NCBI GenBank assembly: GCA_963812015.1
Contig: CAWETI010000003.1
Coordinates: 1,952,001 to 2,016,000, forward strand
Direction: 5' to 3'
DNA: 64,000 bases
DNA from: an uncultured delta proteobacterium
Lineage (GTDB): Bacteria > Desulfobacterota > Desulfobaccia > Desulfobaccales > 0-14-0-80-60-11
How positions within the stretch are numbered: the first letter of the stretch is position 1; each line of letters begins with the position of its first letter. Below the pieces are notes generated by a model that did not search any database, had not been told where the DNA came from, and worked only from the letters and a program-made list of their open reading frames with translations. Position numbers and translations under genes: made by a program. Of this stretch, positions 1 to 64,000 are shown piece by piece.

Positions 1-362
1 AGAAGCAAGACTGGGATGAATCTTTACGGCTTGCCGTAGAATTTCTCGAAGTGGTGGGGCTCAAGGACCGGGCCGAGCTGCCGCCCTTCAAGCTAAGCGG
101 TGGCGAACAACAGCGCGTGGCCTTGGCCAGAGCCATCGTCAGCCGTCCGGACATTTTAATTTTCGATGAACCCACCGCGTCCCTGGACGGCGTCACGGGC
201 AGAAAGATTATCAGCTTTATTAAAGAAAACTTATTGAACGAACACCGATGTATCCTGATTGTCACCCACGACGCCAGGATCTATGAATATGCGGACCGAA
301 ACCTCAAGATGGAAGATGGCCGGATTGTGGAGATTGTCAGCGGAGGCATGAGTGAGACATAG
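1..362 (+). CDS. ABC transporter ATP-binding protein (LolD/MacB-like), 5'-truncated by the window edge
   Basis: LSGGEQQRVALARA signature, Walker B ILIFDEPT, H-loop IVTHD; frame is open back to base 3. Confidence 0.9.
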   Translation, partial: KQDWDESLRLAVEFLEVVGLKDRAELPPFKLSGGEQQRVALARAIVSRPDILIFDEPTASLDGVTGRKIISFIKENLLNEHRCILIVTHDARIYEYADRNLKMEDGRIVEIVSGGMSET

Positions 363-1440
363 ATTTTTATTAGCCCTGGTGATCCTGGGGGTGGTGGGCG
401 GGTTGGTCAGCGCCTACGTATACGGCATCCGGAAAAAACCGCTGCCGCCGGCCTTCTATCCGGCCCAGAATCCTTATGTCAAAGGGGTTTATGCCAACGG
501 CATCATTGAAAGCTACCAATCCAACGGGGAAAACATCAACATCTTTCCCGAAGTCACCGGCACCGTCACCCAGATCCTGGCAAAGGAAGGACAAACGGTA
601 AAGAAGGGGACCCCGCTCCTGCTGATGGATGATTCGGTGCAACGGGCCACGGTGGAGCAGCAAAAGGCTCAGGCTGAAGCCGCCCTGGTCACGCTGCGTG
701 AACTGAAAGCCCAGCCGAGATTGGAAGTCCTCAGGGTATCCAAGGCCCAGATGGATTCTGCCGCCGCCAGTCTCAAAACCACCCGGGATTCCCTGAGCAA
801 ATTGAGAAAATCGTATGCCATGAACCCGCAGTCGGTGAGTAAAGATCAACTGGACAATGCGGAGAATGCTTTCAAGGTAGCTAAAGAAAATCTGGGAGTA
901 GCCCAGAGGCAGTACCAACTGACCAAAGCCGGGGCCTGGATCTATGACATCCAAAACCAGCAGCATCTCTATGAGGCGTTGACGAAAACCTATGAGAGCG
1001 GGCAGGCGCTCCTGGCCAAATATACCATCCAGGCGCCGGTTGATGGCGTGGTTCTGGCGGTTCGCGCCGCGGAGGGCAGCTACGTGGCGCCGCAGGGGAG
1101 CTATGGCACCTACACCCAAGGCTATAATCCCATTATCGTCATGGGATACCCCCAAGACCCATATCTCGAAGTCAGATGCTATATCGATGAGATTCTCATT
1201 CCCAGGTTGCCACTGGATCCTCACATAGAGGCCCAGATGCAAATCAGGGGGACTGACCGCCGCATCCCCTTGGAATTTGAACGTATCCAGCCCTATGTCA
1301 GCCCCAAGATCGAGCTGTCGGATCAAAAGACCGAACGGGTGGACGTGAGGGTGCTGCCGGTCTTGTTCCGGTTCAAGCCGCCGAAAGATATGAATATCTA
1401 TCCGGGGCAACTGGTGGACGTCTATGTGGAAACGAAATAG
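352..1440 (+). CDS. Efflux periplasmic adaptor (HlyD/MFP family)
   Basis: N-terminal TM helix, biotinyl-lipoyl halves (VTGTVTQILAKEGQTVKKG; IQAPVDGVV), coiled coil; lies between ABC and TolC genes. Confidence 0.9.
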   Translation: MRHRFLLALVILGVVGGLVSAYVYGIRKKPLPPAFYPAQNPYVKGVYANGIIESYQSNGENINIFPEVTGTVTQILAKEGQTVKKGTPLLLMDDSVQRATVEQQKAQAEAALVTLRELKAQPRLEVLRVSKAQMDSAAASLKTTRDSLSKLRKSYAMNPQSVSKDQLDNAENAFKVAKENLGVAQRQYQLTKAGAWIYDIQNQQHLYEALTKTYESGQALLAKYTIQAPVDGVVLAVRAAEGSYVAPQGSYGTYTQGYNPIIVMGYPQDPYLEVRCYIDEILIPRLPLDPHIEAQMQIRGTDRRIPLEFERIQPYVSPKIELSDQKTERVDVRVLPVLFRFKPPKDMNIYPGQLVDVYVETK

Positions 1441-2983
1441 GACCGGCTGCCGTTTGCCGCTTGCCCTCTGCAGCGTACTGTCTTGCCTAGGGTTGATCAC
1501 GAGCTGTGCGGTGGGACCCGACTTTGTGCGCCCGCAGCCACCCGCCGCGACCCAATTTACCCAAGGGCAGGAACCGACCGTAACAGTATCAGCGGACGGC
1601 AAGGCCCAGCACTTTGAACCGGGCGCCAAAATCGCCGCCGATTGGTGGCGTTTGTTCCAATCTCCCCAGTTGGACAAAGTGATCCAGGAAGCTGTGGCTC
1701 AAAACGCTAATCTGCAATCGGCTCAGGCCCGTTTGCGCCAAAGCCAGGAAAACTTGCAGGCGGGCTATGGGGTGTTCTTTCCTCAGGTCAGAGGCAACTT
1801 CTCCCCCACCCGGCAAAGATTCACGAGCGCCCAGTTTGGCGTTAGTAATGCTCCCGGCAGCATCTTCAACCTCTTTACCTCTTCGGTCAGCGTCTCCTAC
1901 GTTCTGGATGTGTTCGGTGGCCAGCGGCGCACCGTCGAGGGGTTAGCAGCCCAGGTGGATTATCAGAACTACACCGCCGCGGCCACCTATCTCACCCTGT
2001 TGGGCAATGTCGTCAATGCCACCATCGCCCAAGCAGCCTATCGAGCCCAGATCGATGCCACGCAGCAGATCATCGGGTTCCAAAAAGAGCAGCTTCACAT
2101 CACCGAAACCCAGGCCCAGGCGGGAACAGTCCCTTACACGAACGTGGTCAGCCTTCAAGCCCAGCTCGCCGCCACCGAGGCGACCCTGCCGCCGTTGAAA
2201 CAAAACCTCAACAAGACCAACCATCTCCTGGCGGCCCTGGTGGGGCGCACCCCGGCGGAATGGTCGGTGCCACAGCTCGATTTGAAGGATTTCACTCTCC
2301 CTAAAGATTTGCCGATCACTCTGCCGTCGGAACTGGTTCGCCAACGGCCTGACATTCTGGCCGCCGAAGCCACGTTACACAGCGCCAGCGCCAATATCGG
2401 GGTGGCGACCGCGGCCATGTTTCCCAGCTTCAACCTGAGTGCGTCCTATGGGCAGACTGCGGTCGAAATCGCCAAGCTCTTCGGTACCGCCGCCAATGTC
2501 TGGAGCTTTGGGGCCAACCTGGCCCAACCCTTATTTACCGGCGGAACCTTGTGGCATCAGCGGAAAGCTGCCATTGAGGCGTATCAGGCCTCCACCTCCG
2601 ACTACCGGCAAGTAGTGGTAAGCGCTTTCCAGCAGGTGGCCGACAGCCTCCGGGCAGTGGAACACGACGCTGAGACTCTGAAGGCGCAAGCCGCGGCGCT
2701 GGCCGCGGCCGATCAAGCCCTGCAACTGGTGCAAACCAACTATAAGGCTGGCCTGGTCAACTATCTACAAGTCCTGACCGCCGATAACCAATACCAGCAA
2801 GCCAGGCTTGGGCTTATTCAGGCCCAGGCGCTGCGTTTCCAGGATAACGCCGCACTGTTAGTCGCCTTGGGCGGGGGCTGGTGGAACCGGGAGCCCCAAA
2901 TGACGGGAAGTAACATGGTTACTCCCATAAAAACAGTTACGCTTCCGGATGCCCAGGCTTCGCAGCCTTCCGGCAGTAGGTGA
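1424..2983 (+). CDS. Outer membrane efflux lipoprotein (NodT/TolC family)
   Basis: Lipobox ITSC-AVGPDF, WWRLF, PSELVRQRPDILAAE, C-terminal ALGGGWW. Confidence 0.92.
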   Translation: MWKRNRTGCRLPLALCSVLSCLGLITSCAVGPDFVRPQPPAATQFTQGQEPTVTVSADGKAQHFEPGAKIAADWWRLFQSPQLDKVIQEAVAQNANLQSAQARLRQSQENLQAGYGVFFPQVRGNFSPTRQRFTSAQFGVSNAPGSIFNLFTSSVSVSYVLDVFGGQRRTVEGLAAQVDYQNYTAAATYLTLLGNVVNATIAQAAYRAQIDATQQIIGFQKEQLHITETQAQAGTVPYTNVVSLQAQLAATEATLPPLKQNLNKTNHLLAALVGRTPAEWSVPQLDLKDFTLPKDLPITLPSELVRQRPDILAAEATLHSASANIGVATAAMFPSFNLSASYGQTAVEIAKLFGTAANVWSFGANLAQPLFTGGTLWHQRKAAIEAYQASTSDYRQVVVSAFQQVADSLRAVEHDAETLKAQAAALAAADQALQLVQTNYKAGLVNYLQVLTADNQYQQARLGLIQAQALRFQDNAALLVALGGGWWNREPQMTGSNMVTPIKTVTLPDAQASQPSGSR

Positions 2984-3080
2984 GGGTCCGGACAGCCGTA
3001 GACCTAAAAATTCGGGCGTACGATCAAGTATGCCCCTCCGCCTAAACCATTCTGCTTCGATTGCAACCTGGCTGCGCGGG

Positions 3081-4280
3081 TCAGGTAAGGCGGAGCAGGG
3101 TCACCTCTGGCCGGGAATTCAAGCGTATCGGGGTGAACGTGGTCCCGATCCCGCGACTTACGTAGAGATGGGAGTCTTTAATCCGGTACAGCCCCTCAGG
3201 ATAGGGGGTCAGCAGGTGGGCCAGGCTGAGATTCAGACCCGGCAGGCCAAACTTGATCTGTCCCCCATGATAATGGCCCGATAGGGTGAGCGGGACACCG
3301 TGAGAAGCGGCCAAAGGAAAAATCTCCGGCCGATGCGAAAGCAGGATCGTCGGGATGGTAGAATCCAGTCCCTGCAAGGCGCCTGCCAAATCGGGATTTC
3401 CGGATCGGAGGTCATCGATACCGGCCACCGCCAACGAACCCTGTTCGGTCTGAATCACCCGGTGGGCGTTGAGCAGAAACGTGATCCGGTGCTGCCGGAA
3501 CCTTGCCAGGATATCACTCTGCTGCCCATACCAACACTCATGATTGCCCATGGTGGCGAAGGTGCCGTACCGGGCGCGGACCCGGGCCATCTCCTCCACG
3601 CACTCGGGAAGAAATTCCATAGAGTTCGAGATATAATCCCCGGTGAGGACAAACAAATCAGGCTCTAGGGCTGCGACTTGATCGGCATAGCGCCGTATCT
3701 CCGCACGGGTCATAAAAACCCCGGCATGGATGTCGGTGAGTTGAACCACCCGCAAAGCACGACCAAAGGGTAAGGTGAGCTCCCGGACCTCATAAGCCTT
3801 GCTACCATAGGCAGCCCCGTATCCGGAGAGAATCAAGGGCGCCGCGGCAAGCCCACTCACTCCAGCTAGAAGAAAACGGCGGCGCTGGAGGTTCACGGGA
3901 ATAGCGGATTTCTGGCTGTCCAGGCCGCGACCGCATCGAATTACGATCCTCCCCACCCCCACAAGAAACTGGGCCAGGCCGAGGAGCAGGGCCGATAAGA
4001 TCGACCCGAAGGTCCACACCGCGGGAAAATAGAACAGGATGACATCTGCCACCGCCGGCGGGTCCACCCAGGGGATCGGCCTGGATAAGATGAACGTGTT
4101 CATGGCAAAGAGCGAGGCGATGGTGAGGCCCACCACGCCGATAAGTATGGATTTGCACAGGTTGGAACGCTGCGAGGCCCTGATGACCTGCCCGATTCGG
4201 AGAAAGAGGTAAAATTGGGCGAAGACCACAACGACCGAGATAATCAGGCGCAGCTGACCAAAATGCACTCCAGGTCTCAT
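3081..4280 (-). CDS. Membrane-anchored metallophosphoesterase (calcineurin-like, YkuE type)
   Basis: Motifs DIH, GDY, GNHE, SHRP, GHYHGGQ; N-terminal TM helices. Confidence 0.9.
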   Translation of the reverse strand: MRPGVHFGQLRLIISVVVVFAQFYLFLRIGQVIRASQRSNLCKSILIGVVGLTIASLFAMNTFILSRPIPWVDPPAVADVILFYFPAVWTFGSILSALLLGLAQFLVGVGRIVIRCGRGLDSQKSAIPVNLQRRRFLLAGVSGLAAAPLILSGYGAAYGSKAYEVRELTLPFGRALRVVQLTDIHAGVFMTRAEIRRYADQVAALEPDLFVLTGDYISNSMEFLPECVEEMARVRARYGTFATMGNHECWYGQQSDILARFRQHRITFLLNAHRVIQTEQGSLAVAGIDDLRSGNPDLAGALQGLDSTIPTILLSHRPEIFPLAASHGVPLTLSGHYHGGQIKFGLPGLNLSLAHLLTPYPEGLYRIKDSHLYVSRGIGTTFTPIRLNSRPEVTLLRLT

Positions 4281-4287
4281 GGTTTTA

Positions 4288-5355
4288 TTATCTCAGGGTA
4301 ATGGCTTTCTCAGGACAGATTTCCTGACAGCAAAAGGATGTGATGCAGGTATCGAGGTCCACCTGGGGCAGGTTGTCACACATGGACAAAGCCGATACCG
4401 GGCATTGCTCGATGCACGTGCCACAGGCGGTGCACCACTCCGGATTAGCTTGGGGGCGCAAGAGCGTACGATCATGGATGAGGGCCTGGATGGTCTCGTT
4501 GTGAAACACTGCTTCACCGCTAAGGGGGGGCAGCTTGAAATCAGGCAGCGCTTTCAACTCCCCCATGATCTCAATGTGACTCAGGTCATAGTCCCCCAAG
4601 CCCGCTTCCCTGGCCTTTCGGAGGAATAGCAACTGCTCCGGTTCACAACCCATCATCGTAGCCATGACGGCATCCAGGGCCACCGCGTTATCAGAGGCCA
4701 GGATCAGACCGATCTCCCTCAAGTCGGGGGAAGCCGGACCATTTCCCTCCATACCGACTACCGCGTCCACCAGGAAAAAGTCGGGGACCCGCAGCCGGAA
4801 CACGTCGACGATCACCTCATGGAAGCGTTCGGGGTTGCCCGCCGCCTTGTGAAGCTTGGCCTTTTGGGCGCCGGGCAAAAAACCGTAACTGTTTTTGATG
4901 GCCCCGGTCATGACCGTCAAGCCGTGGGTTTTGAATTTCGGTAGGCTGATGATGATATCGGCATCCCGGACAATCCGGGACAGGCTCACCGTGGGCATAA
5001 AACCAGGATTGAAGTCAACCTGGAGGGAATTGTTGCCGATGTTCTGGTAATAACCCTTAGCTGCTTCCATGAGGCCGGTCTTTTGAAAGCTCTCCTCGTT
5101 GGCTCCATAATTAAACAGACCAGGGTTGTCGCCGACTACAATGGCGGCGGGCCCCATGGTTTCCACCTTTTCCACCACGGCGCGCAGCACCGCAGGATGG
5201 GTGACGATGCCCTCACCGGCTTCCGAGATCCGCAGCACATTGGGTTTGATCAACACACTTTTCCCACGGATTTCCAGGGGGAAAAGTTCAAAAGCCCGGT
5301 CGACTGCCTGATGGACATTCTCATAGGTAGCAGGGCGGATCATGACTTTTGACAT
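4288..5355 (-). CDS. DUF362 domain protein with C-terminal 2x[4Fe-4S] ferredoxin
   Basis: VLIKPN, THP, LPKFKTH, GAIKN, GMEGNGP; CTACGTCIEQCP; start chosen at MSKVMIRP. Confidence 0.85.
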   Translation of the reverse strand: MSKVMIRPATYENVHQAVDRAFELFPLEIRGKSVLIKPNVLRISEAGEGIVTHPAVLRAVVEKVETMGPAAIVVGDNPGLFNYGANEESFQKTGLMEAAKGYYQNIGNNSLQVDFNPGFMPTVSLSRIVRDADIIISLPKFKTHGLTVMTGAIKNSYGFLPGAQKAKLHKAAGNPERFHEVIVDVFRLRVPDFFLVDAVVGMEGNGPASPDLREIGLILASDNAVALDAVMATMMGCEPEQLLFLRKAREAGLGDYDLSHIEIMGELKALPDFKLPPLSGEAVFHNETIQALIHDRTLLRPQANPEWCTACGTCIEQCPVSALSMCDNLPQVDLDTCITSFCCQEICPEKAITLR

Positions 5356-5564
5356 AGTCTTACCTTTAGTACCTATTTTGACGTACCTTATAATTATAAC
5401 ATGCTTATCTTGGCATAGCATGGCTCGTAAGCTTTTGAGAATTTGCATGGAAAATCGCAAAATTTTTATACGGCCGGATTCCAATTACCAGAGATGATGA
5501 ACCCTCGGTCGCTGACCTGCCCCCAGTAGTTGTACCAAGTCTTAGGTTAGTCTGGGGGGCACGG

Positions 5565-8500
5565 CTATGGCCTCGGGTGCGGGTGGTCGATAACCAACTT
5601 CTCAAAATAGCTTACTGCATCCGCTCGGGTCCAAAGCCCCACGAAACCCTGGAGGAGACGGTCGGCGCTATACTCCACTTTAAGCTCGCCATCAAGGTAG
5701 CCTTTAAGGGTGCGACCCTGCACCACCACGGAGATTTCATGCCACTCTCCCAGGGTGATGGTAGCCGCGACCTTGAACCGGAGGAAGCGCTTGTTGTTCA
5801 CATATTCAAAAAGCGCGAAGTTATCCTCCAGAGCGTTGATGCGGAGGACAAAGTAATTGCCCACGCCCCGGATGGCAAAGGCCAGGCCGGCCACTTGATC
5901 GATCTTGCCGGCCGATACCTGGGCCTTAACCCGGAGCACTGCGTCGGTGACGAAGCTTTCCTTGGCGATGGCCAGAGGGAAGTAAAAGTGGGCTCCGATA
6001 TTATCCAGAAATTCCTTATACTTGACGCCAACAATCCGGCCCATAAACGACGCCAGTCCTGATGACACCCCCCAGCCGTAACCGGAGCCATCTTCCAGGA
6101 TAAGACTGCGGCCCTCCTGCGTCACCCGTCGCCAAACCCCTGTAGGAGTGTAGAAATCCGGCAGGCGATTTTCCTGAGACAACCGGAAAAAATCGTAATC
6201 ACCGCGGAAAAAGGCAGCCACCATGCGGTCCACGTCTGCTTCGCTGGCGATGGCTACGTCCAGCAGGCGGCTGGCCCCCAGCAAACGTCCCAACTGGTCT
6301 AAAACGGCTTCCATCTCAGCTGCCGCCAGGCCACTCATTGAGGCATCCAAAAGGTCGCCAGTAATTCTCAGCTTGCAGCCCAGGTGGATCAGGACCTTCC
6401 CCAGGAAGCTCAGGCGCAGGGAGCGACCGGCCTGGGTACCGGCCCCGCCGGAGAATTGTAAAGAAAGATAGTTGTTTTCCGGCTTGTCCCCCATCATGAC
6501 GTCCAGGTTAGCGTAATGGTAGCCGAACTTGGCGCTGAGATTGGCATATTCCCGGGAAATAACCGCGAAGCTGTCCCCCCCGGGCAGCTCCCCTGGCCTC
6601 TGAGACATCCCCCGGGCCATGAGGGTGAGAAAGTCCCGAGTGCCCACGGTGATGCCCCCGGTCCAGTTGATCCCAGGGTGGGACAATCCCCGCCACACGG
6701 CCTTCATCGGCACGGACTCAAGGTTCTCCGAGGTCACCTCGTCGCAGGTGGTCAACCCTTTACTGAGCCCGCCGCCAAGGTCGATAAGGTAGAGCGGGAA
6801 GGGGATGTTGGTGGTGAGTCGAGCTGCCACGGTCTCCCCTGGGCCGGCCTCGGTCAGGCCGAACATCTCGTGCATGGCCCGTTCGTGGGCAAAACGGATG
6901 ACATCGTGCAGCGTCCGGCAGCCGGAAGGAGTAAAGTCCAAGGCCTGGGGATCAGTGAGGTTTAAGGGTGACAGTTTGTCCAGCACGGCTCGCAAGCGCT
7001 TATGCATGGGGCTGTTGATGATATGTTTCCGGGTTGGCCGAGCGTTTTCAGATAGAGAGCTCACCACCCCCTGGTAAACCGCCCCGGCGTCCGCCACCAG
7101 GGTGATCTCTTGGCCGTTCACCAGGGTCTGGGTGGCGGTAGCTGCATTCAGGAGGGCTGGAATGCCGAACTCCCGGGCCACGGAAGCCAAGTGGCTGGTA
7201 ATGCTCCCCACATCGGTGATGAGGCCCTTGATGCGTCCCATGAGGCTGGCGTAATCCGGTGACGCGGTCCGGGCTACCAGGATGGCGTTTTCCGGTGGCG
7301 TGGCGCTGCCCTCCCGGCTCGCCAGCCACACCACCCCGGCGGCCACGCCGGGGGAAGCAATTTTACCGCCGGCAAGCAACAGGGGGTGTCCCGGGATTTC
7401 CCGGGGTGCAGCCGGTTGCCGGCTTTTTCGCTGGATTAAGCCCAGAGGGCGGGACTGCAGAAAAAAGAGCCGGCCCTCCTGGTCCACAGCCCACTCCACA
7501 TCCTGCGGCCCCTGAAAATAGCGCTCCAGCTTCAGGCCCCCCTGGGCCAGGATGCGGATCAACTGGTCAGAAATGGCGGGGCGATCACGCTCTGCCTCGG
7601 GAGTATCCTCGAGGCTGAGGCCACCGCCAGGCTGGCTAACCAGTCGTCTGGCCTTGTTCCCGAGGCTCTGGTCCACCACGGTCAGAGTCTGCCGGTCTAC
7701 GAAGAATCCGTCCGGGGAGGTCTCACCACTCACCAGATACTCCCCCTGCCCCAGCACCGCACTGATCTTGAGCAATCCCGTTTCGGGTCGGGCCGGGTCC
7801 ACCGTGTATAGTACGCCGCTGGCCCGGGAATCCACCATGGTGATCCCGGCCACGCACATGGAGGTCTCCCGGTCATCCAGACCGTAGCGGAGCCGGTAAA
7901 GAATGGCCCGGGCGGCATACTTGCTGGCCACCACCTCCTGGTACGCCGGGAGAATCTCATTTTTCGTGACGTTGAGGCGGGTCGCGTATTGGCCGGCGAA
8001 AGAGGCCTTGGAGTCCTCTCCCACGGCACTGCTCCGCATGGCAATGCGTACTCCCCTTACGGTCCTGGCCTCCAGGGTCTCGTAAGCTGCCAAAATTTGT
8101 TCCGCCAGGACCGAGGGAATCGTAGCCTCCAGGATCATTGCCTGGATTTCCCGGCTTCCGGTTTCCACCTCCTCCAGGTTGTTGGGATCAATTGATGCCA
8201 GGAGGGTCTCGATGACCCGTATCAGCCGAGCTTCTTCCAGGAACCGGCCGAAGCCCATGGCGGTAACTACAAACCCCGGTGGAACCGGTAAGCCAACCCG
8301 CCGGGCCATGAGTGCCAGGTTGGTGGCCTTGCCCCCCGCCTCACCATAGGACGCGGCACTCAAAGCTTCCAGGGGGAGGACCAGCGGGCCCATCAGGCAG
8401 TGGGGGGGCGGGTAGTAGAGGGGGGCAATCTCCTGGGCCAGCCGGTCCACTACCCCCATCAAGGGGGCATAGCGGCCGCGCCCCATGCCGTCCAGGGCCT

Positions 8501-8732
8501 CTGCCAGCCGGTGGGTGGAGATCAGCAGATCCTGGGTCTGTTCTTCCACCTCCCGCATGTTAAAGGGCGCCCCGGTAAAATAGATCTGCTCCAGCTCCGC
8601 CAAGCGCTGTAAGGCAACGTAGTTGTGTCCGAGAAACTCTTTGAATAGGCGGTACTTTTCTACGATTTCGCCATCAAGGTTGACCAGCAAGCGGCAGGCT
8701 TTGTTGGTGGAAAAAAGGTCGATGATTTTCAA
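5565..8732 (-). CDS. PEP/pyruvate-binding (PPDK_N ATP-grasp) protein with phospho-His swivel domain and extra C-terminal domains
   Basis: GGKATNL, MRSSAVGEDSKASFAGQY, PQDVEWA, LQSRPL, GSITSHLASVAREFGIP; no PEP-synthase C-terminal barrel recognisable. Confidence 0.85.
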   Translation of the reverse strand: MKIIDLFSTNKACRLLVNLDGEIVEKYRLFKEFLGHNYVALQRLAELEQIYFTGAPFNMREVEEQTQDLLISTHRLAEALDGMGRGRYAPLMGVVDRLAQEIAPLYYPPPHCLMGPLVLPLEALSAASYGEAGGKATNLALMARRVGLPVPPGFVVTAMGFGRFLEEARLIRVIETLLASIDPNNLEEVETGSREIQAMILEATIPSVLAEQILAAYETLEARTVRGVRIAMRSSAVGEDSKASFAGQYATRLNVTKNEILPAYQEVVASKYAARAILYRLRYGLDDRETSMCVAGITMVDSRASGVLYTVDPARPETGLLKISAVLGQGEYLVSGETSPDGFFVDRQTLTVVDQSLGNKARRLVSQPGGGLSLEDTPEAERDRPAISDQLIRILAQGGLKLERYFQGPQDVEWAVDQEGRLFFLQSRPLGLIQRKSRQPAAPREIPGHPLLLAGGKIASPGVAAGVVWLASREGSATPPENAILVARTASPDYASLMGRIKGLITDVGSITSHLASVAREFGIPALLNAATATQTLVNGQEITLVADAGAVYQGVVSSLSENARPTRKHIINSPMHKRLRAVLDKLSPLNLTDPQALDFTPSGCRTLHDVIRFAHERAMHEMFGLTEAGPGETVAARLTTNIPFPLYLIDLGGGLSKGLTTCDEVTSENLESVPMKAVWRGLSHPGINWTGGITVGTRDFLTLMARGMSQRPGELPGGDSFAVISREYANLSAKFGYHYANLDVMMGDKPENNYLSLQFSGGAGTQAGRSLRLSFLGKVLIHLGCKLRITGDLLDASMSGLAAAEMEAVLDQLGRLLGASRLLDVAIASEADVDRMVAAFFRGDYDFFRLSQENRLPDFYTPTGVWRRVTQEGRSLILEDGSGYGWGVSSGLASFMGRIVGVKYKEFLDNIGAHFYFPLAIAKESFVTDAVLRVKAQVSAGKIDQVAGLAFAIRGVGNYFVLRINALEDNFALFEYVNNKRFLRFKVAATITLGEWHEISVVVQGRTLKGYLDGELKVEYSADRLLQGFVGLWTRADAVSYFEKLVIDHPHPRP

Positions 8733-9131
8733 CGGTGACTCCGCGGTCAGATAGATATCTCTTCACCCCGACGGGCCCGAGACCAGCCCGGTTGCTTTAT
8801 GACGGGGTTAACGGCTTGCCTTCTGGGGAAATTATACCCTGAATTTATCGACCTGCGTACCCTACGTTTACCGACTTATGCCCTGAGGAGACCTGATAGG
8901 AGAAATCTTGTCTGCGCTCCTGGTCTGATTATGGGTCCCATCCCTGGGGTCGCACAAATATCGGTCTTGGTAACTAAGCAGAAAATCCGGGCTTGCAGTG
9001 GGACATCCCAAAAGCTGAGGGCGCCGCGGATACTCTAAATTTTTTCTGGTTTCTGACGATATAGGAAAAGGAGGCGTTCAAATTGATGGTGACCCAGGTC
9101 TTATGTTAACAACTGGAGTTATTATTACCAT

Positions 9132-9330
9132 CTAGTGGAGCGTTTCACAATTAACTGGACATAAAAGCAGGGTCGGAGCACCGGACTTGGCAGGTTAAGT
9201 CCCCCTTTGAAGAAGGGGGATTTAGGGGGATTTCAGACGCTTATAAAAATCCCCCCTGGTCCCCCTTTAGGAAAGGGGGGGAAAAGACCGGTTTTTACCT
9301 TGTTACTTTAATTTTAAAACACAGCACTAG
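9132..9330. mobile_element. MITE-like element with CTAG ends and an internal GC-rich palindrome
   Basis: Terminal inverted repeats ctagtggagcgtttcacaattaa / ctagtgctgtgttttaaaattaa (18/23); internal nested tccccctt...aaggggga inverted repeats at 9200-9282. Confidence 0.6.
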
Positions 9331-9547
9331 CCAAGAAACGGTGAGTACGATAGCGAGTACCTTGCCACGATCAAGCCTTCTCAAAAATCCCAGACTGTTG
9401 TGGATATGATCCCCATATCGAAATGGGGAGCCCGGAGTGGGGCACAATATGACAAGGGGATCGAGGGTTTTCCTCCTTTCCCGCTCGCCACGCCCCTGCC
9501 CCTGAATGGCGCCTCTCCGGCCATAAGCCCCTGGTCAACCCCGCCGG

Positions 9548-12500
9548 TCATACCAAAGCATCCATCAGTTCCCTGGCATGCTTCAGGTAGGCTTCGAAGC
9601 CACATTCTTCAAAGACCCGGATGGCCTCCGAGACATACTCCCTGGCCTTGGCTCGTCGCCCTCTAAATTTAAAGAGCACCCCCAACTGCAGACAGGGTTG
9701 CCCCAAGAACCCCCGGGCTCCCGTTTGTCTAGCCAATTGCACGGCCTTGGTCAGGTGCCGCTCGGCTTTTTTACCCGCAAAAGGAAGATTCTTGATGAGA
9801 AAACCAAAGTTCTTGCAAAAGGCGGCGAGGCCCTTTTTACCGGACCTCTGGGCGATCTGTAAGAAGATACTGCCCAAGATGAACTCGGACAAACTGGCGA
9901 ACACGCTCCTTTGAAACTCCATGAATTCGCGGCTGACACTCTCGACCAGCCTGATACCTTGGGCTAACTGGCCCTGGGCCGCCAAAGCCACGCCCAAGAA
10001 CAGGTTGGCGGTGGTCTTCAGGTATTCGGTCTGTTCGGTTTCACTGTAGGCGATCACCTGGGTTAGCAGATCTTCGGCCCGCTCAAACTCCCGCCTCTGC
10101 ACCAGAAACATACCAAGTAAAAGCTTGCCGAATATCGCATGGTACGGGTCCCCATGGGTAATGACTTTCTGGGTATGCTCCACGGCCGGTTCCATATCCA
10201 GATCCACGAAATGCCGGAAACCCATGAGCAAATTTCCCACCATCTGGCAGCGGAGACTCGAAATCTTCTGGCCATAGTCTAAAAGGCCCTGGGCGCTCTC
10301 GTGAAGCCTCTGCCGGTCACCGAGGAACCAGCCGATGTAGCCTTTGCCGGAGTAATACGTTATATAGAAAAAGGGGTCGGAGGCAAAGAGTTCCAGCATG
10401 TCCTGGGTGCGCTGCTCAAACCTGACCGCCTCTTCCAGGTAGCCCATTTCCGCGCAGGTCTTGATGAGAAAGCTGCACGCCAAACCGATGACCTGCTGGT
10501 TGCCGGTCTGGTCGCCCAGGGCCAGGGCCTGGTGCAGGTACCGGTAAGAATCCCTAAGTTTGGCCCCCTGCCAAAAAGTTGCATGTCCCAACCAGGCGTA
10601 ATACGCCCCTACCCTGGCTTTATCATCCAAAGATTCAGCTAACTCCACATGGCCCAAGAGCTGTTCGGCCATGGCCTCGAAACGGCCCTGATAATAAAAG
10701 ACCATGCACCACTCTATCAAAAGATCAATGAGGAGAACGTCTTCCGGTTTTGATCTGGATTGATTTTGGGAAAGCAAGCCATGAGCTTCCCGGTAATACT
10801 GGTTTGCTTCTTCAAGGGCATAGCGTTTGACACTCTTTTCTCCGGACTTTACCAGGTAATCCACGGCCTTGTGGACCGAGCGGCCCCGTTTGAAGTGAAA
10901 GGCCAAGGTCTCCCAAGACTCCAACGACCTTTCCCGGCAGAACTTTTCCAAGGCGAGGCCGACGCGCTCATGGATATTCTGGCGTTGCTTTTTGAGAAGC
11001 CCGTCATAGACGGCTTCCTGAATCAAGGCATGTTTGAAATAGTACTCCACGTCCGGGTGGGTTGACCCGACCCGAATCAAATCAAGCTCCTGCAACCGAT
11101 GCAGGTGTTGGTCGATGGGCTCTTCCTGGGTGGTTATGCTCTCCAGGATTTCATAGTAAAACGTCCGACCAATGACCGAGGCCTCCTGCAGGAGTTCTTT
11201 GGCGGCCGCGTCCAGGCGATCCAGCCTTGCCGTAATAACCCCCTGGATGGTGGCCGGCACCATGATTTCCTGGCTGGTTCCGGTGAAGCGCCAGTCTCCG
11301 TCATGGGCTACGAGTATGCCGGACTCGATGAGGGAGTTGACCACTTCCTCCACATAGAAGGGATTGCCCCCCACCTTCGCTTGCATAACCTGCTGCAAGG
11401 GCAAAGGGATGGCCTCGGTTCTCAGCAGGGAACCCACCAGCAGCTGGGTTTCCGAAGGTAAGAGATCTTTAAGTCGCACCTCTCGGTACGAATCCCCCAT
11501 CGCCCGGATGTGGTCTGGGGAAAAGATGGTAAGCGGCGGCCGGTAGATGCACAAGAACAGCGCTGGATAGTTTAATTTGGCCAACAGTAAACGCAACAGT
11601 TCCAGGGACGACGGGTCGGCCCAGTGCAGATCCTCCAGGCTGATGATCGTCGGCCCCCGGCGCACCAAAGCCCCCATCAACGTCAGGAACGCCCTATGCA
11701 AATGGGCCTTCCAGGCGTCGGGATTGATATCCACCGCCTCAAGATAGGGAATCGACAGAATCTCCCCCAAGTAGGGCAGCACCGCATCTCCATCACCCAT
11801 GATGGTTTTGACCATGCTTTCCGCTTTTTCCCTGGCCAGCTCAGGCGGATCGCTTTCCTCGATCTTAAACGTCCGGTTAAGGAGATCGATCAGCGGGTAG
11901 TAGGGGACATTTTGAGCGTAGGCATAGGCGTGACCTTCGTACCACTTGATTGAGGCCGGGTCCAGGCGGGACTTGAATTCCTCAATAAGCCGGCTCTTCC
12001 CGGTTCCCGCCTCCCCAAAAATAGAGATGACCGAGCCTTTGCCTTCCAGCAGGTTGCCCACGGCTTTTTCCAGTCGCGCCATTTCCCTGTCTCGCCCGAT
12101 CAAATCCGCTCGCAGGCCGGAGATTCGATGCGTCTTGCTGGGCAATTCCTTGGCGCCTAAAACCCGGTAGACCTGCACCGGCTTGGTTCGGTTTTTGACT
12201 TTGACCGGCTCAAGCCGTTCAAAGAAAAAAAATCCTTCCGCCAGGCCAGAGGTGATATGTCCCACCAGGGTCTCGTCGGCTTTGGCCAGGCCGCACAACC
12301 TCGAGGCCACATTAACGGTATCCCCCGCCACCTGGTGGGTGCCGTCGTCGGAGTGGATTTCCCCGGTCACCACCAGCCCGGTATTGATACCGATATGCAC
12401 GGCTAAGGGCTGGCCGATGCGGGCCTGGAATTTCAGACTGAGGGCTCCCATGGTCCGGTGAATCTCTTGGGCGGCCCGGATGGCCCTGATGGGATCATCT

Positions 12501-12895
12501 TCATGCGACCAGGGTATGCCAAACAGGGCCATCACCGCGTCTCCGGCAAACTTCTCGATGGAGCCCTCGTATTTGAGAATAACTTTCGAAACTGCCTCGA
12601 AAAGATGGCTCATAATATCTTTAATTTCTTCCGGATCCAATCTTTCCGCCAAGGCGGTGTAGCCCGAGACGTCCGCGAACAGGGCGGTAATGTGCCGGCG
12701 TTCACTGGCGACCTTCTTGCCCTTGGGCGCCGATCTTTCCGGGGCCTTGAATGCAAACCCGCATTCCCCACAGAATTGGTCATTCCGGAGGACGAGGGTT
12801 CCGCAGTTCGGGCAGCTCAGGTGCAGTTGAATCCCGCACACCCGGCAAAACTTCTGGGTCTCTTCCTGGTCGCTATGGCATTCCGGGCACTTCAT
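9548..12895 (-). CDS. Class III adenylate/guanylate cyclase with double zinc ribbon, AAA ATPase and TPR-like domains
   Basis: Four CxxC pairs at N-terminus; LFADVSGYT, KFAGDAVMALFG, GDTVNVASRL; Walker A GEAGTGKS; LEDLHWAD; helical C-terminus. Confidence 0.9.
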   Translation of the reverse strand: MKCPECHSDQEETQKFCRVCGIQLHLSCPNCGTLVLRNDQFCGECGFAFKAPERSAPKGKKVASERRHITALFADVSGYTALAERLDPEEIKDIMSHLFEAVSKVILKYEGSIEKFAGDAVMALFGIPWSHEDDPIRAIRAAQEIHRTMGALSLKFQARIGQPLAVHIGINTGLVVTGEIHSDDGTHQVAGDTVNVASRLCGLAKADETLVGHITSGLAEGFFFFERLEPVKVKNRTKPVQVYRVLGAKELPSKTHRISGLRADLIGRDREMARLEKAVGNLLEGKGSVISIFGEAGTGKSRLIEEFKSRLDPASIKWYEGHAYAYAQNVPYYPLIDLLNRTFKIEESDPPELAREKAESMVKTIMGDGDAVLPYLGEILSIPYLEAVDINPDAWKAHLHRAFLTLMGALVRRGPTIISLEDLHWADPSSLELLRLLLAKLNYPALFLCIYRPPLTIFSPDHIRAMGDSYREVRLKDLLPSETQLLVGSLLRTEAIPLPLQQVMQAKVGGNPFYVEEVVNSLIESGILVAHDGDWRFTGTSQEIMVPATIQGVITARLDRLDAAAKELLQEASVIGRTFYYEILESITTQEEPIDQHLHRLQELDLIRVGSTHPDVEYYFKHALIQEAVYDGLLKKQRQNIHERVGLALEKFCRERSLESWETLAFHFKRGRSVHKAVDYLVKSGEKSVKRYALEEANQYYREAHGLLSQNQSRSKPEDVLLIDLLIEWCMVFYYQGRFEAMAEQLLGHVELAESLDDKARVGAYYAWLGHATFWQGAKLRDSYRYLHQALALGDQTGNQQVIGLACSFLIKTCAEMGYLEEAVRFEQRTQDMLELFASDPFFYITYYSGKGYIGWFLGDRQRLHESAQGLLDYGQKISSLRCQMVGNLLMGFRHFVDLDMEPAVEHTQKVITHGDPYHAIFGKLLLGMFLVQRREFERAEDLLTQVIAYSETEQTEYLKTTANLFLGVALAAQGQLAQGIRLVESVSREFMEFQRSVFASLSEFILGSIFLQIAQRSGKKGLAAFCKNFGFLIKNLPFAGKKAERHLTKAVQLARQTGARGFLGQPCLQLGVLFKFRGRRAKAREYVSEAIRVFEECGFEAYLKHARELMDALV

Positions 12896-13077
12896 GGCTT
12901 GGCCTTACGCCCTGGCTGTTTGGTTTCAGACCTGCAACAAGCTGGAATCCACCTGGCAATTTACGGAGTATCCCGGGGGACCCCCCCGCCCCCCGGTCGG
13001 CACGCTGTAAAAGATGGGGCATTCCTCGCCGGTTCGTCACCGCCTAGTTTGGGGCACTCTTCCTTCGCCCCGAACCT

Positions 13078-13983
13078 TCAAGAGACCACGAGTTCAGCCC
13101 AGGAAAAAATTTCCCGGCACTGCTGCTCCGCGGCTGAAGACATCAGCCGCCTGGAAAGACCGGCAGGAACGGACTTGCCGACACGCGCCGCTTTGGCATA
13201 ACCGGTGGGGTTGTAAGGGAGCAGGGAACACCGGGTTACCCCAAGTGGCTGCAACAGGCGAGAGATCGCCTTAAGATTCCGGGCCGAAGCCGTCATGCCG
13301 GGGATGAGCGGAATACGGGGAAGCACGGCCTGGGGCCGGGCTGCCAGCAGCCTGGCCAGGTTTGCCAGAATGACGCGGTTTTTTCGGCCGGTGTATTTCA
13401 GATGCTCTTCTGGATTGGCGATTTTGACGTCGAACATGATCAGGTCCAGGTAGTCCAGGACCTGCTTGAATGCCGACCAGGCAAACAGACCGTTGGTCTG
13501 GATGGCCGTATGAATCCCTTGCTGTTTGAGGGCCTGGAGGAGGGGGGCGAGATAGGCCAGGTGGAGGGTGGGCTCCCCGCCAGAGAAGGTGACCCCGCCG
13601 CCGGAAACTTCATAAAACACCCGGTCCCGGAGGAGTTTGGCGGTCAACTCCTCCACGGGGAAAAACTCACCGATGCACCGCAACCCCCCGCCGGGGCAAG
13701 CCCGGACACAATCGCCGCAACCGTCGCAGCGGCTGCGGTCGATGCGGGCCGGGTGGTCCAGGCTGAGGGCCCCGCGCCCGCAGGCTGCCACACAATCGCC
13801 GCAACGGATACAATCGGCGGCCGAAAAGCTGATTTCCACCCCCGCCTGGATGGACTCGGGATTCTGACACCATCGGCACCTAAGCTGGCATCCTTTGAAG
13901 AACACGGTCGTGCGAATGCCAGGCCCATCCTCCAGGGCGTGCCTTTTGATATCGAAGATCGAAGGGCCTTCGGTTGTTTCCAT
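13078..13983 (-). CDS. Glycyl-radical enzyme activating enzyme (radical SAM with ferredoxin insert)
   Basis: DGPGIRTTVFFKGCQLRCRWCQNPES, two CxxCxxCxxxC motifs, GGVTFSGGEP. Confidence 0.95.
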   Translation of the reverse strand: METTEGPSIFDIKRHALEDGPGIRTTVFFKGCQLRCRWCQNPESIQAGVEISFSAADCIRCGDCVAACGRGALSLDHPARIDRSRCDGCGDCVRACPGGGLRCIGEFFPVEELTAKLLRDRVFYEVSGGGVTFSGGEPTLHLAYLAPLLQALKQQGIHTAIQTNGLFAWSAFKQVLDYLDLIMFDVKIANPEEHLKYTGRKNRVILANLARLLAARPQAVLPRIPLIPGMTASARNLKAISRLLQPLGVTRCSLLPYNPTGYAKAARVGKSVPAGLSRRLMSSAAEQQCREIFSWAELVVS

Positions 13984-14564
13984 CAGGGCAGATCGCCGGT
14001 CGCCTCCAGGAGCATGTGATTGGCCATAAAGAGAAATTTGTACAGGTAATTTAAGTTGCCGCTCACCCGAATTTCGTTGTTAATAATACTTTGCAAAAAA
14101 TCCCGGCTTTGTAAGACCACATAATTGAACAAATAATTGATCAGGGCTTGCCCGTCCTTGAACTCGAGGGTGGCGTTCACGTCCTCGCTGAGGGATTTTT
14201 CCCAATCCATCTGCCCATCATGAAACTTGACCAGGACGTTGATATCGCCGGACTTGCTGCGAAACTGATAGTCCGCGTCAAACTTGTCGAGATTCTGCCG
14301 GTAGTCCGAGCCGATAATGATCGGGTCAATCAGAAATCTGGTTTTCATAAGGAGGAGCAGCCCTTCCATGATGTTTTCGGCGGCCTCGGCCTCCAGAGTG
14401 TCGAGAAACTTTTTGACCGCGTTTTTCCAAATCTGGAGGGCTTGCGGTGGCTCCCATTGGCTGAGGAATCTCCCCACCGTCCTGTCCCAATCCTGCCGAG
14501 CGTCCTCCAGGCTCAATCCGTGAGGCAATCCTACGAAGTCAAAGATCTCCGAGAAATTGAGCAT
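13983..14564 (-). CDS. Hypothetical protein with an SCP2 (sterol carrier)-like C-terminal domain
   Basis: VLVKFHDGQM...ATLEFKD...I.NNEIRVSGNL pattern resembles SCP2; lies between GRE and activase. Confidence 0.55.
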   Translation of the reverse strand: MLNFSEIFDFVGLPHGLSLEDARQDWDRTVGRFLSQWEPPQALQIWKNAVKKFLDTLEAEAAENIMEGLLLLMKTRFLIDPIIIGSDYRQNLDKFDADYQFRSKSGDINVLVKFHDGQMDWEKSLSEDVNATLEFKDGQALINYLFNYVVLQSRDFLQSIINNEIRVSGNLNYLYKFLFMANHMLLEATGDLP

Positions 14565-14624
14565 ATGAGCCTCCCCAAGTGTGCTTTGGGGCCGGCGTGC
14601 ACCAGCCGGCTAAATCCTCATCCT

Positions 14625-17090
14625 TTAATCAGGAACTGCCGCACTGCAATCCATGTCATACTCGGCCCGGGTAATGATCTCCTCCTGCATCTTGGGACTC
14701 AGGTCTCTAAAGTACGCCGAGTAGCCCGAGACCCGGATGAACAGGTCCGGGTAATCATCCGGATTATTTTGGGCATTTTTCAAAGTCTCGAGGTCGACGA
14801 TGTTAGACTGCACCTGCAAGCCCCCCATCTTGAAGTAGGCCTCGATGCACGGGGCAAACTTGGCCACCGCGGCGGTGGCCGGGCTATATTTCAAATTGAG
14901 GGCCTGGCCGTTGGTGATGCAGGTGTGATCCAGATTGGCCACGAAGTGCAGGGCCTCGTTGAGGTCGGGGGCGGCGCCGGAGACCGGCGTGATGCCACTG
15001 GGAAAAGCTTCATAGTCGTGGCGGCCGCTGGGCAAAGCCCGGGAAATGGCGCCGAAGCCGGCGTGCGTGGTCATCGTCCAGTAACCCACGGTGTAGTTGC
15101 CACCCCGGTAATTTTGCTGCCCCTGCAACGTGTCATGCAAAAATTTCATCAGCCAATCGGCGTTCTTTTTGGCCAGCGGGCCATCGGTGCCAAACTTATC
15201 CAGCGATTTGCTCACCATTTTCTGCAGTGGTTCATAACCTTCCCAATTGTGGTTGATGGCCTCGAGCATCTCCGGAAAGGAAACGACGCCTCTCTGAAAG
15301 ACGAATTCTTCGATGGCCGCCAGGGAGTCCACCACTTCGGCGAGGCCGATCATCGCGACTCCGGAGGAATTATAGACCGCCCCTCCCTGGATCACATCCT
15401 GACCTTTTGCCATACAGTCCTCCATCAGGGCGGACATCATGGGAAAAGGGTGATTGTCCTGATAGATGCGGCCGAAGTTGTTGTTCAGGGTGACCGCCTG
15501 GTCGATGAGCCATCCGAGCTGGGCCTTGAAAGCCTCCTGGAAGTCGGCAAAAGAGCCCATGGTCTGGGGGTCTTGGGTGATGACGGCGCTGATTTGCTCG
15601 TCTTCCGTCAGGCGGTGTTTCCCCTGGAACAGGGCCAGTTCCAGGGCTGCCGGGAGGTTCATCAGGATCGCGCCCGTATGCCCGAAGGTGCGACCGGCGC
15701 TCGAAGGTTCCACACAGCCTACCGCGCCGTAATCCCGGGCGTGCGCCAGGGAAACCCCCTGGCCCTGGAGGGCTTCGATGACGGATTTATCGTTGTGGAA
15801 GCACGGTGTGGCGTTTGTCTTGATATTGACGTCGCACAGCCTCCCAAGGTATTTTTGTGAATTTATTCCGGGGTAATAGCGGGCATTCACGTTGGGGTCC
15901 CGCAACTTCAAGAGCTCGGTGGCCTTGAGCATGACATATGTAAGGTCGTTGACCGCATCCATTCCATCCATATCGACCCCGCCCAGGGTCACGGCCTGGT
16001 TGCAGCCGCTGCCGCCGAACAGGGTTTCGCTGGCTTCCGGAGCTAGGGGCACATGATCGCAAATGTTCAGCCAGAGGCAGCCCACCAGTTCCACGGCCTC
16101 CTTCAGGAAGGCTTGCTCTCCCGCCGCGCCCCCATTTTCCCGGCTGCGCTCCAGGTCCTGGCGGAAGGCGGGATAAAGCACCTGATCCAGCCGACCGGGG
16201 CTCAAGGCGATGTTAGCGCTTTCCTGATGCAAGGCCACCTTATAAAGCCAGACGGCATTGACCGCTTCCTGGAAGCTGGTGGGTGGCTGCGCCGGCACCC
16301 GTTGGCACACCTGGCTCATTGTGAGCAATTCTTGTTTGCGAACCGGGTCAGCTTCCCCCTGGGCCAAATCAGCGGCATAACGGCTGAGATTGGCGGCATA
16401 GGTTAAAATCCCCTGGAGAGACCGTTGCACCGCCTGGTAAAAAGCCCTTTTCTCCTGGTCGCCCCCGGAATTTCCCAGGGATAATTCCTTGTCCCTGGCC
16501 TCGTCCATCACCGCCTGGAGGCCCCGGTTTACCAACTCGGCATAATTCGGGATGGTGTGGCCGATACAATTGGCTTTGGTCACCAGGAAAAAGACGATGC
16601 GCTCCATGACTTGTTGGCACCGGGGGTTGTGGTATTGCTTCCGGGCCAATTCCTGGACGGTGCGGTCCAGCCAATAAGGGGCTATTTCCAAATTAAGCTC
16701 CTTAATCTCCTCAGGGGCAATGTCGAAGCGATTTTTTTTCCGCCGGGCGATGGTCTCCAATTCAGGCCAGATGCTCAACGCCGCCATATCAGGATAGAGG
16801 GGAACGCCTTTCGGTTTGCTGGTGGTGGTGCCTGCCAGGAGGTTGTCATTGTGGATATGCGGCTCTTTATGCGACAGGAGGTCTTCATACATTTTACCGG
16901 CCCGAAGCTCCGTCGGGTCTGGCGGGTCCATGGAGTCATCTAATTGTTTCAGGTATTGGGTCATCAACCGGGGAATTTCCAGGCAGATCTCCGGGGTGGT
17001 GTCAAAATGAAGTTGCCTCAGTTTCTGGAGGCGAGGCAGACTTTCCAGAGTAACCGCATCAAGGCTTAAATCTGTGATCGTGACACCCAT
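14625..17090 (-). CDS. Glycyl radical enzyme (PFL superfamily), substrate unknown
   Basis: Cys loop GAVGCVEP, Gly loop IRVSGYSAYF, SPGRLDQ; GGAGG RBS before MGVTIT. Confidence 0.93.
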   Translation of the reverse strand: MGVTITDLSLDAVTLESLPRLQKLRQLHFDTTPEICLEIPRLMTQYLKQLDDSMDPPDPTELRAGKMYEDLLSHKEPHIHNDNLLAGTTTSKPKGVPLYPDMAALSIWPELETIARRKKNRFDIAPEEIKELNLEIAPYWLDRTVQELARKQYHNPRCQQVMERIVFFLVTKANCIGHTIPNYAELVNRGLQAVMDEARDKELSLGNSGGDQEKRAFYQAVQRSLQGILTYAANLSRYAADLAQGEADPVRKQELLTMSQVCQRVPAQPPTSFQEAVNAVWLYKVALHQESANIALSPGRLDQVLYPAFRQDLERSRENGGAAGEQAFLKEAVELVGCLWLNICDHVPLAPEASETLFGGSGCNQAVTLGGVDMDGMDAVNDLTYVMLKATELLKLRDPNVNARYYPGINSQKYLGRLCDVNIKTNATPCFHNDKSVIEALQGQGVSLAHARDYGAVGCVEPSSAGRTFGHTGAILMNLPAALELALFQGKHRLTEDEQISAVITQDPQTMGSFADFQEAFKAQLGWLIDQAVTLNNNFGRIYQDNHPFPMMSALMEDCMAKGQDVIQGGAVYNSSGVAMIGLAEVVDSLAAIEEFVFQRGVVSFPEMLEAINHNWEGYEPLQKMVSKSLDKFGTDGPLAKKNADWLMKFLHDTLQGQQNYRGGNYTVGYWTMTTHAGFGAISRALPSGRHDYEAFPSGITPVSGAAPDLNEALHFVANLDHTCITNGQALNLKYSPATAAVAKFAPCIEAYFKMGGLQVQSNIVDLETLKNAQNNPDDYPDLFIRVSGYSAYFRDLSPKMQEEIITRAEYDMDCSAAVPD

Positions 17091-17688
17091 ATTCCCTCCC
17101 TTCATGCCGTCATGGCACGGCTTTGGGTTGGAGGTTAACCGCAAGCGTCTTCAGCCCCGGAACTGCAGTCGGGGACCACCTAAAATTTGGCCTTCCTCCC
17201 GCCAGCCGGTGAGCTGCTACCCGGCGGGAGGCATACTCCCACAAGGCTGGAAGTCCTTGCCTGGGAGAGTCCGCCCCGCCTTTACGACATATACGTCCTG
17301 GGCAATATACTACCCCGGGAGGCCGATTTCTTAATCCCCCTTAACCTCCAGCCCCAACCTTAACGAGGCCAGCCTTAACGCTTATTTGATAATTTCCCTA
17401 AGAATGACAATAATCCCAAGATGAATCGAGTGTGCTTCACGTTCTCGGGTTTGCCCAGGGTCCATGATCGACGAGAGGGACTGATTCCTTATGAGAAAAA
17501 CGCCGCCACCTTTGCCGGCCGTTCTTTATGCGGTGAATATATGCTAATAATTTTACCCCTTATTTATTATGTATTGTAAAAAATAATAAGTCAACTTAAA
17601 ATGGACCAAGTCAGGTCACGGCAGGTCTTGGCAAAAAATTTTTCTCTGGAGTGCTCAAGGATGCGCCTTAAAGAGGAGGGATTCGCCC

Positions 17689-19449
17689 ATGACTGTCGGC
17701 AAGCTGCAGCGTTACCTGGATGAGCTCTTGGCCCAGGACCGGAAGTTCGACGCCGAGGTGGTGGCCACTTTCGAGGAGAAAGCCGGCGACTGGTTTGGGG
17801 TCTCCGAGGCTGAGTGGAAGTTCCTGGCGGAGAAGGTCCTGGGGGAGCAGGGCCAGCGCTTCGTCGACGACGCCACCCGCCGGGAATTGGGCCGCTTCCT
17901 GGTGCAAAAGGTTAAGTCCGGAAGTTCCCCCTGGGAGCCTTTCCTCAAGCTTCTGGACTCCATTCCCGGGCTCGCCAATCTCCTGATCGAAGCAAATCTG
18001 GGGCAGTGGTGGCAGATATTCAAAGACGGTAAAGCCCCTCCCGAGGTCATCCAGAAAGTGCGGCAGGAAGCAAGCCAGATCAACTTCCGCGGCACGGTGA
18101 GCCTCGCCAAGATCGATCCCCGCAGTGAGGCGGTCGCCGAGATCGAGGCGGCCATCAGCCAGACCGTCGCGGCTATCGACGGGTTTGATTTTCTGTCCCG
18201 GCCTCCCCAGGGCAAGGCCGCCAACGAGCACACCATCCTCATCAAGGTGGGGGTGAACTGGGGCCAATTTCTCTATCCCACCGTCACCAGCCGGGAGAGC
18301 GTCTATGCCCTCACCAGGCTGTGCTTTCAGGAGGCGGCGCACCGGGGCGCAGCCGTTGAGGTCATCGTCGGGGATGAAAGCGGCATCGAAATCGTGCTCT
18401 GGGGCGGCACCACCATAGCCAACTTCGCGCACACCGGCATCCTCCAGGCCGCGGTCCAGGCCGGCCTGGAGCGCGCCGCCGCACTGGAGGCCGCAGACCC
18501 GGAGAAATTCGCCGGAGCCCGCACGTTGCTGGAGTCGCTCCAGGCAGGATGTCCGGTCAGCCACGACCCCGAGGACGGCGACTCCGTCAAGATGATCGAG
18601 ATGGCTCGCCTGGCGGGGGTTCAGGTTGTGGCCTTCGACCAGGTGGAGCGCCAACAGGTCTCCCTCCCCGGCGCCAGACATTTCACCGAGGGCATCCTGG
18701 TTCCCCGGATCGTCACTGAAGAAATCACCGACATCATCAACCTTCCCAAACCCCCGGGTCGCCACATGATTATGGGCAATTGCGGACTGTCGGGGGCCTT
18801 GAAGAATCACGTCGGGTTGCTTGCCGGCCCGAATCGCTCCCCGGGGCTCCATGGACCATACGATCGCTATCCGCCCCCGGGGGAGGGCCAAACCCAGGAA
18901 GCCTACCTAGAAAGCTTAACGGCCCAGCGGCAGGCCCTTATCACGGACCCGAGCGGCCAGGTGGCCCGCCAGTTCGCCATGAACCTCATGTTCAACTGGG
19001 AGAATTTTGCCCCCGCCCTGCCCTTCCATGAAAAAATTGCCGAGCTTTACCTCGCCTTTGCGGGTAAGGAACGGTTCAGTGTCGCCGATATGCGCCGGAC
19101 CGTCAGCTCCATCGGGCCGGACCTGGGAGACACCATCGATATCGGGGCCGTCCTGGCCGCCAAAGATCCCCTGACCCTGGATGTCCTGGCCGGGGCCTTA
19201 CTGAAGCGAGCCTACGGAAAGATCGGCAATGCCTTCGATGCCCTGAAGCCAGGCGGCGATACCCTGCTGGAGTACCTGGTCGGCAAGACCTGGCTGGCCA
19301 CCGGGACCCCCTTCGATCTTATGGGCCACATCGCAGCCAACTCCTATGGCGTCGGACCCATGGACTTCGCCCACATTGATTTTAAAGGGCTTGAGAACTC
19401 GGGTTTCAGCCCGGCGGAGATCGACGACATCACCTCACACTTGAGGTGA
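17689..19449 (+). CDS. Divergent, extended DUF362-like protein
   Basis: ILIKVGVN, IVGDESG, IINLPKPPGRH...LSGALKNHVG, AKDPLTLD; strong RBS gaggaggg. Confidence 0.6.
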   Translation: MTVGKLQRYLDELLAQDRKFDAEVVATFEEKAGDWFGVSEAEWKFLAEKVLGEQGQRFVDDATRRELGRFLVQKVKSGSSPWEPFLKLLDSIPGLANLLIEANLGQWWQIFKDGKAPPEVIQKVRQEASQINFRGTVSLAKIDPRSEAVAEIEAAISQTVAAIDGFDFLSRPPQGKAANEHTILIKVGVNWGQFLYPTVTSRESVYALTRLCFQEAAHRGAAVEVIVGDESGIEIVLWGGTTIANFAHTGILQAAVQAGLERAAALEAADPEKFAGARTLLESLQAGCPVSHDPEDGDSVKMIEMARLAGVQVVAFDQVERQQVSLPGARHFTEGILVPRIVTEEITDIINLPKPPGRHMIMGNCGLSGALKNHVGLLAGPNRSPGLHGPYDRYPPPGEGQTQEAYLESLTAQRQALITDPSGQVARQFAMNLMFNWENFAPALPFHEKIAELYLAFAGKERFSVADMRRTVSSIGPDLGDTIDIGAVLAAKDPLTLDVLAGALLKRAYGKIGNAFDALKPGGDTLLEYLVGKTWLATGTPFDLMGHIAANSYGVGPMDFAHIDFKGLENSGFSPAEIDDITSHLR

Positions 19450-19508
19450 GGCCGAGGGGCCATCAAGGGGCAATTTTGGGAGGGGGGTGCCCCAGGTCGG
19501 GTTGGGAC

Positions 19509-20654
19509 TTATCGCCGCGACGCCCTGAAAGCCTCCCAGCGCGCCTGCACAAACCGACTGAACTCCCCCTCGAAGCGCTCGCGGCTGAAACGGACGGCGT
19601 TGGCCCGGCAGGCAGCCGGGTCGATGTCTGCCCGGAGGCGTTCGAAATGGGCCAGGGCCGCGGCCAGGGACCGGCTTGACTGCTCCGGGAAAAACACCCC
19701 GGTGGTGTCGGGGGCCGCGCGCTCACCCGGCCAGACCCCCCGGACCGTTTCCCGGGCCCCGCCCCGGCCATAGGCGATGACCGGCGTGCCGCACGCCTGG
19801 GCCTCCACCAGGGCAATGCCGAAATCCTCCTCCGCCGCAAAGATAAATCCCCGGGCCCGCTGCATCAGATCCTCCACCACGGTATCCGGCTGATAGCCCA
19901 GCACCTCGATGCCGGGGTTGGCCTTGGCCTTGATCTTTTTGAGTTCCGGGCCGTCTCCCACCACCACCAGTTTCCGGCCCAGTCGGGCGCAGGTCTCCAC
20001 AATGAGATCAACTCGCTTATAGGACTCCAGGCGGGTGACGGTGAGATAGAAATCCTCTTTGGCCGTCTTCGGCGTGAACCGCTCCACCTCTATGGGAGGA
20101 TGGATCACCGTGCTGCGGCGGCGATAGAGGTGCCAGAGGCGGCGGGCGATGTGGCGGGAACTGGTGATGAAATGGTCCACCCGGGGCGTATTGGCCACAT
20201 CCCAGAGGCGCAGATAGTGCAGGACTAGGCGGGCCGCCAGGGACCTGAGGCCGCGGTCCAGGCCAGCCGCGGCCAGGTACTGATGGGTCAGGTCCCAGGC
20301 ATAGCGGGCGGGCGTATAGCAGTAACAGATGTGCAGCTGCTGCCCGTGGGTCAGCACGCCTTTGGCCACCGCCGACGACGACGAGATCACCAGGTCGGCG
20401 GCGGACAGATCAAAGCTTTCCACGGCCAGGGGCATCAGGGGCAGATAATAACGGCGAAACGCCCGGGCCCCCGGCAGTTTTTGGAGAAAAGACGGCCGTA
20501 CCGGCAGGCCCTGCAAAAAGGCGCGTTTTTCCGGGGGCAGAAAGTCCACCGTGGTGTAGATGGCCGCCACCGGCAGACAATGCAGAATGGCCTCCATCAC
20601 CTTTTCGGAACCCATGTAGGTATACAACCAATCGTGCACCAGGACCGTGTGCAT
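19509..20654 (-). CDS. Glycosyltransferase family 4
   Basis: VHDWL..GSEKV, YTPARYAWD, EDFGIALVEAQACGTPVIA. Confidence 0.92.
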   Translation of the reverse strand: MHTVLVHDWLYTYMGSEKVMEAILHCLPVAAIYTTVDFLPPEKRAFLQGLPVRPSFLQKLPGARAFRRYYLPLMPLAVESFDLSAADLVISSSSAVAKGVLTHGQQLHICYCYTPARYAWDLTHQYLAAAGLDRGLRSLAARLVLHYLRLWDVANTPRVDHFITSSRHIARRLWHLYRRRSTVIHPPIEVERFTPKTAKEDFYLTVTRLESYKRVDLIVETCARLGRKLVVVGDGPELKKIKAKANPGIEVLGYQPDTVVEDLMQRARGFIFAAEEDFGIALVEAQACGTPVIAYGRGGARETVRGVWPGERAAPDTTGVFFPEQSSRSLAAALAHFERLRADIDPAACRANAVRFSRERFEGEFSRFVQARWEAFRASRR

Positions 20655-20716
20655 GGCAAGACCCTTCCCTCGTGTGTTGAAGTTTCCGTGAGCCGGGCCC
20701 CGGGCCCGACCCAACC

Positions 20717-21817
20717 TTAGCGCCCCAGGACCTCCTGAAAAACCCGGAGGAGCTGTCGGGCCGCGTTCTCCCAGGAGAACCGGGCGACGCGTTCCCGGCC
20801 CCGGCGCCGCAAATCATCCCGAAGCGCTTCATCGGTTAACAGCCAGGTGAGCTGCGCCTGCATATCCTCCCGGCTATAGGGGTCGCAGAAGAGCGCCGCG
20901 TCGCCCAACACCTCGGTGAGAGCGCCAGCCCGGGAGGCAAGAACGGGCGTGCCCGCGGCCAGGGCCTCCAGGGGGGGCAGCCCAAAACCCTCGTAGAGCG
21001 AGGGATAAACCAGGGCCTCGGCGTGGGCATACAAGGCCGCGAGGTGCGTATCGCTGACGTAATCGAGCCACACCACCGACGGACAGGTATTCCCCGGGGA
21101 AAGCCGGCCCCGTCGGCCCACCACGACCAACCGCCGCCCCTGTTTGACGCCCGCCGGCAAACCGGCCCACATCGTGAGCAGCCGGGTCAGATTTTTTCGG
21201 GGATCGCCGGGGCCCAAGGCCAGGACAAAAGGCTGCCCCGCCGCCAGCCCCAATTCCTGGAGCACATCCGGCTCGGGGTCCGAAAAGGCGGTGAGGCCGT
21301 TGGGGATCACGACGATATCCTGCTCCCGGGTGACGACCCGGTACTTCAGGAGTTCGGACCGGGAGAAGTGGCTGACAGTGACGATCTTGCGGGCCCGACG
21401 ACCGAGACGGGGGAGCAGCAGCCGGTAGAAGGTACGGAACGCGGGGGTGAACCAGGCCGGTTGGGCGAAGACTGCGGCGTCGGCTATCGTGACCACCTGG
21501 GGCAGACCTCCGGTTACCAGGGGCGCGGTGTTGGCGGGAGACCACAATAATGCCGCCCCGGCTTGCCTGGCCAGCCAGGGAAGCCGAGTGAGCTCCCAGA
21601 GGTAACCGGACAGCGGGACGGCATCTCGCCAGACGCCGGGCAGCCCCCCGGCGGAGGCAGTATGGGGGGCGACAATCAGCCAGCGGTAAGGGGAGTCAAG
21701 ATCCAGCAGGGCCTGGACCATTTCCCGGCTATAACGCTGTACCCCTGTGGCGACATGGGCGGCCAGAAATCTGCCATTGATCACGATGAGGAGGGAGGAA
21801 GCCACGGGGCGGGACAT
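20717..21817 (-). CDS. Glycosyltransferase family 4
   Basis: TGVQRY, PRKNL, YPSLYEGFGLPPLEALAAGTPV, FSWE. Confidence 0.92.
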   Translation of the reverse strand: MSRPVASSLLIVINGRFLAAHVATGVQRYSREMVQALLDLDSPYRWLIVAPHTASAGGLPGVWRDAVPLSGYLWELTRLPWLARQAGAALLWSPANTAPLVTGGLPQVVTIADAAVFAQPAWFTPAFRTFYRLLLPRLGRRARKIVTVSHFSRSELLKYRVVTREQDIVVIPNGLTAFSDPEPDVLQELGLAAGQPFVLALGPGDPRKNLTRLLTMWAGLPAGVKQGRRLVVVGRRGRLSPGNTCPSVVWLDYVSDTHLAALYAHAEALVYPSLYEGFGLPPLEALAAGTPVLASRAGALTEVLGDAALFCDPYSREDMQAQLTWLLTDEALRDDLRRRGRERVARFSWENAARQLLRVFQEVLGR

Positions 21818-21824
21818 GACGGCC

Positions 21825-23183
21825 TCAGCGGGGGGTGGGGAAGCGCCAGGCGGCGCCGCTGGTGGCCCACCAGACCCCCAGGAGGGCCCCGCCGCCCACC
21901 ACCAGGAGGACCACCAGGCCTCTGGCGAGGAACCGCTGCTTCACCTCCGAGGTCGGAGGAGCCGTTAGGGGGACTCCGGCGGCCAAACCCAGCAGCAGGT
22001 GGAAAAACCAGCTCAGCTGGGGATGAAAGAGCCCGTCCAGGAAGAGGAAATGAATGAGTTCGCCCACCAGCGGCAAGAGCAGAGCCAGAGGGGGGATGAT
22101 CGCACCCCCGCGAGGGGCCAGGGTCCGCCGGACCAGCCGTCCGACGATGACCAGCAGCGCCCCGACATACAGCAGGAGAAACGGAAAGCCTAGGTCCACC
22201 AGAAAGGTGAGGTAATTATTTTCGCTGGTCCGCAACTCCCGGGTCCATTCGGCGAAGTCTGCCTTGGTAAGATACGGATACCTAATCTGATAGGTCTCCA
22301 GATAGGCCTCCCGGGGACTCCACAGGCCAATGCCGAACAGGGGGTGCTGCCGGGCCAGATACCAGGAAAAAGAAAGGTTTTCCACCCGATAAGAAACGGA
22401 ATCGTGGGAGCGATTCTTGAAGTGGGACAGGGACAAAAGTGCGCCACTGGCCACCAGGGCGGTCACAAACAGGGCGAGCAGGACCCCGGCGAACTGCCGC
22501 CGGGGCCAGCGCCGCAGGCAGGCCGCCGCCAGACACATGACCGCCGGCAGCAGCACCGCGGTGCCTTTGTTGGCATAGCGGGCGGCCAGCAGCAGGAGCA
22601 GATAGGCCCCGGCCAGTAGCGCTCCGGCCGCCGCCTGCCACCGCCGGGAGGCACCTAACACCAGGGTCAAGGGGGCAAAGGACAGCAGGATTAGCCGGCC
22701 GGCCACAGGATGGTAATGGGAATCCACCAGATCAGAGATATTGCCATACCAAAAATAGCTGAGAAATCCCAACCCCACCAGAATACTGAAGAGGCCGGCA
22801 CAGAGCCAAACCAGCACGGTTTGCCGGTGCGCCGTAGTCAGCAACAGCCGGCCACCCCAGTAGCCCCCCAATCCGGCGGCTAGGATGGAAAAGGCCCGGG
22901 TGAGGGATATAGCCGGGACGGGGCTCAAGACGCTGCTGATCAGGGCGAGAACCACCAGCCCGGCGCAAAGGAGCATTTCTCGACTATGCCGGCGCAGGGA
23001 GCCGGGGACCCCGATGAGAATCAGGGTGAACGTCACCGCGGCCAGGAGGCTCGAAAAGAGGTTCACCCGCCTGCTGTTCAGGATCACGACATACGGCTGC
23101 AGGAAGGTCACTTGGATGGTGGTGGCCAGGAAGCACGCCCAGGCGATCTGCTCCCGGGAAATAGCTCTGAAAGATCGCGTCAT
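21825..23183 (-). CDS. O-antigen ligase (Wzy_C) family membrane protein
   Basis: Many TM helices; SVSYR...HPLFGIG...ENNYL..LVDLG motif; adjacent glycosyltransferases. Confidence 0.75.
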   Translation of the reverse strand: MTRSFRAISREQIAWACFLATTIQVTFLQPYVVILNSRRVNLFSSLLAAVTFTLILIGVPGSLRRHSREMLLCAGLVVLALISSVLSPVPAISLTRAFSILAAGLGGYWGGRLLLTTAHRQTVLVWLCAGLFSILVGLGFLSYFWYGNISDLVDSHYHPVAGRLILLSFAPLTLVLGASRRWQAAAGALLAGAYLLLLLAARYANKGTAVLLPAVMCLAAACLRRWPRRQFAGVLLALFVTALVASGALLSLSHFKNRSHDSVSYRVENLSFSWYLARQHPLFGIGLWSPREAYLETYQIRYPYLTKADFAEWTRELRTSENNYLTFLVDLGFPFLLLYVGALLVIVGRLVRRTLAPRGGAIIPPLALLLPLVGELIHFLFLDGLFHPQLSWFFHLLLGLAAGVPLTAPPTSEVKQRFLARGLVVLLVVGGGALLGVWWATSGAAWRFPTPR

Positions 23184-23598
23184 AGAATAAATTTCCCACC
23201 GTCCCGGGCTCCCGGGACCGGCTGCGCCCACGGCGTCTGGTTAACCGGAGCCTACGTCGGTGCAGTGCCTGCCATCCTGGGATAATCATCACGGGAGTCT
23301 TCCCCATGATCCGAGACTATCCTGCAGCCTGGGAGCGGCCGGTCCCAAAGCGGCAGTTGAAATCCCTTAAACCCCATCTTCTCAGGGGCAACCCTTCAGG
23401 TGCGAAGCAGGATAGCACAAAATCAACGGTTCACCAAATTTCGGGCCCACCCACCATTCGACTTCCGGCTCGTCAGGCTCCAGGACGACCCTCGGCGGCC
23501 CCTGGCGGCCCGGCAGCCAGACAATGAGCGGCCAAGCGGACCGGCCCCAGGCCGGCCAGCCTCGCCGTTTTTATAACCTTGGAGAATTATTGGACATA

Positions 23599-25470
23599 TT
23601 ATTCAGTGCAGACCAGGCGCAGGGCATAATTGGGTCTTTTGCGGGTCAAATTGGGATTATAATACGGGTCATGCTCGATATACCGCCCCCAGCGCTTTTG
23701 GAAATGGGCGGTTTCCGCCGCAAAGCTCCCGTAGAGGGGGGACTTGAGATGACTCATCAGATGTTTAAGCCCCCGGGTGGCGCTTTCCAGGTGATACAAT
23801 TGGGCGTAGGGGGTCCAGACCACCAGATAGCCTAATTCCCTGATTTTCAAACAAAAATCTATATCGTTATAGTTAATGGGAAAATGCCTGGCATCAAACC
23901 CGCCCACGCGCCGAAAGAGATCTTTCTTAAACAACATACAGGCGCCGGTGACGGCGCTGCAGTTTCTCGTCACATGGAGGAAATCAGCGTACCCGCCATG
24001 GTCCCGGGGAAAAAATTGAAAAGCATGGCCGACGCTTCCCCCGAGGCCGATGATCACCCCGGCGTGTTGAATCGTGTCATCAGGATAGAACAGTTTGGCC
24101 CCCACCACCCCGACTTCCGCCCGTTGGATATGTTCCACCATGGCGCTGAGCCAGCCGGAATTGATCACTTCAATGTCGTTATTGAGGCATAAGATATAAT
24201 TGCTTTCCGCCTGGTCGACGCCAAAATTGATAATTTCAGAATAGTTAAATTCTTTATTGAAATCATGGAGGGTTACCAAAGGGTTTTTTTGGATTTTCTC
24301 CAAGTATTCAAATGTCTCTGCCTCAGTACTTTGGTTATTTATTAAAATGATTTCATAGTTATGATAATCAGTCTTGTGAAAAATACTTTCCAGGCATCTT
24401 TGGAGTAATGCTCCTTTATCTTTAAAGGAAATCACCAGGCAAATTTTTGGTTGGTTTGGGATAGATCGCTTCAGGCGGTATAAACCTGGAGCAATGCCGT
24501 CACACACTTCACCTGCCAGTCCATTCCGTTGCATGTATTCCATCAGCGCCTTTTTGCCGGCGGCGTGGGCATACTGTTTCGCCTCCTGGTGATACGCCGC
24601 CGACCCCTTCAGCATGCGCCAGTGATATAGAATTTTAGGGATGTGGAAGATTTTCTCGGGACTGGTCGCCTCAATCAACCGCAGCACCAGATCATAGTCT
24701 TGGGAACCATCATAGCCCGCCCTAAAACCCCCGAGCCCCTCAATGATCTCTTTGCGGTACACTCCCAGATGGCAGGTGTACATCATCGACAAGAAGAGGT
24801 CAGGGGACCAGTCGGGCTTGAAGAAAGGCAACTGTCTTCTGCCCCGTTCACTGATTTTGTCTTCGTCGGAGTAAATGAAATCGGCCTCCGGGTGTTCATT
24901 CAGGACCTTAACCACCTCAAACAGGGCCAGGGGCGACAACTCGTCATCATGGTCCAGGAGGGCGATGAACTCCCCGGTGGCCATGGCCAGAGCGGCATTG
25001 GAGGCCCCGGCGATATGCCGGCAGCGAGTCCCCCACGAAATCTTGATCCTTGGGTCCCCACGGGCCTCCCAGCGCTTCAGACACTGGCGGGTGGCGGGAT
25101 TGGCCGAGGCGTCATCATGCAGGCACAATTCCCAATTGTCGTAGAACTGGCGAACCACAGAGTCGATGCACGCATCCAACCAGGCGGGGTCGACATTATA
25201 CACCGGGGTGAGCAAGGAAACCTTGGGCTTATAAAAGAATCGGGCTATTTCCTGTTTCAGGGCCGGCACCGGTCGCTTCTCGGTTTTGGCTACCCAAAAC
25301 CCGTAGCCCGCCAGACGCTGAAAATAGAGAAAACCCTGCTCCAGGAAAAATAACAGGTTGCCTCTTCTCAGTTCCCTGATCCCTTTCTGCACCATTCTTC
25401 CCCAACGATGACGCCCCAAGGTGCGCTGCTGGGAAGACCATTCTTTTGGGATCGAATCTTTGTTGTTCAT
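23599..25470 (-). CDS. Glycosyltransferase family 2 with two GT2 domains
   Basis: LLTPVYN, LLDHDDEL, YSDEDK, GSQDYDL, LNNDIE, SAVTGACM, NDIDFCL. Confidence 0.92.
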   Translation of the reverse strand: MNNKDSIPKEWSSQQRTLGRHRWGRMVQKGIRELRRGNLLFFLEQGFLYFQRLAGYGFWVAKTEKRPVPALKQEIARFFYKPKVSLLTPVYNVDPAWLDACIDSVVRQFYDNWELCLHDDASANPATRQCLKRWEARGDPRIKISWGTRCRHIAGASNAALAMATGEFIALLDHDDELSPLALFEVVKVLNEHPEADFIYSDEDKISERGRRQLPFFKPDWSPDLFLSMMYTCHLGVYRKEIIEGLGGFRAGYDGSQDYDLVLRLIEATSPEKIFHIPKILYHWRMLKGSAAYHQEAKQYAHAAGKKALMEYMQRNGLAGEVCDGIAPGLYRLKRSIPNQPKICLVISFKDKGALLQRCLESIFHKTDYHNYEIILINNQSTEAETFEYLEKIQKNPLVTLHDFNKEFNYSEIINFGVDQAESNYILCLNNDIEVINSGWLSAMVEHIQRAEVGVVGAKLFYPDDTIQHAGVIIGLGGSVGHAFQFFPRDHGGYADFLHVTRNCSAVTGACMLFKKDLFRRVGGFDARHFPINYNDIDFCLKIRELGYLVVWTPYAQLYHLESATRGLKHLMSHLKSPLYGSFAAETAHFQKRWGRYIEHDPYYNPNLTRKRPNYALRLVCTE

Positions 25471-25928
25471 AGAGATAGTTAGTCTCGACACTCTTGGCGC
25501 ATCCGGCCAAACAAGCCCGGCCGGGAGGGCTCCGGCGCCAAGGCATTACTTTGACGATGAGCGAAAGGTGGAGTTTTTCGGGGCAGGCCCAGAGGGGTCA
25601 CTCCCCCTACGATCTTAATACAGAATCTCCTGGAGGGAAAGTCCCTTCAAGACCTGTCTACCCTTTCTTCGACTATATGGCAAAGGTCAGCGATGGAAAG
25701 CGATCAAATGGATGGAGAATTTATCCGATTAATATCTGGAAGCCGGGCGAGATCAAAGATGGTCTCGCCCGATATACGCGGGTAAATGCTAGCCTTGTGA
25801 TCGGTGTTGAAGCATCAGTCAGTTAATCCTGTGATGGTCTGGTCCTCTACAATTTCCCAAAGTCAGGTGTTCGCCGGGGCCTTCACGTCCGACCCGAAGA
25901 GCGTCTTCCCGCCACCCCCCCAAGGGGG

Positions 25929-25961
25929 CCGGACAGCCGGGACGAAAAGCCCGGCTGCCGG
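25929..25961. terminator. GC-rich stem-loop just downstream of the HdrD-like gene
   Basis: ccggacagccggg-acgaaaag-cccggctgccgg inverted repeat; no clear U-tract. Confidence 0.35.
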
Positions 25962-25972
25962 CTTTCGTGCCG

Positions 25973-27241
25973 TTATTCCTCCATAATCAAGGCATCGGCC
26001 ACCATTTCCCAGATGTATTTCACCTCAATGGGTAGCTTGTACTTGACCTTCAGGTTCTTCATGATCTGGTCCCGGCAGTTGGAGCAGCCGGCGATGACCA
26101 GGTCCGCCCCGGTAGCCTCGATGTCCCGGGCCTTGAAGCCGCCGTGCTCGGTCTTTTCCTTCTCGAAGGGGCCCGGCCAGTTGCCGGCGCCGGCGCCGCA
26201 GCAGTAGCTTTCCATGCGGTTGTGGGGCATCTCCCGGAAATTTTGCATGTCGATGCAATAAGAGATGATCTTCCGGGCTTTCTCGAAGTTGGAGTCGTCT
26301 CCGAAGGCAAAGTAGGCGGAGCGGCCGTGCTTACAGGAGTCGTGCCAAGTGACGATGCGGCCTTCGTGCACGCTCTTGTCCACCTTGATCCGACCTTCCT
26401 CCAGCCACTCCAGCAGGACATCAAAGAAATAAACATAGTTGTGGCCGGTCCCGGGGCCGAACTCATCCTTGAAGTGTTTCTCGAGGTTCAAGCGGGTGCC
26501 GTAGGAAGCGCCGCCGCAGTCGGGCAGGATGAAAGTCTTGGCCTGGAGGCGTTTCATGTTCTCCACTTTGCGCCGGGCGATTTCCTTACTGGCCGCCATA
26601 TCGGCAGTAAAAATCCCCCAGTCCACCGATTCCCAGTTCTTGGCGGAGGTGGTCCAGTCGGCCTTGGCCGCATAAAAGATCTTCCACCACCACTTCATGT
26701 CGTCGGGTTCGGCGTAGGCCTCCTTGGAGTTCTGGAAGTGGAGGTAATCCGCCCCCACCTTCTCCACCGGCGTGACGAAGCCAGGGCAGCATTCTTCCGC
26801 CAGTTCCTCCCCCAACTCTTCCAGCAGGGTCACATAGTCATCCTCCGGGATGCCCATGTTGTTCCCGGTTTTTAGGACCATAGCAACCCCTTTGTGGAGG
26901 ACGCCGGGCACTTTGTCCCGGGGCCGGGCCGCCTTGGCCGCACCCCATACCTTGACCAGCTTAACGCCCATGGGGCAGCCGGCCACGCAACGTTCGCAGC
27001 CGGTGCAGATCCATACGAAGCGGGAGTCGATGAGCTCCTGGTCCATGCCGAACAGGGCCATGCGAATGGCCTTGCGGGCGTCCAGCCCCTCATCCTTGGT
27101 GCTCTCCATGCCCGTCAAGGGGCAGCCTCCCGAGCAGGTGCCGCAGGTATAACACGCATTCATGTGGGACTCGGGGAGAATATCGCGAAAGATGCTTTTA
27201 TGCCTTTTTTCTGCCAGATTGCTTAATTCCAAAAGTTCCAT
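25973..27241 (-). CDS. HdrD/GlpC-like Fe-S oxidoreductase (2x[4Fe-4S] plus CCG domain)
   Basis: CYTCGTCSGGCP, CTGCERCVAGCP, WHDSCKHGR, CCGAGAG, GCSNC. Confidence 0.88.
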   Translation of the reverse strand: MELLELSNLAEKRHKSIFRDILPESHMNACYTCGTCSGGCPLTGMESTKDEGLDARKAIRMALFGMDQELIDSRFVWICTGCERCVAGCPMGVKLVKVWGAAKAARPRDKVPGVLHKGVAMVLKTGNNMGIPEDDYVTLLEELGEELAEECCPGFVTPVEKVGADYLHFQNSKEAYAEPDDMKWWWKIFYAAKADWTTSAKNWESVDWGIFTADMAASKEIARRKVENMKRLQAKTFILPDCGGASYGTRLNLEKHFKDEFGPGTGHNYVYFFDVLLEWLEEGRIKVDKSVHEGRIVTWHDSCKHGRSAYFAFGDDSNFEKARKIISYCIDMQNFREMPHNRMESYCCGAGAGNWPGPFEKEKTEHGGFKARDIEATGADLVIAGCSNCRDQIMKNLKVKYKLPIEVKYIWEMVADALIMEE

Positions 27242-27316
27242 GAGGTTGGTTCTCCTTGCTGATTTGATCAGTGCATGGGTTGTTAAGGAGTTGTTCGTAT
27301 GATGAGCCGCAGCATC

Positions 27317-27420
27317 TTACGCAGCCATGTTCTCTACCTTTACGGCGCCCAGCTTGAACTCAGGCATCTTAGCCACGGGACCCGGAACCCGGATGGTGAT
27401 AACCTGGCTGGCACGCTCGG
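27317..27420 (-). pseudogene. Remnant C-terminus of a molybdopterin oxidoreductase (formate dehydrogenase alpha-like)
   Basis: AERASQVITIRVPGPVAKMPEFKLGAVKVENMAA* resembles the DPxxKxPE(F/Y)KxxAVKV terminus; no intact gene upstream. Confidence 0.55.
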
Positions 27421-27964
27421 CAACGTCAAATGCCGCCCCGGTCCAACCGGGCCATGACTCCATCGCTGTGGGGTTTGGCTTACCCGGCATAAACCGGTGC
27501 TTATGCACCCCGGAAGCGTTGGTTGCCGGATGAGGCACAAGGGCCGTGCCTCGCGGCCGCCCCAACCTACCAGGCGCGAGAAAACCCAGAAAAATCCCAA
27601 CGATTCAGGCGATGATCGAGTCCAGGCCAACCGGCTGGACTGGCTGAAAGGAGGTGGAAACTTGGGGAGGTCCTACCGTGGAGGAGGGAATGCGGTTTTG
27701 ACCAAACTAACCGGAATCAGATCTAATCCCAGGTGATCCGCCCCGTCCCTTTCCAGCCTGATGGGTATCCAGAGCCTTGCCAAGGCTCTGCGGTCACCTG
27801 AGCTTCAGGATTTTTTCTTGTCAGGAATCATCGGCCGATACACCCGGTATCACCTCCTTTTTTAAGAAATTACGATCATTATAGAGGGATCAGCAGGCCA
27901 ATTCAACAATTTTCGCGGGTCACCCCCGGCTTTGCCAGGTCCCGGCAGGCCGGCCTCAAGGGGC

Positions 27965-28114
27965 CACGCCAATATTTTTTATACGGTGGCCGCGGGGGAG
28001 CTAACTCCTGGGCAGGGACAGGCATTGACGGCCATGCTGGAGGCATATCGGAAAGGGGTAGAACTGGCCGACATTGAGGCTCGGCTGCCGGCTTTGGAGG
28101 GCAGGATAAAGTGA
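27965..28114 (+). pseudogene. Remnant of a phage-type small protein (DUF5681-associated C-terminal helix)
   Basis: VAAGELTPGQGQALTAMLEAYRKGVELADIEARLPALE resembles such C-termini; no credible start. Confidence 0.4.
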
Positions 28115-28367
28115 AAGGCAGGGGGGGAGATTGTTGAAACAGGAAAAGAAGCGGGGTAAAGGCGGGCTGAAAGTTTGTGTGCTGATCTTGTATAAAGGTG
28201 AGGCTATCCCCGAAATGAAAGACCTGGCCGTGCACTCAGACCCCGAGGCCACCATGATTTATTTCCATAACGACCCTAAACAAAAACAATTTTCGTAAGG
28301 TTGCAAAAATAAGGTCAAGTATTATGATACTGTTCGGGGAAAACGGATTCCGGAGGGATCAATACGC

Positions 28368-29348
28368 ATGAAAGTCCTTGTGACTGCAAGAATGCCTGAA
28401 GAGGTTTTATCCTTGATCGGCCAAGATCATCAGGTTGAGAGCTACGATGCAGATCCTCCCATTGACAGACAGAAGCTGCTTCGGAGTGTTGCGGACAAGG
28501 AGGGGCTCATTTGTACGATTACCGACCGAATCGATACGGAGGTGCTCGACCGCGCCTCGGCTCTCAAAGTGATTGCTAATTATGGGGTCGGCTTCGAGCA
28601 TATAGATGTTGAAGCCGCTACCCAACGAGGCATTCCGGTTACGAATACCCCAGGCGTGCTCACGGAAACGACGGCGGACCTGGCCTTTGCCTTGATCCTG
28701 GCAACCGCTCGCAGGGTCGTGGAAGGTGACAAAAGAGTCAGAGAGGGAAAGTTCCAATACTGGGCTCCTCTCCTTTTTTTGGGCCAGGAAGTGAGCGGCA
28801 AGACCCTGGGAATCATAGGTATGGGGCGGATTGGCCAAGCCGTGGCCAGAAGGGCCGCAGGATTCAGCATGAGGGTAATCTACCATAGCCGGACCCGGCT
28901 GGAGCCCATCGAAGAGCAAGATCTGAAGGTCTCTTTTGCGCCGTTGGAGACGTTGCTGCGGGAAGCCGATTTCGTAACCCTGCACGTCCCCCTGATGCCT
29001 CAGGCCCGGCACCTAATCGGCAGCCGAGAATTGGAACTCATGAAACCCTCGGCCTACCTCATCAACACGGCCCGAGGCCCGGTGGTCAATGAGGTGGCCC
29101 TCGTGGAAGCCTTGCGCCAGGGGCAGATTCGCGGAGCCGGCCTTGACGTTTATGAAAGAGAGCCGGAACTCAGCCAGGGTCTTTCTGACCTCGAGAACGT
29201 GGTTCTCCTGCCCCACGTGGGGAGTGCTACCGTTGAAACCCGTACCCGAATGGCTTTGATGGCAGCTGAAAATCTCTTGGCAGGACTCAGAGGCGATCTT
29301 CCCCCCAACTGCCTCAACTGGGTGGAACTCAAGAGAAATCCTGCATAA
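28368..29348 (+). CDS. D-glycerate dehydrogenase / glyoxylate-hydroxypyruvate reductase
   Basis: NTPGVLTETTAD, GMGRIG, INTARG, GLDVYEREP, PHVGSAT. Confidence 0.9.
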   Translation: MKVLVTARMPEEVLSLIGQDHQVESYDADPPIDRQKLLRSVADKEGLICTITDRIDTEVLDRASALKVIANYGVGFEHIDVEAATQRGIPVTNTPGVLTETTADLAFALILATARRVVEGDKRVREGKFQYWAPLLFLGQEVSGKTLGIIGMGRIGQAVARRAAGFSMRVIYHSRTRLEPIEEQDLKVSFAPLETLLREADFVTLHVPLMPQARHLIGSRELELMKPSAYLINTARGPVVNEVALVEALRQGQIRGAGLDVYEREPELSQGLSDLENVVLLPHVGSATVETRTRMALMAAENLLAGLRGDLPPNCLNWVELKRNPA

Positions 29349-29397
29349 GGGCTTAACACTTACCAGCAGGCAGTCTATGGAGTCCGGCAATCAGTCC

Positions 29398-30723
29398 ATG
29401 GAAAAGAAACGGAAGGACCTTCTGATGGAAATCTTCAGCGCCGGGCTGCGCGCCGTTGATCCTGAAGCGGCCGTCCGCTCCCAGGTAAGCCGGCAGAGGA
29501 ATTGTCTGACCGTAGGGGGGCGGGCATACGACTTGAATGATTTCCGTCGGGTCATCCTCATCGGCGCCGGCAAGGCCACCGCTCTTATGGCCAAAGCCTT
29601 GGAGGAGCTGCTTGAGGATTGCCTCACCGAGGGCCTCATCCTGGTAAAGCATGGCTATGCAGTTCCCTTGAGAAAAACGCGGGTCATTGAGGCAGGTCAT
29701 CCCATTCCCGATCAATCCGGCCGGGAGGGAACCGAAGAGATTATCCGTCTGCTGAGTGCCTGTTCGGAGAAAGACCTGGCAGTCTGTGCCTTCTCAGGCG
29801 GTGCCAGCGCTTTGCTGCCCGCCCCCGTACCACCCCTTAACCTCTCCCAGAAACAATCGACCACACAGCTGCTTCTGGAATGCGGGGCCGAAATTGGTGA
29901 GATCAACAGCATCCGCAAGCATCTTTCCCGGAGCAAAGGCGGCGGACTGGCCCGAGCGGCTTATCCGGCAACCCTGATCTCCCTTATCCTCTCGGATGTG
30001 GTGGGGGACCGGCTCGACGTCATCGCTTCCGGCCCCACGGTGCCCGATGCTAGCCGGTTTGCGGACTGTCTCGGCATCGTGGAACGGTATGGACTTTCTT
30101 CCCGTTTGCCAGGCCCGGTGTGGCAGTACCTCAAGGACGGAGCTGCTGGCCTCTTGCCGGAAACCCCCAAGGACGGCGATCACATCTTCGATAAGGTCCA
30201 GAATGTCGTGGTGGGCAATAACCGTATGGCGCTGCTGGCCGCACGAGATCAGGCGGAAGCCTTGGGCTTTCGAGCGCTTCTGCTAACATCCGGTCTCGAG
30301 GGCGAGGCACATCAGGTGGGGCGGATGCTGGTGGCGCTGGGAAAAGAAGTAGATTTTTCAGGTCACCCTGTGGCTCCTCCTGCCTGTCTGCTCGCCGGAG
30401 GGGAGACTACCGTCACCTTGCGGAGCCAGGGGAAAGGCGGCCGCAACCAGGAGCTGGCCCTGGCCGCAGCCATTGCCCTGGAAGGCTTGGACCGCATCAG
30501 CCTGCTCAGTGCCGGCACCGATGGTACCGACGGCCCCACCGATGCAGCCGGGGCCTTCGTTGATGGCGCCACCTGCCAGAGGGCCCGCGCCCGGGGCCTC
30601 GATCCTGCGGACTTTCTGTCCCGCAATGATTCATACCATTTTTTCGAATCCCTGGGGGATTTGCTGATCACGGGCCCGACCCGGACGAACGTCATGGACA
30701 TCATCTGCTTGCTTATCGAATGA
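29398..30723 (+). CDS. Glycerate 2-kinase (class II, MOFRL family)
   Basis: GAGKA, SGGASAL, SDVVGD, IASGPT, GGETTV, GGRNQE, GTDGTDGP, GPTRTNVMD. Confidence 0.92.
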   Translation: MEKKRKDLLMEIFSAGLRAVDPEAAVRSQVSRQRNCLTVGGRAYDLNDFRRVILIGAGKATALMAKALEELLEDCLTEGLILVKHGYAVPLRKTRVIEAGHPIPDQSGREGTEEIIRLLSACSEKDLAVCAFSGGASALLPAPVPPLNLSQKQSTTQLLLECGAEIGEINSIRKHLSRSKGGGLARAAYPATLISLILSDVVGDRLDVIASGPTVPDASRFADCLGIVERYGLSSRLPGPVWQYLKDGAAGLLPETPKDGDHIFDKVQNVVVGNNRMALLAARDQAEALGFRALLLTSGLEGEAHQVGRMLVALGKEVDFSGHPVAPPACLLAGGETTVTLRSQGKGGRNQELALAAAIALEGLDRISLLSAGTDGTDGPTDAAGAFVDGATCQRARARGLDPADFLSRNDSYHFFESLGDLLITGPTRTNVMDIICLLIE

Positions 30724-30776
30724 CCATTTCTTCATCGGTGTTGGGCGACTTTATTCGTTATAAAACCATGCTTCTC

Positions 30777-32765
30777 TCAGGGAATCTCTTGCGAGCCTTC
30801 GAAGGCGGCGGCGCTCTTCGGGGCAAAACGCACCCGTTCCCCGAGCCCCACGGTTACCAGCATCTCATTGGTGCGGCTGACCAACCCATGGAGCCAGGCG
30901 GCGGCGGTCTGCAAACGGCAATCTTCCTGGCATTCTTGGAGGACCAGGCCGGTAGCTCCCAATTCAAAAGGAGCCAGGAGGTCTTCCGGCTGGAGAATCT
31001 TCAGGCAATCCCACCACACCGTATCCGGAGCCTTGAGTTCCTCCCGGCTGGTCAGGCCACGCAAACAGGCAAAGGTTATCTCCCGGGGTCCTTTGCTGAG
31101 AATTGCCGTCACTTGGCGGCGCATTGCCGTGGGCCCCAGGCGCCGGATATTGATGGCGTAGGCGGGGCACTGGGACGCACACAGGCCACAGGCGATGCAG
31201 GTTTCCTCGGGAAACACCGCCTGATTTTCCATGTGGGGCACCAAAAAGGGGCAGCACCGCATACAGGTGAGACAAAGGACGCATTTGCGGTCAATCACCT
31301 CAGCCCCCCGGCCACAGTGCAGGCAGCGTCGGGCCTCGATCAAAGCATCTTTTTCCTCATAGACCACTTCGGCGCTGTCAAAATCCTTCAGCCGATCCGC
31401 CACCGGGCGCTCTTGGATGGGGCGGCTGGGGACACGGCAGATCCTGGCGGCCTGCTCCTTCGGCAACCTCGGGTTGGGCCGGGGACAGTCTTCCGACACG
31501 GTAAGGTACCGGCCGCTGCGGAGAAAATGGTCGATGGCCCCGGCAGCTTTCCGGCCGCTGGCCGCGGCGGCTACGGCCAGGGTGGGCCCGGTAAAGATTT
31601 CGCCCGCCAGAAATATGCCGGCCCCAAACACCCCGGGGAGCGAGGTGGCCATGGTCTGCCGGTCCACCCGCAACCCTGGTCCTGCCAATTCCAGCCCTTC
31701 CTGCAGGGCGGCGTCCAGTTCCGCCTCCTGTCCGATTGCAAAGATCACCGTATCTGCGGCCAGACGCTGGGTCCGCGTCTCATCGTAGGTGGGGGCAAAC
31801 CGGCCCATGTCATCGAAGAGGGAGGTGCAGGCCATCAATTCAATGCCCTGCACCCGCCCCCCCTCGGCCTGCACCACTTTGGGGGCCCATTGATAAATGA
31901 GGTCGATGATTTCTTCCTTGGTGCGTTCGGTTTCCACCGGCGATGCAAAAAGCTGATTGGGAGCTTCCATGCAAACCATCAACACTTCCGGAGCCCCCAG
32001 TCGTTTCACGGCCCGGGCGGCATCCATGGCTACGTTGCCGCAACCCACAATCAACACTTTCTCGCCCAGAGGCGGAAGCTGCCCCTGAGCCACCTGGCGC
32101 AAAAAGGGAAGCGCCAGATGCACCCCGTCTGCGTGCATCCCGGGAACCGGCAGGCTTCGGCCTTTCTGCAAGCCGATGGCCAGCATAATAGCTTGATAGC
32201 CTCGTTCGCGTAAGTCCTGGAGGGAAAAATGCTTTCCCCAGGTCTGGCCGGTGCGGAACTCTGCTCCCAAGGCTTCCAATTCTTTCAGGTCCTCCCACAC
32301 CACGGCTTTGGGGAGGCGAAACTTGGGCACCACCTGCATGGGCATGCCCCCGGGCTCTGATTCCCGCTCGAAGAGCGTCACCGGATAACCCTGGAGCAGC
32401 AAATCCCGTGCGGCCGCCAAGCCGGCCGGACCGCTACCGACGATGGCCACGCGCTGGGGCCGGGTCAAGGAGGCCCGCTTATAGCGGCGCCGCCGGTATT
32501 CCCGGGTATGGTCCATGACAAAGCGCTTTAAGGCCCGAATGGCCAGGGGGCCTTCCACATATTGCCGCCGACAGGCATCTTCACACGGATGGGCACAGAT
32601 AGAGGCGCAGACGGAAGCAATCACATTGTTCGCCGTGATCACTTCCATGGCTTCTTCATAACGGCCCTGGAAGATGAGGCCGACATAGCCCCTGGCATCG
32701 GTGCCCACCGGACAGGCGGCAGTGCAGGGAGGGAGCAACTCTTCCCGACTCTTGGATTCCATCAT
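30777..32765 (-). CDS. GltD/NfnB-like FAD/NAD(P) oxidoreductase with ferredoxin and MvhD-like C-terminal domain
   Basis: PCTAACP, ICAHPCEDACRR, GSGPAG, GCGNVAMD, EARRCLHC, two ferredoxin motifs, tail FACL...C...FELGATGL...C..DC. Confidence 0.85.
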   Translation of the reverse strand: MMESKSREELLPPCTAACPVGTDARGYVGLIFQGRYEEAMEVITANNVIASVCASICAHPCEDACRRQYVEGPLAIRALKRFVMDHTREYRRRRYKRASLTRPQRVAIVGSGPAGLAAARDLLLQGYPVTLFERESEPGGMPMQVVPKFRLPKAVVWEDLKELEALGAEFRTGQTWGKHFSLQDLRERGYQAIMLAIGLQKGRSLPVPGMHADGVHLALPFLRQVAQGQLPPLGEKVLIVGCGNVAMDAARAVKRLGAPEVLMVCMEAPNQLFASPVETERTKEEIIDLIYQWAPKVVQAEGGRVQGIELMACTSLFDDMGRFAPTYDETRTQRLAADTVIFAIGQEAELDAALQEGLELAGPGLRVDRQTMATSLPGVFGAGIFLAGEIFTGPTLAVAAAASGRKAAGAIDHFLRSGRYLTVSEDCPRPNPRLPKEQAARICRVPSRPIQERPVADRLKDFDSAEVVYEEKDALIEARRCLHCGRGAEVIDRKCVLCLTCMRCCPFLVPHMENQAVFPEETCIACGLCASQCPAYAINIRRLGPTAMRRQVTAILSKGPREITFACLRGLTSREELKAPDTVWWDCLKILQPEDLLAPFELGATGLVLQECQEDCRLQTAAAWLHGLVSRTNEMLVTVGLGERVRFAPKSAAAFEGSQEIP

Positions 32766-32998
32766 CTTTCCTCGCTGATGGTGGGGGCAAGGCTAATACC
32801 AGAGGATCATACCACATCCTGCCATGATTGAGATACCTCGTTCAGGTCTTCGCAGGTTTAGGCGATAGCTTATTTTATGGCCTGGCGGAATATTTTGTCC
32901 GGCTGGCAACTAACTGCTAGAAAAATTACGCATTCCATTTTGCCTTGGCAAACCAAAGAGTTATAATGTCACCAAATCAGTTTAGCCGGACATTCCCT

Positions 32999-34339
32999 AT
33001 GACGCCTGGTCTAGCCATTCTCATCGTCGATGATGAACCCAACATCCGCAAGACCCTGTCGATGGTTTTGGAGGCAGAGGGCCATCGCGTGGTAGCCGTG
33101 AGCAATTTTAAGGACGCGGTGGCCGAATCCTCCCGCCGGTTTTTTGATATGGCCCTGGTGGATTTGCGCCTGGGAACGGAGTCGGGACTGGAATTGATCC
33201 CGGCTCTGCTGACCAATTGTCCCTGGCTGAAGATCGTGGTGATCACGGCCTACGCTTCCATCGACACGGCAGTGGAAGCCATGCGCCGGGGCGCCTTTGA
33301 CTACCTGCCCAAGCCGTTCGCCCCCGAACAGGTGATGCTGGTAATCCGCAAGATCGCCGAGGTACGAACGCTGGAGCAGCGGGTGGCAGCGCTCCAGGAA
33401 GCCCTCAACGAGGCCGCGCCGGAGGCGGATCTGAGCAGCCGGAGCGTGGCCATGCAAAAAACCCTGGCGCTGGCCCAACGGGTGGCGGACAGCGACGCCA
33501 CCCTGTTGATTCGGGGGGAAAGCGGCACGGGCAAGACCATCCTGGCCCGGGCGATCCATGCCTGGGGGCGTCGCGCCGCCAGAAATTTTAGTGTGATCTC
33601 TTGCCCTTCCTTGTCGGCGGAGCTTTTGGAGAGCGAACTGTTCGGCCATGTCAAAGGGGCCTTTACCGGGGCGCTGCGGGATCATTTGGGGCGGATTGCC
33701 GCTTGCGAGGGCGGCACCCTGTTCCTCGACGAAATCGGGGACTTACCGCTGCCGTTGCAGGCCAAGCTGTTGCGGGTGCTCCAAGAAAAAGAGTACGAAC
33801 GGGTCGGCGAGGTGGCAACCCGCAAGGCCGACGTCCGGATCATTACGGCCACCAGCGTTGATCTGGCCGCGGCGGTCAAGGCCGGCCGGTTTCGGGAAGA
33901 TCTGTTCTATCGCTTAAACGTGGTGGATATTGTAGTGCCGCCTTTGCGCGAGCGCCAAGAGGATATCCTGCCCCTGGCGGAGCGCCTGCTGGCTTTTTTG
34001 GCCCGACAGAACCATCGCCGCATCCTGGGTTTCAGCGAGGCGGCTGAAGCGGCGCTCCAACACTACCCCTGGCCCGGCAACGTCCGGGAATTGCGCAATG
34101 TCATCGAGCGGGCGGTCCTGCTGGGTACGGGTCAGACCATTGGCGTGGAGTGTATGCCGATGCACCTCACCCCGGGGCCGCTTTCGCCTCACGTGGGGGA
34201 TCCGGTGCCCCTGGAGGCCATCGAGGAATTGCATATCCGCCAGGTGCTGGCGGCCAGTAAATCTTTGGATGAGGCGGCCAGGATTCTGGGCATGGACCCG
34301 GTCACCCTCTGGCGCCGACGCAAAAAATACGGCGTGTGA
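32999..34339 (+). CDS. Sigma-54-dependent response regulator (AlgB/NtrC-like)
   Basis: REC domain (IVDDE, DLRL), [28 protein letters not shown], Fis-type HTH; start uncertain (32966 or 32999). Confidence 0.92.
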
Positions 34340-34465
34340 CCCTCTCTTGCATTTTGCAATATCTGCACCAGCCATACCCTGCATCTTGAAACCTCACCTT
34401 GCGGTTCAAGCCGCGCCGACTTATTAATTAAGTAAGTATTTTAGCCAATTAAAAATTACCGACCA

Positions 34466-34482
34466 TCGGCATGGGGATTGCA
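34466..34482 (+). promoter_or_regulatory. Sigma-54 (-24/-12) promoter upstream of the kinase-kdp operon
   Basis: tcGGCAtggggaTTGCa with exact GG-N10-GC spacing; AT-rich tract and a TTGCA-ttt-TGCAA palindrome (34347-34359) upstream. Confidence 0.7.
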
Positions 34483-34506
34483 TTCTCTCCGCTAGGGAGC
34501 AATTCT

Positions 34507-36336
34507 ATGGGTATCAGAACCAAAATGGTAATTGCCTTCGCCGGCCTTTTGCTGATTGTAGCCGCGGTGGGCGTGGAGAGCATCTATACCCTCAATGAAT
34601 CAAGCAAGGCCATAGCACTCATCTTGCGAGAAAATTATGACTCGGTGGCAGCTTGTGACCATATGAAGGGGGCCCAGGAGAAACTTGATCGCCAGGCTGA
34701 GCTGTGCTTGTTAGAAGACCGGCCTGACGTCTGCCGGCAAAGCGAGCCGGTCTTGGTTGAGTTCGAGAAGAGCCTGGGAATTCAACAGGGCAACGTCACC
34801 CTTCCCGGCGAGCAGGAACTCACCGATAAGCTCACGGCTGCTTGGAAAGGCTACAGGCAAGATCTGGAAAATTTCTACAAACTGGCTGATCTAACCGCAC
34901 GTCGAGAATTATATCGCCAGCGGCTCCTGCCGCAATCCCAGGCAATCAGGGAGGGGGCTCAAAAAATCATCGATGCGAATTTAAACAATATGGTGGCCGC
35001 GGACGGCCAGGCCCAACTTCGGGTGGCTCAGACCAGAAAGGCCATGCTCTTTTTACTGTTCATCGCCATCATCATGGGCGCCGGCTTCACTCTCCTGGCG
35101 GGACCGGCGATTTTGAAACCCATTGCCAGCCTAACCCGGTCAGTCAGGGAAATCCAGAAGGGCAACCTAGATCTGGTGGTCAACGTCCACTCCCAGGACG
35201 AAATCGGGCAATTGGGCGAAGCCTTTAATCAGATGGCCACGAGCCTGCGAGAGTTCAGGCGCAGCGACCGGGCCCACCTGTTGCGCACCCAGCATTCGAC
35301 CCAACTGGCCTTGGACAGTCTGAGCGATGCCGTGGCCATTTGCAACTGTGAGGGAAAGATTGATCTGGCCAATGATGCCGCCCAGCGCCTCTTTGGGTTG
35401 GTGCCCGAATCAACGGTGGATGAGGCGGGAAATGAAAAAATCGCCCAGATGTTCGTGCGGGTCTGCCAAGAGGAGCGTTCTTTTCAGCCCAAGGGTTATG
35501 ACGCGGCGATCCAGATCTTTATGGGAGAAGAAGAGCATTTTTTCCTGCCCCAGGCTATTCCCATCTTTGATCAACCACGTCAACTCGTGGGGGTAACCCT
35601 AATGCTTACGGATGTGACGCGCTTGCGCCGTCTGGATGAGGTCAAGAACGGCTTGATTTCCACGGTCTCTCATGAGTTGAAAACGCCCCTGACCTCGATG
35701 CGCTTGGCGATTCATGTGCTCCTGAACGAAAAGCTCGGTCCTTTATCCCCCCAACAGATGGAGATTCTGGCCACGGCGCGCCAGGATAGCGATCGCCTGA
35801 ATCGGGTTATTGAAGATCTGCTGGATATCAGCCTCATAGAGTCGGGCGGCGCTGAGATTCAGTTGGAGCCGGTCAATGTGGAAAACCTGGTCTTGCAGGT
35901 GGCGGAAAAAGTGAGATCGGCTTTCCTGGATAAGAAAATCACGCTGCACCTTGATGTGGCGGCGGATGTGCCGCAGGTGCTCATCGATCCTACCCGCTTT
36001 CAGTTGGTGTTCGATAATCTTCTCAATAACGCGCTTAAATACACGCCTTCCGGTGGTAAGGTGAGCATTGCGGCCCGCTCCAAAGATAGCATGGTTCAAT
36101 TTGTCGTGAAGGATTCCGGCATTGGTATTGCCCCGGAGTACCTGCCCCGCATCTTCGAAAAGTTCTTCCGGGTGCCGGGACAAGACCATATCGGCTCGGG
36201 CCTAGGCCTTACTATTGCTAAAGAAATCGTAGAAGCGCACCACGGCACCATTACTGTCGCCAGCCAGCCGAGAAAGGGGACTAAATTTACCTTTTCCGTA
36301 CAGGCCGTGACAGAGCGCGGAACAGAGCTAATCTGA
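34507..36336 (+). CDS. Sensor histidine kinase (KinB-like: 4-helix periplasmic domain, HAMP, PAS, HisKA, HATPase)
   Basis: Two TMs, DEIGQLGEAFNQM, SHELKTPLTS, NLLNNALKYT, DSGIGI, GSGLGL. Confidence 0.92.
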   Translation: MGIRTKMVIAFAGLLLIVAAVGVESIYTLNESSKAIALILRENYDSVAACDHMKGAQEKLDRQAELCLLEDRPDVCRQSEPVLVEFEKSLGIQQGNVTLPGEQELTDKLTAAWKGYRQDLENFYKLADLTARRELYRQRLLPQSQAIREGAQKIIDANLNNMVAADGQAQLRVAQTRKAMLFLLFIAIIMGAGFTLLAGPAILKPIASLTRSVREIQKGNLDLVVNVHSQDEIGQLGEAFNQMATSLREFRRSDRAHLLRTQHSTQLALDSLSDAVAICNCEGKIDLANDAAQRLFGLVPESTVDEAGNEKIAQMFVRVCQEERSFQPKGYDAAIQIFMGEEEHFFLPQAIPIFDQPRQLVGVTLMLTDVTRLRRLDEVKNGLISTVSHELKTPLTSMRLAIHVLLNEKLGPLSPQQMEILATARQDSDRLNRVIEDLLDISLIESGGAEIQLEPVNVENLVLQVAEKVRSAFLDKKITLHLDVAADVPQVLIDPTRFQLVFDNLLNNALKYTPSGGKVSIAARSKDSMVQFVVKDSGIGIAPEYLPRIFEKFFRVPGQDHIGSGLGLTIAKEIVEAHHGTITVASQPRKGTKFTFSVQAVTERGTELI

Positions 36337-36367
36337 AAACTAACCAAAGCACAAGGAGTTATTGCTT

Positions 36368-36466
36368 ATGGACGTCGTCTGGATAATCATCCCCCTCATT
36401 TTCTTTGGCGTATGTCTGGCCTACGTCGGCTTCTTGGCCAAGGAGGGCAAGACATGGAAAACCTGA
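36368..36466 (+). CDS. Small hydrophobic membrane peptide (32 aa) upstream of kdpF; not in the ORF track
   Basis: MDVVWIIIPLIFFGVCLAYVGFLAKEGKTWKT*; aaggag RBS; overlaps the kdpF start. Confidence 0.65.
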   Translation: MDVVWIIIPLIFFGVCLAYVGFLAKEGKTWKT

Positions 36467-36537
36467 TCGTGGGCGGCGTGGCCATTGTTTTGATCATCTA
36501 TCTTTTTGTGGTATTGCTGCGCCCTCATAAGTTTTAA
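36454..36537 (+). CDS. kdpF: K+-transporting ATPase subunit F; not in the ORF track
   Basis: MENLIVGGVAIVLIIYLFVVLLRPHKF* matches the YLxxxLLxPExF-like motif; aggag RBS; directly before kdpA. Confidence 0.85.
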   Translation: MENLIVGGVAIVLIIYLFVVLLRPHKF

Positions 36538-36552
36538 CCGGGAGAAACCTGT

Positions 36553-38355
36553 ATGAACGTGAATGGCTGGATACAGTTAGCTTTTTTCAGCATCCTGCTG
36601 TTGGCCCTGACGAAACCCATGGGCCTGTACCTGGTGCGGGTGCTTGATGTCAACGGGCGAACCTGCCTCGATCCGGCGTTGAAGCCGGTGGAACGCCTGA
36701 TCTATCGTGTCGCCGGGATTGATCCGGCCAAAGAGCAGGATTGGAAGGGCTATGCTATTTCCGTCCTGATCTTCAGCCTGGTCACCATGCTGTTGACTTA
36801 CCTCATCCTGCGGCTGCAAGGGGTGCTGCCCCTTAATCCCCAGGGGTTTAGTGGGGTGGCCGGTGATCTTTCCTTCAATACCGCCGCCAGTTTCACTACC
36901 AACACCAACTGGCAGAACTACAGCGGTGAAAGCACCATGTCTTATATTTCCCAGATGGTGGGGTTGGCTTCGCACAACTTCTTCTCGGCCGCGGTGGGGA
37001 TCGCCATTGCTGCGGCCCTGGTCCGGGGCATCGCCCGGGATAAGGCGGCGACCCTGGGCAACTTCTGGACTGATCTGACCCGGACCTGCCTCTATCTGCT
37101 ACTGCCTATCTGTCTGGTTTTTGCGGTGTTCCTGGTCTCCCAGGGGATGATCCAGAACTACAGCGCCTACACGACCGCCAAGGTGGTGGAACCTTATACC
37201 ACCCAGATCCCCAAAAAAGACGCCGGCGGCCAGGAGGTCAAGGACGCCCAGGGCAACACGGTCATGCAAGACGTCAAAGTCGAAACCCAGACGATTCCCC
37301 AAGGCCCCGTGGCCTCCCAGGTGGCCATCAAGATGCTGGGCACCAACGGCGGCGGCTTTTTCAACGCCAATGCCGCGCATCCCTTTGAGAACCCAACGCC
37401 GCTGTCGAATTTTATTCAGATATTATCCATCTTCTTGATACCTGCGGGCATGACCTATTACCTGGGCCGTATGGTGGGCAACCAGAAACACGGCTGGTCG
37501 GTGTGGTCCGCCATGTTCCTGCTGTTCCTGGTGGGGATCCTGGTCTGTTGGTACGCCGAGGCGCACGGTAACCCCCGCCTGACGGCCTTGGGGATCGACC
37601 AAACCTGCGGCAACCTGGAAGGCAAGGAAGTGCGGTTCGGCATCTTCAATTCTTCGCTGTTCGCCACAGTGACCACGGATGCCTCGTGCGGCGCGGTCAA
37701 CTCCATGCACGACTCCTTCACGCCGCTGGGCGGGCTGGTACCGATGTTTAATATCCAGTTGGGCGAGGTCGTCTTCGGCGGGGTGGGCGCCGGCCTCTTC
37801 GGCATGTTAGTCTTTGTCGTGCTGGCCATCTTCCTGGCCGGCCTCATGGTGGGCCGCACCCCGGAATACCTGGGAAAGAAGATCGAGTCCTTTGACGTCC
37901 AGGTGGCGGCCCTGGCCATTCTGGTGCCCATTGTGTTTCTGCTGGGCTTCAGCGCCGCGGCCGCTACGACCGAGTGGGGAGTCAAGGCCCTGAACAATGC
38001 CGGTCCTCACGGTTTCAGCGAAATGCTCTATGCCTTTACTTCGTGTATCGGCAATAATGGCAGCGCCTTTGCGGGCCTCTCGGGCAATACTCCTTGGTAT
38101 AATTTGACGCTTGGTCTGGCCACGCTCGTCGGGCGCTTCCTGCTCATCGTGCCGGTGCTGGCCCTGGCCGGGAGCCTGGGGCGCAAAAAGACCGTACCCC
38201 AAAGTGCCGGCAGTTTTCCGGTCTCCGGGCCCACCTTCACCTTTCTGCTTATCGGCACCGTAGTCATCGTCGGGGCCCTGACCTTCTTCCCGGCCCTTAG
38301 TCTCGGCCCCATTGTCGAGCACTTCTTGATGATCAACTCTAACAAACTGTTTTAA
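36553..38355 (+). CDS. kdpA: K+-transporting ATPase subunit A
   Basis: [50 protein letters not shown]. Confidence 0.97.
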
Positions 38356-38366
38356 GGACATTGACT

Positions 38367-40397
38367 ATGGCTGCCAAAATAAAAGCTCATTCGTTGTTTG
38401 ATAAGACGATACTCATACCGGCGATCTGGGATTCCTTTCGCAAACTGGCCCCGCGCCTGATGGTGCGGAACCCGGTGATGTTTGTGGCCATGGTGGGAGC
38501 AGTAGTGACCACGGCCAAGCTCTTCTATACTCCGCTCCACGGTGGGTCCTTCGGCTTTTTCGTGCAGATTGCCCTCTGGCTCTGGTTCACGGTGTTGTTC
38601 GCCAATTTTGCGGAGGCTATGGCAGAAGGCCGGGGCAAGGCCCAGGCGGCCACCCTGCGCAAGGCCCGCACCCAAACCCTGGCGAATCGGCGTCTCCCCA
38701 ATGGCGTCATCGAGACCGTGCCGGCAGAGTCCCTGCGCAAGGACGATATCTTCGTGGTCATAGCCGGGGAGGCGATCCCGGCGGATGGCGAAGTCATTCA
38801 GGGCGCCGCGACCGTGGATGAGTCGGCCATCACCGGTGAGTCCGCCCCGGTCATTCGCGAGGCCGGCGGCGACCGCAGCGCCGTGACCGGCGGCACCCGG
38901 GTGCTCTCGGATGAAATCGTGGTGCGGGTCACCGCCAACCCGGGGGAAAGTTTCATGGACCGGATGATCGGTCTCATCGAGGGGGCCAGCCGCCAGAAAA
39001 CCCCCAACGAAATCGCCCTGACCATCCTGCTGGCAGCCCTGACCATCATCTTTCTCGTGGTTATTGTAACCTTGAAACCCTTCGGGGCTTATGCCGGGGT
39101 AGCGTTTTCGGTCCCGGTCCTGGCCGCCTTGCTGGTCTGCCTGATCCCCACAACCATCGGGGGGCTGTTGAGCGCCATCGGCATTGCCGGCATTGACCGG
39201 CTGGTGCAGAAAAACGTGCTGGCCATGAGCGGCCGGGCCGCGGAGGCCGCGGGCGACGTGGACGTGCTGCTGCTGGACAAGACCGGGACCATCACCCTGG
39301 GCAATCGCCAGGCGGTGGAGTTCCTCCCCGCCCCCGGCGTGGAAGTGAAAGAACTGGCCAATGTGGCGCAACTGGCCTCCCTGGCTGATGAAACCCCTGA
39401 GGGCCGCAGCATCGTGGTGCTGGCCAAAGAACACGGCTTGCGGGGGCGGGACCTGCATGAGTTCCCCCAGGCCCGTTTCGTGCCTTTTTCGGCCAAGACC
39501 CGCATGAGCGGCCTCGATATCGACGGGGACCGCTTCCGGAAGGGGGCTGCGGATGCTGTGCGTGATTTTGTCGGCTCGTCACTGCCCAAAGAAGTGGAGG
39601 GCGAGATCGAGCGCATCGGCTTCTTGGGCGGCACGCCCCTGGTGGTGGCCAGCGCCGAAAAAGTCTTTGGCACCATTTATCTCAAAGACATTGTCAAGGG
39701 CGGTCTGCCGGACCGCTTTGAGCGCTTCCGGGCCATGGGGATCAAAACCATCATGATCACCGGCGACAATCCGCTGACCGCCGCGGCCATCGCCAAAGAG
39801 GCGGGGGTGGATGATTTCCTGGCCGAAGCCAAGCCCGAAGACAAGCTGGCCCTGATTCGCCGCCAGCAGGCGGCCGGACACCTGGTGGCCATGACCGGAG
39901 ATGGGACCAACGACGCGCCGGCGCTGGCCCAGGCCGACGTGGGGGTGGCCATGAATACCGGCACCCAGGCGGCCAAAGAGGCCGGCAACATGGTGGACCT
40001 GGATTCGAACCCGACCAAGCTCATCGAGGTCGTGGAAATCGGCAAACAGTTGCTCATGACCCGGGGAGCCCTGACTACCTTCAGCGTGGCCAACGATGTG
40101 GCCAAATACTTTGCCATCATCCCCGCCATGTTGATGGCGACCTTTCCGCAAATTGCCCCGTTCAATATCATGAAACTGGCGTCGCCGGAAAGCGCCATCC
40201 TCAGCGCGGTGATCTTCAACGCCCTGATTATCATTGCCCTGGTGCCCCTGGCCCTAAAAGGCATCAAGTTCCGGCCGTTAGGGGCGGTGGCGATCCTGCG
40301 GCGTAACTTGCTAATCTATGGTCTGGGCGGGGTGGTGGCGCCGTTCATCGGCATTAAGCTCATCGACTTGATTATCGTAGCCTTTCGACTGGTTTAA
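38367..40397 (+). CDS. kdpB: K+-transporting ATPase subunit B (P-type ATPase)
   Basis: [33 protein letters not shown]. Confidence 0.97.
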
Positions 40398-40421
40398 GTT
40401 TTCTTGTAAGGGGAATGAATA

Positions 40422-41030
40422 ATGAATGCTCAGGAACTGTTACAGGAAGTCAAAATGTCGGTGCTGGTCACGGTGGTCCTGGTAATCTTGTTATGCGGGG
40501 TTTACCCCCTGGTGGTGTGGGGCATTGCCCAAATAGCTTTTCCAAGTCAAGCCAACGGCTCTTTGGTGGCACGACAGGGTCAGGTTGTGGGCAGCGCCCT
40601 CATTGCCCAAAATTTTACCAGCCCGCAGTATTTCCACCCGCGACCCTCGGCTGCGGGCGACGTCAGCTATGACGGCACCAGCTCCGGCGGCAGCAACCTA
40701 GGGCCCCTGTCTCAAAAGCTCGTGGATCAAATAAAGGAACGCCTGGCCGCGTATCGGGCAGAAAACCATCTGGCCCCCAATATTCCCATCCCGGCGGATG
40801 CCGTAACCGCCTCCGGAAGCGGCCTGGACCCCCACATCAGCCTGAAAAATGCGGAGATCCAGGCAGCCCGGGTGGCAATCGCCCGGGGACTAAACCTGGA
40901 CCAGGTCGCTCAACTCATTGAGACCTGTATTGACGGCCCTGGCCTGGGTTTCCTGGGTGAGCCGGGGGTCAATGTACTCAGGGCCAACCTGGCCCTGGAC
41001 GCGCTGGCGAGTGGGTCCCATGGCGGATGA
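40422..41030 (+). CDS. kdpC: K+-transporting ATPase subunit C
   Basis: QANGSL, YFHPRPSA, SGGSNLGP, DAVTASGSGLDPHIS, GEPGVNVL. Confidence 0.96.
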   Translation: MNAQELLQEVKMSVLVTVVLVILLCGVYPLVVWGIAQIAFPSQANGSLVARQGQVVGSALIAQNFTSPQYFHPRPSAAGDVSYDGTSSGGSNLGPLSQKLVDQIKERLAAYRAENHLAPNIPIPADAVTASGSGLDPHISLKNAEIQAARVAIARGLNLDQVAQLIETCIDGPGLGFLGEPGVNVLRANLALDALASGSHGG

Positions 41031-42171
41031 TAAAGCCCTCAGCTTCCTGCGCCTGATCCGCCGCTCCCAACGCGGGAAGCTGAAGGTCTATCTGGGGTAC
41101 GGGGCGGGGGTGGGAAAAACCTGGCAGATGCTCAAGGAAGGGCAGCGCCTGGCAAAAGAGGGTGTCGATGTGGTCGTGGGCCTGGTGGAGACCCATGGCC
41201 GGGAAGAAACGGCCCAACTCATCGAGGGTCTGGAAGTCGTTCCCCGCCGGCAGGTGCAGTATCGCGGCATCACCATCGAGGAGATGGACCTGGAAGCGGT
41301 CCTGGCCCGTCGGCCCGAAGTCGCCCTGGTGGACGAACTGGCCCACACCAATGTACCCGGGAGTAAAAACGTCAAACGCTACCAAGATATCCAGGATCTG
41401 CTGGCCGCGGGCATTCACGTCATCAGCACCCTCAACGTCCAGCATCTCGAAAGCCTCTATGATACCGTGGAGGCCCAGATCGGGGTGAAAGTCCATGAGC
41501 GGGTCCCTGATTCCGTCATGGCCGAGGCCGATGAGATCGTCAACGTGGATTTGGCCCCGGAGGATTTGCAGCAGCGGCTTAGGGAGGGCAAGATTTACCC
41601 GCATGAGCGGATCTCCACGGCCTTGGAGAACTTTTTTACGCGCGCCAACCTCAATCAACTGCGGGAGTTGACGCTCCGGGAACTTGCTTCCCAGATCGAC
41701 CTCAAACGCCGGGGTGAACCTGACGAGGAACAGGATACCGCCCCGGATCAGGTCATGGTATGCCTGAGCTCCCGCGGCCCCAACAGCGCCGCCCTGTTAC
41801 GCTATGGCTCCCGGCTGGCCGGCCGTCTGAACCGGAACTGGTATGCGGTCTATGTGCAGACGTCCCGGGAAGAGCCTACCACCATCGACGCGACCACCCA
41901 ACGCCAGCTTTCAGATACCTTGACGCTGGCCAAGCAATTAGGCGCCCAGGTCTTTCCTTACAAGGGTGAGGATGTGGTGGCGACCATTTTGCACTTTGCC
42001 AGGGAATACCGGGTAGGACACATCGTGATCGGCAAACCGGGCCCGCTACCCGCCTGGAGACGCTGGCTTGGAGGGAAAACTATTGTGGAGCAATTAATCC
42101 ACCACGCCCATGGCGTCACCATTGTCGTAGTGGATACCGGTTCAAAACCGGAAAAGGAAGCATCTCAATAG
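41020..42171 (+). CDS. kdpD: Short KdpD (N-terminal KdpD domain plus Usp domain; no TM or kinase domain)
   Basis: GKLKVYLGYGAGVGKT, VETHGR, VDELAHTN, NVQHLESL, LRELTLR; ends after the Usp domain. Confidence 0.88.
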   Translation: MADDKALSFLRLIRRSQRGKLKVYLGYGAGVGKTWQMLKEGQRLAKEGVDVVVGLVETHGREETAQLIEGLEVVPRRQVQYRGITIEEMDLEAVLARRPEVALVDELAHTNVPGSKNVKRYQDIQDLLAAGIHVISTLNVQHLESLYDTVEAQIGVKVHERVPDSVMAEADEIVNVDLAPEDLQQRLREGKIYPHERISTALENFFTRANLNQLRELTLRELASQIDLKRRGEPDEEQDTAPDQVMVCLSSRGPNSAALLRYGSRLAGRLNRNWYAVYVQTSREEPTTIDATTQRQLSDTLTLAKQLGAQVFPYKGEDVVATILHFAREYRVGHIVIGKPGPLPAWRRWLGGKTIVEQLIHHAHGVTIVVVDTGSKPEKEASQ

Positions 42172-42242
42172 AGGGTAAAATGGTTTTTCTTAGCAGGCCT
42201 ATTGCATAGATCAAGAAGAGAGAAAATACCAGATCACCGCTA

Positions 42243-42882
42243 GGGTCTGTAAATAATTCTGTGTAAATGGTAATCAAAACACAGGAGGATTTACAGGTGA
42301 CGATCGACGATGAAATCATTCAGCAGCTCCAGGAAGACCTCAAGGAGTGCAAGTATATAGATGATCTCTTGGGGAAAGATGGAGCCATTAAGAAACTCAT
42401 CAAGAAGACCGTCGAGCGTATGCTGGACGCCGAACTGACCGAACGTCTGGGTTATGAGAAGCATTCCCCTTCAGGAAAGGGGGCCGGCAACAGCCGCAAT
42501 GGTTCCAGCGCCAAGACTTTAATGATGACGCTTTAAGGAAACTGTCGTATCTGTCGTACCGGGCGATAGACCCAAAATGGACGATGCCACTGCGCAACTG
42601 GCCGTTTATTATCTCGTAATTTTCGATTATGTTTGAGGGGAGGTTAGGGATGGCCTTGACGTAACTCGGTCAGCTTTTCGAGCCAGAGCCGAAGGAGCGC
42701 TTCTCTCGCCGGCGCCTGCCTACACATTAGCAGGAGCCAGGCCAGGCAGTCAAGGCCGAGCGCAGCGAGCCGTAGGGTTAGCCTTGACAGGCTGCCGGCT
42801 CATGCTATTTTCTCAAGGTAGAGGCGAGAGAGGAAATTCAAAACTCAGAAAAACCCATTTACACAAAAAATCTTACAGTCTC
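42243..42882 (+). mobile_element. Internally deleted IS256-family element (640 bp)
   Basis: Inverted repeats gggtctgtaaataattctgtgtaaatgg / gagactgtaagattttttgtgtaaatgg; transposase N-terminus (LDAELTERLGYEK...NSRNG) joined directly to the C-terminus (KWTMPLRNW...*FSIMFEGRL). Confidence 0.85.
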
Positions 42883-43066
42883 CCTTGACCGGATAATCTT
42901 CTTTGATTGGCGACATTAGTTTGTTCACCCGGCCATTCTCATAGACCACCACGGTTTCCACCAGGGCTGCCACGTCCTCGGGATCATGGGTTATGAGTAT
43001 GACCGGGATGGTAAACCGCTCTTTAATCTTCAAGAGTGCCTGGCGCATCTTGGCCCGCAGCAGGGT
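42883..43066 (-). pseudogene. C-terminal remnant of a ModC/CysA-type ABC ATPase
   Basis: LLRAKMRQALLKIKERFTIPVILITHDPEDVAALVETVVVYENGRV; N-terminus absent, 3' end runs into the IS. Confidence 0.6.
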
Positions 43067-44729
43067 CCTCTTGGATGAAAATCCCTTGGGCCCCGTCTAA
43101 ACGATACAGTCGATCAACGGCGAGGGCCGGATGGCGCTCATGGGTGAGAATCAAAATGGTTGCGGTACTTTTGCAAGCGTTGATGACCTCGGCAAGGAGT
43201 TTGCGTGCCCTGTCGTCGAGGTTTGACCATGGTTCATCGAGGATCATGATCGGCGATTCTCTCAAGAGCAGCCTGGCAATGCAAATCCGCTGCCTCTCAC
43301 CAGTGCTGGCCCCGATGCCGCGCGGGTCCATTACGGTTTCAATGCCCTGAGGCAAACGCGCCACAAAGTCCTTTAACTGGGCGCGTTCAAGGGCCTGGAA
43401 AATCTGTCGGTCACTCGCGTCCGGCTGCGCGATAAGGAGGTTGCCTCTCAGCGTCTCCTGGAAGATAAAGTAATTCTGGGTGACAACCCCAACTTTCCTC
43501 CGCAGCTCGGTGCGTGAAATCCGCCGGATGTCGATCCCGCCGATGGAGATGACTCCTTCCTGGGGTGCATAAAGGCGGAGGAGCAAATTGATGAGAGTGG
43601 ATTTGCCGCTTCCACTTTCGCCGCCAATGACGGTGACGGCATGGGCGGGAATGAGCAGGTGCGCCCGGTTGTAGAGCTGCCGCCCTCCCGGGTAACCGAA
43701 GGTTAGACTGGATAACTCGATGGCGACGGATTGGCTTGGCAGAGTTTCCGTGGGGTGGCTCTCTTCCGCCTCAGGGGCTTCAGCGAGAAATCCGGCCAGA
43801 TGTCGAATCCCGGTAAATTCGGTCTGCACGGTGGCCACCAACCTGGTGAGTTGGGTGACCGACATCTGCAAGAGGGTGGCATAAAAGAAAAAAAGCAAAA
43901 AAGGCTCGAGACCCATCTTACCGCGGGCGATGAGGTAATAGGCCAGGGCCACCAACCCTAAGCCGCCCAGTTGGGTGAGAAGCTCAATACCGGGGGAAAA
44001 CACCGAGAGCACCGCCCCGGCTCGTACAGAAAGCTTCTTCAGTCCGGTGGTGTGCTTCTGGAAATGTGCCGCTTGCTGCCTCTCGGCAGCCAGTACCTTG
44101 ACGGTGTCGATCCCCTGAATGGTTTCGTCGAAGACCCGCTGTATTTCGCTCCACGTGGCCCGCTGAGCCCTGGCATAAAAACCCATAATTCGGTTGAGGA
44201 CGGTCACGAGTATCGCGGTGATGCCCACGATGCCAAGGGCCGCAAGGGTAAGCGAGGCTGGGCAGAAATAAAAGAGCACGGCCGTCACCGCCAGAGCGGT
44301 GATGAGTTCGCGCCCGACACCGGGAAGAAAATCAGCGAAGAACCGCTGGGCCTGCGCAATATCACTGGTGAACTTGGTGAAAAATTCGCCGGCAGATTGC
44401 TTCTGGAAATAGAACAAGGGCAGGTGGCTTGCCTTATCGAAAAAATCGGTTTGAAGCTGCTTGAGCAGGTTGAAAGAAAAGACGGTGCCAGTATACCCGC
44501 TAATCCCTTGCAGCACTGCGATGGCCAGGAAGATCAGGGCTAGTTGCTCGAGCAAGGGCAGCCCCGAGGTCCAAAGATTGGCGTATTGGCCATTGATGGC
44601 AAGGCTTACCAGCTGTTGATAGTAGCGCGGCTGCAGCGCCATGAGCACCCCGCAGCCGAGCTGCACGATAACTAAGAGCGCCAAAGGGAAGCGATAGCGT
44701 GAGATGACGCCAGTTATCCAGGATCTCAT
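43023..44729 (-). CDS. ABC exporter (TMD plus NBD, no C39 peptidase), putative RiPP exporter
   Basis: N-terminal TM domain, Walker A GESGSGKST, degenerate signature ASTGERQR, MILDEP; ATGA overlap with the upstream rSAM gene. Confidence 0.9.
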   Translation of the reverse strand: MRSWITGVISRYRFPLALLVIVQLGCGVLMALQPRYYQQLVSLAINGQYANLWTSGLPLLEQLALIFLAIAVLQGISGYTGTVFSFNLLKQLQTDFFDKASHLPLFYFQKQSAGEFFTKFTSDIAQAQRFFADFLPGVGRELITALAVTAVLFYFCPASLTLAALGIVGITAILVTVLNRIMGFYARAQRATWSEIQRVFDETIQGIDTVKVLAAERQQAAHFQKHTTGLKKLSVRAGAVLSVFSPGIELLTQLGGLGLVALAYYLIARGKMGLEPFLLFFFYATLLQMSVTQLTRLVATVQTEFTGIRHLAGFLAEAPEAEESHPTETLPSQSVAIELSSLTFGYPGGRQLYNRAHLLIPAHAVTVIGGESGSGKSTLINLLLRLYAPQEGVISIGGIDIRRISRTELRRKVGVVTQNYFIFQETLRGNLLIAQPDASDRQIFQALERAQLKDFVARLPQGIETVMDPRGIGASTGERQRICIARLLLRESPIMILDEPWSNLDDRARKLLAEVINACKSTATILILTHERHPALAVDRLYRLDGAQGIFIQEDPAAGQDAPGTLED

Positions 44730-45835
44730 GGCTCTGGGTTGGCGTGGGACTTTCTGTGCAGGTCTGCCAGGGCTCGATGGATTCTTGCAAATATGAGCTG
44801 ATAATCTTTGCAGAAAGGGTCCTTGGCCATATGGTCACCACAAAACACCAAGGCGTTGAGGGGGCACCCGCCGTGGCAGATTGACCAGTGCATACAGGTG
44901 TGACAGGCTGAAAGCGTCTCGGCTCGCCGCCGAATATCTTCACAAAAAGGTGAAGCCATCAATTCCTGGATTTCACGGTCGTGGATATTACCTAAGGGGT
45001 GGGTCTCAAACCGGCTGCACAGCACGGCATCCCCGGAGGGTTTCACTCCCAGGTGCGACCCGACACAGGTGCCTTGCTGCTGGCATTCGTAAGGCACACC
45101 ACCAAGAATTGCCTCCAGGTACAGGTCCAGAGGCGACACTGTGACCCGCTGGCGTTCCGTACTGGCCCATTCGTCGAATAAGCGGCAAAGAAATGAGCCA
45201 TATTCCCCTGGCTGAAGCAAGGATGGTGTAGAGCTCTCTGGGTTGCTTCCCGGAATCATCGGGTTAACGCGGAAACCGTACCCGAGGCCCTGAAAGTACT
45301 GGTAGATTTCCTGCTCCTGACCCAGGCTCCGCCGGCTAACGACCGCGTTGAACCCCGCTGACACGCCCTGTTCTTCCAAAAGGCGAACTTTCCCCAAAAC
45401 CGCCGCGTGGCTTCCCTGCCCATCTGCACCGATTCGCATCGAGTCGTGCAAGACTTGGGGGCCGTCGAGGCTAATACCAATCTGGAACTCGTGGTCACGG
45501 AAAAAGGCACAAAAGTCATAATCGAGGAGCAGGCTGTTGGTCTGGAGATAATGATGGAATCTCAGGTCCGAGGCAAGCCCGTCAAGAATTTTCATCGCCG
45601 CCCTGAAGAACCCGAGGCCCGCCAGGAGGGGTTCTCCCCCGTGCCAGAGGATATGGATTTCCCTGAACCCATGGCGCTCGGCATAGCGGGCCGTTTTTTC
45701 CAAAGCCGTCTGCAGCGTCTGCCGGCTCATGACGCCGGTCCCGGCACCGTCCGAATAGCAATATCGGCAGCTTAGATTGCAGCGCTTCACCGGCTCCAGG
45801 ATAAGGGTGAAGGCGTCGTTGGCATCAACCGGCAT
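44726..45835 (-). CDS. Radical SAM/SPASM peptide maturase 2
   Basis: CNLSCRYC, WHGGEPLL, SLDGP; SPASM cysteines CQQQGTC...LCSRF...CHTCMHWSICHGGCP...FC. Confidence 0.9.
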   Translation of the reverse strand: MPVDANDAFTLILEPVKRCNLSCRYCYSDGAGTGVMSRQTLQTALEKTARYAERHGFREIHILWHGGEPLLAGLGFFRAAMKILDGLASDLRFHHYLQTNSLLLDYDFCAFFRDHEFQIGISLDGPQVLHDSMRIGADGQGSHAAVLGKVRLLEEQGVSAGFNAVVSRRSLGQEQEIYQYFQGLGYGFRVNPMIPGSNPESSTPSLLQPGEYGSFLCRLFDEWASTERQRVTVSPLDLYLEAILGGVPYECQQQGTCVGSHLGVKPSGDAVLCSRFETHPLGNIHDREIQELMASPFCEDIRRRAETLSACHTCMHWSICHGGCPLNALVFCGDHMAKDPFCKDYQLIFARIHRALADLHRKSHANPEP

Positions 45836-47090
45836 TGGCGAGCTCCCGCCGGACGGCTTCCCGCAGGTGGTGACGGAAAGTCCTCAATCCCTCACAGAAG
45901 TACGTCTCCCCCCGGACCTCATCCCAAGCGGGGGGGAGAACGGCGTCGGCCCAGCGGTTGTCAGGCAGCCCCTCTGAGCGGGCGCGGAGCAGCATAGCAT
46001 TGTATTTCATGCAGGTGAAACACCCCCCGCCACACTGCTGGCCCCATTCACAGCCTCCACAGGCCATGTGTTTCCCGGACCGCCGAATCCTCTGCTTAAT
46101 CTTTTCCCACAGGACGGCCTTGTTCGTTAAAATGGTAGCCAGAGAATCCTGGTGGATATCTCCCAGGGCCGTCTGCTCATCATTCACCCATTGGTCACAG
46201 CTGAACACCCTGCCATTGGGGGCAAAAATAAGGCGCCGGAAGTCGCACCGTTTCTTGTGGAATGGGTCGCCCAGCTTGATTTCCGGCTGCAGGACCATCT
46301 TGACTTCTTGCCGCAATTCTTTGAAATCCACCTGCCCCTCCTGGTCCCAGAACCAGAGATCAAACAATTCGATCAGAAACCGTCCCACTTCTTCCGGCAG
46401 TGGGGCAAGGTCTGACAACCCTGAAACCTCGCCGGCCTCCGGGATCAGGTCCAGCCAGCGCACATCATAGATGTCCAGCTGGACCTCTGCTCTCAATTTC
46501 TTGAAGAATTCAAACAGGTCGAAAGCGCGGTCGATGCTCGCCCGGGTAACCACGGCAATCACTGCCACGCGGTCTGCCATGGCGTGACGGCGGTAATGTT
46601 CAATGCCACGCAGGGTGGCATCAAAAGACCCGGCGCGCGAGCCTGGAGAGCACCGGTACCGATCGTGAATCTCCTTGGGCCCATCGAGGCTGAAGCCCAC
46701 CTGAAATTGATATTCGCCGAGCAATCGAGCCATATCCTCGCTCATGAGGGTCCCGTTGGTCTGAATCCGGTTTTCAAAAGAAAGCTCAGGATACTGAGCC
46801 TCGAGACGGATGATGGCGCGAAAAAAATCGCTGCCCGCCAGCAGGGGCTCGCCGCCGTGCCAGTAGATCTGCATTACCTTGGTGAGAGGATCAACGGTCA
46901 GATTATGGGCGATGACGCGGCGCAGAATCGTCTCAACCGTAGAGAGGGCGATAATACCCCCGGAATGCTCCTGGAAGCAATACCCACACGCCAGGTTGCA
47001 GTTCCGAGTTACCTGGATTTGGGGCACCACCGGTAGACGTTTTTCCCAATCGGGACCGCATGGTTGTATAAGGGAGAGATTTTCCGTCAT
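45825..47090 (-). CDS. Radical SAM/SPASM peptide maturase 1
   Basis: CNLACGYC, YWHGGEPLL, QTNG, FSLDGP; SPASM RC...SCD...CGGCEWGQQCGGGCFTC...FC. Confidence 0.9.
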   Translation of the reverse strand: MTENLSLIQPCGPDWEKRLPVVPQIQVTRNCNLACGYCFQEHSGGIIALSTVETILRRVIAHNLTVDPLTKVMQIYWHGGEPLLAGSDFFRAIIRLEAQYPELSFENRIQTNGTLMSEDMARLLGEYQFQVGFSLDGPKEIHDRYRCSPGSRAGSFDATLRGIEHYRRHAMADRVAVIAVVTRASIDRAFDLFEFFKKLRAEVQLDIYDVRWLDLIPEAGEVSGLSDLAPLPEEVGRFLIELFDLWFWDQEGQVDFKELRQEVKMVLQPEIKLGDPFHKKRCDFRRLIFAPNGRVFSCDQWVNDEQTALGDIHQDSLATILTNKAVLWEKIKQRIRRSGKHMACGGCEWGQQCGGGCFTCMKYNAMLLRARSEGLPDNRWADAVLPPAWDEVRGETYFCEGLRTFRHHLREAVRRELANAG

Positions 47091-47182
47091 GGAAATGCAC
47101 AGGAATTTGAGGCACTGGACGTATTCTACAGTTTGGGAAAGTCTAATGCCAGGTGAGTTGCGTGATCAAAATACTGCACACT

Positions 47183-47289
47183 AGAGGCCTTTCAAAACTC
47201 TGAGCGAAGCGAAGAATCTAAATTTTCAAATACATAGACCTTTCGCTGCGCTCAGGGTGAGAGAAAAAAAGCGGTTTTGCAATGATTGC
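47183..47289. repeat. Palindromic repeat / MITE between precursor and maturases
   Basis: ctgagcgaagcgaagaatcta...tagacctttcgctgcgctcag stem; related copy at 56179-56306. Confidence 0.65.
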
Positions 47290-47294
47290 TAATA

Positions 47295-47480
47295 TCACGT
47301 CCACCAATTGAACCAGTTGTGCCAGTTGGACCAGTTGTGCCAATTCCTCCAGTTGCGCCAATTCCCCCAGTTGCCCCAGAATGGGAATCCTACCCGCCTC
47401 TTCTTTTCCTGGCGGATTTCCTCCAGGAGTTCACGGAGGATCTTGTTCTTAACTTTTGTACCTTGAAGAATCCCAGCCAT
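47295..47480 (-). CDS. Putative RiPP precursor peptide (61 aa) with tandem W-x-N core
   Basis: MAGILQGTKVKNKILRELLEEIRQEKKRRVGFPFWGNWGNWRNWRNWHNWSNWHNWFNWWT; RBS gaggagg; directly upstream of two rSAM/SPASM genes. Confidence 0.88.
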   Translation of the reverse strand: MAGILQGTKVKNKILRELLEEIRQEKKRRVGFPFWGNWGNWRNWRNWHNWSNWHNWFNWWT

Positions 47481-47697
47481 GGCGTCCTCCTCACTATCTC
47501 GATCTCGGCGGAAAGGCATTTCCGTAAGTTAGGTAGTTGATTCCTTCCGGTCCTTTGATAGAGTGCCCCGGGACATTACAGGTCGCTTCCAGTTTTTGCG
47601 GAGCGTTTTTAAAATTGGCATCCGTGGTTATTCCCGGATTAGGCACCGCAATTTTCTTGGCTCTCGATTTTATCGGGTTATTCTTTCTCCCTGGATT

Positions 47698-48162
47698 CTA
47701 TTTAACAATTGGGATACATACCTTTGGCATACATTTCATGCGCCAGCGCTCCATGGCCACCAGATAATTACCTTGCTGGACCGGGCTCATTTGGGCCAAT
47801 TCCTCGTTCAGCTGATTCCTAAAAGAAGCAAACAACTTAGCCTGCGCGGCCGTGTAAGCCTTTACCAGATCTTTGACCTTCGCCTCGTCAGGCTTGGGCG
47901 CTGCTAAGGCGGCCTGCAAATCCTCCCAAGATTTCTTCGATTCGTCGACGATATCTCCGCGCATTGACGAATATTTTGCTTCCAACGCTTCAACCGCCTT
48001 TTCTTTATCCGGGGCAACCTTCAATTCTTTGAGCGTCTGCGCTTTATAGTCCTTGAGCTGTTTCCCCAGCTCCTCATCCGTCTGACCCAGGGCGGGAACC
48101 ACCAGCAGAAAGCTCAAGATGGTGGAGAGTGCCCCCAGTTTGAAAATGAGCTTACCTTTCAT
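47698..48162 (-). CDS. Secreted Spy/CpxP/ZraP-like helical periplasmic protein
   Basis: Signal peptide ending VPALG; all-helical; PDEAKVKDLV and MSPVQQ (LTxxQ-like); aaggagg RBS. Confidence 0.65.
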   Translation of the reverse strand: MKGKLIFKLGALSTILSFLLVVPALGQTDEELGKQLKDYKAQTLKELKVAPDKEKAVEALEAKYSSMRGDIVDESKKSWEDLQAALAAPKPDEAKVKDLVKAYTAAQAKLFASFRNQLNEELAQMSPVQQGNYLVAMERWRMKCMPKVCIPIVK

Positions 48163-48932
48163 TTTATCCTCCTTTTGAAAAGATGCTGGGCATATAGTGT
48201 GCTGCACTTAGCGTACTTGAAAGGTTGCTGGTGGCAGTGGCACCTGCTTTATCCTGACGCCCTGCCTTGCCCTTACCCCGCCGCCAATCCTTGCGGTCCG
48301 TCTGTTCCCTTCCAGGTAGGATATCTATTTAAAGCACAAACTTGGTAAAGCCGTCAAGTAAATTATGGGGAAATTTCTTGCATCAGGGGCGAGAGTGTAA
48401 TCCCGGACTTTGGGTTTCCAGGGGAAAAATCTTCAGGATAGAGCGGTTGACGTGGCAGACGGTTTGGCGAATAGTGGACGCCAGGAGGATTAGGTTCGGG
48501 GCCGTCAGGCAGGGGCAGACAATTTGCCGCGGGCAATTGCAATGAATGTCTTGACCCTTCATCTAGCGAAGTTAAGAACTTCGCATATCCAGATCATCTC
48601 TAGCCCGAGATTATGCAGCAACCTTGGCCTCCGCAATCCAAAGAAGGTTTTTGGGACCTCTTGCCCAGAAAACATCCCCCAAAGTTTCTGTTCTTGAAGC
48701 CGAATTCTCTCGTCGACCCCATGATAGCAAAAGTTTCCTTGAAAAAATCGATAGCCATATCTGTCTCCCAGGGAAGCGATTTCTGTACAAGTTTTGTACA
48801 AAATGCCTTCCCTGGATAAATTATAATATATTGTTATTATTTGTAAATATCCGGGGGGAAATGGGGCTTTCGAATGGCTAAAAAGGGCCCCTGAAGTGCA
48901 GCAGCCATCAACCTCTGGGCAGGGACTCTTTT

Positions 48933-48977
48933 ATGGCATTCAAGGGGTCAGAGGTTCAAGTCCCCTCAGCTCCACCA
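48933..48977 (+). tRNA. 3' fragment of tRNA-Ala(GGC), att-like, not a full tRNA
   Basis: atGGCattcaag-gggtc-agaggTTCAAGtcccct-cagctccACCA gives the anticodon loop through CCA; 5' acceptor strand and D-arm absent. Confidence 0.75.
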
Positions 48978-48996
48978 GATTTTAGAAAGAATTATG

Positions 48997-49038
48997 AGGG
49001 GTTGGCAATCGAGCGGTTGTCGGCCCCTTTTCCTTTTG
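48997..49038 (+). terminator. Rho-independent terminator-like hairpin after the tRNA fragment
   Basis: aggggttggcaatcg-ag-cggttgtcggcccc followed by ttttcctttt. Confidence 0.6.
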
Positions 49039-49155
49039 GGTCCATGTATAGCTTTTCTGTACCACGGGGCGAAATTGTTGGAGAATTAAGGAGTTCCGTG
49101 ATAAGGCGGGTAGTCTCGGTTGACGTGCATATGGAGAGGGCGGGCTTTTTAAGCC

Positions 49156-49184
49156 TTGACAAGAAAATATGGCAGAGCTATATT
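49156..49184 (+). promoter_or_regulatory. Sigma-70 promoter of the ArsR gene
   Basis: TTGACA-17 nt-TATATT. Confidence 0.65.
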
Positions 49185-49191
49185 AATTGCA

Positions 49192-49602
49192 ATGGTTCGC
49201 AATAATGAAAAAAAGGGGCGACAGGGCCCCATCCAAAGTTCTCCAGCCGAGGCGGAGCTTTGGGAGATGCAGGCCGATATTTGCCAGACCCTGGCCAATC
49301 CCAAGAGACTGCAGATTATCAATCTGTTAAAAGAACAAGAACTTTCTGTGGGCGCGATGGTGAAGGCCATGGGAGTGGCCAAGGCGAATTTATCCCAGCA
49401 TCTGAGCGTGATGCGACAAAAAGGTATTTTGGCGACCCGCCGAGAGGGCACCACTATCTACTATCGGCTATCCATCCCTTATATCACCGAAGCCTGCGCG
49501 ATCATGCGCGAGGTACTGCTGGAAGTGCTGAGCGGCAGGGGCAAGTTTAGCCAGAGTTTTCTGAGTGCCGCAAACCAAGCGGAGGACGTGAAAGTTAAGT
49601 AA
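49192..49602 (+). CDS. ArsR/SmtB family transcriptional regulator
   Basis: LANPKRLQIINLL, NLSQHLSVMRQKGILATRREGTTIYYRL. Confidence 0.9.
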   Translation: MVRNNEKKGRQGPIQSSPAEAELWEMQADICQTLANPKRLQIINLLKEQELSVGAMVKAMGVAKANLSQHLSVMRQKGILATRREGTTIYYRLSIPYITEACAIMREVLLEVLSGRGKFSQSFLSAANQAEDVKVK

Positions 49603-49684
49603 GTTCAGCCATGGGACCGATTTTTTTTGCCTCTTTTGTTGCATTATTTCTAATTAATTAAATAATCTGAGTGGAGTTGATTGC

Positions 49685-50461
49685 ATGGCACCAAAAGCTT
49701 ACCAAACCGTAATTAACCGGGCTTTGATCCTTGAACCGATGCATGGTGCAATCATCGTGGACCGCAAGGAAAGAAAAGCGCAGGCGGCGCGGTTCCAAAA
49801 GACCCGCCGGATTAAACAGCTCTTTATGGGGACGGCGTTTCTGATCCTCCTGGCCGCAGGGTGGTTATACCCCCTGATCGGCTATTTTATCCCGGTTTGC
49901 ATGGTCCTGGGCATTGGCATGGCCGCCTTCCAGGGGAGGTCATGGTGTAACTGGCTCTGTCCCCGGGGCTCTTTTGAGGACACCTGGCTGGCCAAAATCA
50001 GCCGCGGCCGACCAATTCCCCAAGTCTTTCGCTCAACCCGCCTGCGCGTCGTGGTCATGACCTTCCTGATGGGGATGTTGACCTGGCAAATTCTTCGGTT
50101 GTGGCCGACCCCCTGGGCTATCGGCGGTTTTTTCGTCCTGCTGCTCTCCATTACCACTGCGGTGGGAGTAGGTTTAGGCATTATCTTTCACCAGCGGACC
50201 TGGTGTTATATCTGTCCCATCGGCACCATGTCAAACTGGGTGGGGAAAAACCGGCGTCCGCTGACCGTAGCCGTGGAAAGATGTACGCAATGTAACCTAT
50301 GTGCCCAAAAATGCCCCATGCAGCTTTCCCCCGCGGCAATTAAGGGGCAGTCATCCATGCAGCACGGGGGTGACTGTCTCAAGTGCAGGGTCTGCGTGGA
50401 GAGCTGCCCCAAGGCGGCTCTGGCTTTTCAAAGGGGATCCCTCGGCCGTGAAGCCGCCTGA
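49685..50461 (+). CDS. Membrane 4Fe-4S binding protein (NapH/MauN-like polyferredoxin)
   Basis: WCNWLCPRG, WCYICPIG, CTQCNLCAQKCP, CLKCRVCVESCP, TM helices; start uncertain. Confidence 0.85.
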   Translation: MAPKAYQTVINRALILEPMHGAIIVDRKERKAQAARFQKTRRIKQLFMGTAFLILLAAGWLYPLIGYFIPVCMVLGIGMAAFQGRSWCNWLCPRGSFEDTWLAKISRGRPIPQVFRSTRLRVVVMTFLMGMLTWQILRLWPTPWAIGGFFVLLLSITTAVGVGLGIIFHQRTWCYICPIGTMSNWVGKNRRPLTVAVERCTQCNLCAQKCPMQLSPAAIKGQSSMQHGGDCLKCRVCVESCPKAALAFQRGSLGREAA

Positions 50462-50532
50462 AGCGGGTTTGGGGTGGCAGGTGAGAAAAATTTACCGTAT
50501 TACGCAAAACTTTGACTTTATTGAGATATTGA

Positions 50533-52167
50533 GTGTATATGAATAATAGTTCATATCCCGGTGGTCGACGCCAACGAGACCGACCGGAAGCAGCCATTCA
50601 GGTGGAGAGCGAGGGCACCATAGCAGAACAATACAGCCTCTTCAGGAAAATATTCGACTACCTGCCCGATCCGGTGCTGGTGCTGAACCTTGATTATATC
50701 GTCGAGGAAGTGAATCAAACCTTCCTCAGCCGTTTCCAGAAAAATGTTGAGGAGGTGATCGGCAAACGCTGTTACGAAGTCTGTCGTCAGTTGGAGGGGC
50801 CCTGCGACCAGCAGGGATTGGTCTGCCCTCTGCCGCAAGTCATCGAAAAGTGCAAGACTAGCTGGGTCATGCAGTGCTATCCGGGTCCCGACGGCGCGAT
50901 GCGCTACGAGGAGATCACCATGTCGCCCTTGTGTCCGCCGGAAGGTAACAGGAAAAGGGTGATCGAGGTCATTAAGGACGTCACTGCCCGCCAGCAACTG
51001 CGAGGCGCCCTGCACAACTCTGAGGCAAAGACCCTCCAGCTTCTCAGGCAGGCCACCCAGGGGAAGGCCTTCCTGGAGACGATTGTCAACGGCATTGAGG
51101 ATCACATGATGGTGATCGACCTCGATTACCGTATCATTGAGGTCAACCGGGCTTTGCTCGAGATGGTGGGGTTAAAACGGGAAGACGTGGTGGGCAAACA
51201 CTGTTATGAGGTATCGCACCATCTGGAGAAGCCGTGCGCCAGTCCTGATCACCCGTGCCCCTTGAAAGACGCGGTGGCCACCCGTAAGGCGGCCTCCGTC
51301 ACCCATGTGCACTTCGACAAGGACAACCGGGAACATTACATTCACGTGGTCTGTCACCCATTGTTTGACGAGCACGGAGTGGTCCACCGAGTGATTGACT
51401 TGTCCCGGGACATCACCGAGGAAATCGCTGATCGCACCCGGATGCTGCACGATGATAAAATGACTTCTTTGGGGAAATTGTCCGCCAGCGTGGTGCATGA
51501 AATCAACAATCCGCTGACCGGCATCCTCAACTTCACCAAATTGATGCAACGCACGCTGAAAAATTGGGCCCCCCGTGAGGCCGGATTGGGGCAGATACAC
51601 AATTATCTCAAGATGATTTATAATGAAACGTCTCGGGTCAGCAAAACGGTGTCCAACCTGCTGGCCTTTTCCCGGAAGACCAAGCCGGAATTCAAACCGA
51701 TGGATCTCAATGGCCTGCTGGCCGAAACGGTATCACTAACCGAGTACCAGATGCGGCTGCAGGGCATCACGGTGGAACGCCAATTGGCTTCGGATCTGCT
51801 CCCGGTCATGGGAGATCAGGGATGGATGAAACAAGCTTTATTGAATCTCGTGTTGAATGCCATAGACGCCATGCCGAAGGGTGGAACTCTGACCTTGACG
51901 ACCAACAATTCCCGAGGCCGACAGGTGGTGATGAAGGTTGCCGACACGGGAGTGGGTATCCCCAAGGATTATTTTTCCCAGATATTTGAACCCTTCTATA
52001 CCACCAAAAAGGCCGGCTCCGGGGTGGGGCTGGGGCTCGCCGTGGTATACGGAATCGTCCGGGACCACAAGGGCAGCATCAAAGTGGATAGCGTCGTGGG
52101 GCAGGGGACCTCATTCACTATCAGTCTGCCAGCCTTTAAACCGGGAGAAGAGCGTGCTGCCACATAA
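50533..52167 (+). CDS. Cytoplasmic PAS-PAS sensor histidine kinase (NtrB-like)
   Basis: Two Cys-containing PAS domains (GKRCYE..C..CP; GKHCYE..C..CP), VHEINNPL, NAIDAM, GVGLGL; start uncertain. Confidence 0.92.
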   Translation: MYMNNSSYPGGRRQRDRPEAAIQVESEGTIAEQYSLFRKIFDYLPDPVLVLNLDYIVEEVNQTFLSRFQKNVEEVIGKRCYEVCRQLEGPCDQQGLVCPLPQVIEKCKTSWVMQCYPGPDGAMRYEEITMSPLCPPEGNRKRVIEVIKDVTARQQLRGALHNSEAKTLQLLRQATQGKAFLETIVNGIEDHMMVIDLDYRIIEVNRALLEMVGLKREDVVGKHCYEVSHHLEKPCASPDHPCPLKDAVATRKAASVTHVHFDKDNREHYIHVVCHPLFDEHGVVHRVIDLSRDITEEIADRTRMLHDDKMTSLGKLSASVVHEINNPLTGILNFTKLMQRTLKNWAPREAGLGQIHNYLKMIYNETSRVSKTVSNLLAFSRKTKPEFKPMDLNGLLAETVSLTEYQMRLQGITVERQLASDLLPVMGDQGWMKQALLNLVLNAIDAMPKGGTLTLTTNNSRGRQVVMKVADTGVGIPKDYFSQIFEPFYTTKKAGSGVGLGLAVVYGIVRDHKGSIKVDSVVGQGTSFTISLPAFKPGEERAAT

Positions 52168-53503
52168 AAAGATTAAAATCCTGGTGGTGGATGACGAGCT
52201 CAGCATCCGCGAATCTTTATGCGGCTGGCTGCAGCAGGACGGCTATCAGGTGGAAACCGCGGCCGATGGGCCGGCGGCTCTATCCAGGACTCAGGACCAA
52301 CACTATGACATCATGCTCATCGATGTCAAAATGCCCGAGATGGACGGCCTCACCCTGCTCAAGAAATTGAAGGAAGGCGATCCCGACACGACCATAGTTA
52401 TGATGACGGCCCACGGCGATATCCATGACGCGGTGGAGGCCATGAAGCTGGGCGCCTATGATTATCTGCTCAAGCCCTTCGAGCTGGAGGAACTGAGCTT
52501 TACCATCGAGAAGCTGGTCAAGATGCAGACCCTGGCGATGGAGAATCTGATCTTAAAAGACCGGGTGGCGTCCATGACGCGCTTTGAAAACCTGGTGGGC
52601 CTGTCTCCGTCCATGCTCAAGCTGTTCGAGGCCATTGTCGATGTGGCCAAAAGCGATGCCACCGTCTTGATCACCGGGGAAACCGGCACCGGCAAAGAAC
52701 TGGTGGCCCGGGCCATTCATGCACAGAGTCCGCGGTGTTATGCACCCTTTATTGCCATCAACTGCGGGGCCTTCACGGAACACCTCCTGGAAAGCGAACT
52801 CTTCGGTCATGAAAAAGGGGCCTTCACGGACGCCAAATATACCAAAAAAGGCCGGCTGGAAATGGCGCATGCCGGGACCCTCTTCCTCGATGAAGTGGGT
52901 GACATCTCCATGAAGATGCAGATTGATCTGCTCAGGGTCCTGGAGACCCGGGAATTCACCCGGGTGGGAGGAACCGTGTCGTTGCATAGCGACTTTCGGG
53001 TCATCGCCGCCACCAACCAGGACCTCCAGGAAGCCATTCGGGCAAAAACCTTTCGGCAGGATTTATTTTACCGCCTGAACGTCATCCACATCCAGGTGCC
53101 GCCCCTACGGGAACGGCCGGAAGATATCCCGCTGCTGGCCCAGCATTTCATGAGACGCTATGCCACCGAGACCAACAAAAAAATTGACTCCATCCATCCG
53201 GAGGCCCTGGAAGCGATGCGTCGGTATCCCTGGCCGGGGAATGTCAGGGAACTGGAAAACGCCATAGAACGGGCGGTGGTGGTGGGAAAAGGCCGTCAGA
53301 TCAAACTGAGCGACCTGCCCTTTGTTATGCCTGCCGGCGGGGCGGCAGAAGTGGGAGAGTTATCCCTGGAGGAGATGGAGCGCCAACACATCGCCCGGAT
53401 ACTGACCGCAGAGGGCGGCAACTTGTCCAACGTCGCCAAGGTTCTCCGCATCAACCGCTCCACGCTCTACCATAAAATTAAGAAATATGGCCTGGCGCCT
53501 TAA
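52154..53503 (+). CDS. Sigma-54-dependent response regulator (AtoC/NtrC-like)
   Basis: REC domain, [30 protein letters not shown] start overlaps the kinase stop. Confidence 0.93.
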   Translation: MLPHKKIKILVVDDELSIRESLCGWLQQDGYQVETAADGPAALSRTQDQHYDIMLIDVKMPEMDGLTLLKKLKEGDPDTTIVMMTAHGDIHDAVEAMKLGAYDYLLKPFELEELSFTIEKLVKMQTLAMENLILKDRVASMTRFENLVGLSPSMLKLFEAIVDVAKSDATVLITGETGTGKELVARAIHAQSPRCYAPFIAINCGAFTEHLLESELFGHEKGAFTDAKYTKKGRLEMAHAGTLFLDEVGDISMKMQIDLLRVLETREFTRVGGTVSLHSDFRVIAATNQDLQEAIRAKTFRQDLFYRLNVIHIQVPPLRERPEDIPLLAQHFMRRYATETNKKIDSIHPEALEAMRRYPWPGNVRELENAIERAVVVGKGRQIKLSDLPFVMPAGGAAEVGELSLEEMERQHIARILTAEGGNLSNVAKVLRINRSTLYHKIKKYGLAP

Positions 53504-53548
53504 AAACGGACAGCCAAGCGGCCTTGCGGCCCGATCACCTAGGACAAT

Positions 53549-54187
53549 ATGGCATATCGTCCGTTTTTAGGCCTGGTGGCCTTGGGTCCGGTCGATCCCG
53601 AGATCCTGAGGCGTTTGCGCATCGCCATCGCCAAATTTTTTCTTCTACCGGTGCGAGTGCTCCGCCCCCAACCCTTGCCCCCGCCAACCTACCACGCGGT
53701 GCGTTGCCAGTACCATTCCACCCAGCTTCTGGAATACTTATTGGCCGAAGATACTTCAGGGGCTTTCCGCATATTAGGGGTTACCGCGATGGACCTCTAT
53801 ATCCCGATCTTCACCTTCGTGTTTGGAGAAGCCCAATTGGATGGGAAGGCCGCGATCATCTCAATGTTTCGGCCTCGCGGGGGGGCTGACCACCCCCTGC
53901 CGCCAAGGTCGGTCTTGTTAAAACGTCTCATCAAGTTGAGCCTGCATGAATTGGGGCATACCTTCGGCCTGGGTCATTGCCGGGAGGAAGCCTGTCTCAT
54001 GGGTTTTTCCGCCAACCTCGAAGACTTGGACCAAAGGAATTTGGCATTTTGTAAGTATTGCCAGGTGCTTCTGGCTGACTACTTCCGGGACAAGGGACTG
54101 ATCCCCGGATTTAAACGGTATGAAGAAACTCCTGCACCAGGCGCTCCCATCCCAGTTGCGGATAGTGGCCATAGACGTCGTCGATGA
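53549..54187 (+). CDS. Archaemetzincin family Zn metalloprotease
   Basis: DLY...FVFGEA, HELGHTFGLGHC....CLM, FCKYC. Confidence 0.9.
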   Translation: MAYRPFLGLVALGPVDPEILRRLRIAIAKFFLLPVRVLRPQPLPPPTYHAVRCQYHSTQLLEYLLAEDTSGAFRILGVTAMDLYIPIFTFVFGEAQLDGKAAIISMFRPRGGADHPLPPRSVLLKRLIKLSLHELGHTFGLGHCREEACLMGFSANLEDLDQRNLAFCKYCQVLLADYFRDKGLIPGFKRYEETPAPGAPIPVADSGHRRRR

Positions 54188-54938
54188 TCGTTCCCCCGGA
54201 GGGGAGAGTGACCCCCGCCGAGGATTCCAGCATCCCCAGAAGCCGGTTCGACTCATTTTCTATCCAGGTGATATTGCGCTGGCCAAAGAGCATATGCTCC
54301 AGATCCGGTTTCAAATTGGTGGGGGTGACCACCATCAGCCAGCCCTCGCCGTAGGGGTCGTCATGGACCAGACTTGGTGTTTGCCGGACTTTGGGATTCA
54401 CTACCTCGATGACGCCGGTTATCGGTGAGAGAACCTTGGCTTTTTTCCCCTGGCGGGCCAAGACCAGCCCAACCGTGTCAAGATGAGCTTTTTCCCCCAG
54501 GTGGGGCAGCTTCATCTCGTCGGCGGGACCAAGAATCTTCTGAGAAAAGTCGTCCAGCCCGATACGCACCCGGCCGGCACTCTCCAGGGCCGCCCAGGCA
54601 TGACCCCGGTGCAAGTAGCGAGAAGGTTCCACCCTAAAGCCGAAAACTTCCTGACCCTGGGCTTTATCTGGACAAACAAAGCATTCCAGTTGATCTTCCA
54701 GAAGTTGATCGAAGGACCGCTGCCGCTGCTTTTGTTTGAAGTGATAGATGCCGCCGCGATCGCCTGTGAGCGGTTCGCCCGCTTGCCGCATGGCCTGGTT
54801 TTGGGCGGCAGCTGCGGTCATAGCCTGGTCGAATTCGCAGTTCGCACAATCAAAACAATGATTGCAAATCTTGAAATCGACCACCCCAGCTTCCATCCAG
54901 ATGCAGGGCCTTTTTCCTTCAGTGGCGTTCTTTATCAT
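54111..54938 (-). CDS. GcvH-like protein with N-terminal Cys-rich domain
   Basis: CIWMEAGVVDFKICNHCFDCANCEFD; HRGHAWA, RIGLDDF, VVNP, DPYGEGWL. Confidence 0.85.
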   Translation of the reverse strand: MIKNATEGKRPCIWMEAGVVDFKICNHCFDCANCEFDQAMTAAAAQNQAMRQAGEPLTGDRGGIYHFKQKQRQRSFDQLLEDQLECFVCPDKAQGQEVFGFRVEPSRYLHRGHAWAALESAGRVRIGLDDFSQKILGPADEMKLPHLGEKAHLDTVGLVLARQGKKAKVLSPITGVIEVVNPKVRQTPSLVHDDPYGEGWLMVVTPTNLKPDLEHMLFGQRNITWIENESNRLLGMLESSAGVTLPSGGTIIDDVYGHYPQLGWERLVQEFLHTV

Positions 54939-55013
54939 GGGCTTGCTTCCCCAATAGGGCCAGAAGGACGAGGCCTTTTGCTCCGGCAGCCGCGTCCTCC
55001 CCGCCGATCACGT

Positions 55014-55625
55014 TCATGATCTTTTCTTCCAGCTCTTGGTTAAATTCTTTAAGAAAAACTCCTGCGCCAGACGTCGCCAGCCATACTCGGCGAAAACCTC
55101 AGCAACCAATTCGCCGCCGGTGGGTAAAGTGTGCTGTGTGTTATCGAGGTTAATCAACCGCTGGGACTCCTGCTCGATCCAGGCGGCATTGGCCTCCCCA
55201 TAAGACAAATTCTCCAGATTCTGTTTGAGATTGCATGGCTTGACCATGAAGAGCCACCCTTCTCCATAGGGATCGTCATGGATCAGTCCAGGCTGCTGCT
55301 TAACCTTGGGGTTGACGGCCTCGATGGTGCCGTCCACCGGCGCCAGGATGGAGGCTTTGCGCCCCTCTCTGAGCAGCGCCATGCAAACATGTCCCTGATA
55401 ATACACCTTGCCGATCTCGGGTAATTTCAGTTCGTCAGCTGGCCCCAAGATTTTCTGAGAAAAGTCATCCACGCCAACCCGCACCTGTCCGTCTTCGGGT
55501 ACTGCCCAGGCGTGGCCCGGGTGCAGGTAAAAGATGCTGGTAGGCACCTGGAAGCCATAGACTTTTACCATATGAGGTGTCTGGGCTTCTTGCCGACCTT
55601 TCTCTCCCTTATCTTGCTGAGACAT
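55014..55625 (-). CDS. GcvH-like protein
   Basis: HPGHAWA, RVGVDDF, APVDGTIEAVN, DPYGEGWL. Confidence 0.85.
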   Translation of the reverse strand: MSQQDKGEKGRQEAQTPHMVKVYGFQVPTSIFYLHPGHAWAVPEDGQVRVGVDDFSQKILGPADELKLPEIGKVYYQGHVCMALLREGRKASILAPVDGTIEAVNPKVKQQPGLIHDDPYGEGWLFMVKPCNLKQNLENLSYGEANAAWIEQESQRLINLDNTQHTLPTGGELVAEVFAEYGWRRLAQEFFLKNLTKSWKKRS

Positions 55626-55690
55626 GACCGGTCCCTCCTTTTCTTATCCAACTCCTGAACTCATAAATTATTGGACTTGCCTTACCACAA

Positions 55691-55706
55691 AGCAAAGGGT
55701 GTGCCA
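55691..55706 (-). promoter_or_regulatory. Sigma-54 promoter for the leftward GcvH-like genes
   Basis: TGGCACaccctTTGCT on the minus strand, consensus -24/-12. Confidence 0.85.
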
Positions 55707-56090
55707 GTTTTGGCCTAATGATATATCTATAAGGAATCACTAATAATTTAAATCATCTCTCTCTTCATCCTGGAAATTATCCAAGGACCTGGGGTTAACT
55801 TTATGTGGAATAATCCAACAAGCACTCCTGACGATTTAATTAACCTATTAATATTTGTAAGGAATTTATTGTTGGATTATTAAACAATGATTTTGGGGTA
55901 CGGGACAGAATTGACCGAGAACCCGACGGATATAATCCGGGTCGGCTCTCATACCAGAGGAGGCGAGGGAGAGAATGCATCTGCTTCAAGAGGGCGTCCG
56001 GGGTGTCGTAAAAATAACGAGGTCACGGCCGATCTCGTGTCATGTCCCGGGAGGATCTTACAATTTCCGGCTTTCATTCTCGGAGGCTGT

Positions 56091-56119
56091 TGTAGAGGCG
56101 GTTCGCGAACCGCCCCTAC
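56091..56119. repeat. REP-like palindrome
   Basis: tgtagaggcggttcgcgaaccgcccctac (GTAG-type imperfect palindrome). Confidence 0.6.
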
Positions 56120-56178
56120 GAGAACCTCACCAACATGGGAAAATATTTTTGAAAGATATATCTGGGACCCAACACTAT

Positions 56179-56306
56179 AAGCCATTTCAAAACCTGCTCT
56201 TTGGTCATCCTGAACGGAGTGAAGGATCTCGCCTTATTAAACATACGAGATTCTTGGCTACGCTCAGAATGACAATTCTCTATCAATCCAGGTTTTAAAA
56301 TAGCTT
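56179..56306. repeat. MITE-like palindromic repeat
   Basis: Terminal inverted repeats aagccatttcaaaacctg / aagctattttaaaacctg (16/18) around a gtcatcctgaacg...cgctcagaatgac stem. Confidence 0.7.
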
Positions 56307-56811
56307 CTCGATTGATCTCGCGGCAACCGAAAACGGCTTCGCCTTTTCTTCCTTGGGACCACCGTAATCCCGACGCAGTGGAAGAAAGTCTGCTTCGCAC
56401 TATCCCAAGCTGACAAGACATGATCCACCGTCTACCCAGGGCCAAACCATCTCCGCCCTGTGCTCCTCCCGATAATCTACTCGGCCGCATAACGCTTCCC
56501 GCCGCCCTCCGGCCCGTCATTCTCCCATACTTAAAGATAAATCAGCTTTTGGGGCCCAGATTATATCCATCCATGATTTGAAAGCCATGCCAAATCAGGT
56601 CATTGTCGATTCCGCCACAGCAGGAAAGACTATTGTTGAATAATCCAACAATATTTTCCCTTTATATATTAAGAGGTTAATTCGTGTGAGCGGTTATTTG
56701 TTGCATTATTATACATAAGCTCAGGCCCAGTGGCGGGGGGAAGTCCAGCAGTTGGTGCAGGGTCTATTTTTTTAATAGTTTATTCAATGAGTTAAATAAT
56801 CTTTCCTGAAC

Positions 56812-56827
56812 TGGCACAGCCTTTGCT
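56812..56827 (+). promoter_or_regulatory. Sigma-54 promoter for the rightward GcvH-like gene (and possibly hdrA)
   Basis: TGGCACagcctTTGCT, consensus -24/-12. Confidence 0.85.
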
Positions 56828-56881
56828 TTACGGTAAGGCAAGTTCGATTATGAACTATTTGTCATGAAGGAGAGATCGACT

Positions 56882-57826
56882 ATGTCTCAGCACAATAAGG
56901 GAGAAAAAGGTCAGCGGGAGGGCACTACACCTCCGCAAAAACCTCAGATGGCGGAAGTCTTTGGCTTTAAGGTGCCCATCAGCACCTATTATTTGCACCG
57001 GGGCCACGCCTGGGCAGTGGTGGAAAACGCAGACCAGGTGCGGGTGGGCGTGGATGACTTTTCCCAGAAGGTTTTGGGTCCGGCCGACCAGCTCAAGTTA
57101 CCCGATGTCGGCAAAATTTATTATCAGGATCACATCTGCATGGCCCTGTCCAGGCAAGGACACAAAGCCCCCTTTCTGTCGCCGGTGGATGGGGTGATCG
57201 AGGCCGTGAACCCCAAGGTTCGCAAAAGGCCGAGCTTGGTCCACGACGATCCCTATCAGGAAGGCTGGCTCTTCATGGTCAAGCCCTCAAATCTCCAGCC
57301 CAATTTGGACAACTTGCTCTTTGGCGAGGGCAACCTCGCCTGGATCGATCAAGAGGCTCACCGCTTACTGAATTTCATGGATGCCGCGGTGGGCGCCACC
57401 CTCCCGTCCGGCGGCGCCATAATCGATGATGTCTACGGTCATTATCCCGATTTAGGCTGGCGGCCTCTGGTCCAGGATTTTCTCCTCCCCATCTTGGGAA
57501 AAAGCTGGAGGAAACGGTCTGAGGCAGCCCGAAGGGCGACGGAGGAGGATCCGGAAGAACTGCTGACGCAAAGGCGGGAAGTCTTTCGGATACTGAACCG
57601 CACCGCCGAAGACAAGGAGTTTTCATCAGCCTTGAGGGATATGGAGATCGAGGCCCTGGAAACCTATAAGCTCTCCCCCGCGGCAGAAAGCGCCATCCTG
57701 TCGGGCGATTTGAAATGGCTCAATGAGCACATTGGCGAGCTTACCCAGAAACAGCTCATGTTTGTTCTTTCTTGTCTGCTTCCCGCCGCGTTGGCTCGAG
57801 GCAGCCAGGAACAGCCGGTGCGGTAA
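56882..57826 (+). CDS. GcvH-like protein with C-terminal helical extension
   Basis: HRGHAWA, RVGVDDF, SPVDGVIEAVN, DPYQEGWL; paralog of 55014-55625; start at MSQHNK. Confidence 0.85.
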   Translation: MSQHNKGEKGQREGTTPPQKPQMAEVFGFKVPISTYYLHRGHAWAVVENADQVRVGVDDFSQKVLGPADQLKLPDVGKIYYQDHICMALSRQGHKAPFLSPVDGVIEAVNPKVRKRPSLVHDDPYQEGWLFMVKPSNLQPNLDNLLFGEGNLAWIDQEAHRLLNFMDAAVGATLPSGGAIIDDVYGHYPDLGWRPLVQDFLLPILGKSWRKRSEAARRATEEDPEELLTQRREVFRILNRTAEDKEFSSALRDMEIEALETYKLSPAAESAILSGDLKWLNEHIGELTQKQLMFVLSCLLPAALARGSQEQPVR

Positions 57827-58033
57827 AGACCTGGCCACCTTACCGCGGCTCTGACGCACCAGCAACCGCTGCCGGAATGGGCAGTGGAGATCAACAACAA
57901 AGGTCCTGGTGATGGGAGGCGTAGCGGTGGCCTGGAGCTTGGAGCCCCGGCTGCAGCACTTCTCTTAACTTCCTTAGCGTTGCGGCTGCTTTTTAGCCAC
58001 TCTAACGGACAAACCGAGAGGAGAGAGGCGATT

Positions 58034-61000
58034 ATGGCGACACCCCATTCCGTAAATGAAGTCCGAGGGTCGGTCATGGTAGTTGGCGGCGGCATCGCCG
58101 GCATGCAAGCCGCGCTGGACGCAGCCAACTCAGGCTTTTATGTCCATCTTGTGGAGAAAGGACCCAGCATCGGCGGCACTATGGCGCAGATCGACAAGAC
58201 CTTTCCCACCAACGACTGCGCCATGTGAATTATCTCTCCGAAGCTGGTCGAGGTCGGCCGGCACATCAATATCCAGTTGCACACCCTCACCGAACTGCAG
58301 GATATTACCGGCGAGGAAGGCAATTTCACCGTCTCCCTGAGAAAGCAACCCCGCTATGTAGACGCTTCCAAGTGCACCGGCTGCGGCGACTGTGCCCGGG
58401 CCTGCCCGGTCAGCGCGCCGGACGAGTTTAATCTGGGACTGAGTGATTGTCGAGCCATTTATCGTTCCTATCCCCAGGCCATTCCCGCCACCTTTGCCAT
58501 CAAAAAGTTTGACCGGGCTCCGTGCGTGCGCGCCTGTCCGGCCAACGTCAATGCGCAGGGGTATATCCAGTTGATCAAAGCGGGGAAATACGCGGAAGCC
58601 CTCAGTCTCATCATGGAAAACCTGCCCCTGCCCGGCACCCTGGGGCGAATCTGCCCCCATCCGTGCGAAAGCAATTGCCGGCGGCAGGACATTGATGAAC
58701 CCATCTCCATCTGCGCCTTGAAGCGATTCGTCGCGGACCAGGTGGATTGGGAAACCCTGCCGGTCCCGGAAATCGACAAGCGGGATGAAGAGGTGGCCAT
58801 CATCGGTTCGGGGCCGGGCGGCCTGAGCTGCGCCTACCATCTGGCGCTGATGGGTTACCGGCCGGTGATCTTTGAGGCCGCGGCGGAGCCCGGCGGCTGG
58901 CTGCGCTACGGGGTGCCGGAATACCGGCTGCCCCGGGAAGTTTTACAGCGGGAAATCACCTACATCCAGCGGCTGGGGGTGGATATCCGCTGCAACTCGC
59001 CCATCACCCCGGAGCGCACCGTCAGCGATCTCATCGTCCGGGACGGCTATCCCGCGGTCTTTATGAGTGTCGGCTGCCAGGAATCCGTCCACATCCGGGT
59101 GCCCGGCATCGAGACCGAGGGCGTCGTCTGGGCGGCGGACTATTTGAAAGAGGTGGCCGCCACGGGTATCGCCCCCACCGCCGGGAAGCAAGTGGTGGTC
59201 GTCGGCGGCGGCAACGTAGGCATCGACGCGGCCCGCATCGCCCTCAGAAAGGGCGCCTCCCGGGTGACCATCGTCTGCCTGGAAAGCCGCGACGAGATGC
59301 CGGCCTCGCCCTGGGAATTGGAGGAGACCGAGAAGGAAGGCATCGAAATTATGCACAGTTGGGGGGTGAAGCAGATTCTCCCCGATAACGGCAAGGTGAA
59401 GGGAGTGTGGTTGAAGGCGGTGGCCCAGCTCTTTGACGAAGAGGGCCACTTTGCCCCGAAATATTTTGAGGACCAGCTTGCCACTTTGGACGCTGATATC
59501 GTCATCATGTCCATCGGCCAGCGGTCGTCCAATTTACGCTTTCTCACCGTGGCCGACGGCATTGAGTTGACCCCCCGGGGTCTGATCAAGGCGGACCCCT
59601 ACACCCTGGCCACCACCCGCAAAGGCGTGTTCGCGGGCGGCGACGTCGTGTCCGGACCCTATATCGCCATCGCGGCCATCGCGGACGGCCGGGAGGCGGC
59701 CATCTCCATCGACCGGTATCTGCGCGGCGTGGATCTGAAGGAAGGGCGCCAGTTTCCCCTGAGGCCACTGGCCAAAGGGAAATGGAATCCGCTTCCCAAA
59801 AACCCTGCCAAGCAGGGACGGGTTTCCATGCCTACCCTCCCTCCGGAGGAGTGGGGGCAGGGCTTCCAGGAAATCTGCCTGGGCCTTACGCCCGAGGCTG
59901 CCCAGGCCGAGGCCGACCGCTGTATCAATTGCGGCGTCTGTTCCGAATGCATGGAATGCGTGGCTGCCTGTCTGCCCGGCGCGGTGGATCACCGCCAGCC
60001 GCTCCAGACCGTGGACCTGGAGGAAGTCGGCTCCATCATCCTGGCCACCGGCTTTCAGCCTTTTGACCCACGGGGCCTCACCTATCTATATGGCGTCCAC
60101 CCCAACGTGGTCACCACTCTGGAATTTGAACGTTTTTTAAGCCCTGGCGGGCCGTTCCAAGGTCATGTCCGGAGGCTGTCAGACGACCGGGAGCCCAAGA
60201 AGATCGCCTGGCTGCTCTGTGTCGGCTCCCGGAGCACCCAAGAGGGCTCCCAGGCTTACTGCTCGTCGGTCTGTTGCATGACCTCCCTCAAGCAGGCCAT
60301 TATCGCCCGGGAACATATCGGCCCCGAGTTGGATATGGCGATTTTTTATATGGACATGCGGACTCCCCGAAAAGATTTTGAGAAATACTACCACCGGGCC
60401 ATGGGCCAGGGGGCGCGCTTGATCCGTTCCCGCGTCCACAGTGTCGAAGCCCGGGGGGATAGCGGAGACCTAGAGATCACCTATGTCACCGAAGCCGGCG
60501 AAACTTTCACCGAAACCTTTGATATGGTGGTGCTGGCCACCGGTATGGTGATTTCCCCCGGGACCCGGGATTTGGCCGAAACCCTGGGGGTTGAGTTGAG
60601 CCGCTATAACTTTGTGAACCACAGTTGCTTTGAACCCGTGGCCACGTCTCGAACCGGCATCTATGCCTGCGGCGTGCTTACGGGTCCCAAAGATATCCCC
60701 CAATCGGTCCGGGAGGGCAGCGCCGCGGCGGCCGCGGCCACCCGTCAACTGGCCCCGGCCCGGGGCACCCTGCTGAAGCAGAAAGTTTACCCGCCTGAAC
60801 AGGATGTCGCCGGGGAGGAGCCCCGGGTCGGCGTTTTTGTCTGCAACTGCGGCATCAATATCGGCGGAGTGGCCGATGTGCCGGCGGTGGCGGAATTTGC
60901 CCGGGGCATTCCTGATGTGGTCTATGTGCAGGAAAATCTCTTTACCTGCTCGGAAGACGCGCAATGCCAGATGATTGAGATGATCAAGGAGCATAATCTC

Positions 61001-62500
61001 AACCGGGTGGTGGTGGCGGCCTGCAGCCCCACCACGCACCAGCCGATCTTCATGGACATGCTCCGTAACGCTGGCCTGAATAAGTATCTCTTTGAAATGG
61101 CCAACATCCGCAATCAGTGCACCTGGGTCCATCAGTACAATCGGGATGCCGCGACGAGAAAATGCCAGGATCTGGTCAATATGGCGGTAGCCAAGGCCCG
61201 GTTGCTGCAACCCCTGGACTCCCTCTCGGTGGGGGTTACCCACAAGGCCCTGGTCGTGGGGGGCGGAGTCTCGGGCATGACCACTGCCCTGGCCCTGGCG
61301 GATCAGGGCTATGGCGTCGACCTGGCGGAAGGGATCGACAGTCTGGGTGGCAATGCCCTTAAACTGCACACCACCTGGCGGGGCGAGCAGGTCAAGCCGT
61401 ATCTGCATGAACTCATCGACCGGGTCCAAAAACACGACAATATCCACGTCCACTTCGAAGCCACCGTCATCGAGGCCGGCGGCGCCGTGGGCAACTTCAC
61501 TTCACGCCTGTCCAACGGCGCCCTGATTCAGCACGGCGTGGTGGTGCTGGCCACCGGGGCTGAGCCTTATCGCCCGGAGGGGCACTATCTCTACCGGAAA
61601 AATCCCCATGTGTTTCTCTCCCTGGATATGGATAGGGAGATCGCCACCAATAGCCGGCTGATCAAGAATGCCCAAGCCGCGGCCTTCATTCAATGCGTCG
61701 GTTCCCGTATTCCGGAGCGGCCTTACTGTAGCCGGGTGTGCTGTACCAGTTCCGTGGATAACGCCCTGAAATTCAAAGAGATCAATCCGGATATGGATGT
61801 CTATATCCTGTATCGGGATATGCGGACCTATGGCGAACGGGAATTCCTCTATCAGCAGGCGCTCCAGAAAGGGGTGATCTTCATTCGCTACCAGTTGGAC
61901 GATCTGCCCCAGGTGGAGGAGGTGGACGGCAGAATCCGCATCCGGGTAACGGATCACATCCTGGGGCGGCCGATTGCATTGACGGTGGATCTGTTAACTC
62001 TGGCCACCGCCATCGTCCCCCGGGCAAATACCCATCTGGCTGAGATGTACAAAGTGGCCCTCAATGAGGAGGGGTTCTTCTCAGAGGCCCACGCCAAGAT
62101 CAGGCCGGTGGACTGCGCCACCGAAGGCATCTTTCTGGCGGGCCTCTGCCACAACCCCAAGCCCCTGGAAGATTCCATCCGGTTGGGGCTGGCCGCCGCC
62201 GCCCGGGCCTCCACGATCCTGTCCCAAGACCATCTCGAATTGAATGCCAACATCGCCACGCCAATGGATGAAAATTGCGACGGCTGCGCCTTCTGTGTGG
62301 ACGGCTGCCCGTTCCGGGCGATTACCCTGTTGGAATATATGCGAGAGGGCCAACTCAAAAAGACGGTGGAGGTCAACGAAACGCAATGTAAAGGCTGCGG
62401 TTCCTGCATGGCCACCTGTCCGAAAGAGGGGATCGCGGTGGCAGGATTTTCCTTGCAGCAGATAAATGCCCAGGTTGAGGCGGCCATCGGCTTGATTTAA
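58034..62500 (+). CDS. hdrA: HdrL-type large heterodisulfide reductase A with inserted GltD-like NAD(P)H module; probable selenoprotein (UGA at 58226-58228)
   Basis: [25 protein letters not shown] continues in frame; GltD-like insert ([26 protein letters not shown]); CVGSR..YCSSVCC; second HdrA half; C-terminal ferredoxin. Confidence 0.9.
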
Positions 62501-62745
62501 ACAGCCGCGGCGCCACCTGAGAGATTTATTAATTGCTTTGTTTCTAAACTTCTTGATATTGATATGGACTTATGTTAATATATGCCATAGGGTCGGCTAG
62601 GAGATAAGGCAACAGCAGAGACAGACCTTATGTGCATACCTGGTTCTCGTGGAGCGAAAAATTCCCTGTCCCCCCAATCCGCCGGGAAGGCGAAGGTGCG
62701 GATCTGGCCGGGGACTAACACAGAGGCGAGGAGGAGGATGGTTTT

Positions 62746-64000
62746 ATGACTGACACCCTTTCCCCGGGGCAGAAGCAGGGCGCCGTGCTGGTGGTCGGAG
62801 GCGGCATTGCCGGGATCCAGGCGGCTCTGGATTTAGCTGATTCCGGGTTTTACGTTTATCTGGCGGAGAAAAGCGCCGGCATCGGCGGCACTATGTCGCA
62901 GTTGGACAAGACCTATCCCACCAACGACTGCGCCATGTGAATTATATCGCCCAAGCTGGTTGAGTGCGGTCGGCACTTAAACATAGAACTGTTGACGCTC
63001 ACGGAGTTGGAAAGCCTTTCCGGGGCAGCAGGCAATTTCACTGCCACTCTAAAGCAGAAGCCCCGCTACGTGGATATGGCCAAATGCATCGGCTGCGGAG
63101 TCTGCGCCGAAAAATGCCCGAAAAAGGTGGCCGATGAATACAATCTGGGGCTGGCGAAACGCAAGGCGATTTATGTCAAATACAGTCAAACCGTGCCGTT
63201 GAAGTACGCTATTGATGAGGCTAACTGCATTTATTTCAAAAAAGGCACCTGCAAGGCCTGCGAAAAACATTGCCCGGCCGGCGCCATCAAGCTTGACGAC
63301 CAGGGGGAACTCCGAACGATACAGGTCGGGGCGGTGCTCCTGGCCGCAGGCTTTCAGCCGTTTAACCCCAAAGTGTTTAATTCGTACGGTTACGGCAGGT
63401 ATCCCGGCGTGGTCACCAGCCTGGAGTTTGAACGTATTCTGAGCGCCTCCGGGCCGTTTGGGGGCCATGTGGTGCGACCGGCCGACAAGCAGGAGCCTAA
63501 ACGAATCGCCTGGCTACAGTGCGTTGGTTCCCGGGACACCAAGCCCGGCACGCATTCCTACTGTTCCGGGGTCTGCTGCATGTACGCCATTAAACAGGCG
63601 GTCATTGCCAAGGAACATTCCGGGGGCGATCTGGAAACCACCATCTTTTTCATGGACATGCGCACCCATGGCAAAGATTTCGACCGCTACTATGAGAACG
63701 CCCAGGACAAGTTCGGGGTGCGGTTTATTCGCTCCCGGGTGCACTCCCTATTGATGCCGGACCCGGAAACCAAGCAATTGGAAGTGTCCTATGTGGATGA
63801 AAACGGCGACCTGCACCAGGAAGGGTTTGATCTGGTAGTCCTGTCCGTCGGTCTGGAGGTACCGGAGGATTTTCGCGCCCTGGCCGACAAAGTGGGGGTG
63901 GAACTGGACCGTCACGGTTTCGTGGACGCCACCTCCTTTGCCCCGGTGGCCTCATCCCGGCCCGGCATCTACGTCTGCGGCGCCCTGGCCGGCCCCAAGG
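62746..64000 (+). CDS. hdrA: HdrA-family flavoprotein, probable selenoprotein (UGA at 62938-62940), 3'-truncated by the window edge
   Basis: [64 protein letters not shown]. Confidence 0.9.

Follow-up and report, generated by a model that had tools for sequence, protein, structure and literature searches.

The window analysed here, a 64,000-nucleotide stretch of DNA from a relative of sediment sulfate reducers, contained a five-gene cassette that is very probably a RiPP cassette, composed of a short precursor peptide, two radical SAM (rSAM)/SPASM enzymes, an ABC exporter and a predicted periplasmic protein. Its product is most likely a natural product that is heavily cross-linked and has not been described. 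Taken whole, bond type included, the preferred reading of a triceptide-like product with contiguous Trp-to-Asn cyclophanes is held with moderate confidence. We infer the bond type, the ring number, what each of the two enzymes and the fifth gene does, and the biological activity, which would likely be that of a rigid, cationic, Trp-rich, envelope-active peptide.

The ORF map of the window placed a 61-aa peptide (47295..47480), rSAM1 (421 aa; 45825..47090), rSAM2 (369 aa; 44726..45835) and a 568-aa ABC exporter half-transporter (43023..44729) together on the (-) strand. rSAM1 and rSAM2 overlapped by 11 nt (45825-45835), and rSAM2 and the exporter by the ATGA at 44726-44729. An earlier note on this DNA had described this co-oriented four-gene cluster, and the coordinates agreed with it in every detail; it had overlooked a fifth conserved gene (47698-48162) and the discrete 5.3-kb cassette.

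Comparison of the window with 17 genome loci by blastn set the limits of the conserved cassette, from its upstream region through the genes for the periplasmic protein, the precursor, rSAM1, rSAM2 and the ABC exporter, at 43057..48367 on the (-) strand. Its ends were sharp and the flanks unrelated between loci. At the low end, homology stopped at 43053-43068 in 12 of the 13 loci reaching that far, the exception (L009) continuing to 42902, and at the high end it stopped at 48362-48368 in 10 of 17 loci. No flanking ORF family outside these ends was common to more than two of the genome loci compared. As judged from these alignments, the cassette travels as one block, with different surroundings from locus to locus.

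The gene order up169 (the periplasmic protein)-precursor-rSAM1-rSAM2 was kept in 17 of 18 genome loci, with the same overlaps, and the ABC gene came next in all 15 genome loci of sufficient length. Among the metagenome loci, rSAM1 preceded rSAM2 in 12 of 13, the remaining locus starting inside rSAM2. Four divergent loci shared 44-55% identity in rSAM2, 51-60% in rSAM1 and 50-58% in the exporter, and a (WxN)5-10 peptide lay directly upstream of the enzymes in all four. The order of peptide, rSAM1, rSAM2 and exporter, a synteny which the earlier note had proposed to look for, therefore persists in every locus of sufficient length, down to 44% enzyme identity, and upholds its reading of a RiPP gene cluster. 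With a short precursor gene adjoining SPASM-type rSAMs and synteny kept, the locus belongs to the general class of rSAM/SPASM RiPP clusters. Related loci were labelled Desulfobaccales or 'delta proteobacterium' MAGs, in line with the deltaproteobacterium-like host that had been guessed.

The ORF enclosing the precursor (47295-47519) encoded 74 aa, within which an internal ATG at 47480 gave a 61-aa product (MAGILQ...NWWT). Because a Shine-Dalgarno GGAGGA (47485-47490) lay 4 nt ahead of this ATG and most homologues start at the same Met, 61 aa was taken as the better start. The leader (about residues 1-31) was helical, with residues 2-30 forming a helix in the model (pLDDT 58-77), and the core was of low confidence there. 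The core read FPF-WGN-WGN-WRN-WRN-WHN-WSN-WHN-WFN-WWT, i.e., FPF-(WxN)8-WWT, exactly as first noted. Its 30 aa included 10 Trp and 8 Asn and, without modification, had a mass of 4220.5 Da and a pI of about 12. No NCBIfam or Pfam model matched the precursor.

The pattern (W.N){3,} occurred once in the genome (7,913,294 six-frame residues), at the cassette. Homologues of the precursor numbered 46, all metagenomic, at E <= 1.4e-11 (a 47th match, E = 1, was left out of the count), and the family formed 71 clusters in a library of 1.84 billion proteins. In 60 distinct cores, position 1 of the triplet was W in 472 of 503 triplets, and position 3 was N in 420 of 503, with another 50 being the terminal T of WWT. 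Position 2 was free (G 134, R 116, H 74, W 64, F 29, L 22, N 17, Y 13, S 12, Q 8). Residues 1 and 3 of the motif are thus conserved, as in triceptide precursors, and the fixed W and N with free x match the triceptide aromatic-X-X pattern, which supports a residue 1-to-3 linkage. Asn codons varied synonymously (AAC 177, AAT 25; both used in 12 of 27 distinct core DNAs), which points to selection on the protein. Natural variants carried 5 to 10 WxN repeats, with eight in this genome. By these counts the repeat is not a product of chance.

Within the close family, conservation was as high at the FPxW junction and at the terminal WW[TN] as in the repeat itself; in the wider family PKAW, PQAW or VAW replaced FPxW and the repeat was retained. 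About 14 of the 60 profile matches fetched had a Sec-like signal peptide ahead of the repeat, as read by eye. These forms consisted of the signal, a short helix and the same WxN repeat, with an aromatic residue or Arg at its end. They fit poorly with cytoplasmic rSAM maturation, which suggests that the repeat may be functional in its own right. It could be a functional module by itself, such as a membrane-active peptide, cationic and Trp-rich, or a beta-signal-like ligand of the outer-membrane assembly machine, with the rSAMs adding only minor or local changes, e.g., at the FP[FYH] or WW[TN] ends. The Sec-signal forms, for which the ABC exporter would be unneeded, agree with such a module, as do the strongly basic, Trp-dense unmodified core and the equal conservation of its junction and end in the close family. 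The module is nonetheless improbable: the wider family swaps FPxW and keeps the repeat, which marks the repeat as the constant partner of the system, and a plain membrane-active peptide would have no evident need of Asn at every third residue.

Both enzymes contained Pfam Radical_SAM and SPASM domains and were 28-32% identical to each other. Invariant cysteines were found in rSAM1 at 31/35/38 (CxxxCxxC), 282, 298, 344, 347, 353, 357, 360 and 399, and in rSAM2 at 19/23/26, 251, 257, 273, 311, 314, 320, 324 and 342. The rSAM motif and the full SPASM cysteine set were retained family-wide in both. The highest NCBIfam scores were to anSME (TIGR03942; rSAM1 180.9 bits, rSAM2 230.6 bits, cut-off 349.45) and DynA (NF041298; rSAM1 179 bits, rSAM2 257.1 bits, cut-off 450). 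Scores of rSAM2 and rSAM1, respectively, also fell below the cut-offs of XyeB (TIGR04496; 88.1 and 78.3 bits, cut-off 450), GrrM/OscB (TIGR04261; 134.1 and 119.6, cut-off 310), FxsB (TIGR04269; 122.5 and 92.9, cut-off 370), YhhB (NF041707; 137.8 and 108.4, cut-off 445) and AmcB (NF041718; 128.1 and 100.6, cut-off 425). Against DarE (NF038005, cut-off 650) the two enzymes scored 115.2 and 92.5 bits, and the core lacked W-x-W spacing. The profile scoring that the earlier note had called for thus brought out a kinship to DynA and anSME and placed neither enzyme above any curated family cut-off.

anSME was the best match of rSAM1 and the second-best of rSAM2, and the nearest solved structure was an anSME (4k36/4k37). 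Such matches would be expected if the two enzymes were anaerobic sulfatase maturases, or served another protein, and the small ORF were not their substrate. This is close to refuted and hardly credible: both enzymes scored under the anSME cut-off, the true anSME of the genome (488 bits, above the cut-off) adjoined a sulfatase on another contig (C2), and the nearest sulfatase on contig C3 was about 333 kb from the cassette. The conservation of the peptide with its enzymes across the divergent loci, and the movement of the cassette between unrelated flanks, also speak against it.

A modelled complex of the precursor with both enzymes gave an ipSAE of 0.42 (runs 0.42, 0.44 and 0.37), and the best of the controls, from a run with rSAM1 replaced, gave 0.05. 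The pass mark admitted 116 of 157 solved complexes and let through 2 of 215 mismatches; passes at 0.60 or under comprised 18 of the 157 solved complexes and both passing mismatches. Contact agreement between runs was at least 26% and the partner pLDDT was 38. The model lends the pairing of precursor and enzymes weak support; by the method's own account, a pass at this level misleads more often than not where the pairing was not already likely.

Under the preferred reading of contiguous Trp-to-Asn cyclophanes, the amphipathic helical leader (conserved VKNKVLRELLEEIRQE) would bring the precursor to both rSAM/SPASM enzymes. Each enzyme would cleave SAM at its CxxxCxxC cluster, and the resulting 5'-deoxyadenosyl radical would take a C-beta hydrogen from the Asn at position 3 of Trp-x-Asn. 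The Asn radical would then add onto the Trp indole two positions before it, and the auxiliary SPASM clusters would accept an electron to close a three-residue cyclophane, with a mass change of -2 Da for each ring. Repetition along the core would yield 5-10 contiguous rings without spacers, and modification may extend to the FP[FYH] and WW[TN] triplets on either side. The labour might be split between the two enzymes according to triplet subsets or end motifs, or through a second bond type. The ABC half-transporter would move the product over the inner membrane, with the leader cut by an unlinked protease, and in the close family the periplasmic CnrX/CpxP/Spy-like protein may handle, sense or protect against the product.

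To our knowledge, several rings are installed by one enzyme alone in characterised triceptide synthases, which leaves the second enzyme here without an explanation. Because no cyclophane-family cut-off was reached, the argument for the bond type draws on the substrate motif and on distant kinship. The same lack of a cut-off match is compatible with a RiPP made by these two enzymes through other chemistry: ether or C-N links, Trp-to-Trp links from i to i+3, Asn C-beta oxidation (beta-oxo or aminomalonate-type) or epimerisation. In one variant the two enzymes may form different bonds, so that a fused ladder results, comparable to the darobactin bicycle. The two enzymes, as divergent as they are and both kept everywhere, suggest two different reactions, and each Trp in W-x-N-W-x-N has another Trp three residues on. 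DynA forms a C-C plus a C-N link, and DarE, in the available part of PMC10705402, forms an ether and a C-C link and can also form beta-oxo residues and formylglycine. Other chemistry is nevertheless rather unlikely. The Asn at i+2, co-conserved with Trp, is the acceptor reported for XncB and OscB, whose Trp-to-Asn C-beta cyclophanes between i and i+2 are described in the available text of PMC11002830; the free middle residue suits a three-residue ring, and the cassette carries no further tailoring enzyme.

The ABC exporter had a membrane domain and an ATPase (Pfam ABC_membrane and ABC_tran) and was without a peptidase domain. Its top NCBIfam score, to MsbA (254 bits), was under the cut-off. 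The last nine or so residues were unlike those of its relatives (559 aa); the alignment covered residues 1-559 and homology ended at 43057. Pfam and NCBIfam profile searches found no protease and no RiPP recognition element in the cassette.

The fifth gene (47698..48162, (-) strand) encoded up169, a CnrX/CpxP/Spy-like helical protein of 154 aa from its MKGK start, predicted to be periplasmic, with a hydrophobic N-terminal signal or anchor read by eye. It scored 30.1 bits against Pfam PF13801 Metal_resist, just over the cut-off of 29.2, and weakly (16.8 bits, cut-off 148) against NCBIfam CpxP. Its AlphaFold model (pLDDT 82.4) had four long helices; the best Foldseek matches were NccX/CnrX (E 0.016-0.07, TM 0.5-0.7), then CpxP, ZraP and Spy, none at E <= 0.001. 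up169 kept its place in 17 of 18 genome loci, with 52-76% identity, and belongs to the close family of cassettes.

Just past the precursor stop, RNA folding placed a long hairpin followed by UUUUG (47200..47254, (-) strand). The fold of 47091-47300 reached -54.2 kcal/mol (z -3.3), and none of 200 shuffles was equally stable. The GAGCGC...GCGCUC type of hairpin also occurred in four other loci (L016, L017, L036 and L037), with different hairpins elsewhere; z was <= -2 for the post-precursor RNA in 13 of 24 loci. The hairpin is possibly an attenuator or an mRNA stabiliser. Contigs from four RNA libraries covered all five genes (27-30 of 30 bins), consistent with possible expression of the cassette or with DNA carry-over.

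A bolder form of the preferred reading is possible, though tentative. The product would be a rod of 8-10 spacer-less, back-to-back Trp cyclophanes over the whole 30-residue core, built by two required, cooperating rSAM/SPASM enzymes (e.g., through alternating triplets or fused-ladder bond types), and the same repeat in the Sec-signal sister group would be an envelope-directed module. If so, the rod would be a peptide architecture without a described counterpart, and the repeat a new recognition element, such as a long beta-strand mimic for outer-membrane protein assembly.

Contiguous rings alone would constrain an aromatic peptide over its full, unusual length, and such a product would be interesting for antibiotic scaffolds and peptide materials. 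The core is nothing but cross-linkable triplets, and the natural variants of 5-10 repeats with a free middle residue are a ready-made library. The family lets one ask how many strained rings can be packed next to one another, how an enzyme moves along a repeat and why two paralogous maturases are needed. The compact cassette is directly testable by co-expression, and its source is uncultured anaerobes never reached by cultivation-based screening.

No description of a WxN-repeat cassette, and no paper containing the motif, was found in the literature searched, where 'Aro-Xaa-Asn' clusters appeared by mention only: one paper mentions such clusters, unnamed, in this enzyme subfamily. The claim of novelty is qualified by that mention and otherwise uncontradicted by the motif, the precursor models and the enzyme cut-offs. 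The chemistry that the earlier note had taken as established is in print (XncB/OscB Trp-to-Asn, xenorceptide WVN, darobactin WNWSKSF).

Among known systems, anSME has the closest solved fold, a high HMM score and the same eight-Cys pattern as rSAM2, and by analogy would share C-beta hydrogen abstraction on a peptide as the first step proposed here; it differs in the cut-off and the sulfatase partner. TvgB, which makes poly-cyclopropylglycine from TVGG repeats (anSME-like subfamily IPR023867), likewise acts repeatedly on a core-filling tandem motif from a small cluster including transporters. It differs in chemistry (Val gamma-carbons), in motif and in using one rSAM with an Fe/2OG enzyme.

Darobactin, dynobactin and xenorceptide A2 (a WVN cyclophane) are rigid beta-strand mimics that kill Gram-negative bacteria via BamA. 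DarE is likewise an rSAM/SPASM enzyme and forms such a mimic by cross-linking Trp within the short core WNWSKSF; it joins W1 to W3 (ether) and W3 to K5, whereas the Trp residues here are three apart, with no W-N-W spacing. DynA, the best NCBIfam match of rSAM2 over the full model length, is likewise a short enzyme without an N-terminal extension and makes a Trp-to-Asn C-C bond. rSAM2 scored far under its cut-off, and the dynobactin ring spans four residues (W1-N4), with a second ring by a His-Tyr C-N link, in a 10-residue product of one enzyme with no repeat.

Triceptides (XncB/XyeB, OscB/GrrM, MscB/FxsB, YhhB, HaaB and HtkB), in which residue 1 of aromatic-X-X motifs is linked to residue 3, likewise use rSAM/SPASM enzymes without a separate recognition protein and multiple motifs per precursor. 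The present cassette departs from them in enzymes that reach none of the XyeB, GrrM, FxsB, YhhB or AmcB cut-offs, and from XYE clusters as described in carrying neither a C39 or aspartic protease nor an HlyD partner. Unlike in triceptides, the host is of a Desulfobaccales lineage, two paralogous enzymes are always present, and the motifs are contiguous, 5-10 in a row, making up nearly the whole core.

The cassette lies on the minus strand of the window, where four genes are arranged head to tail: a precursor peptide of 61 aa (47295-47480), a first radical SAM/SPASM enzyme (rSAM1, 421 aa, 45825-47090), a second (rSAM2, 369 aa, 44726-45835) and an ABC exporter (568 aa, 43023-44729). The enzyme pair and exporter claimed in the earlier note were borne out by the Pfam domains of the three genes (Radical_SAM and SPASM in both enzymes, ABC_membrane and ABC_tran in the exporter), and the ORF coordinates agreed with the 11-nt overlap of rSAM1 and rSAM2 and the ATGA overlap of rSAM2 and the ABC gene that it had described. 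The precursor is contained in a 74-aa ORF starting at 47519; a GGAGGA sits 4 nt 5′ of the ATG at 47480, the start used by most homologues. Its leader contains the segment VKNKVLRELLEEIRQE and its core is FPF-WGN-WGN-WRN-WRN-WHN-WSN-WHN-WFN-WWT. The unmodified core has 30 residues, a computed mass of 4220.5 Da and a computed pI of about 12. No family in Pfam or NCBIfam matched the precursor, and a fold of the precursor alone gave the core as a low-confidence helix (pLDDT 52-64), which was uninformative.

Within the host genome, the precursor was the sole occurrence of a run of at least three Trp-any-Asn (WxN) triplets (six frames, 7,913,294 residues). A search of 5.8 billion proteins gave 46 peptide homologues at E ≤ 1.4e-11, all of them without a name beyond “hypothetical”. 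When a profile of the homologues was run against 1.84 billion representatives, 71 clusters passed E ≤ 0.001 and 30 passed E ≤ 1e-10. Across 60 distinct cores, the first triplet position was Trp in 472 of 503 triplets and the third was Asn in 420 of 503, with 50 of the exceptions being the Thr of the terminal WWT; the second position held at least 15 different residues. Cores contained five to ten WxN triplets, mostly seven or eight, and a single WxN was present in one truncated record. Asn was encoded by AAC 177 times and by AAT 25 times, with both codons used in 12 of 27 distinct core DNAs, and this synonymous variation indicates that selection acts on the protein in the WxN frame. The repeat DNA matched itself at 84% for an 18-nt period vs 72% for a 9-nt period. 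The longer period is a trace of how the repeat was duplicated. It does not argue for a functional unit of six residues, because the cores vary in length by one triplet at a time. Some natural cores have one WxN replaced by HHH or HHW, or carry ARRRHW (e.g., FPFWGNWHNHHHWRN...); His in place of Trp at the first triplet position would be in keeping with enzymes tolerant of other aromatic residues.

The wider family was described from 60 of the 71 profile matches (P0206, P0227, and P0230-P0235 are among those left out). Most of these peptides were 47-66 aa long with the same helical leader followed by (WxN)n, and the FPxW junction was often replaced by PKAW, PQAW or VAW. About 14 matches of 73-116 aa instead began with a Sec-like signal peptide, as judged by eye, followed by a short helix (RVAAVRxAL) and AQW-(xNW)n: P0205, P0208, P0211, P0213, P0215, P0217-P0221, P0223, P0224, P0228, and P0229. 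Their (WxN)7-9 repeats ended in FNR, GNY, LNY or INF, so that the last residue was aromatic or Arg, and all were nameless singletons on metagenome contigs of 754-3611 nt. These forms with a Sec-like signal peptide are the main reason to consider the rival reading that the repeat has a function of its own.

A three-residue ring between Trp and Asn predicts the observed pattern, in which Trp and Asn are constant at positions one and three of the triplet and the residue between them varies freely, and the product is therefore read as contiguous cyclophanes. It would be a chain of adjoining Trp-Asn rings, each accompanied by a loss of 2 Da. The two enzymes might divide the work by acting on different triplets, by one acting on the FP[FYH] and WW[TN] ends, or by one installing a second bond type. 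Trp-to-Asn three-residue cyclophanes are somewhat favored as the main modification.

Scoring against NCBIfam models placed neither enzyme in any named family by curated thresholds. The best model for rSAM2 was that of the dynobactin maturase DynA (257.1 bits, cut-off 450), followed by the anaerobic sulfatase maturase (anSME) model (230.6 bits, cut-off 349). For rSAM1 the order was anSME (180.9 bits) and then DynA (179 bits). The GrrM/OscB, YhhB, AmcB, FxsB, XyeB, DarE, and DarW models gave lower scores with both enzymes, below their own cut-offs. The closest solved structures were anSME (4k36/4k37), the radical SAM domain of ChlB (9gm3) and CteB (5wgg). The two enzymes were 28-32% identical to each other. 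Both families have kept the CxxxCxxC motif and a full complement of SPASM cysteines (residues 282, 298, 344, 347, 353, 357, 360, and 399 in rSAM1; 251, 257, 273, 311, 314, 320, 324, and 342 in rSAM2), and both enzymes look catalytically competent. A role as sulfatase maturases was rejected: a true anSME (488 bits) adjoins a sulfatase gene elsewhere in the host genome (C2:837930-840327), and about 333 kb separate the cassette from its nearest sulfatase. The host also encodes a further rSAM/SPASM paralogue (C3:1141701-1142756; 131 bits to the anSME model).

A three-chain model was built from rSAM1, rSAM2 and the precursor as the scored partner, each with an alignment. Among 157 solved complexes, 116 reach the mark used for such models, as do 2 of 215 mismatches. 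The model lent weak support to binding and scored 0.42 (runs 0.42, 0.44, and 0.37) vs 0.05 for the best control, in a range (0.60 or lower) where the mark is reached by only 18 of the 157 solved complexes together with both passing mismatches. The runs shared at least 26% of contacts and the partner had a pLDDT of 38. If meaningful, the model hints at docking of the peptide on rSAM1, because the score of 0.05 came from a control in which rSAM1 was replaced and rSAM2 retained.

A scan of one genome per species gave 18 loci with related cassettes, nearly all of them in MAGs labelled Desulfobaccales or “delta proteobacterium”. The order upstream gene (154-169 aa), peptide, rSAM1, rSAM2 was present in 17 of the 18, the remaining locus being a 967-nt contig, and the ABC gene came next in all 15 loci that extended far enough. 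With the upstream gene included, the unit is a cassette of five genes. That short contig (L020) would have added “Maribacter” to the host range and is probably misbinned; the peptide was absent from 400 other genomes sampled from its phylum. Of 80 metagenome loci, the 13 with family-level likeness were read, the other 67 (L043-L109) being at 25-34% identity. Among those read, 12 had rSAM1 ahead of rSAM2 and the thirteenth begins inside rSAM2. Homologues of rSAM2 formed a continuum down to about 44% identity. In the four divergent metagenome loci (rSAM2 44-55%, rSAM1 51-60%, and ABC 50-58% identity), the enzymes were still immediately preceded by a (WxN)5-10 peptide, whose core could read FPYW...NWWN or FPHW...NWWN, for example; the partnership of peptide and enzymes thus persists despite this divergence. 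Two of the four loci include upstream sequence, and neither showed a copy of the upstream gene. The constant set is therefore a peptide, two rSAM/SPASM enzymes and an exporter, to which the close family has added the periplasmic protein. That these genes form a RiPP cassette with these components is very probable.

Of the 13 loci reaching the low end, 12 began to resemble the window in DNA sequence at 43053-43068; at the high end the likeness stopped at 48362-48368 in 10 of 17. The last nine or so residues of the exporter, from 43057 on, were unlike all relatives. Among 216 flanking ORFs outside the cassette ends, no family was common to more than two loci. A search with rSAM2 at E ≤ 1e-50 recovered the cassette from 3 of the 12 further genomes of its family but from none of 388 others sampled across the phylum. 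Plasmids contained no cassette and no match to a signal-peptide form of the peptide; their best rSAM2 matches, annotated as sulfatase maturases, did not exceed 33.6% identity. The cassette is a patchy, insular element.

Some loci carry possible traces of movement. The cassette in L009 lies between direct repeats of about 510 nt with 81% identity (4675-5186 and 10609-11121), and that in L019 between direct repeats of 300 nt with 96% identity (1611-1910 and 8498-8797) in dynamin-family genes; these repeats could be a trace of cassette insertion. Around the window's own cassette, neither direct nor inverted repeats were found. Just beyond the exporter end, a Mutator-family (IS256-like) transposase is represented by an N-terminal fragment (42267-42536, plus strand; PF00872, 35 bits) and an import-type ABC ATPase by its C-terminal 67 aa (42845-43048, minus strand). 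About 750 nt upstream of the first gene of the cassette is a tRNA/tmRNA-like 3′ end with T-arm, acceptor strand and CCA (48863-49004, plus strand), which tmRNA models scored at 21-23 bits, below the gathering score; ARAGORN predicted neither a tRNA nor a tmRNA gene anywhere in the window. This element may be a relic of an integration site, and comparison with the host's own tmRNA rejected the idea that it is a copy. The host has two tmRNA genes with identical scores (191 bits; C3:1901-2247 and C5:25265-25611), which may represent a duplicated contig end or a second strain (reported assembly contamination, 5.72%). Going by their ORF translations, the genes at 38361-42171 (plus strand) resemble kdpB, kdpC and a short kdpD-like gene with sensor N-terminal and Usp parts; these genes are outside the cassette.

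The exporter has no peptidase domain and the cassette no membrane-fusion or outer-membrane partner (Pfam, NCBIfam), so export would reach the periplasm and leader removal would need an unlinked protease. The protein encoded upstream of the precursor (47698-48162, minus strand) has a hydrophobic N-terminus and two LTxxQ-like motifs, both recognized by eye, and matched Pfam PF13801 just above the cut-off. Its confident model (pLDDT 82.4) has four long helices, and its best structural neighbors were NccX/CnrX, followed by CpxP, ZraP, and Spy, all at E > 0.001. It is probably a periplasmic helical protein of the metal-sensor/chaperone superfamily; a role in immunity, as a chaperone or as a sensor is a guess. 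In most relatives the end of the protein (47698-47740, minus strand; alignment A5) carries a conserved Cys pair, C-M-P-K-V-C-I-P, which could be a disulfide or a metal site, and a shorter subgroup has a single Cys there.

Directly 3′ of the precursor stop is a long hairpin followed by U's (z −3.3), and relatives have hairpins of two sequence types at the same place. Against the background of RiPP operons in general, this hairpin fits a device that raises the precursor message over the enzyme message. Short metatranscriptome contigs from four libraries of four studies covered all five genes at a likeness of at least 85% (27-30 of 30 bins). These contigs are consistent with the genes of relatives being expressed in wetland and sediment samples, but they could also stem from DNA carry-over. 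Cover was almost nil over 47525-47705 in all four runs, from which nothing follows because this stretch is unconserved between relatives.

A literature search (repeat motif; cyclophane/radical SAM/Desulfo; Trp-Asn; SPASM plus Trp-rich), with the triceptide papers of Nat Chem 2020 and JACS 2022 and the rSAM-RiPP atlas outside its scope, returned no relevant description. The supplement of PMC11499958 contained no WGNW, NWRNW, Desulfo, WxN or Deltaproteobacteria, and the portion of the PMC9062424 supplement text available to us contained no WGNW, NWRNW or Desulfo. Accordingly, we found no description of a core made only of contiguous WxN triplets, of two obligate paralogous maturases outside all curated families, or of a Desulfobaccales cassette with a periplasmic partner. 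The available part of PMC9062424, a 2022 survey of the anSME-like subfamily, lists unnamed clusters 19 and 63 with “Aro-Xaa-Asn” peptides, among which the WxN family might be included.

RiPPs with cyclophanes made by rSAM/SPASM enzymes are a known kind. Triceptides, the three-residue cyclophane RiPPs, are defined by an aromatic-to-Cβ bond within aromatic-X-X motifs, with about 3900 putative pathways counted and ten maturases characterized (PMC11499958). In the text of PMC11002830 accessible to us, XncB joins Trp C6 to the Cβ of Arg or Asn, and OscB joins Trp C7 to the Cβ of Asn or Asp, in each case between residues i and i+2. Xenorceptide A2 contains WVN, FAR, and WSK cyclophanes, according to the accessible part of its preprint (10.1101/2024.12.16.628070). 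In dynobactin (WNSNVHSYRF), a C-C bond joins Trp1 to Asn4 and a C-N bond joins His6 to Tyr8.

Follow-up and report, generated by a model that had tools for sequence, protein, structure and literature searches.

The window, by which we mean the whole stretch of 64,000 nucleotides that was analysed, contains on its minus strand a cassette of genes for a small repetitive peptide, two radical SAM/SPASM maturases (rSAM1 and rSAM2), an ABC exporter and a CpxP/Spy-like protein (Table 1). Positions 47295–47480 encode a 61-aa peptide, MAGILQGTKVKNKILRELLEEIRQEKKRRVGFPFWGNWGNWRNWRNWHNWSNWHNWFNWWT, whose sequence was read directly. It consists of a helical leader, an FPF unit, eight W-x-N units and WWT, followed by a stop. 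The X residues of units 1–8 are G, G, R, R, H, S, H and F in the minus-strand translation, and KKRR occupies residues 26–29. From 47387 down to 47295, the codons are TTC CCA TTC, then TGG GGC AAC and TGG GGG AAT; units 3–5 read TGG CGC AAC, TGG AGG AAT and TGG CAC AAC, and units 6–8 and the end read TGG TCC AAC, TGG CAC AAC, TGG TTC AAT, TGG TGG ACG and TGA. The original prediction of eight W-x-N units and the synonymous pairs GGC/GGG, CGC/AGG and AAC/AAT is an exact match to these letters, and the strong ribosome-binding site (RBS) that it named is GAGGAGG at 47492–47486, 5 nt ahead of the ATG. The purine-rich stretch 5′ of this start is kept in relatives, where the upstream reading is EED, EEA or REG. 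An alternative 74-aa reading begins at ATG 47519, a start that is not conserved in relatives.

The plus strand is likewise open across the repeat (47286–47540, 84 aa). We rejected this plus-strand ORF as the real gene because the substitution pattern favours the minus strand: wobble changes sit at minus-strand third positions (AAC/AAT, GGN, ACN, CCN). A DNA pattern for three W-x-N units gave six overlapping matches in the 3.96-Mb genome, all inside the precursor gene (reversed control, 0). Of 401 genomes sampled from the phylum, three carried a four-unit pattern, each belonging to the window's own family (control, 0). The W-x-N repeat is far beyond chance. No NCBIfam (E ≤ 0.01) or Pfam model matched the precursor.

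Table 1. Features of the precursor gene and its cassette, with coordinates in the window
Feature	Position	Strand	Remarks
CpxP/Spy-like protein	47698..48207	-	Pfam Metal_resist PF13801 at 30.1 bits (cut-off 29.2); immediately 5′ of the precursor
RBS GAGGAGG	47486..47492	-	5 nt 5′ of ATG 47480; read directly
Leader, residues 1–31	47388..47480	-	Conserved helix motif VLRELLEEIRQE; basic end KKRRVG
Junction unit F-P-F	47379..47387	-	Same register as the W-x-N units
Eight W-x-N units (WGN WGN WRN WRN WHN WSN WHN WFN)	47307..47378	-	Contiguous; presumed ring-forming motifs
Tail W-W-T and TGA stop	47295..47306	-	Read directly
Structured spacer between precursor and rSAM1	47091..47294	-	Long hairpin at about 47200–47255; promoter-like stretch at 47123–47152
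rSAM1, radical SAM/SPASM maturase, 421 aa	45825..47090	-	Pfam Radical_SAM and SPASM; clade-specific C-terminal extension
rSAM2, second radical SAM/SPASM maturase, 369 aa	44726..45835	-	11-nt overlap with rSAM1
ABC exporter, permease and ATPase	43023..44729	-	Pfam ABC_membrane and ABC_tran only; 4-nt overlap with rSAM2

The CpxP-like protein is probably periplasmic, judging by eye from its hydrophobic, signal-peptide-like N-terminus. The spacer RNA folds at −54.2 kcal/mol (z = −3.3), a value equalled by none of 200 shuffles; a promoter-like CTGGCA-18-TAGAAT lies in it ahead of rSAM1, and its last ~100 nt are conserved in an alignment of 12 spacers. The overlaps of 11 and 4 nt between the downstream genes suggest translational coupling. 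By Pfam, the ABC exporter lacks a peptidase domain and the cassette encodes no protease or peptidase domain of any kind. The window's neighbouring Kdp operon, ArsR and NapH-like genes were considered as members of the system and rejected, being absent from the flanks of all 18 genome loci described below. The absence of these flanking genes at relatives' loci makes the linkage specific to the cassette.

Contigs from all four RNA libraries lie over the operon, precursor included, at a likeness of at least 85%. Bins with depth numbered 27 of 30 in library X15, where the uncovered bins carry no meaning, and 30 of 30 in each of X16, X17 and X18. One 191-nt contig spans 47265–47440. We take these contigs as a weak hint of expression, as such contigs do not prove transcription. 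Depth over the core may partly stem from unrelated CCAGTT-like repeats, and depth in these libraries cannot rank genes.

Distribution of the cassette and its partners

A protein search returned 46 homologous peptides of 43–72 aa (E ≤ 1.4e-11) and one more doubtful match (E = 1). A scan of genomes found 18 loci with the cassette. Seventeen are in metagenome-assembled genomes labelled Desulfobaccales, Syntrophobacterales, Desulfobacterales, delta proteobacterium, Deltaproteobacteria or Proteobacteria; the 18th is a 967-bp contig labelled Maribacter. With tblastn we detected the CpxP-like protein, rSAM1 and rSAM2 together in 17/17 genome loci with room for them; the exporter is present in 15/15 that extend far enough. 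A W-x-N precursor ORF was present in 19/19 sources, window included, in a count that itself used W-x-N-patterned ORFs.

We also scanned metagenomes with an alignment of rSAM1 as the seed, a design in which rSAM2-only loci could not surface, and obtained 80 loci. About 75 carry the cassette, and 67 have a Trp-periodic ORF, again by selection of W-x-N-patterned ORFs. The remaining 13 comprise seven loci with less than 350 nt upstream, four unrelated enzymes, L060 and L100. The four (L098, L099, L102 and L106) were rejected as unrelated radical SAM genes of 24–29% identity. L060 has a precursor with a short core; L100 is an rSAM1 fragment, upstream of which a precursor was not found. rSAM2 follows rSAM1 in 40 of the 42 metagenome loci with room (exceptions L060 and L067), so the second enzyme suggested by the original prediction exists as a conserved maturase. 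The exporter comes after rSAM2 in 34/34 loci with room. This architecture is kept down to about 46–50% rSAM1 identity.

The gene upstream of the precursor differs between clades. Where a metagenome locus offers 1100 nt or more of upstream sequence, the partner is the secreted CpxP-like protein in 39/39 loci of the close clade (rSAM1 identity ≥77%) and in 0/18 below that identity. In an intermediate clade the partner is a large nSTAND1 NTPase with TPR repeats (L061, L063, L065 and L070) or a WD40 protein (L067). A third clade (L073, L076, L078 and L079) has a conserved secreted protein of no Pfam family, with 45–53% identity between more distant pairs and 91% between L073 and L076.

A search for rSAM1 orthologues (E ≤ 1e-60) was positive in 19 of 83 genomes from the order, and every positive genome is of one family; counted by family, they are in 18/68 genomes of that family vs 0/14 of the other. 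Within genera they are patchy (for example, 7/17 and 7/15). The cassette is an accessory one. Parts of the stretch turn up in DNA and RNA runs from metagenomes of sediment, wetland and soil.

Selection on W and N and growth of the repeat array

We picked precursors by their leader motif only, with no condition on W or N, which frees the resulting triplet count from the selection bias noted above. This gave 86 ORFs in 85 of 99 sources and 69 unique peptides. W-x-N made up 476 of their 515 in-frame core triplets; the rest were 12 W-x-other, 2 x-x-N and 25 other triplets, mostly behind register-shifting inserts. At the codon level, 135/135 units from 18 sources read TGG-NNN-AAY, with AAC in 122 and AAT in 13 (L010 was omitted for its register shift).

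Synonymous divergence at the Asn codons (pS 0.32) was like that of the leader (pS 0.29) across 36 distinct close-clade DNA sequences. This codon-divergence set was drawn from W-x-N-patterned ORFs and prefiltered for regular cores, so that its zero nonsynonymous change at N is by construction; the window stands outside the filter. In the same set dN/dS was 0.29 for the leader and about 0.48 for the X position. Sixteen different residues occur at X, and P, C, E and K were never seen there in regular cores. The dominance of W-x-N in the unbiased picks, the synonymous Asn changes and the 16 residues at X together argue for protein-level selection on W and N. Judged from these substitution patterns, W and N are under purifying selection at the protein level and X is much freer. 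When homologous precursors were aligned, W and N were kept through arrays of 4–9 units, and the original prediction of invariant W and N with a varying X was borne out across the family.

The same prediction had set protein-level selection against DNA slippage as the source of the repeat, and that part is not supported. Tandem Repeats Finder reported a period of 18 nt (84% matches, score 80) and a period of 9 nt (72%). Units 1 and 3 (GGC AAC / CGC AAC) and units 2 and 4 (GGG AAT / AGG AAT) pair up. A two-unit block that was duplicated and then acquired G-to-R point changes appears to have left the differing synonymous codons seen in adjacent units. The 67 regular unique cores, a set taken from W-x-N-patterned ORFs, have between 4 and 9 units (mode 8). 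Adjacent 9-nt units are identical in 44 of 241 cases among relatives, and one RNA-library contig carries a 9-nt deletion within the array. Slippage is thus indicated by these patterns: the array appears to lengthen and shorten while selection preserves its grammar.

Irregular cores number 25 among the 92 unique ones, and in many of them basic, His or Gly residues are inserted at unit 3–4 (HHH, ARRRH, GRRR, GGGG); four contain W-x-D. The core of L060 reads WHK YHN WRN WFN WWT. Variants such as W-x-D, WHK and YHN indicate that position 1 accepts other aromatics and position 3 accepts D, K and T. Together with HHH, they fit the triceptide grammar, in which an aromatic is followed by x and a Cβ donor. 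WWT closes 57 of the 67 regular unique cores, and more distant clades end in WWN, HNGWGNG or other forms.

The leader and core meet at a conserved junction, R-[VC]-[AGS]-F-P-[FYH]-W-G-N. Numbering back from the first W in the 69 unique peptides, we observed R at −6 (67/69), V or C at −5 (50/69 and 13/69), A, G or S at −4 (55/69, 9/69 and 5/69), F at −3 (65/69), P at −2 (67/69) and F, Y or H at −1 (36/69, 28/69 and 4/69; 68/69 in all). Four consecutive K/R residues were present in only 17 of the 69. The KKRR patch singled out by the original prediction does stand before the core, but it is not the key conserved site, which lies instead in the R, F and P residues. The F-P-[FYH] unit is missing at L060 and L067, both of which lack an adjacent rSAM2. 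L078 is a partial counter-example, with rSAM2 present and the junction Pro missing.

The two maturases

rSAM1 and rSAM2 share about 30% identity. The CX3CX2C and SPASM cysteines of rSAM1 are conserved across clades, and the cluster cysteines of rSAM2 are invariant or nearly so in 15 sequences. The top NCBIfam scores were 180.9 (anSME) and 179 (DynA) for rSAM1, both below cut-off, and 257.1 (DynA, cut-off 450) and 230.6 (anSME, cut-off 349.45) for rSAM2. Against the curated cyclophane synthases, rSAM1/rSAM2 scored 119.6/134.1 for GrrM/OscB (TIGR04261, cut-off 310), 108.4/137.8 for YhhB (cut-off 445), 92.9/122.5 for FxsB (cut-off 370), 100.6/128.1 for AmcB (cut-off 425) and 78.3/88.1 for XyeB (cut-off 450). 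The scores for DarE (NF038005, cut-off 650) were 115.2 and 92.5. Both enzymes are below the curated cut-off of every named NCBIfam family. Among solved structures, the nearest by sequence were anSME 4K36–4K39, matched by rSAM2 at E = 6e-33 and by rSAM1 at E = 2e-29, and the triceptide synthase ChlB.

We compared rSAM1 with 1.84 billion representative proteins. Three near-full-length relatives were found, of 53, 46 and 41% identity (463–358 bits), along with about ten shorter and apparently partial matches. Scores then fell to 164 bits or less, for generic enzymes that align over residues ~25–358 without the C-terminal extension. By this search rSAM1 belongs to a small, isolated clade.

L060 and L067 retain W-x-N cores without an adjacent rSAM2, and at L067 the exporter comes directly after rSAM1. 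As rSAM1 is the only maturase beside the W-x-N cores at these loci, it is the candidate ring-maker. The pattern, seen at two loci only, suggests that rSAM1 makes the W-x-N rings and that rSAM2 acts elsewhere, perhaps at the junction.

Proposed chemistry and comparison with known systems

We consider it on balance probable, by analogy with characterised systems, that the ORF is the precursor of a two-maturase triceptide-type RiPP whose W-x-N units become Trp-to-Asn-Cβ rings. Its helical leader would offer the core to rSAM1 and rSAM2, the radical SAM/SPASM enzymes of the downstream genes. Within every W-x-N unit, a hydrogen would be abstracted from the Asn Cβ and this carbon joined to the indole of the Trp two residues earlier, giving three-residue cyclophanes as 8–9 back-to-back rings. 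rSAM1 is the better candidate for the ring step, and rSAM2 may modify the peptide further, possibly at the F-P-[FYH] junction. The ABC transporter would export the product, with the leader presumably cut by a protease outside the cassette. The array would evolve by in-frame duplication or deletion of 9 or 18 nt, with purifying selection keeping W and N and leaving X comparatively free.

In the accessible text of PMC11002830, XncB joins Trp C6 to the Cβ of Arg or Asn and OscB joins Trp C7 to the Cβ of Asn or Asp, in both cases between residues i and i+2. The Trp/Asn pairing proposed in the original prediction has the same spacing, and by analogy it agrees with this published triceptide chemistry. 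Two observations speak against the proposed chemistry. The scores of both enzymes stay below the curated cut-offs of all cyclophane-forming families. The top match of rSAM2, DynA, makes a Trp-Asn link at i+3 and a His-Tyr C-N bond according to the accessible text of the same paper, so that ring size or bond type could differ here.

A RiPP precursor with another cross-link topology (ether or C-N bonds, four-residue rings, Trp(i)-Trp(i+3) links or, in line with the original prediction, a fused ladder built by two enzymes) is in our view unlikely. Such a topology would draw on two conserved paralogous maturases with intact cluster cysteines, on the DynA match of rSAM2 and its i+3 and C-N chemistry, and on DarE, which forms both ether and C-C bonds as described in the accessible part of PMC9055067. 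The zero-spacer array also provides W-x-x-W and N-W adjacencies. Yet Asn occurs only at i+2 from Trp, leaving a DynA-like i+3 link without an acceptor; the substitutions at position 3 (D, K, T and H) are typical Cβ donors of three-residue rings; and W-x-N cores accompany rSAM1 alone at L060 and L067. One specific version, in which each maturase adds a different bond to (W-x-N)8–9 and yields a continuous ladder-like polycyclic rod of about 27–30 residues, we hold to be decidedly unlikely. There, for example, one enzyme would make a Trp-to-Asn-Cβ ring per unit and the other would bridge neighbouring units or the F-P-[FYH] junction. Such a ladder topology is not known among RiPPs, and the rod could be a rigid β-strand mimic acting on outer-membrane targets.

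We give little credence to a precursor modified without cross-linking, for instance by epimerisation or some other change to a side chain, with W and N kept for product activity (for example, membrane or target binding). SPASM/twitch radical SAM enzymes do include peptide epimerases (PMC13012085, accessible part), and neither enzyme passes a family cut-off. The top family matches, however, are almost all cross-linkers or anSME, and the strict aromatic-x-donor period with its N-to-D and N-to-K changes is what a cross-link motif predicts. Hardly credible is an ORF that is not a substrate of the neighbouring enzymes, be it a small Trp-rich protein that stays unmodified or an open but non-coding tandem repeat. 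Both strands are open across the repeat, but the leader dN/dS of 0.29, the wobble changes at minus-strand third positions, the conserved RBS and start, and the strict co-occurrence of the ORF with rSAM1 across three clades with different neighbours all stand against it.

If the Trp-to-Asn-Cβ chemistry is true, this would be the densest natural three-residue cyclophane array in the literature searched, with 8–9 rings and no spacer, and the enzyme pair responsible lies outside all curated families. The family amounts to a natural mutational series (16 X residues, 4–9 units, W-x-D, WHK and YHN variants and single-enzyme loci) that could define substrate rules, and it is a test case for two paralogous radical SAM maturases sharing one repetitive substrate. 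For genome evolution, the array is a clear example of in-frame repeat expansion generating variants, with two residues in each triplet then fixed by protein-level selection. Darobactin, dynobactin and the xenorceptides are cyclophane peptides that lock a β-strand and target BamA (bioRxiv 10.1101/2024.12.16.628070, accessible part). With such peptides known, a long poly-cyclophane strand from anaerobic sediment bacteria would be a reasonable candidate for new bioactivity. For the ladder-like rod considered above, a role at outer-membrane targets may suit the differing clade partners: the CpxP-like protein, which is secreted, the other secreted protein, which has no known family, and the STAND NTPase.

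Among known systems, anSME provides the nearest solved structure and a top NCBIfam match. Unlike anSME (TIGR03942), the enzymes score below 349.45 and there is no sulfatase in the cassette; the genome's true anSME (L002) lies elsewhere, beside a sulfatase. WprA/WprB resembles the present system in having one three-residue Trp motif in several copies, each cyclised by a radical SAM enzyme, and the accessible text of PMC11851443 describes uniform cyclisation of three repeated WPR motifs by WprB. In that text the WprA motifs are spaced and linked from Trp C5 to Arg Cγ, whereas here the units are contiguous. WprB differs further in its twitch rather than SPASM domain, its need for the helper WprC and its WgkB-like lineage.

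Darobactin and the daropeptides share with this system a core rich in Trp, a radical SAM maturase with a SPASM domain and ABC-type export, and DarE itself makes two bond types. The darobactin product, in contrast, is a fused bicyclic heptapeptide, WNWSKSF, without repeats, and both enzymes here fall short of the DarE cut-off. Dynobactin (DynA in NF041298, DynE in papers) is the best named family for rSAM2 and the second-best for rSAM1, although the scores of 257.1 and 179 are below 450. Its enzyme forms two links, one from Trp C6 to the Cβ of an Asn at i+3 and the other a C-N bond between His and Tyr (PMC11002830, accessible text), and the Trp-to-Asn-Cβ C-C bond is a putative likeness to the present system. 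The dynobactin core, WNSNVHSYRF, carries these two rings without repeats and is made by one enzyme. In the core encoded in the window Asn is always at i+2 from Trp, and no H-x-Y unit was found.

The 2022 JACS triceptide landscape reportedly spans about 3,900 pathways in its network, and these enzymes may already be among them. Literature searches found no paper with the core peptide strings and only unrelated papers with W-x-N wordings, and no core string was matched in the readable supplements of PMC11499958, PMC10288494 and PMC9055067. The accessible part of a 2014 anaerobe mining paper names Desulfobacca with a sactipeptide-type and a lasso-type cluster and not the W-x-N cassette. No NCBIfam precursor match and no TIGR04261 score at cut-off placed the system in GRRM/OscAB.

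The triceptides (XncB/XyeB, OscB/GrrM) share the aromatic-x-x core, here as eight W-x-N units with FPF and WWT in one register, and an adjacent SPASM radical SAM maturase, both enzymes here being Radical_SAM plus SPASM. In the accessible part of the xenorceptide work (bioRxiv 10.1101/2024.12.16.628070), xenorceptide A2 contains a WVN ring, and xenorceptide motifs also abut each other (FAR-WSK). Unlike those systems, the cassette has two maturases, 8–9 uninterrupted motifs of the same type, a different leader and no GG-type protease-transporter. On this comparison the system, whose peptide family our searches did not find in print, is most likely a two-maturase triceptide-type variant that combines an isolated enzyme clade with an unusually long spacer-free array.

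Precursor and leader variants

Among the related genome and metagenome loci, L053 carried two tandem precursor genes with differing X residues ahead of a single copy of the radical SAM gene rSAM1. At the contig start of L074, we observed a partial precursor with an irregular, Cys-containing core (WRNWGNCPYANVWANAGCWANVGGCAWCNQWVNGQ), whose W-x-N units keep one register of three. A divergent precursor (core ...WGNWINWGNWINWRNWGNWYNGW) adjoins an rSAM1 fragment (48% identity) in L020, a 967-bp contig labelled Maribacter. The taxon label of this short MAG contig is doubtful.

The 89-aa peptide P0048 matched the precursor at E = 1 in the protein search. It ends C-terminally in WGNWGNWNNWSNWHNWNNWNNWGNWRNF, and its N-terminus is signal-peptide-like and unrelated to the precursor leader. 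Because this ending is joined to an unrelated N-terminus, W-x-N arrays seem not to be confined to a single leader type.

Neighboring genes and the precursor-rSAM1 spacer

Upstream of the precursor and on the same strand, four intermediate-clade loci encode, immediately next to it, a large TPR-repeat NTPase of the nSTAND1 family; in L067, of the same clade, a WD40-repeat protein occupies this slot. All five upstream genes are 5'-incomplete, ending at the edge of the flank examined. The precursor of the third clade is preceded by a conserved secreted protein, unrelated to the CpxP-like protein of the close clade and with no Pfam family. Its four copies share 45-53% identity among the more distant pairs (91% for L073 vs L076). 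The orthologue of rSAM2, the second radical SAM gene, in L065 contains one in-frame stop codon, so that this copy is either a pseudogene or misassembled.

RNA folding predicted a long hairpin in the precursor-rSAM1 spacer (z = −3.3). Most related loci have a G/C-rich hairpin element, unlike that of the window, at the equivalent position. The spacer hairpin may set the precursor:enzyme ratio, acting as an attenuator or through mRNA stability. The conserved stretch of ~100 nt preceding rSAM1 contains a promoter-like sequence and can also be read as sigma-54-like (TGGCAT-N5-TTTCC). This reading and the NtrC-type assignment of a sigma-54 activator gene in the window were both made by eye.

Locations of the features described
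Feature	Locus	Position
Tandem precursor genes	L053	42-227, 305-517
nSTAND1/TPR genes	L061	1-2103
	L063	2-2110
	L065	3-1928
	L070	2-2119
WD40-repeat gene	L067	2-2038
Third-clade secreted protein	L073	3-719
	L076	1420-2106
	L078	1072-1590
	L079	1564-2145
rSAM2 orthologue	L065	3723-4823
Precursor-rSAM1 spacer	window	47091-47294
Long hairpin	window	47200-47255
Promoter-like CTGGCA-18-TAGAAT	window	47123-47152
NtrC-type sigma-54 activator gene	window	51938-53503
Radical SAM paralogue and sulfatase gene	L002 (contig C2)	836454-840434

A sulfatase maturase in the same genome

The window's own genome encodes a 443-aa radical SAM paralogue at L002 with 31% identity to rSAM1, immediately followed by a sulfatase gene with a CTAGRS motif. 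This paralogue is the real anaerobic sulfatase maturase of the genome.
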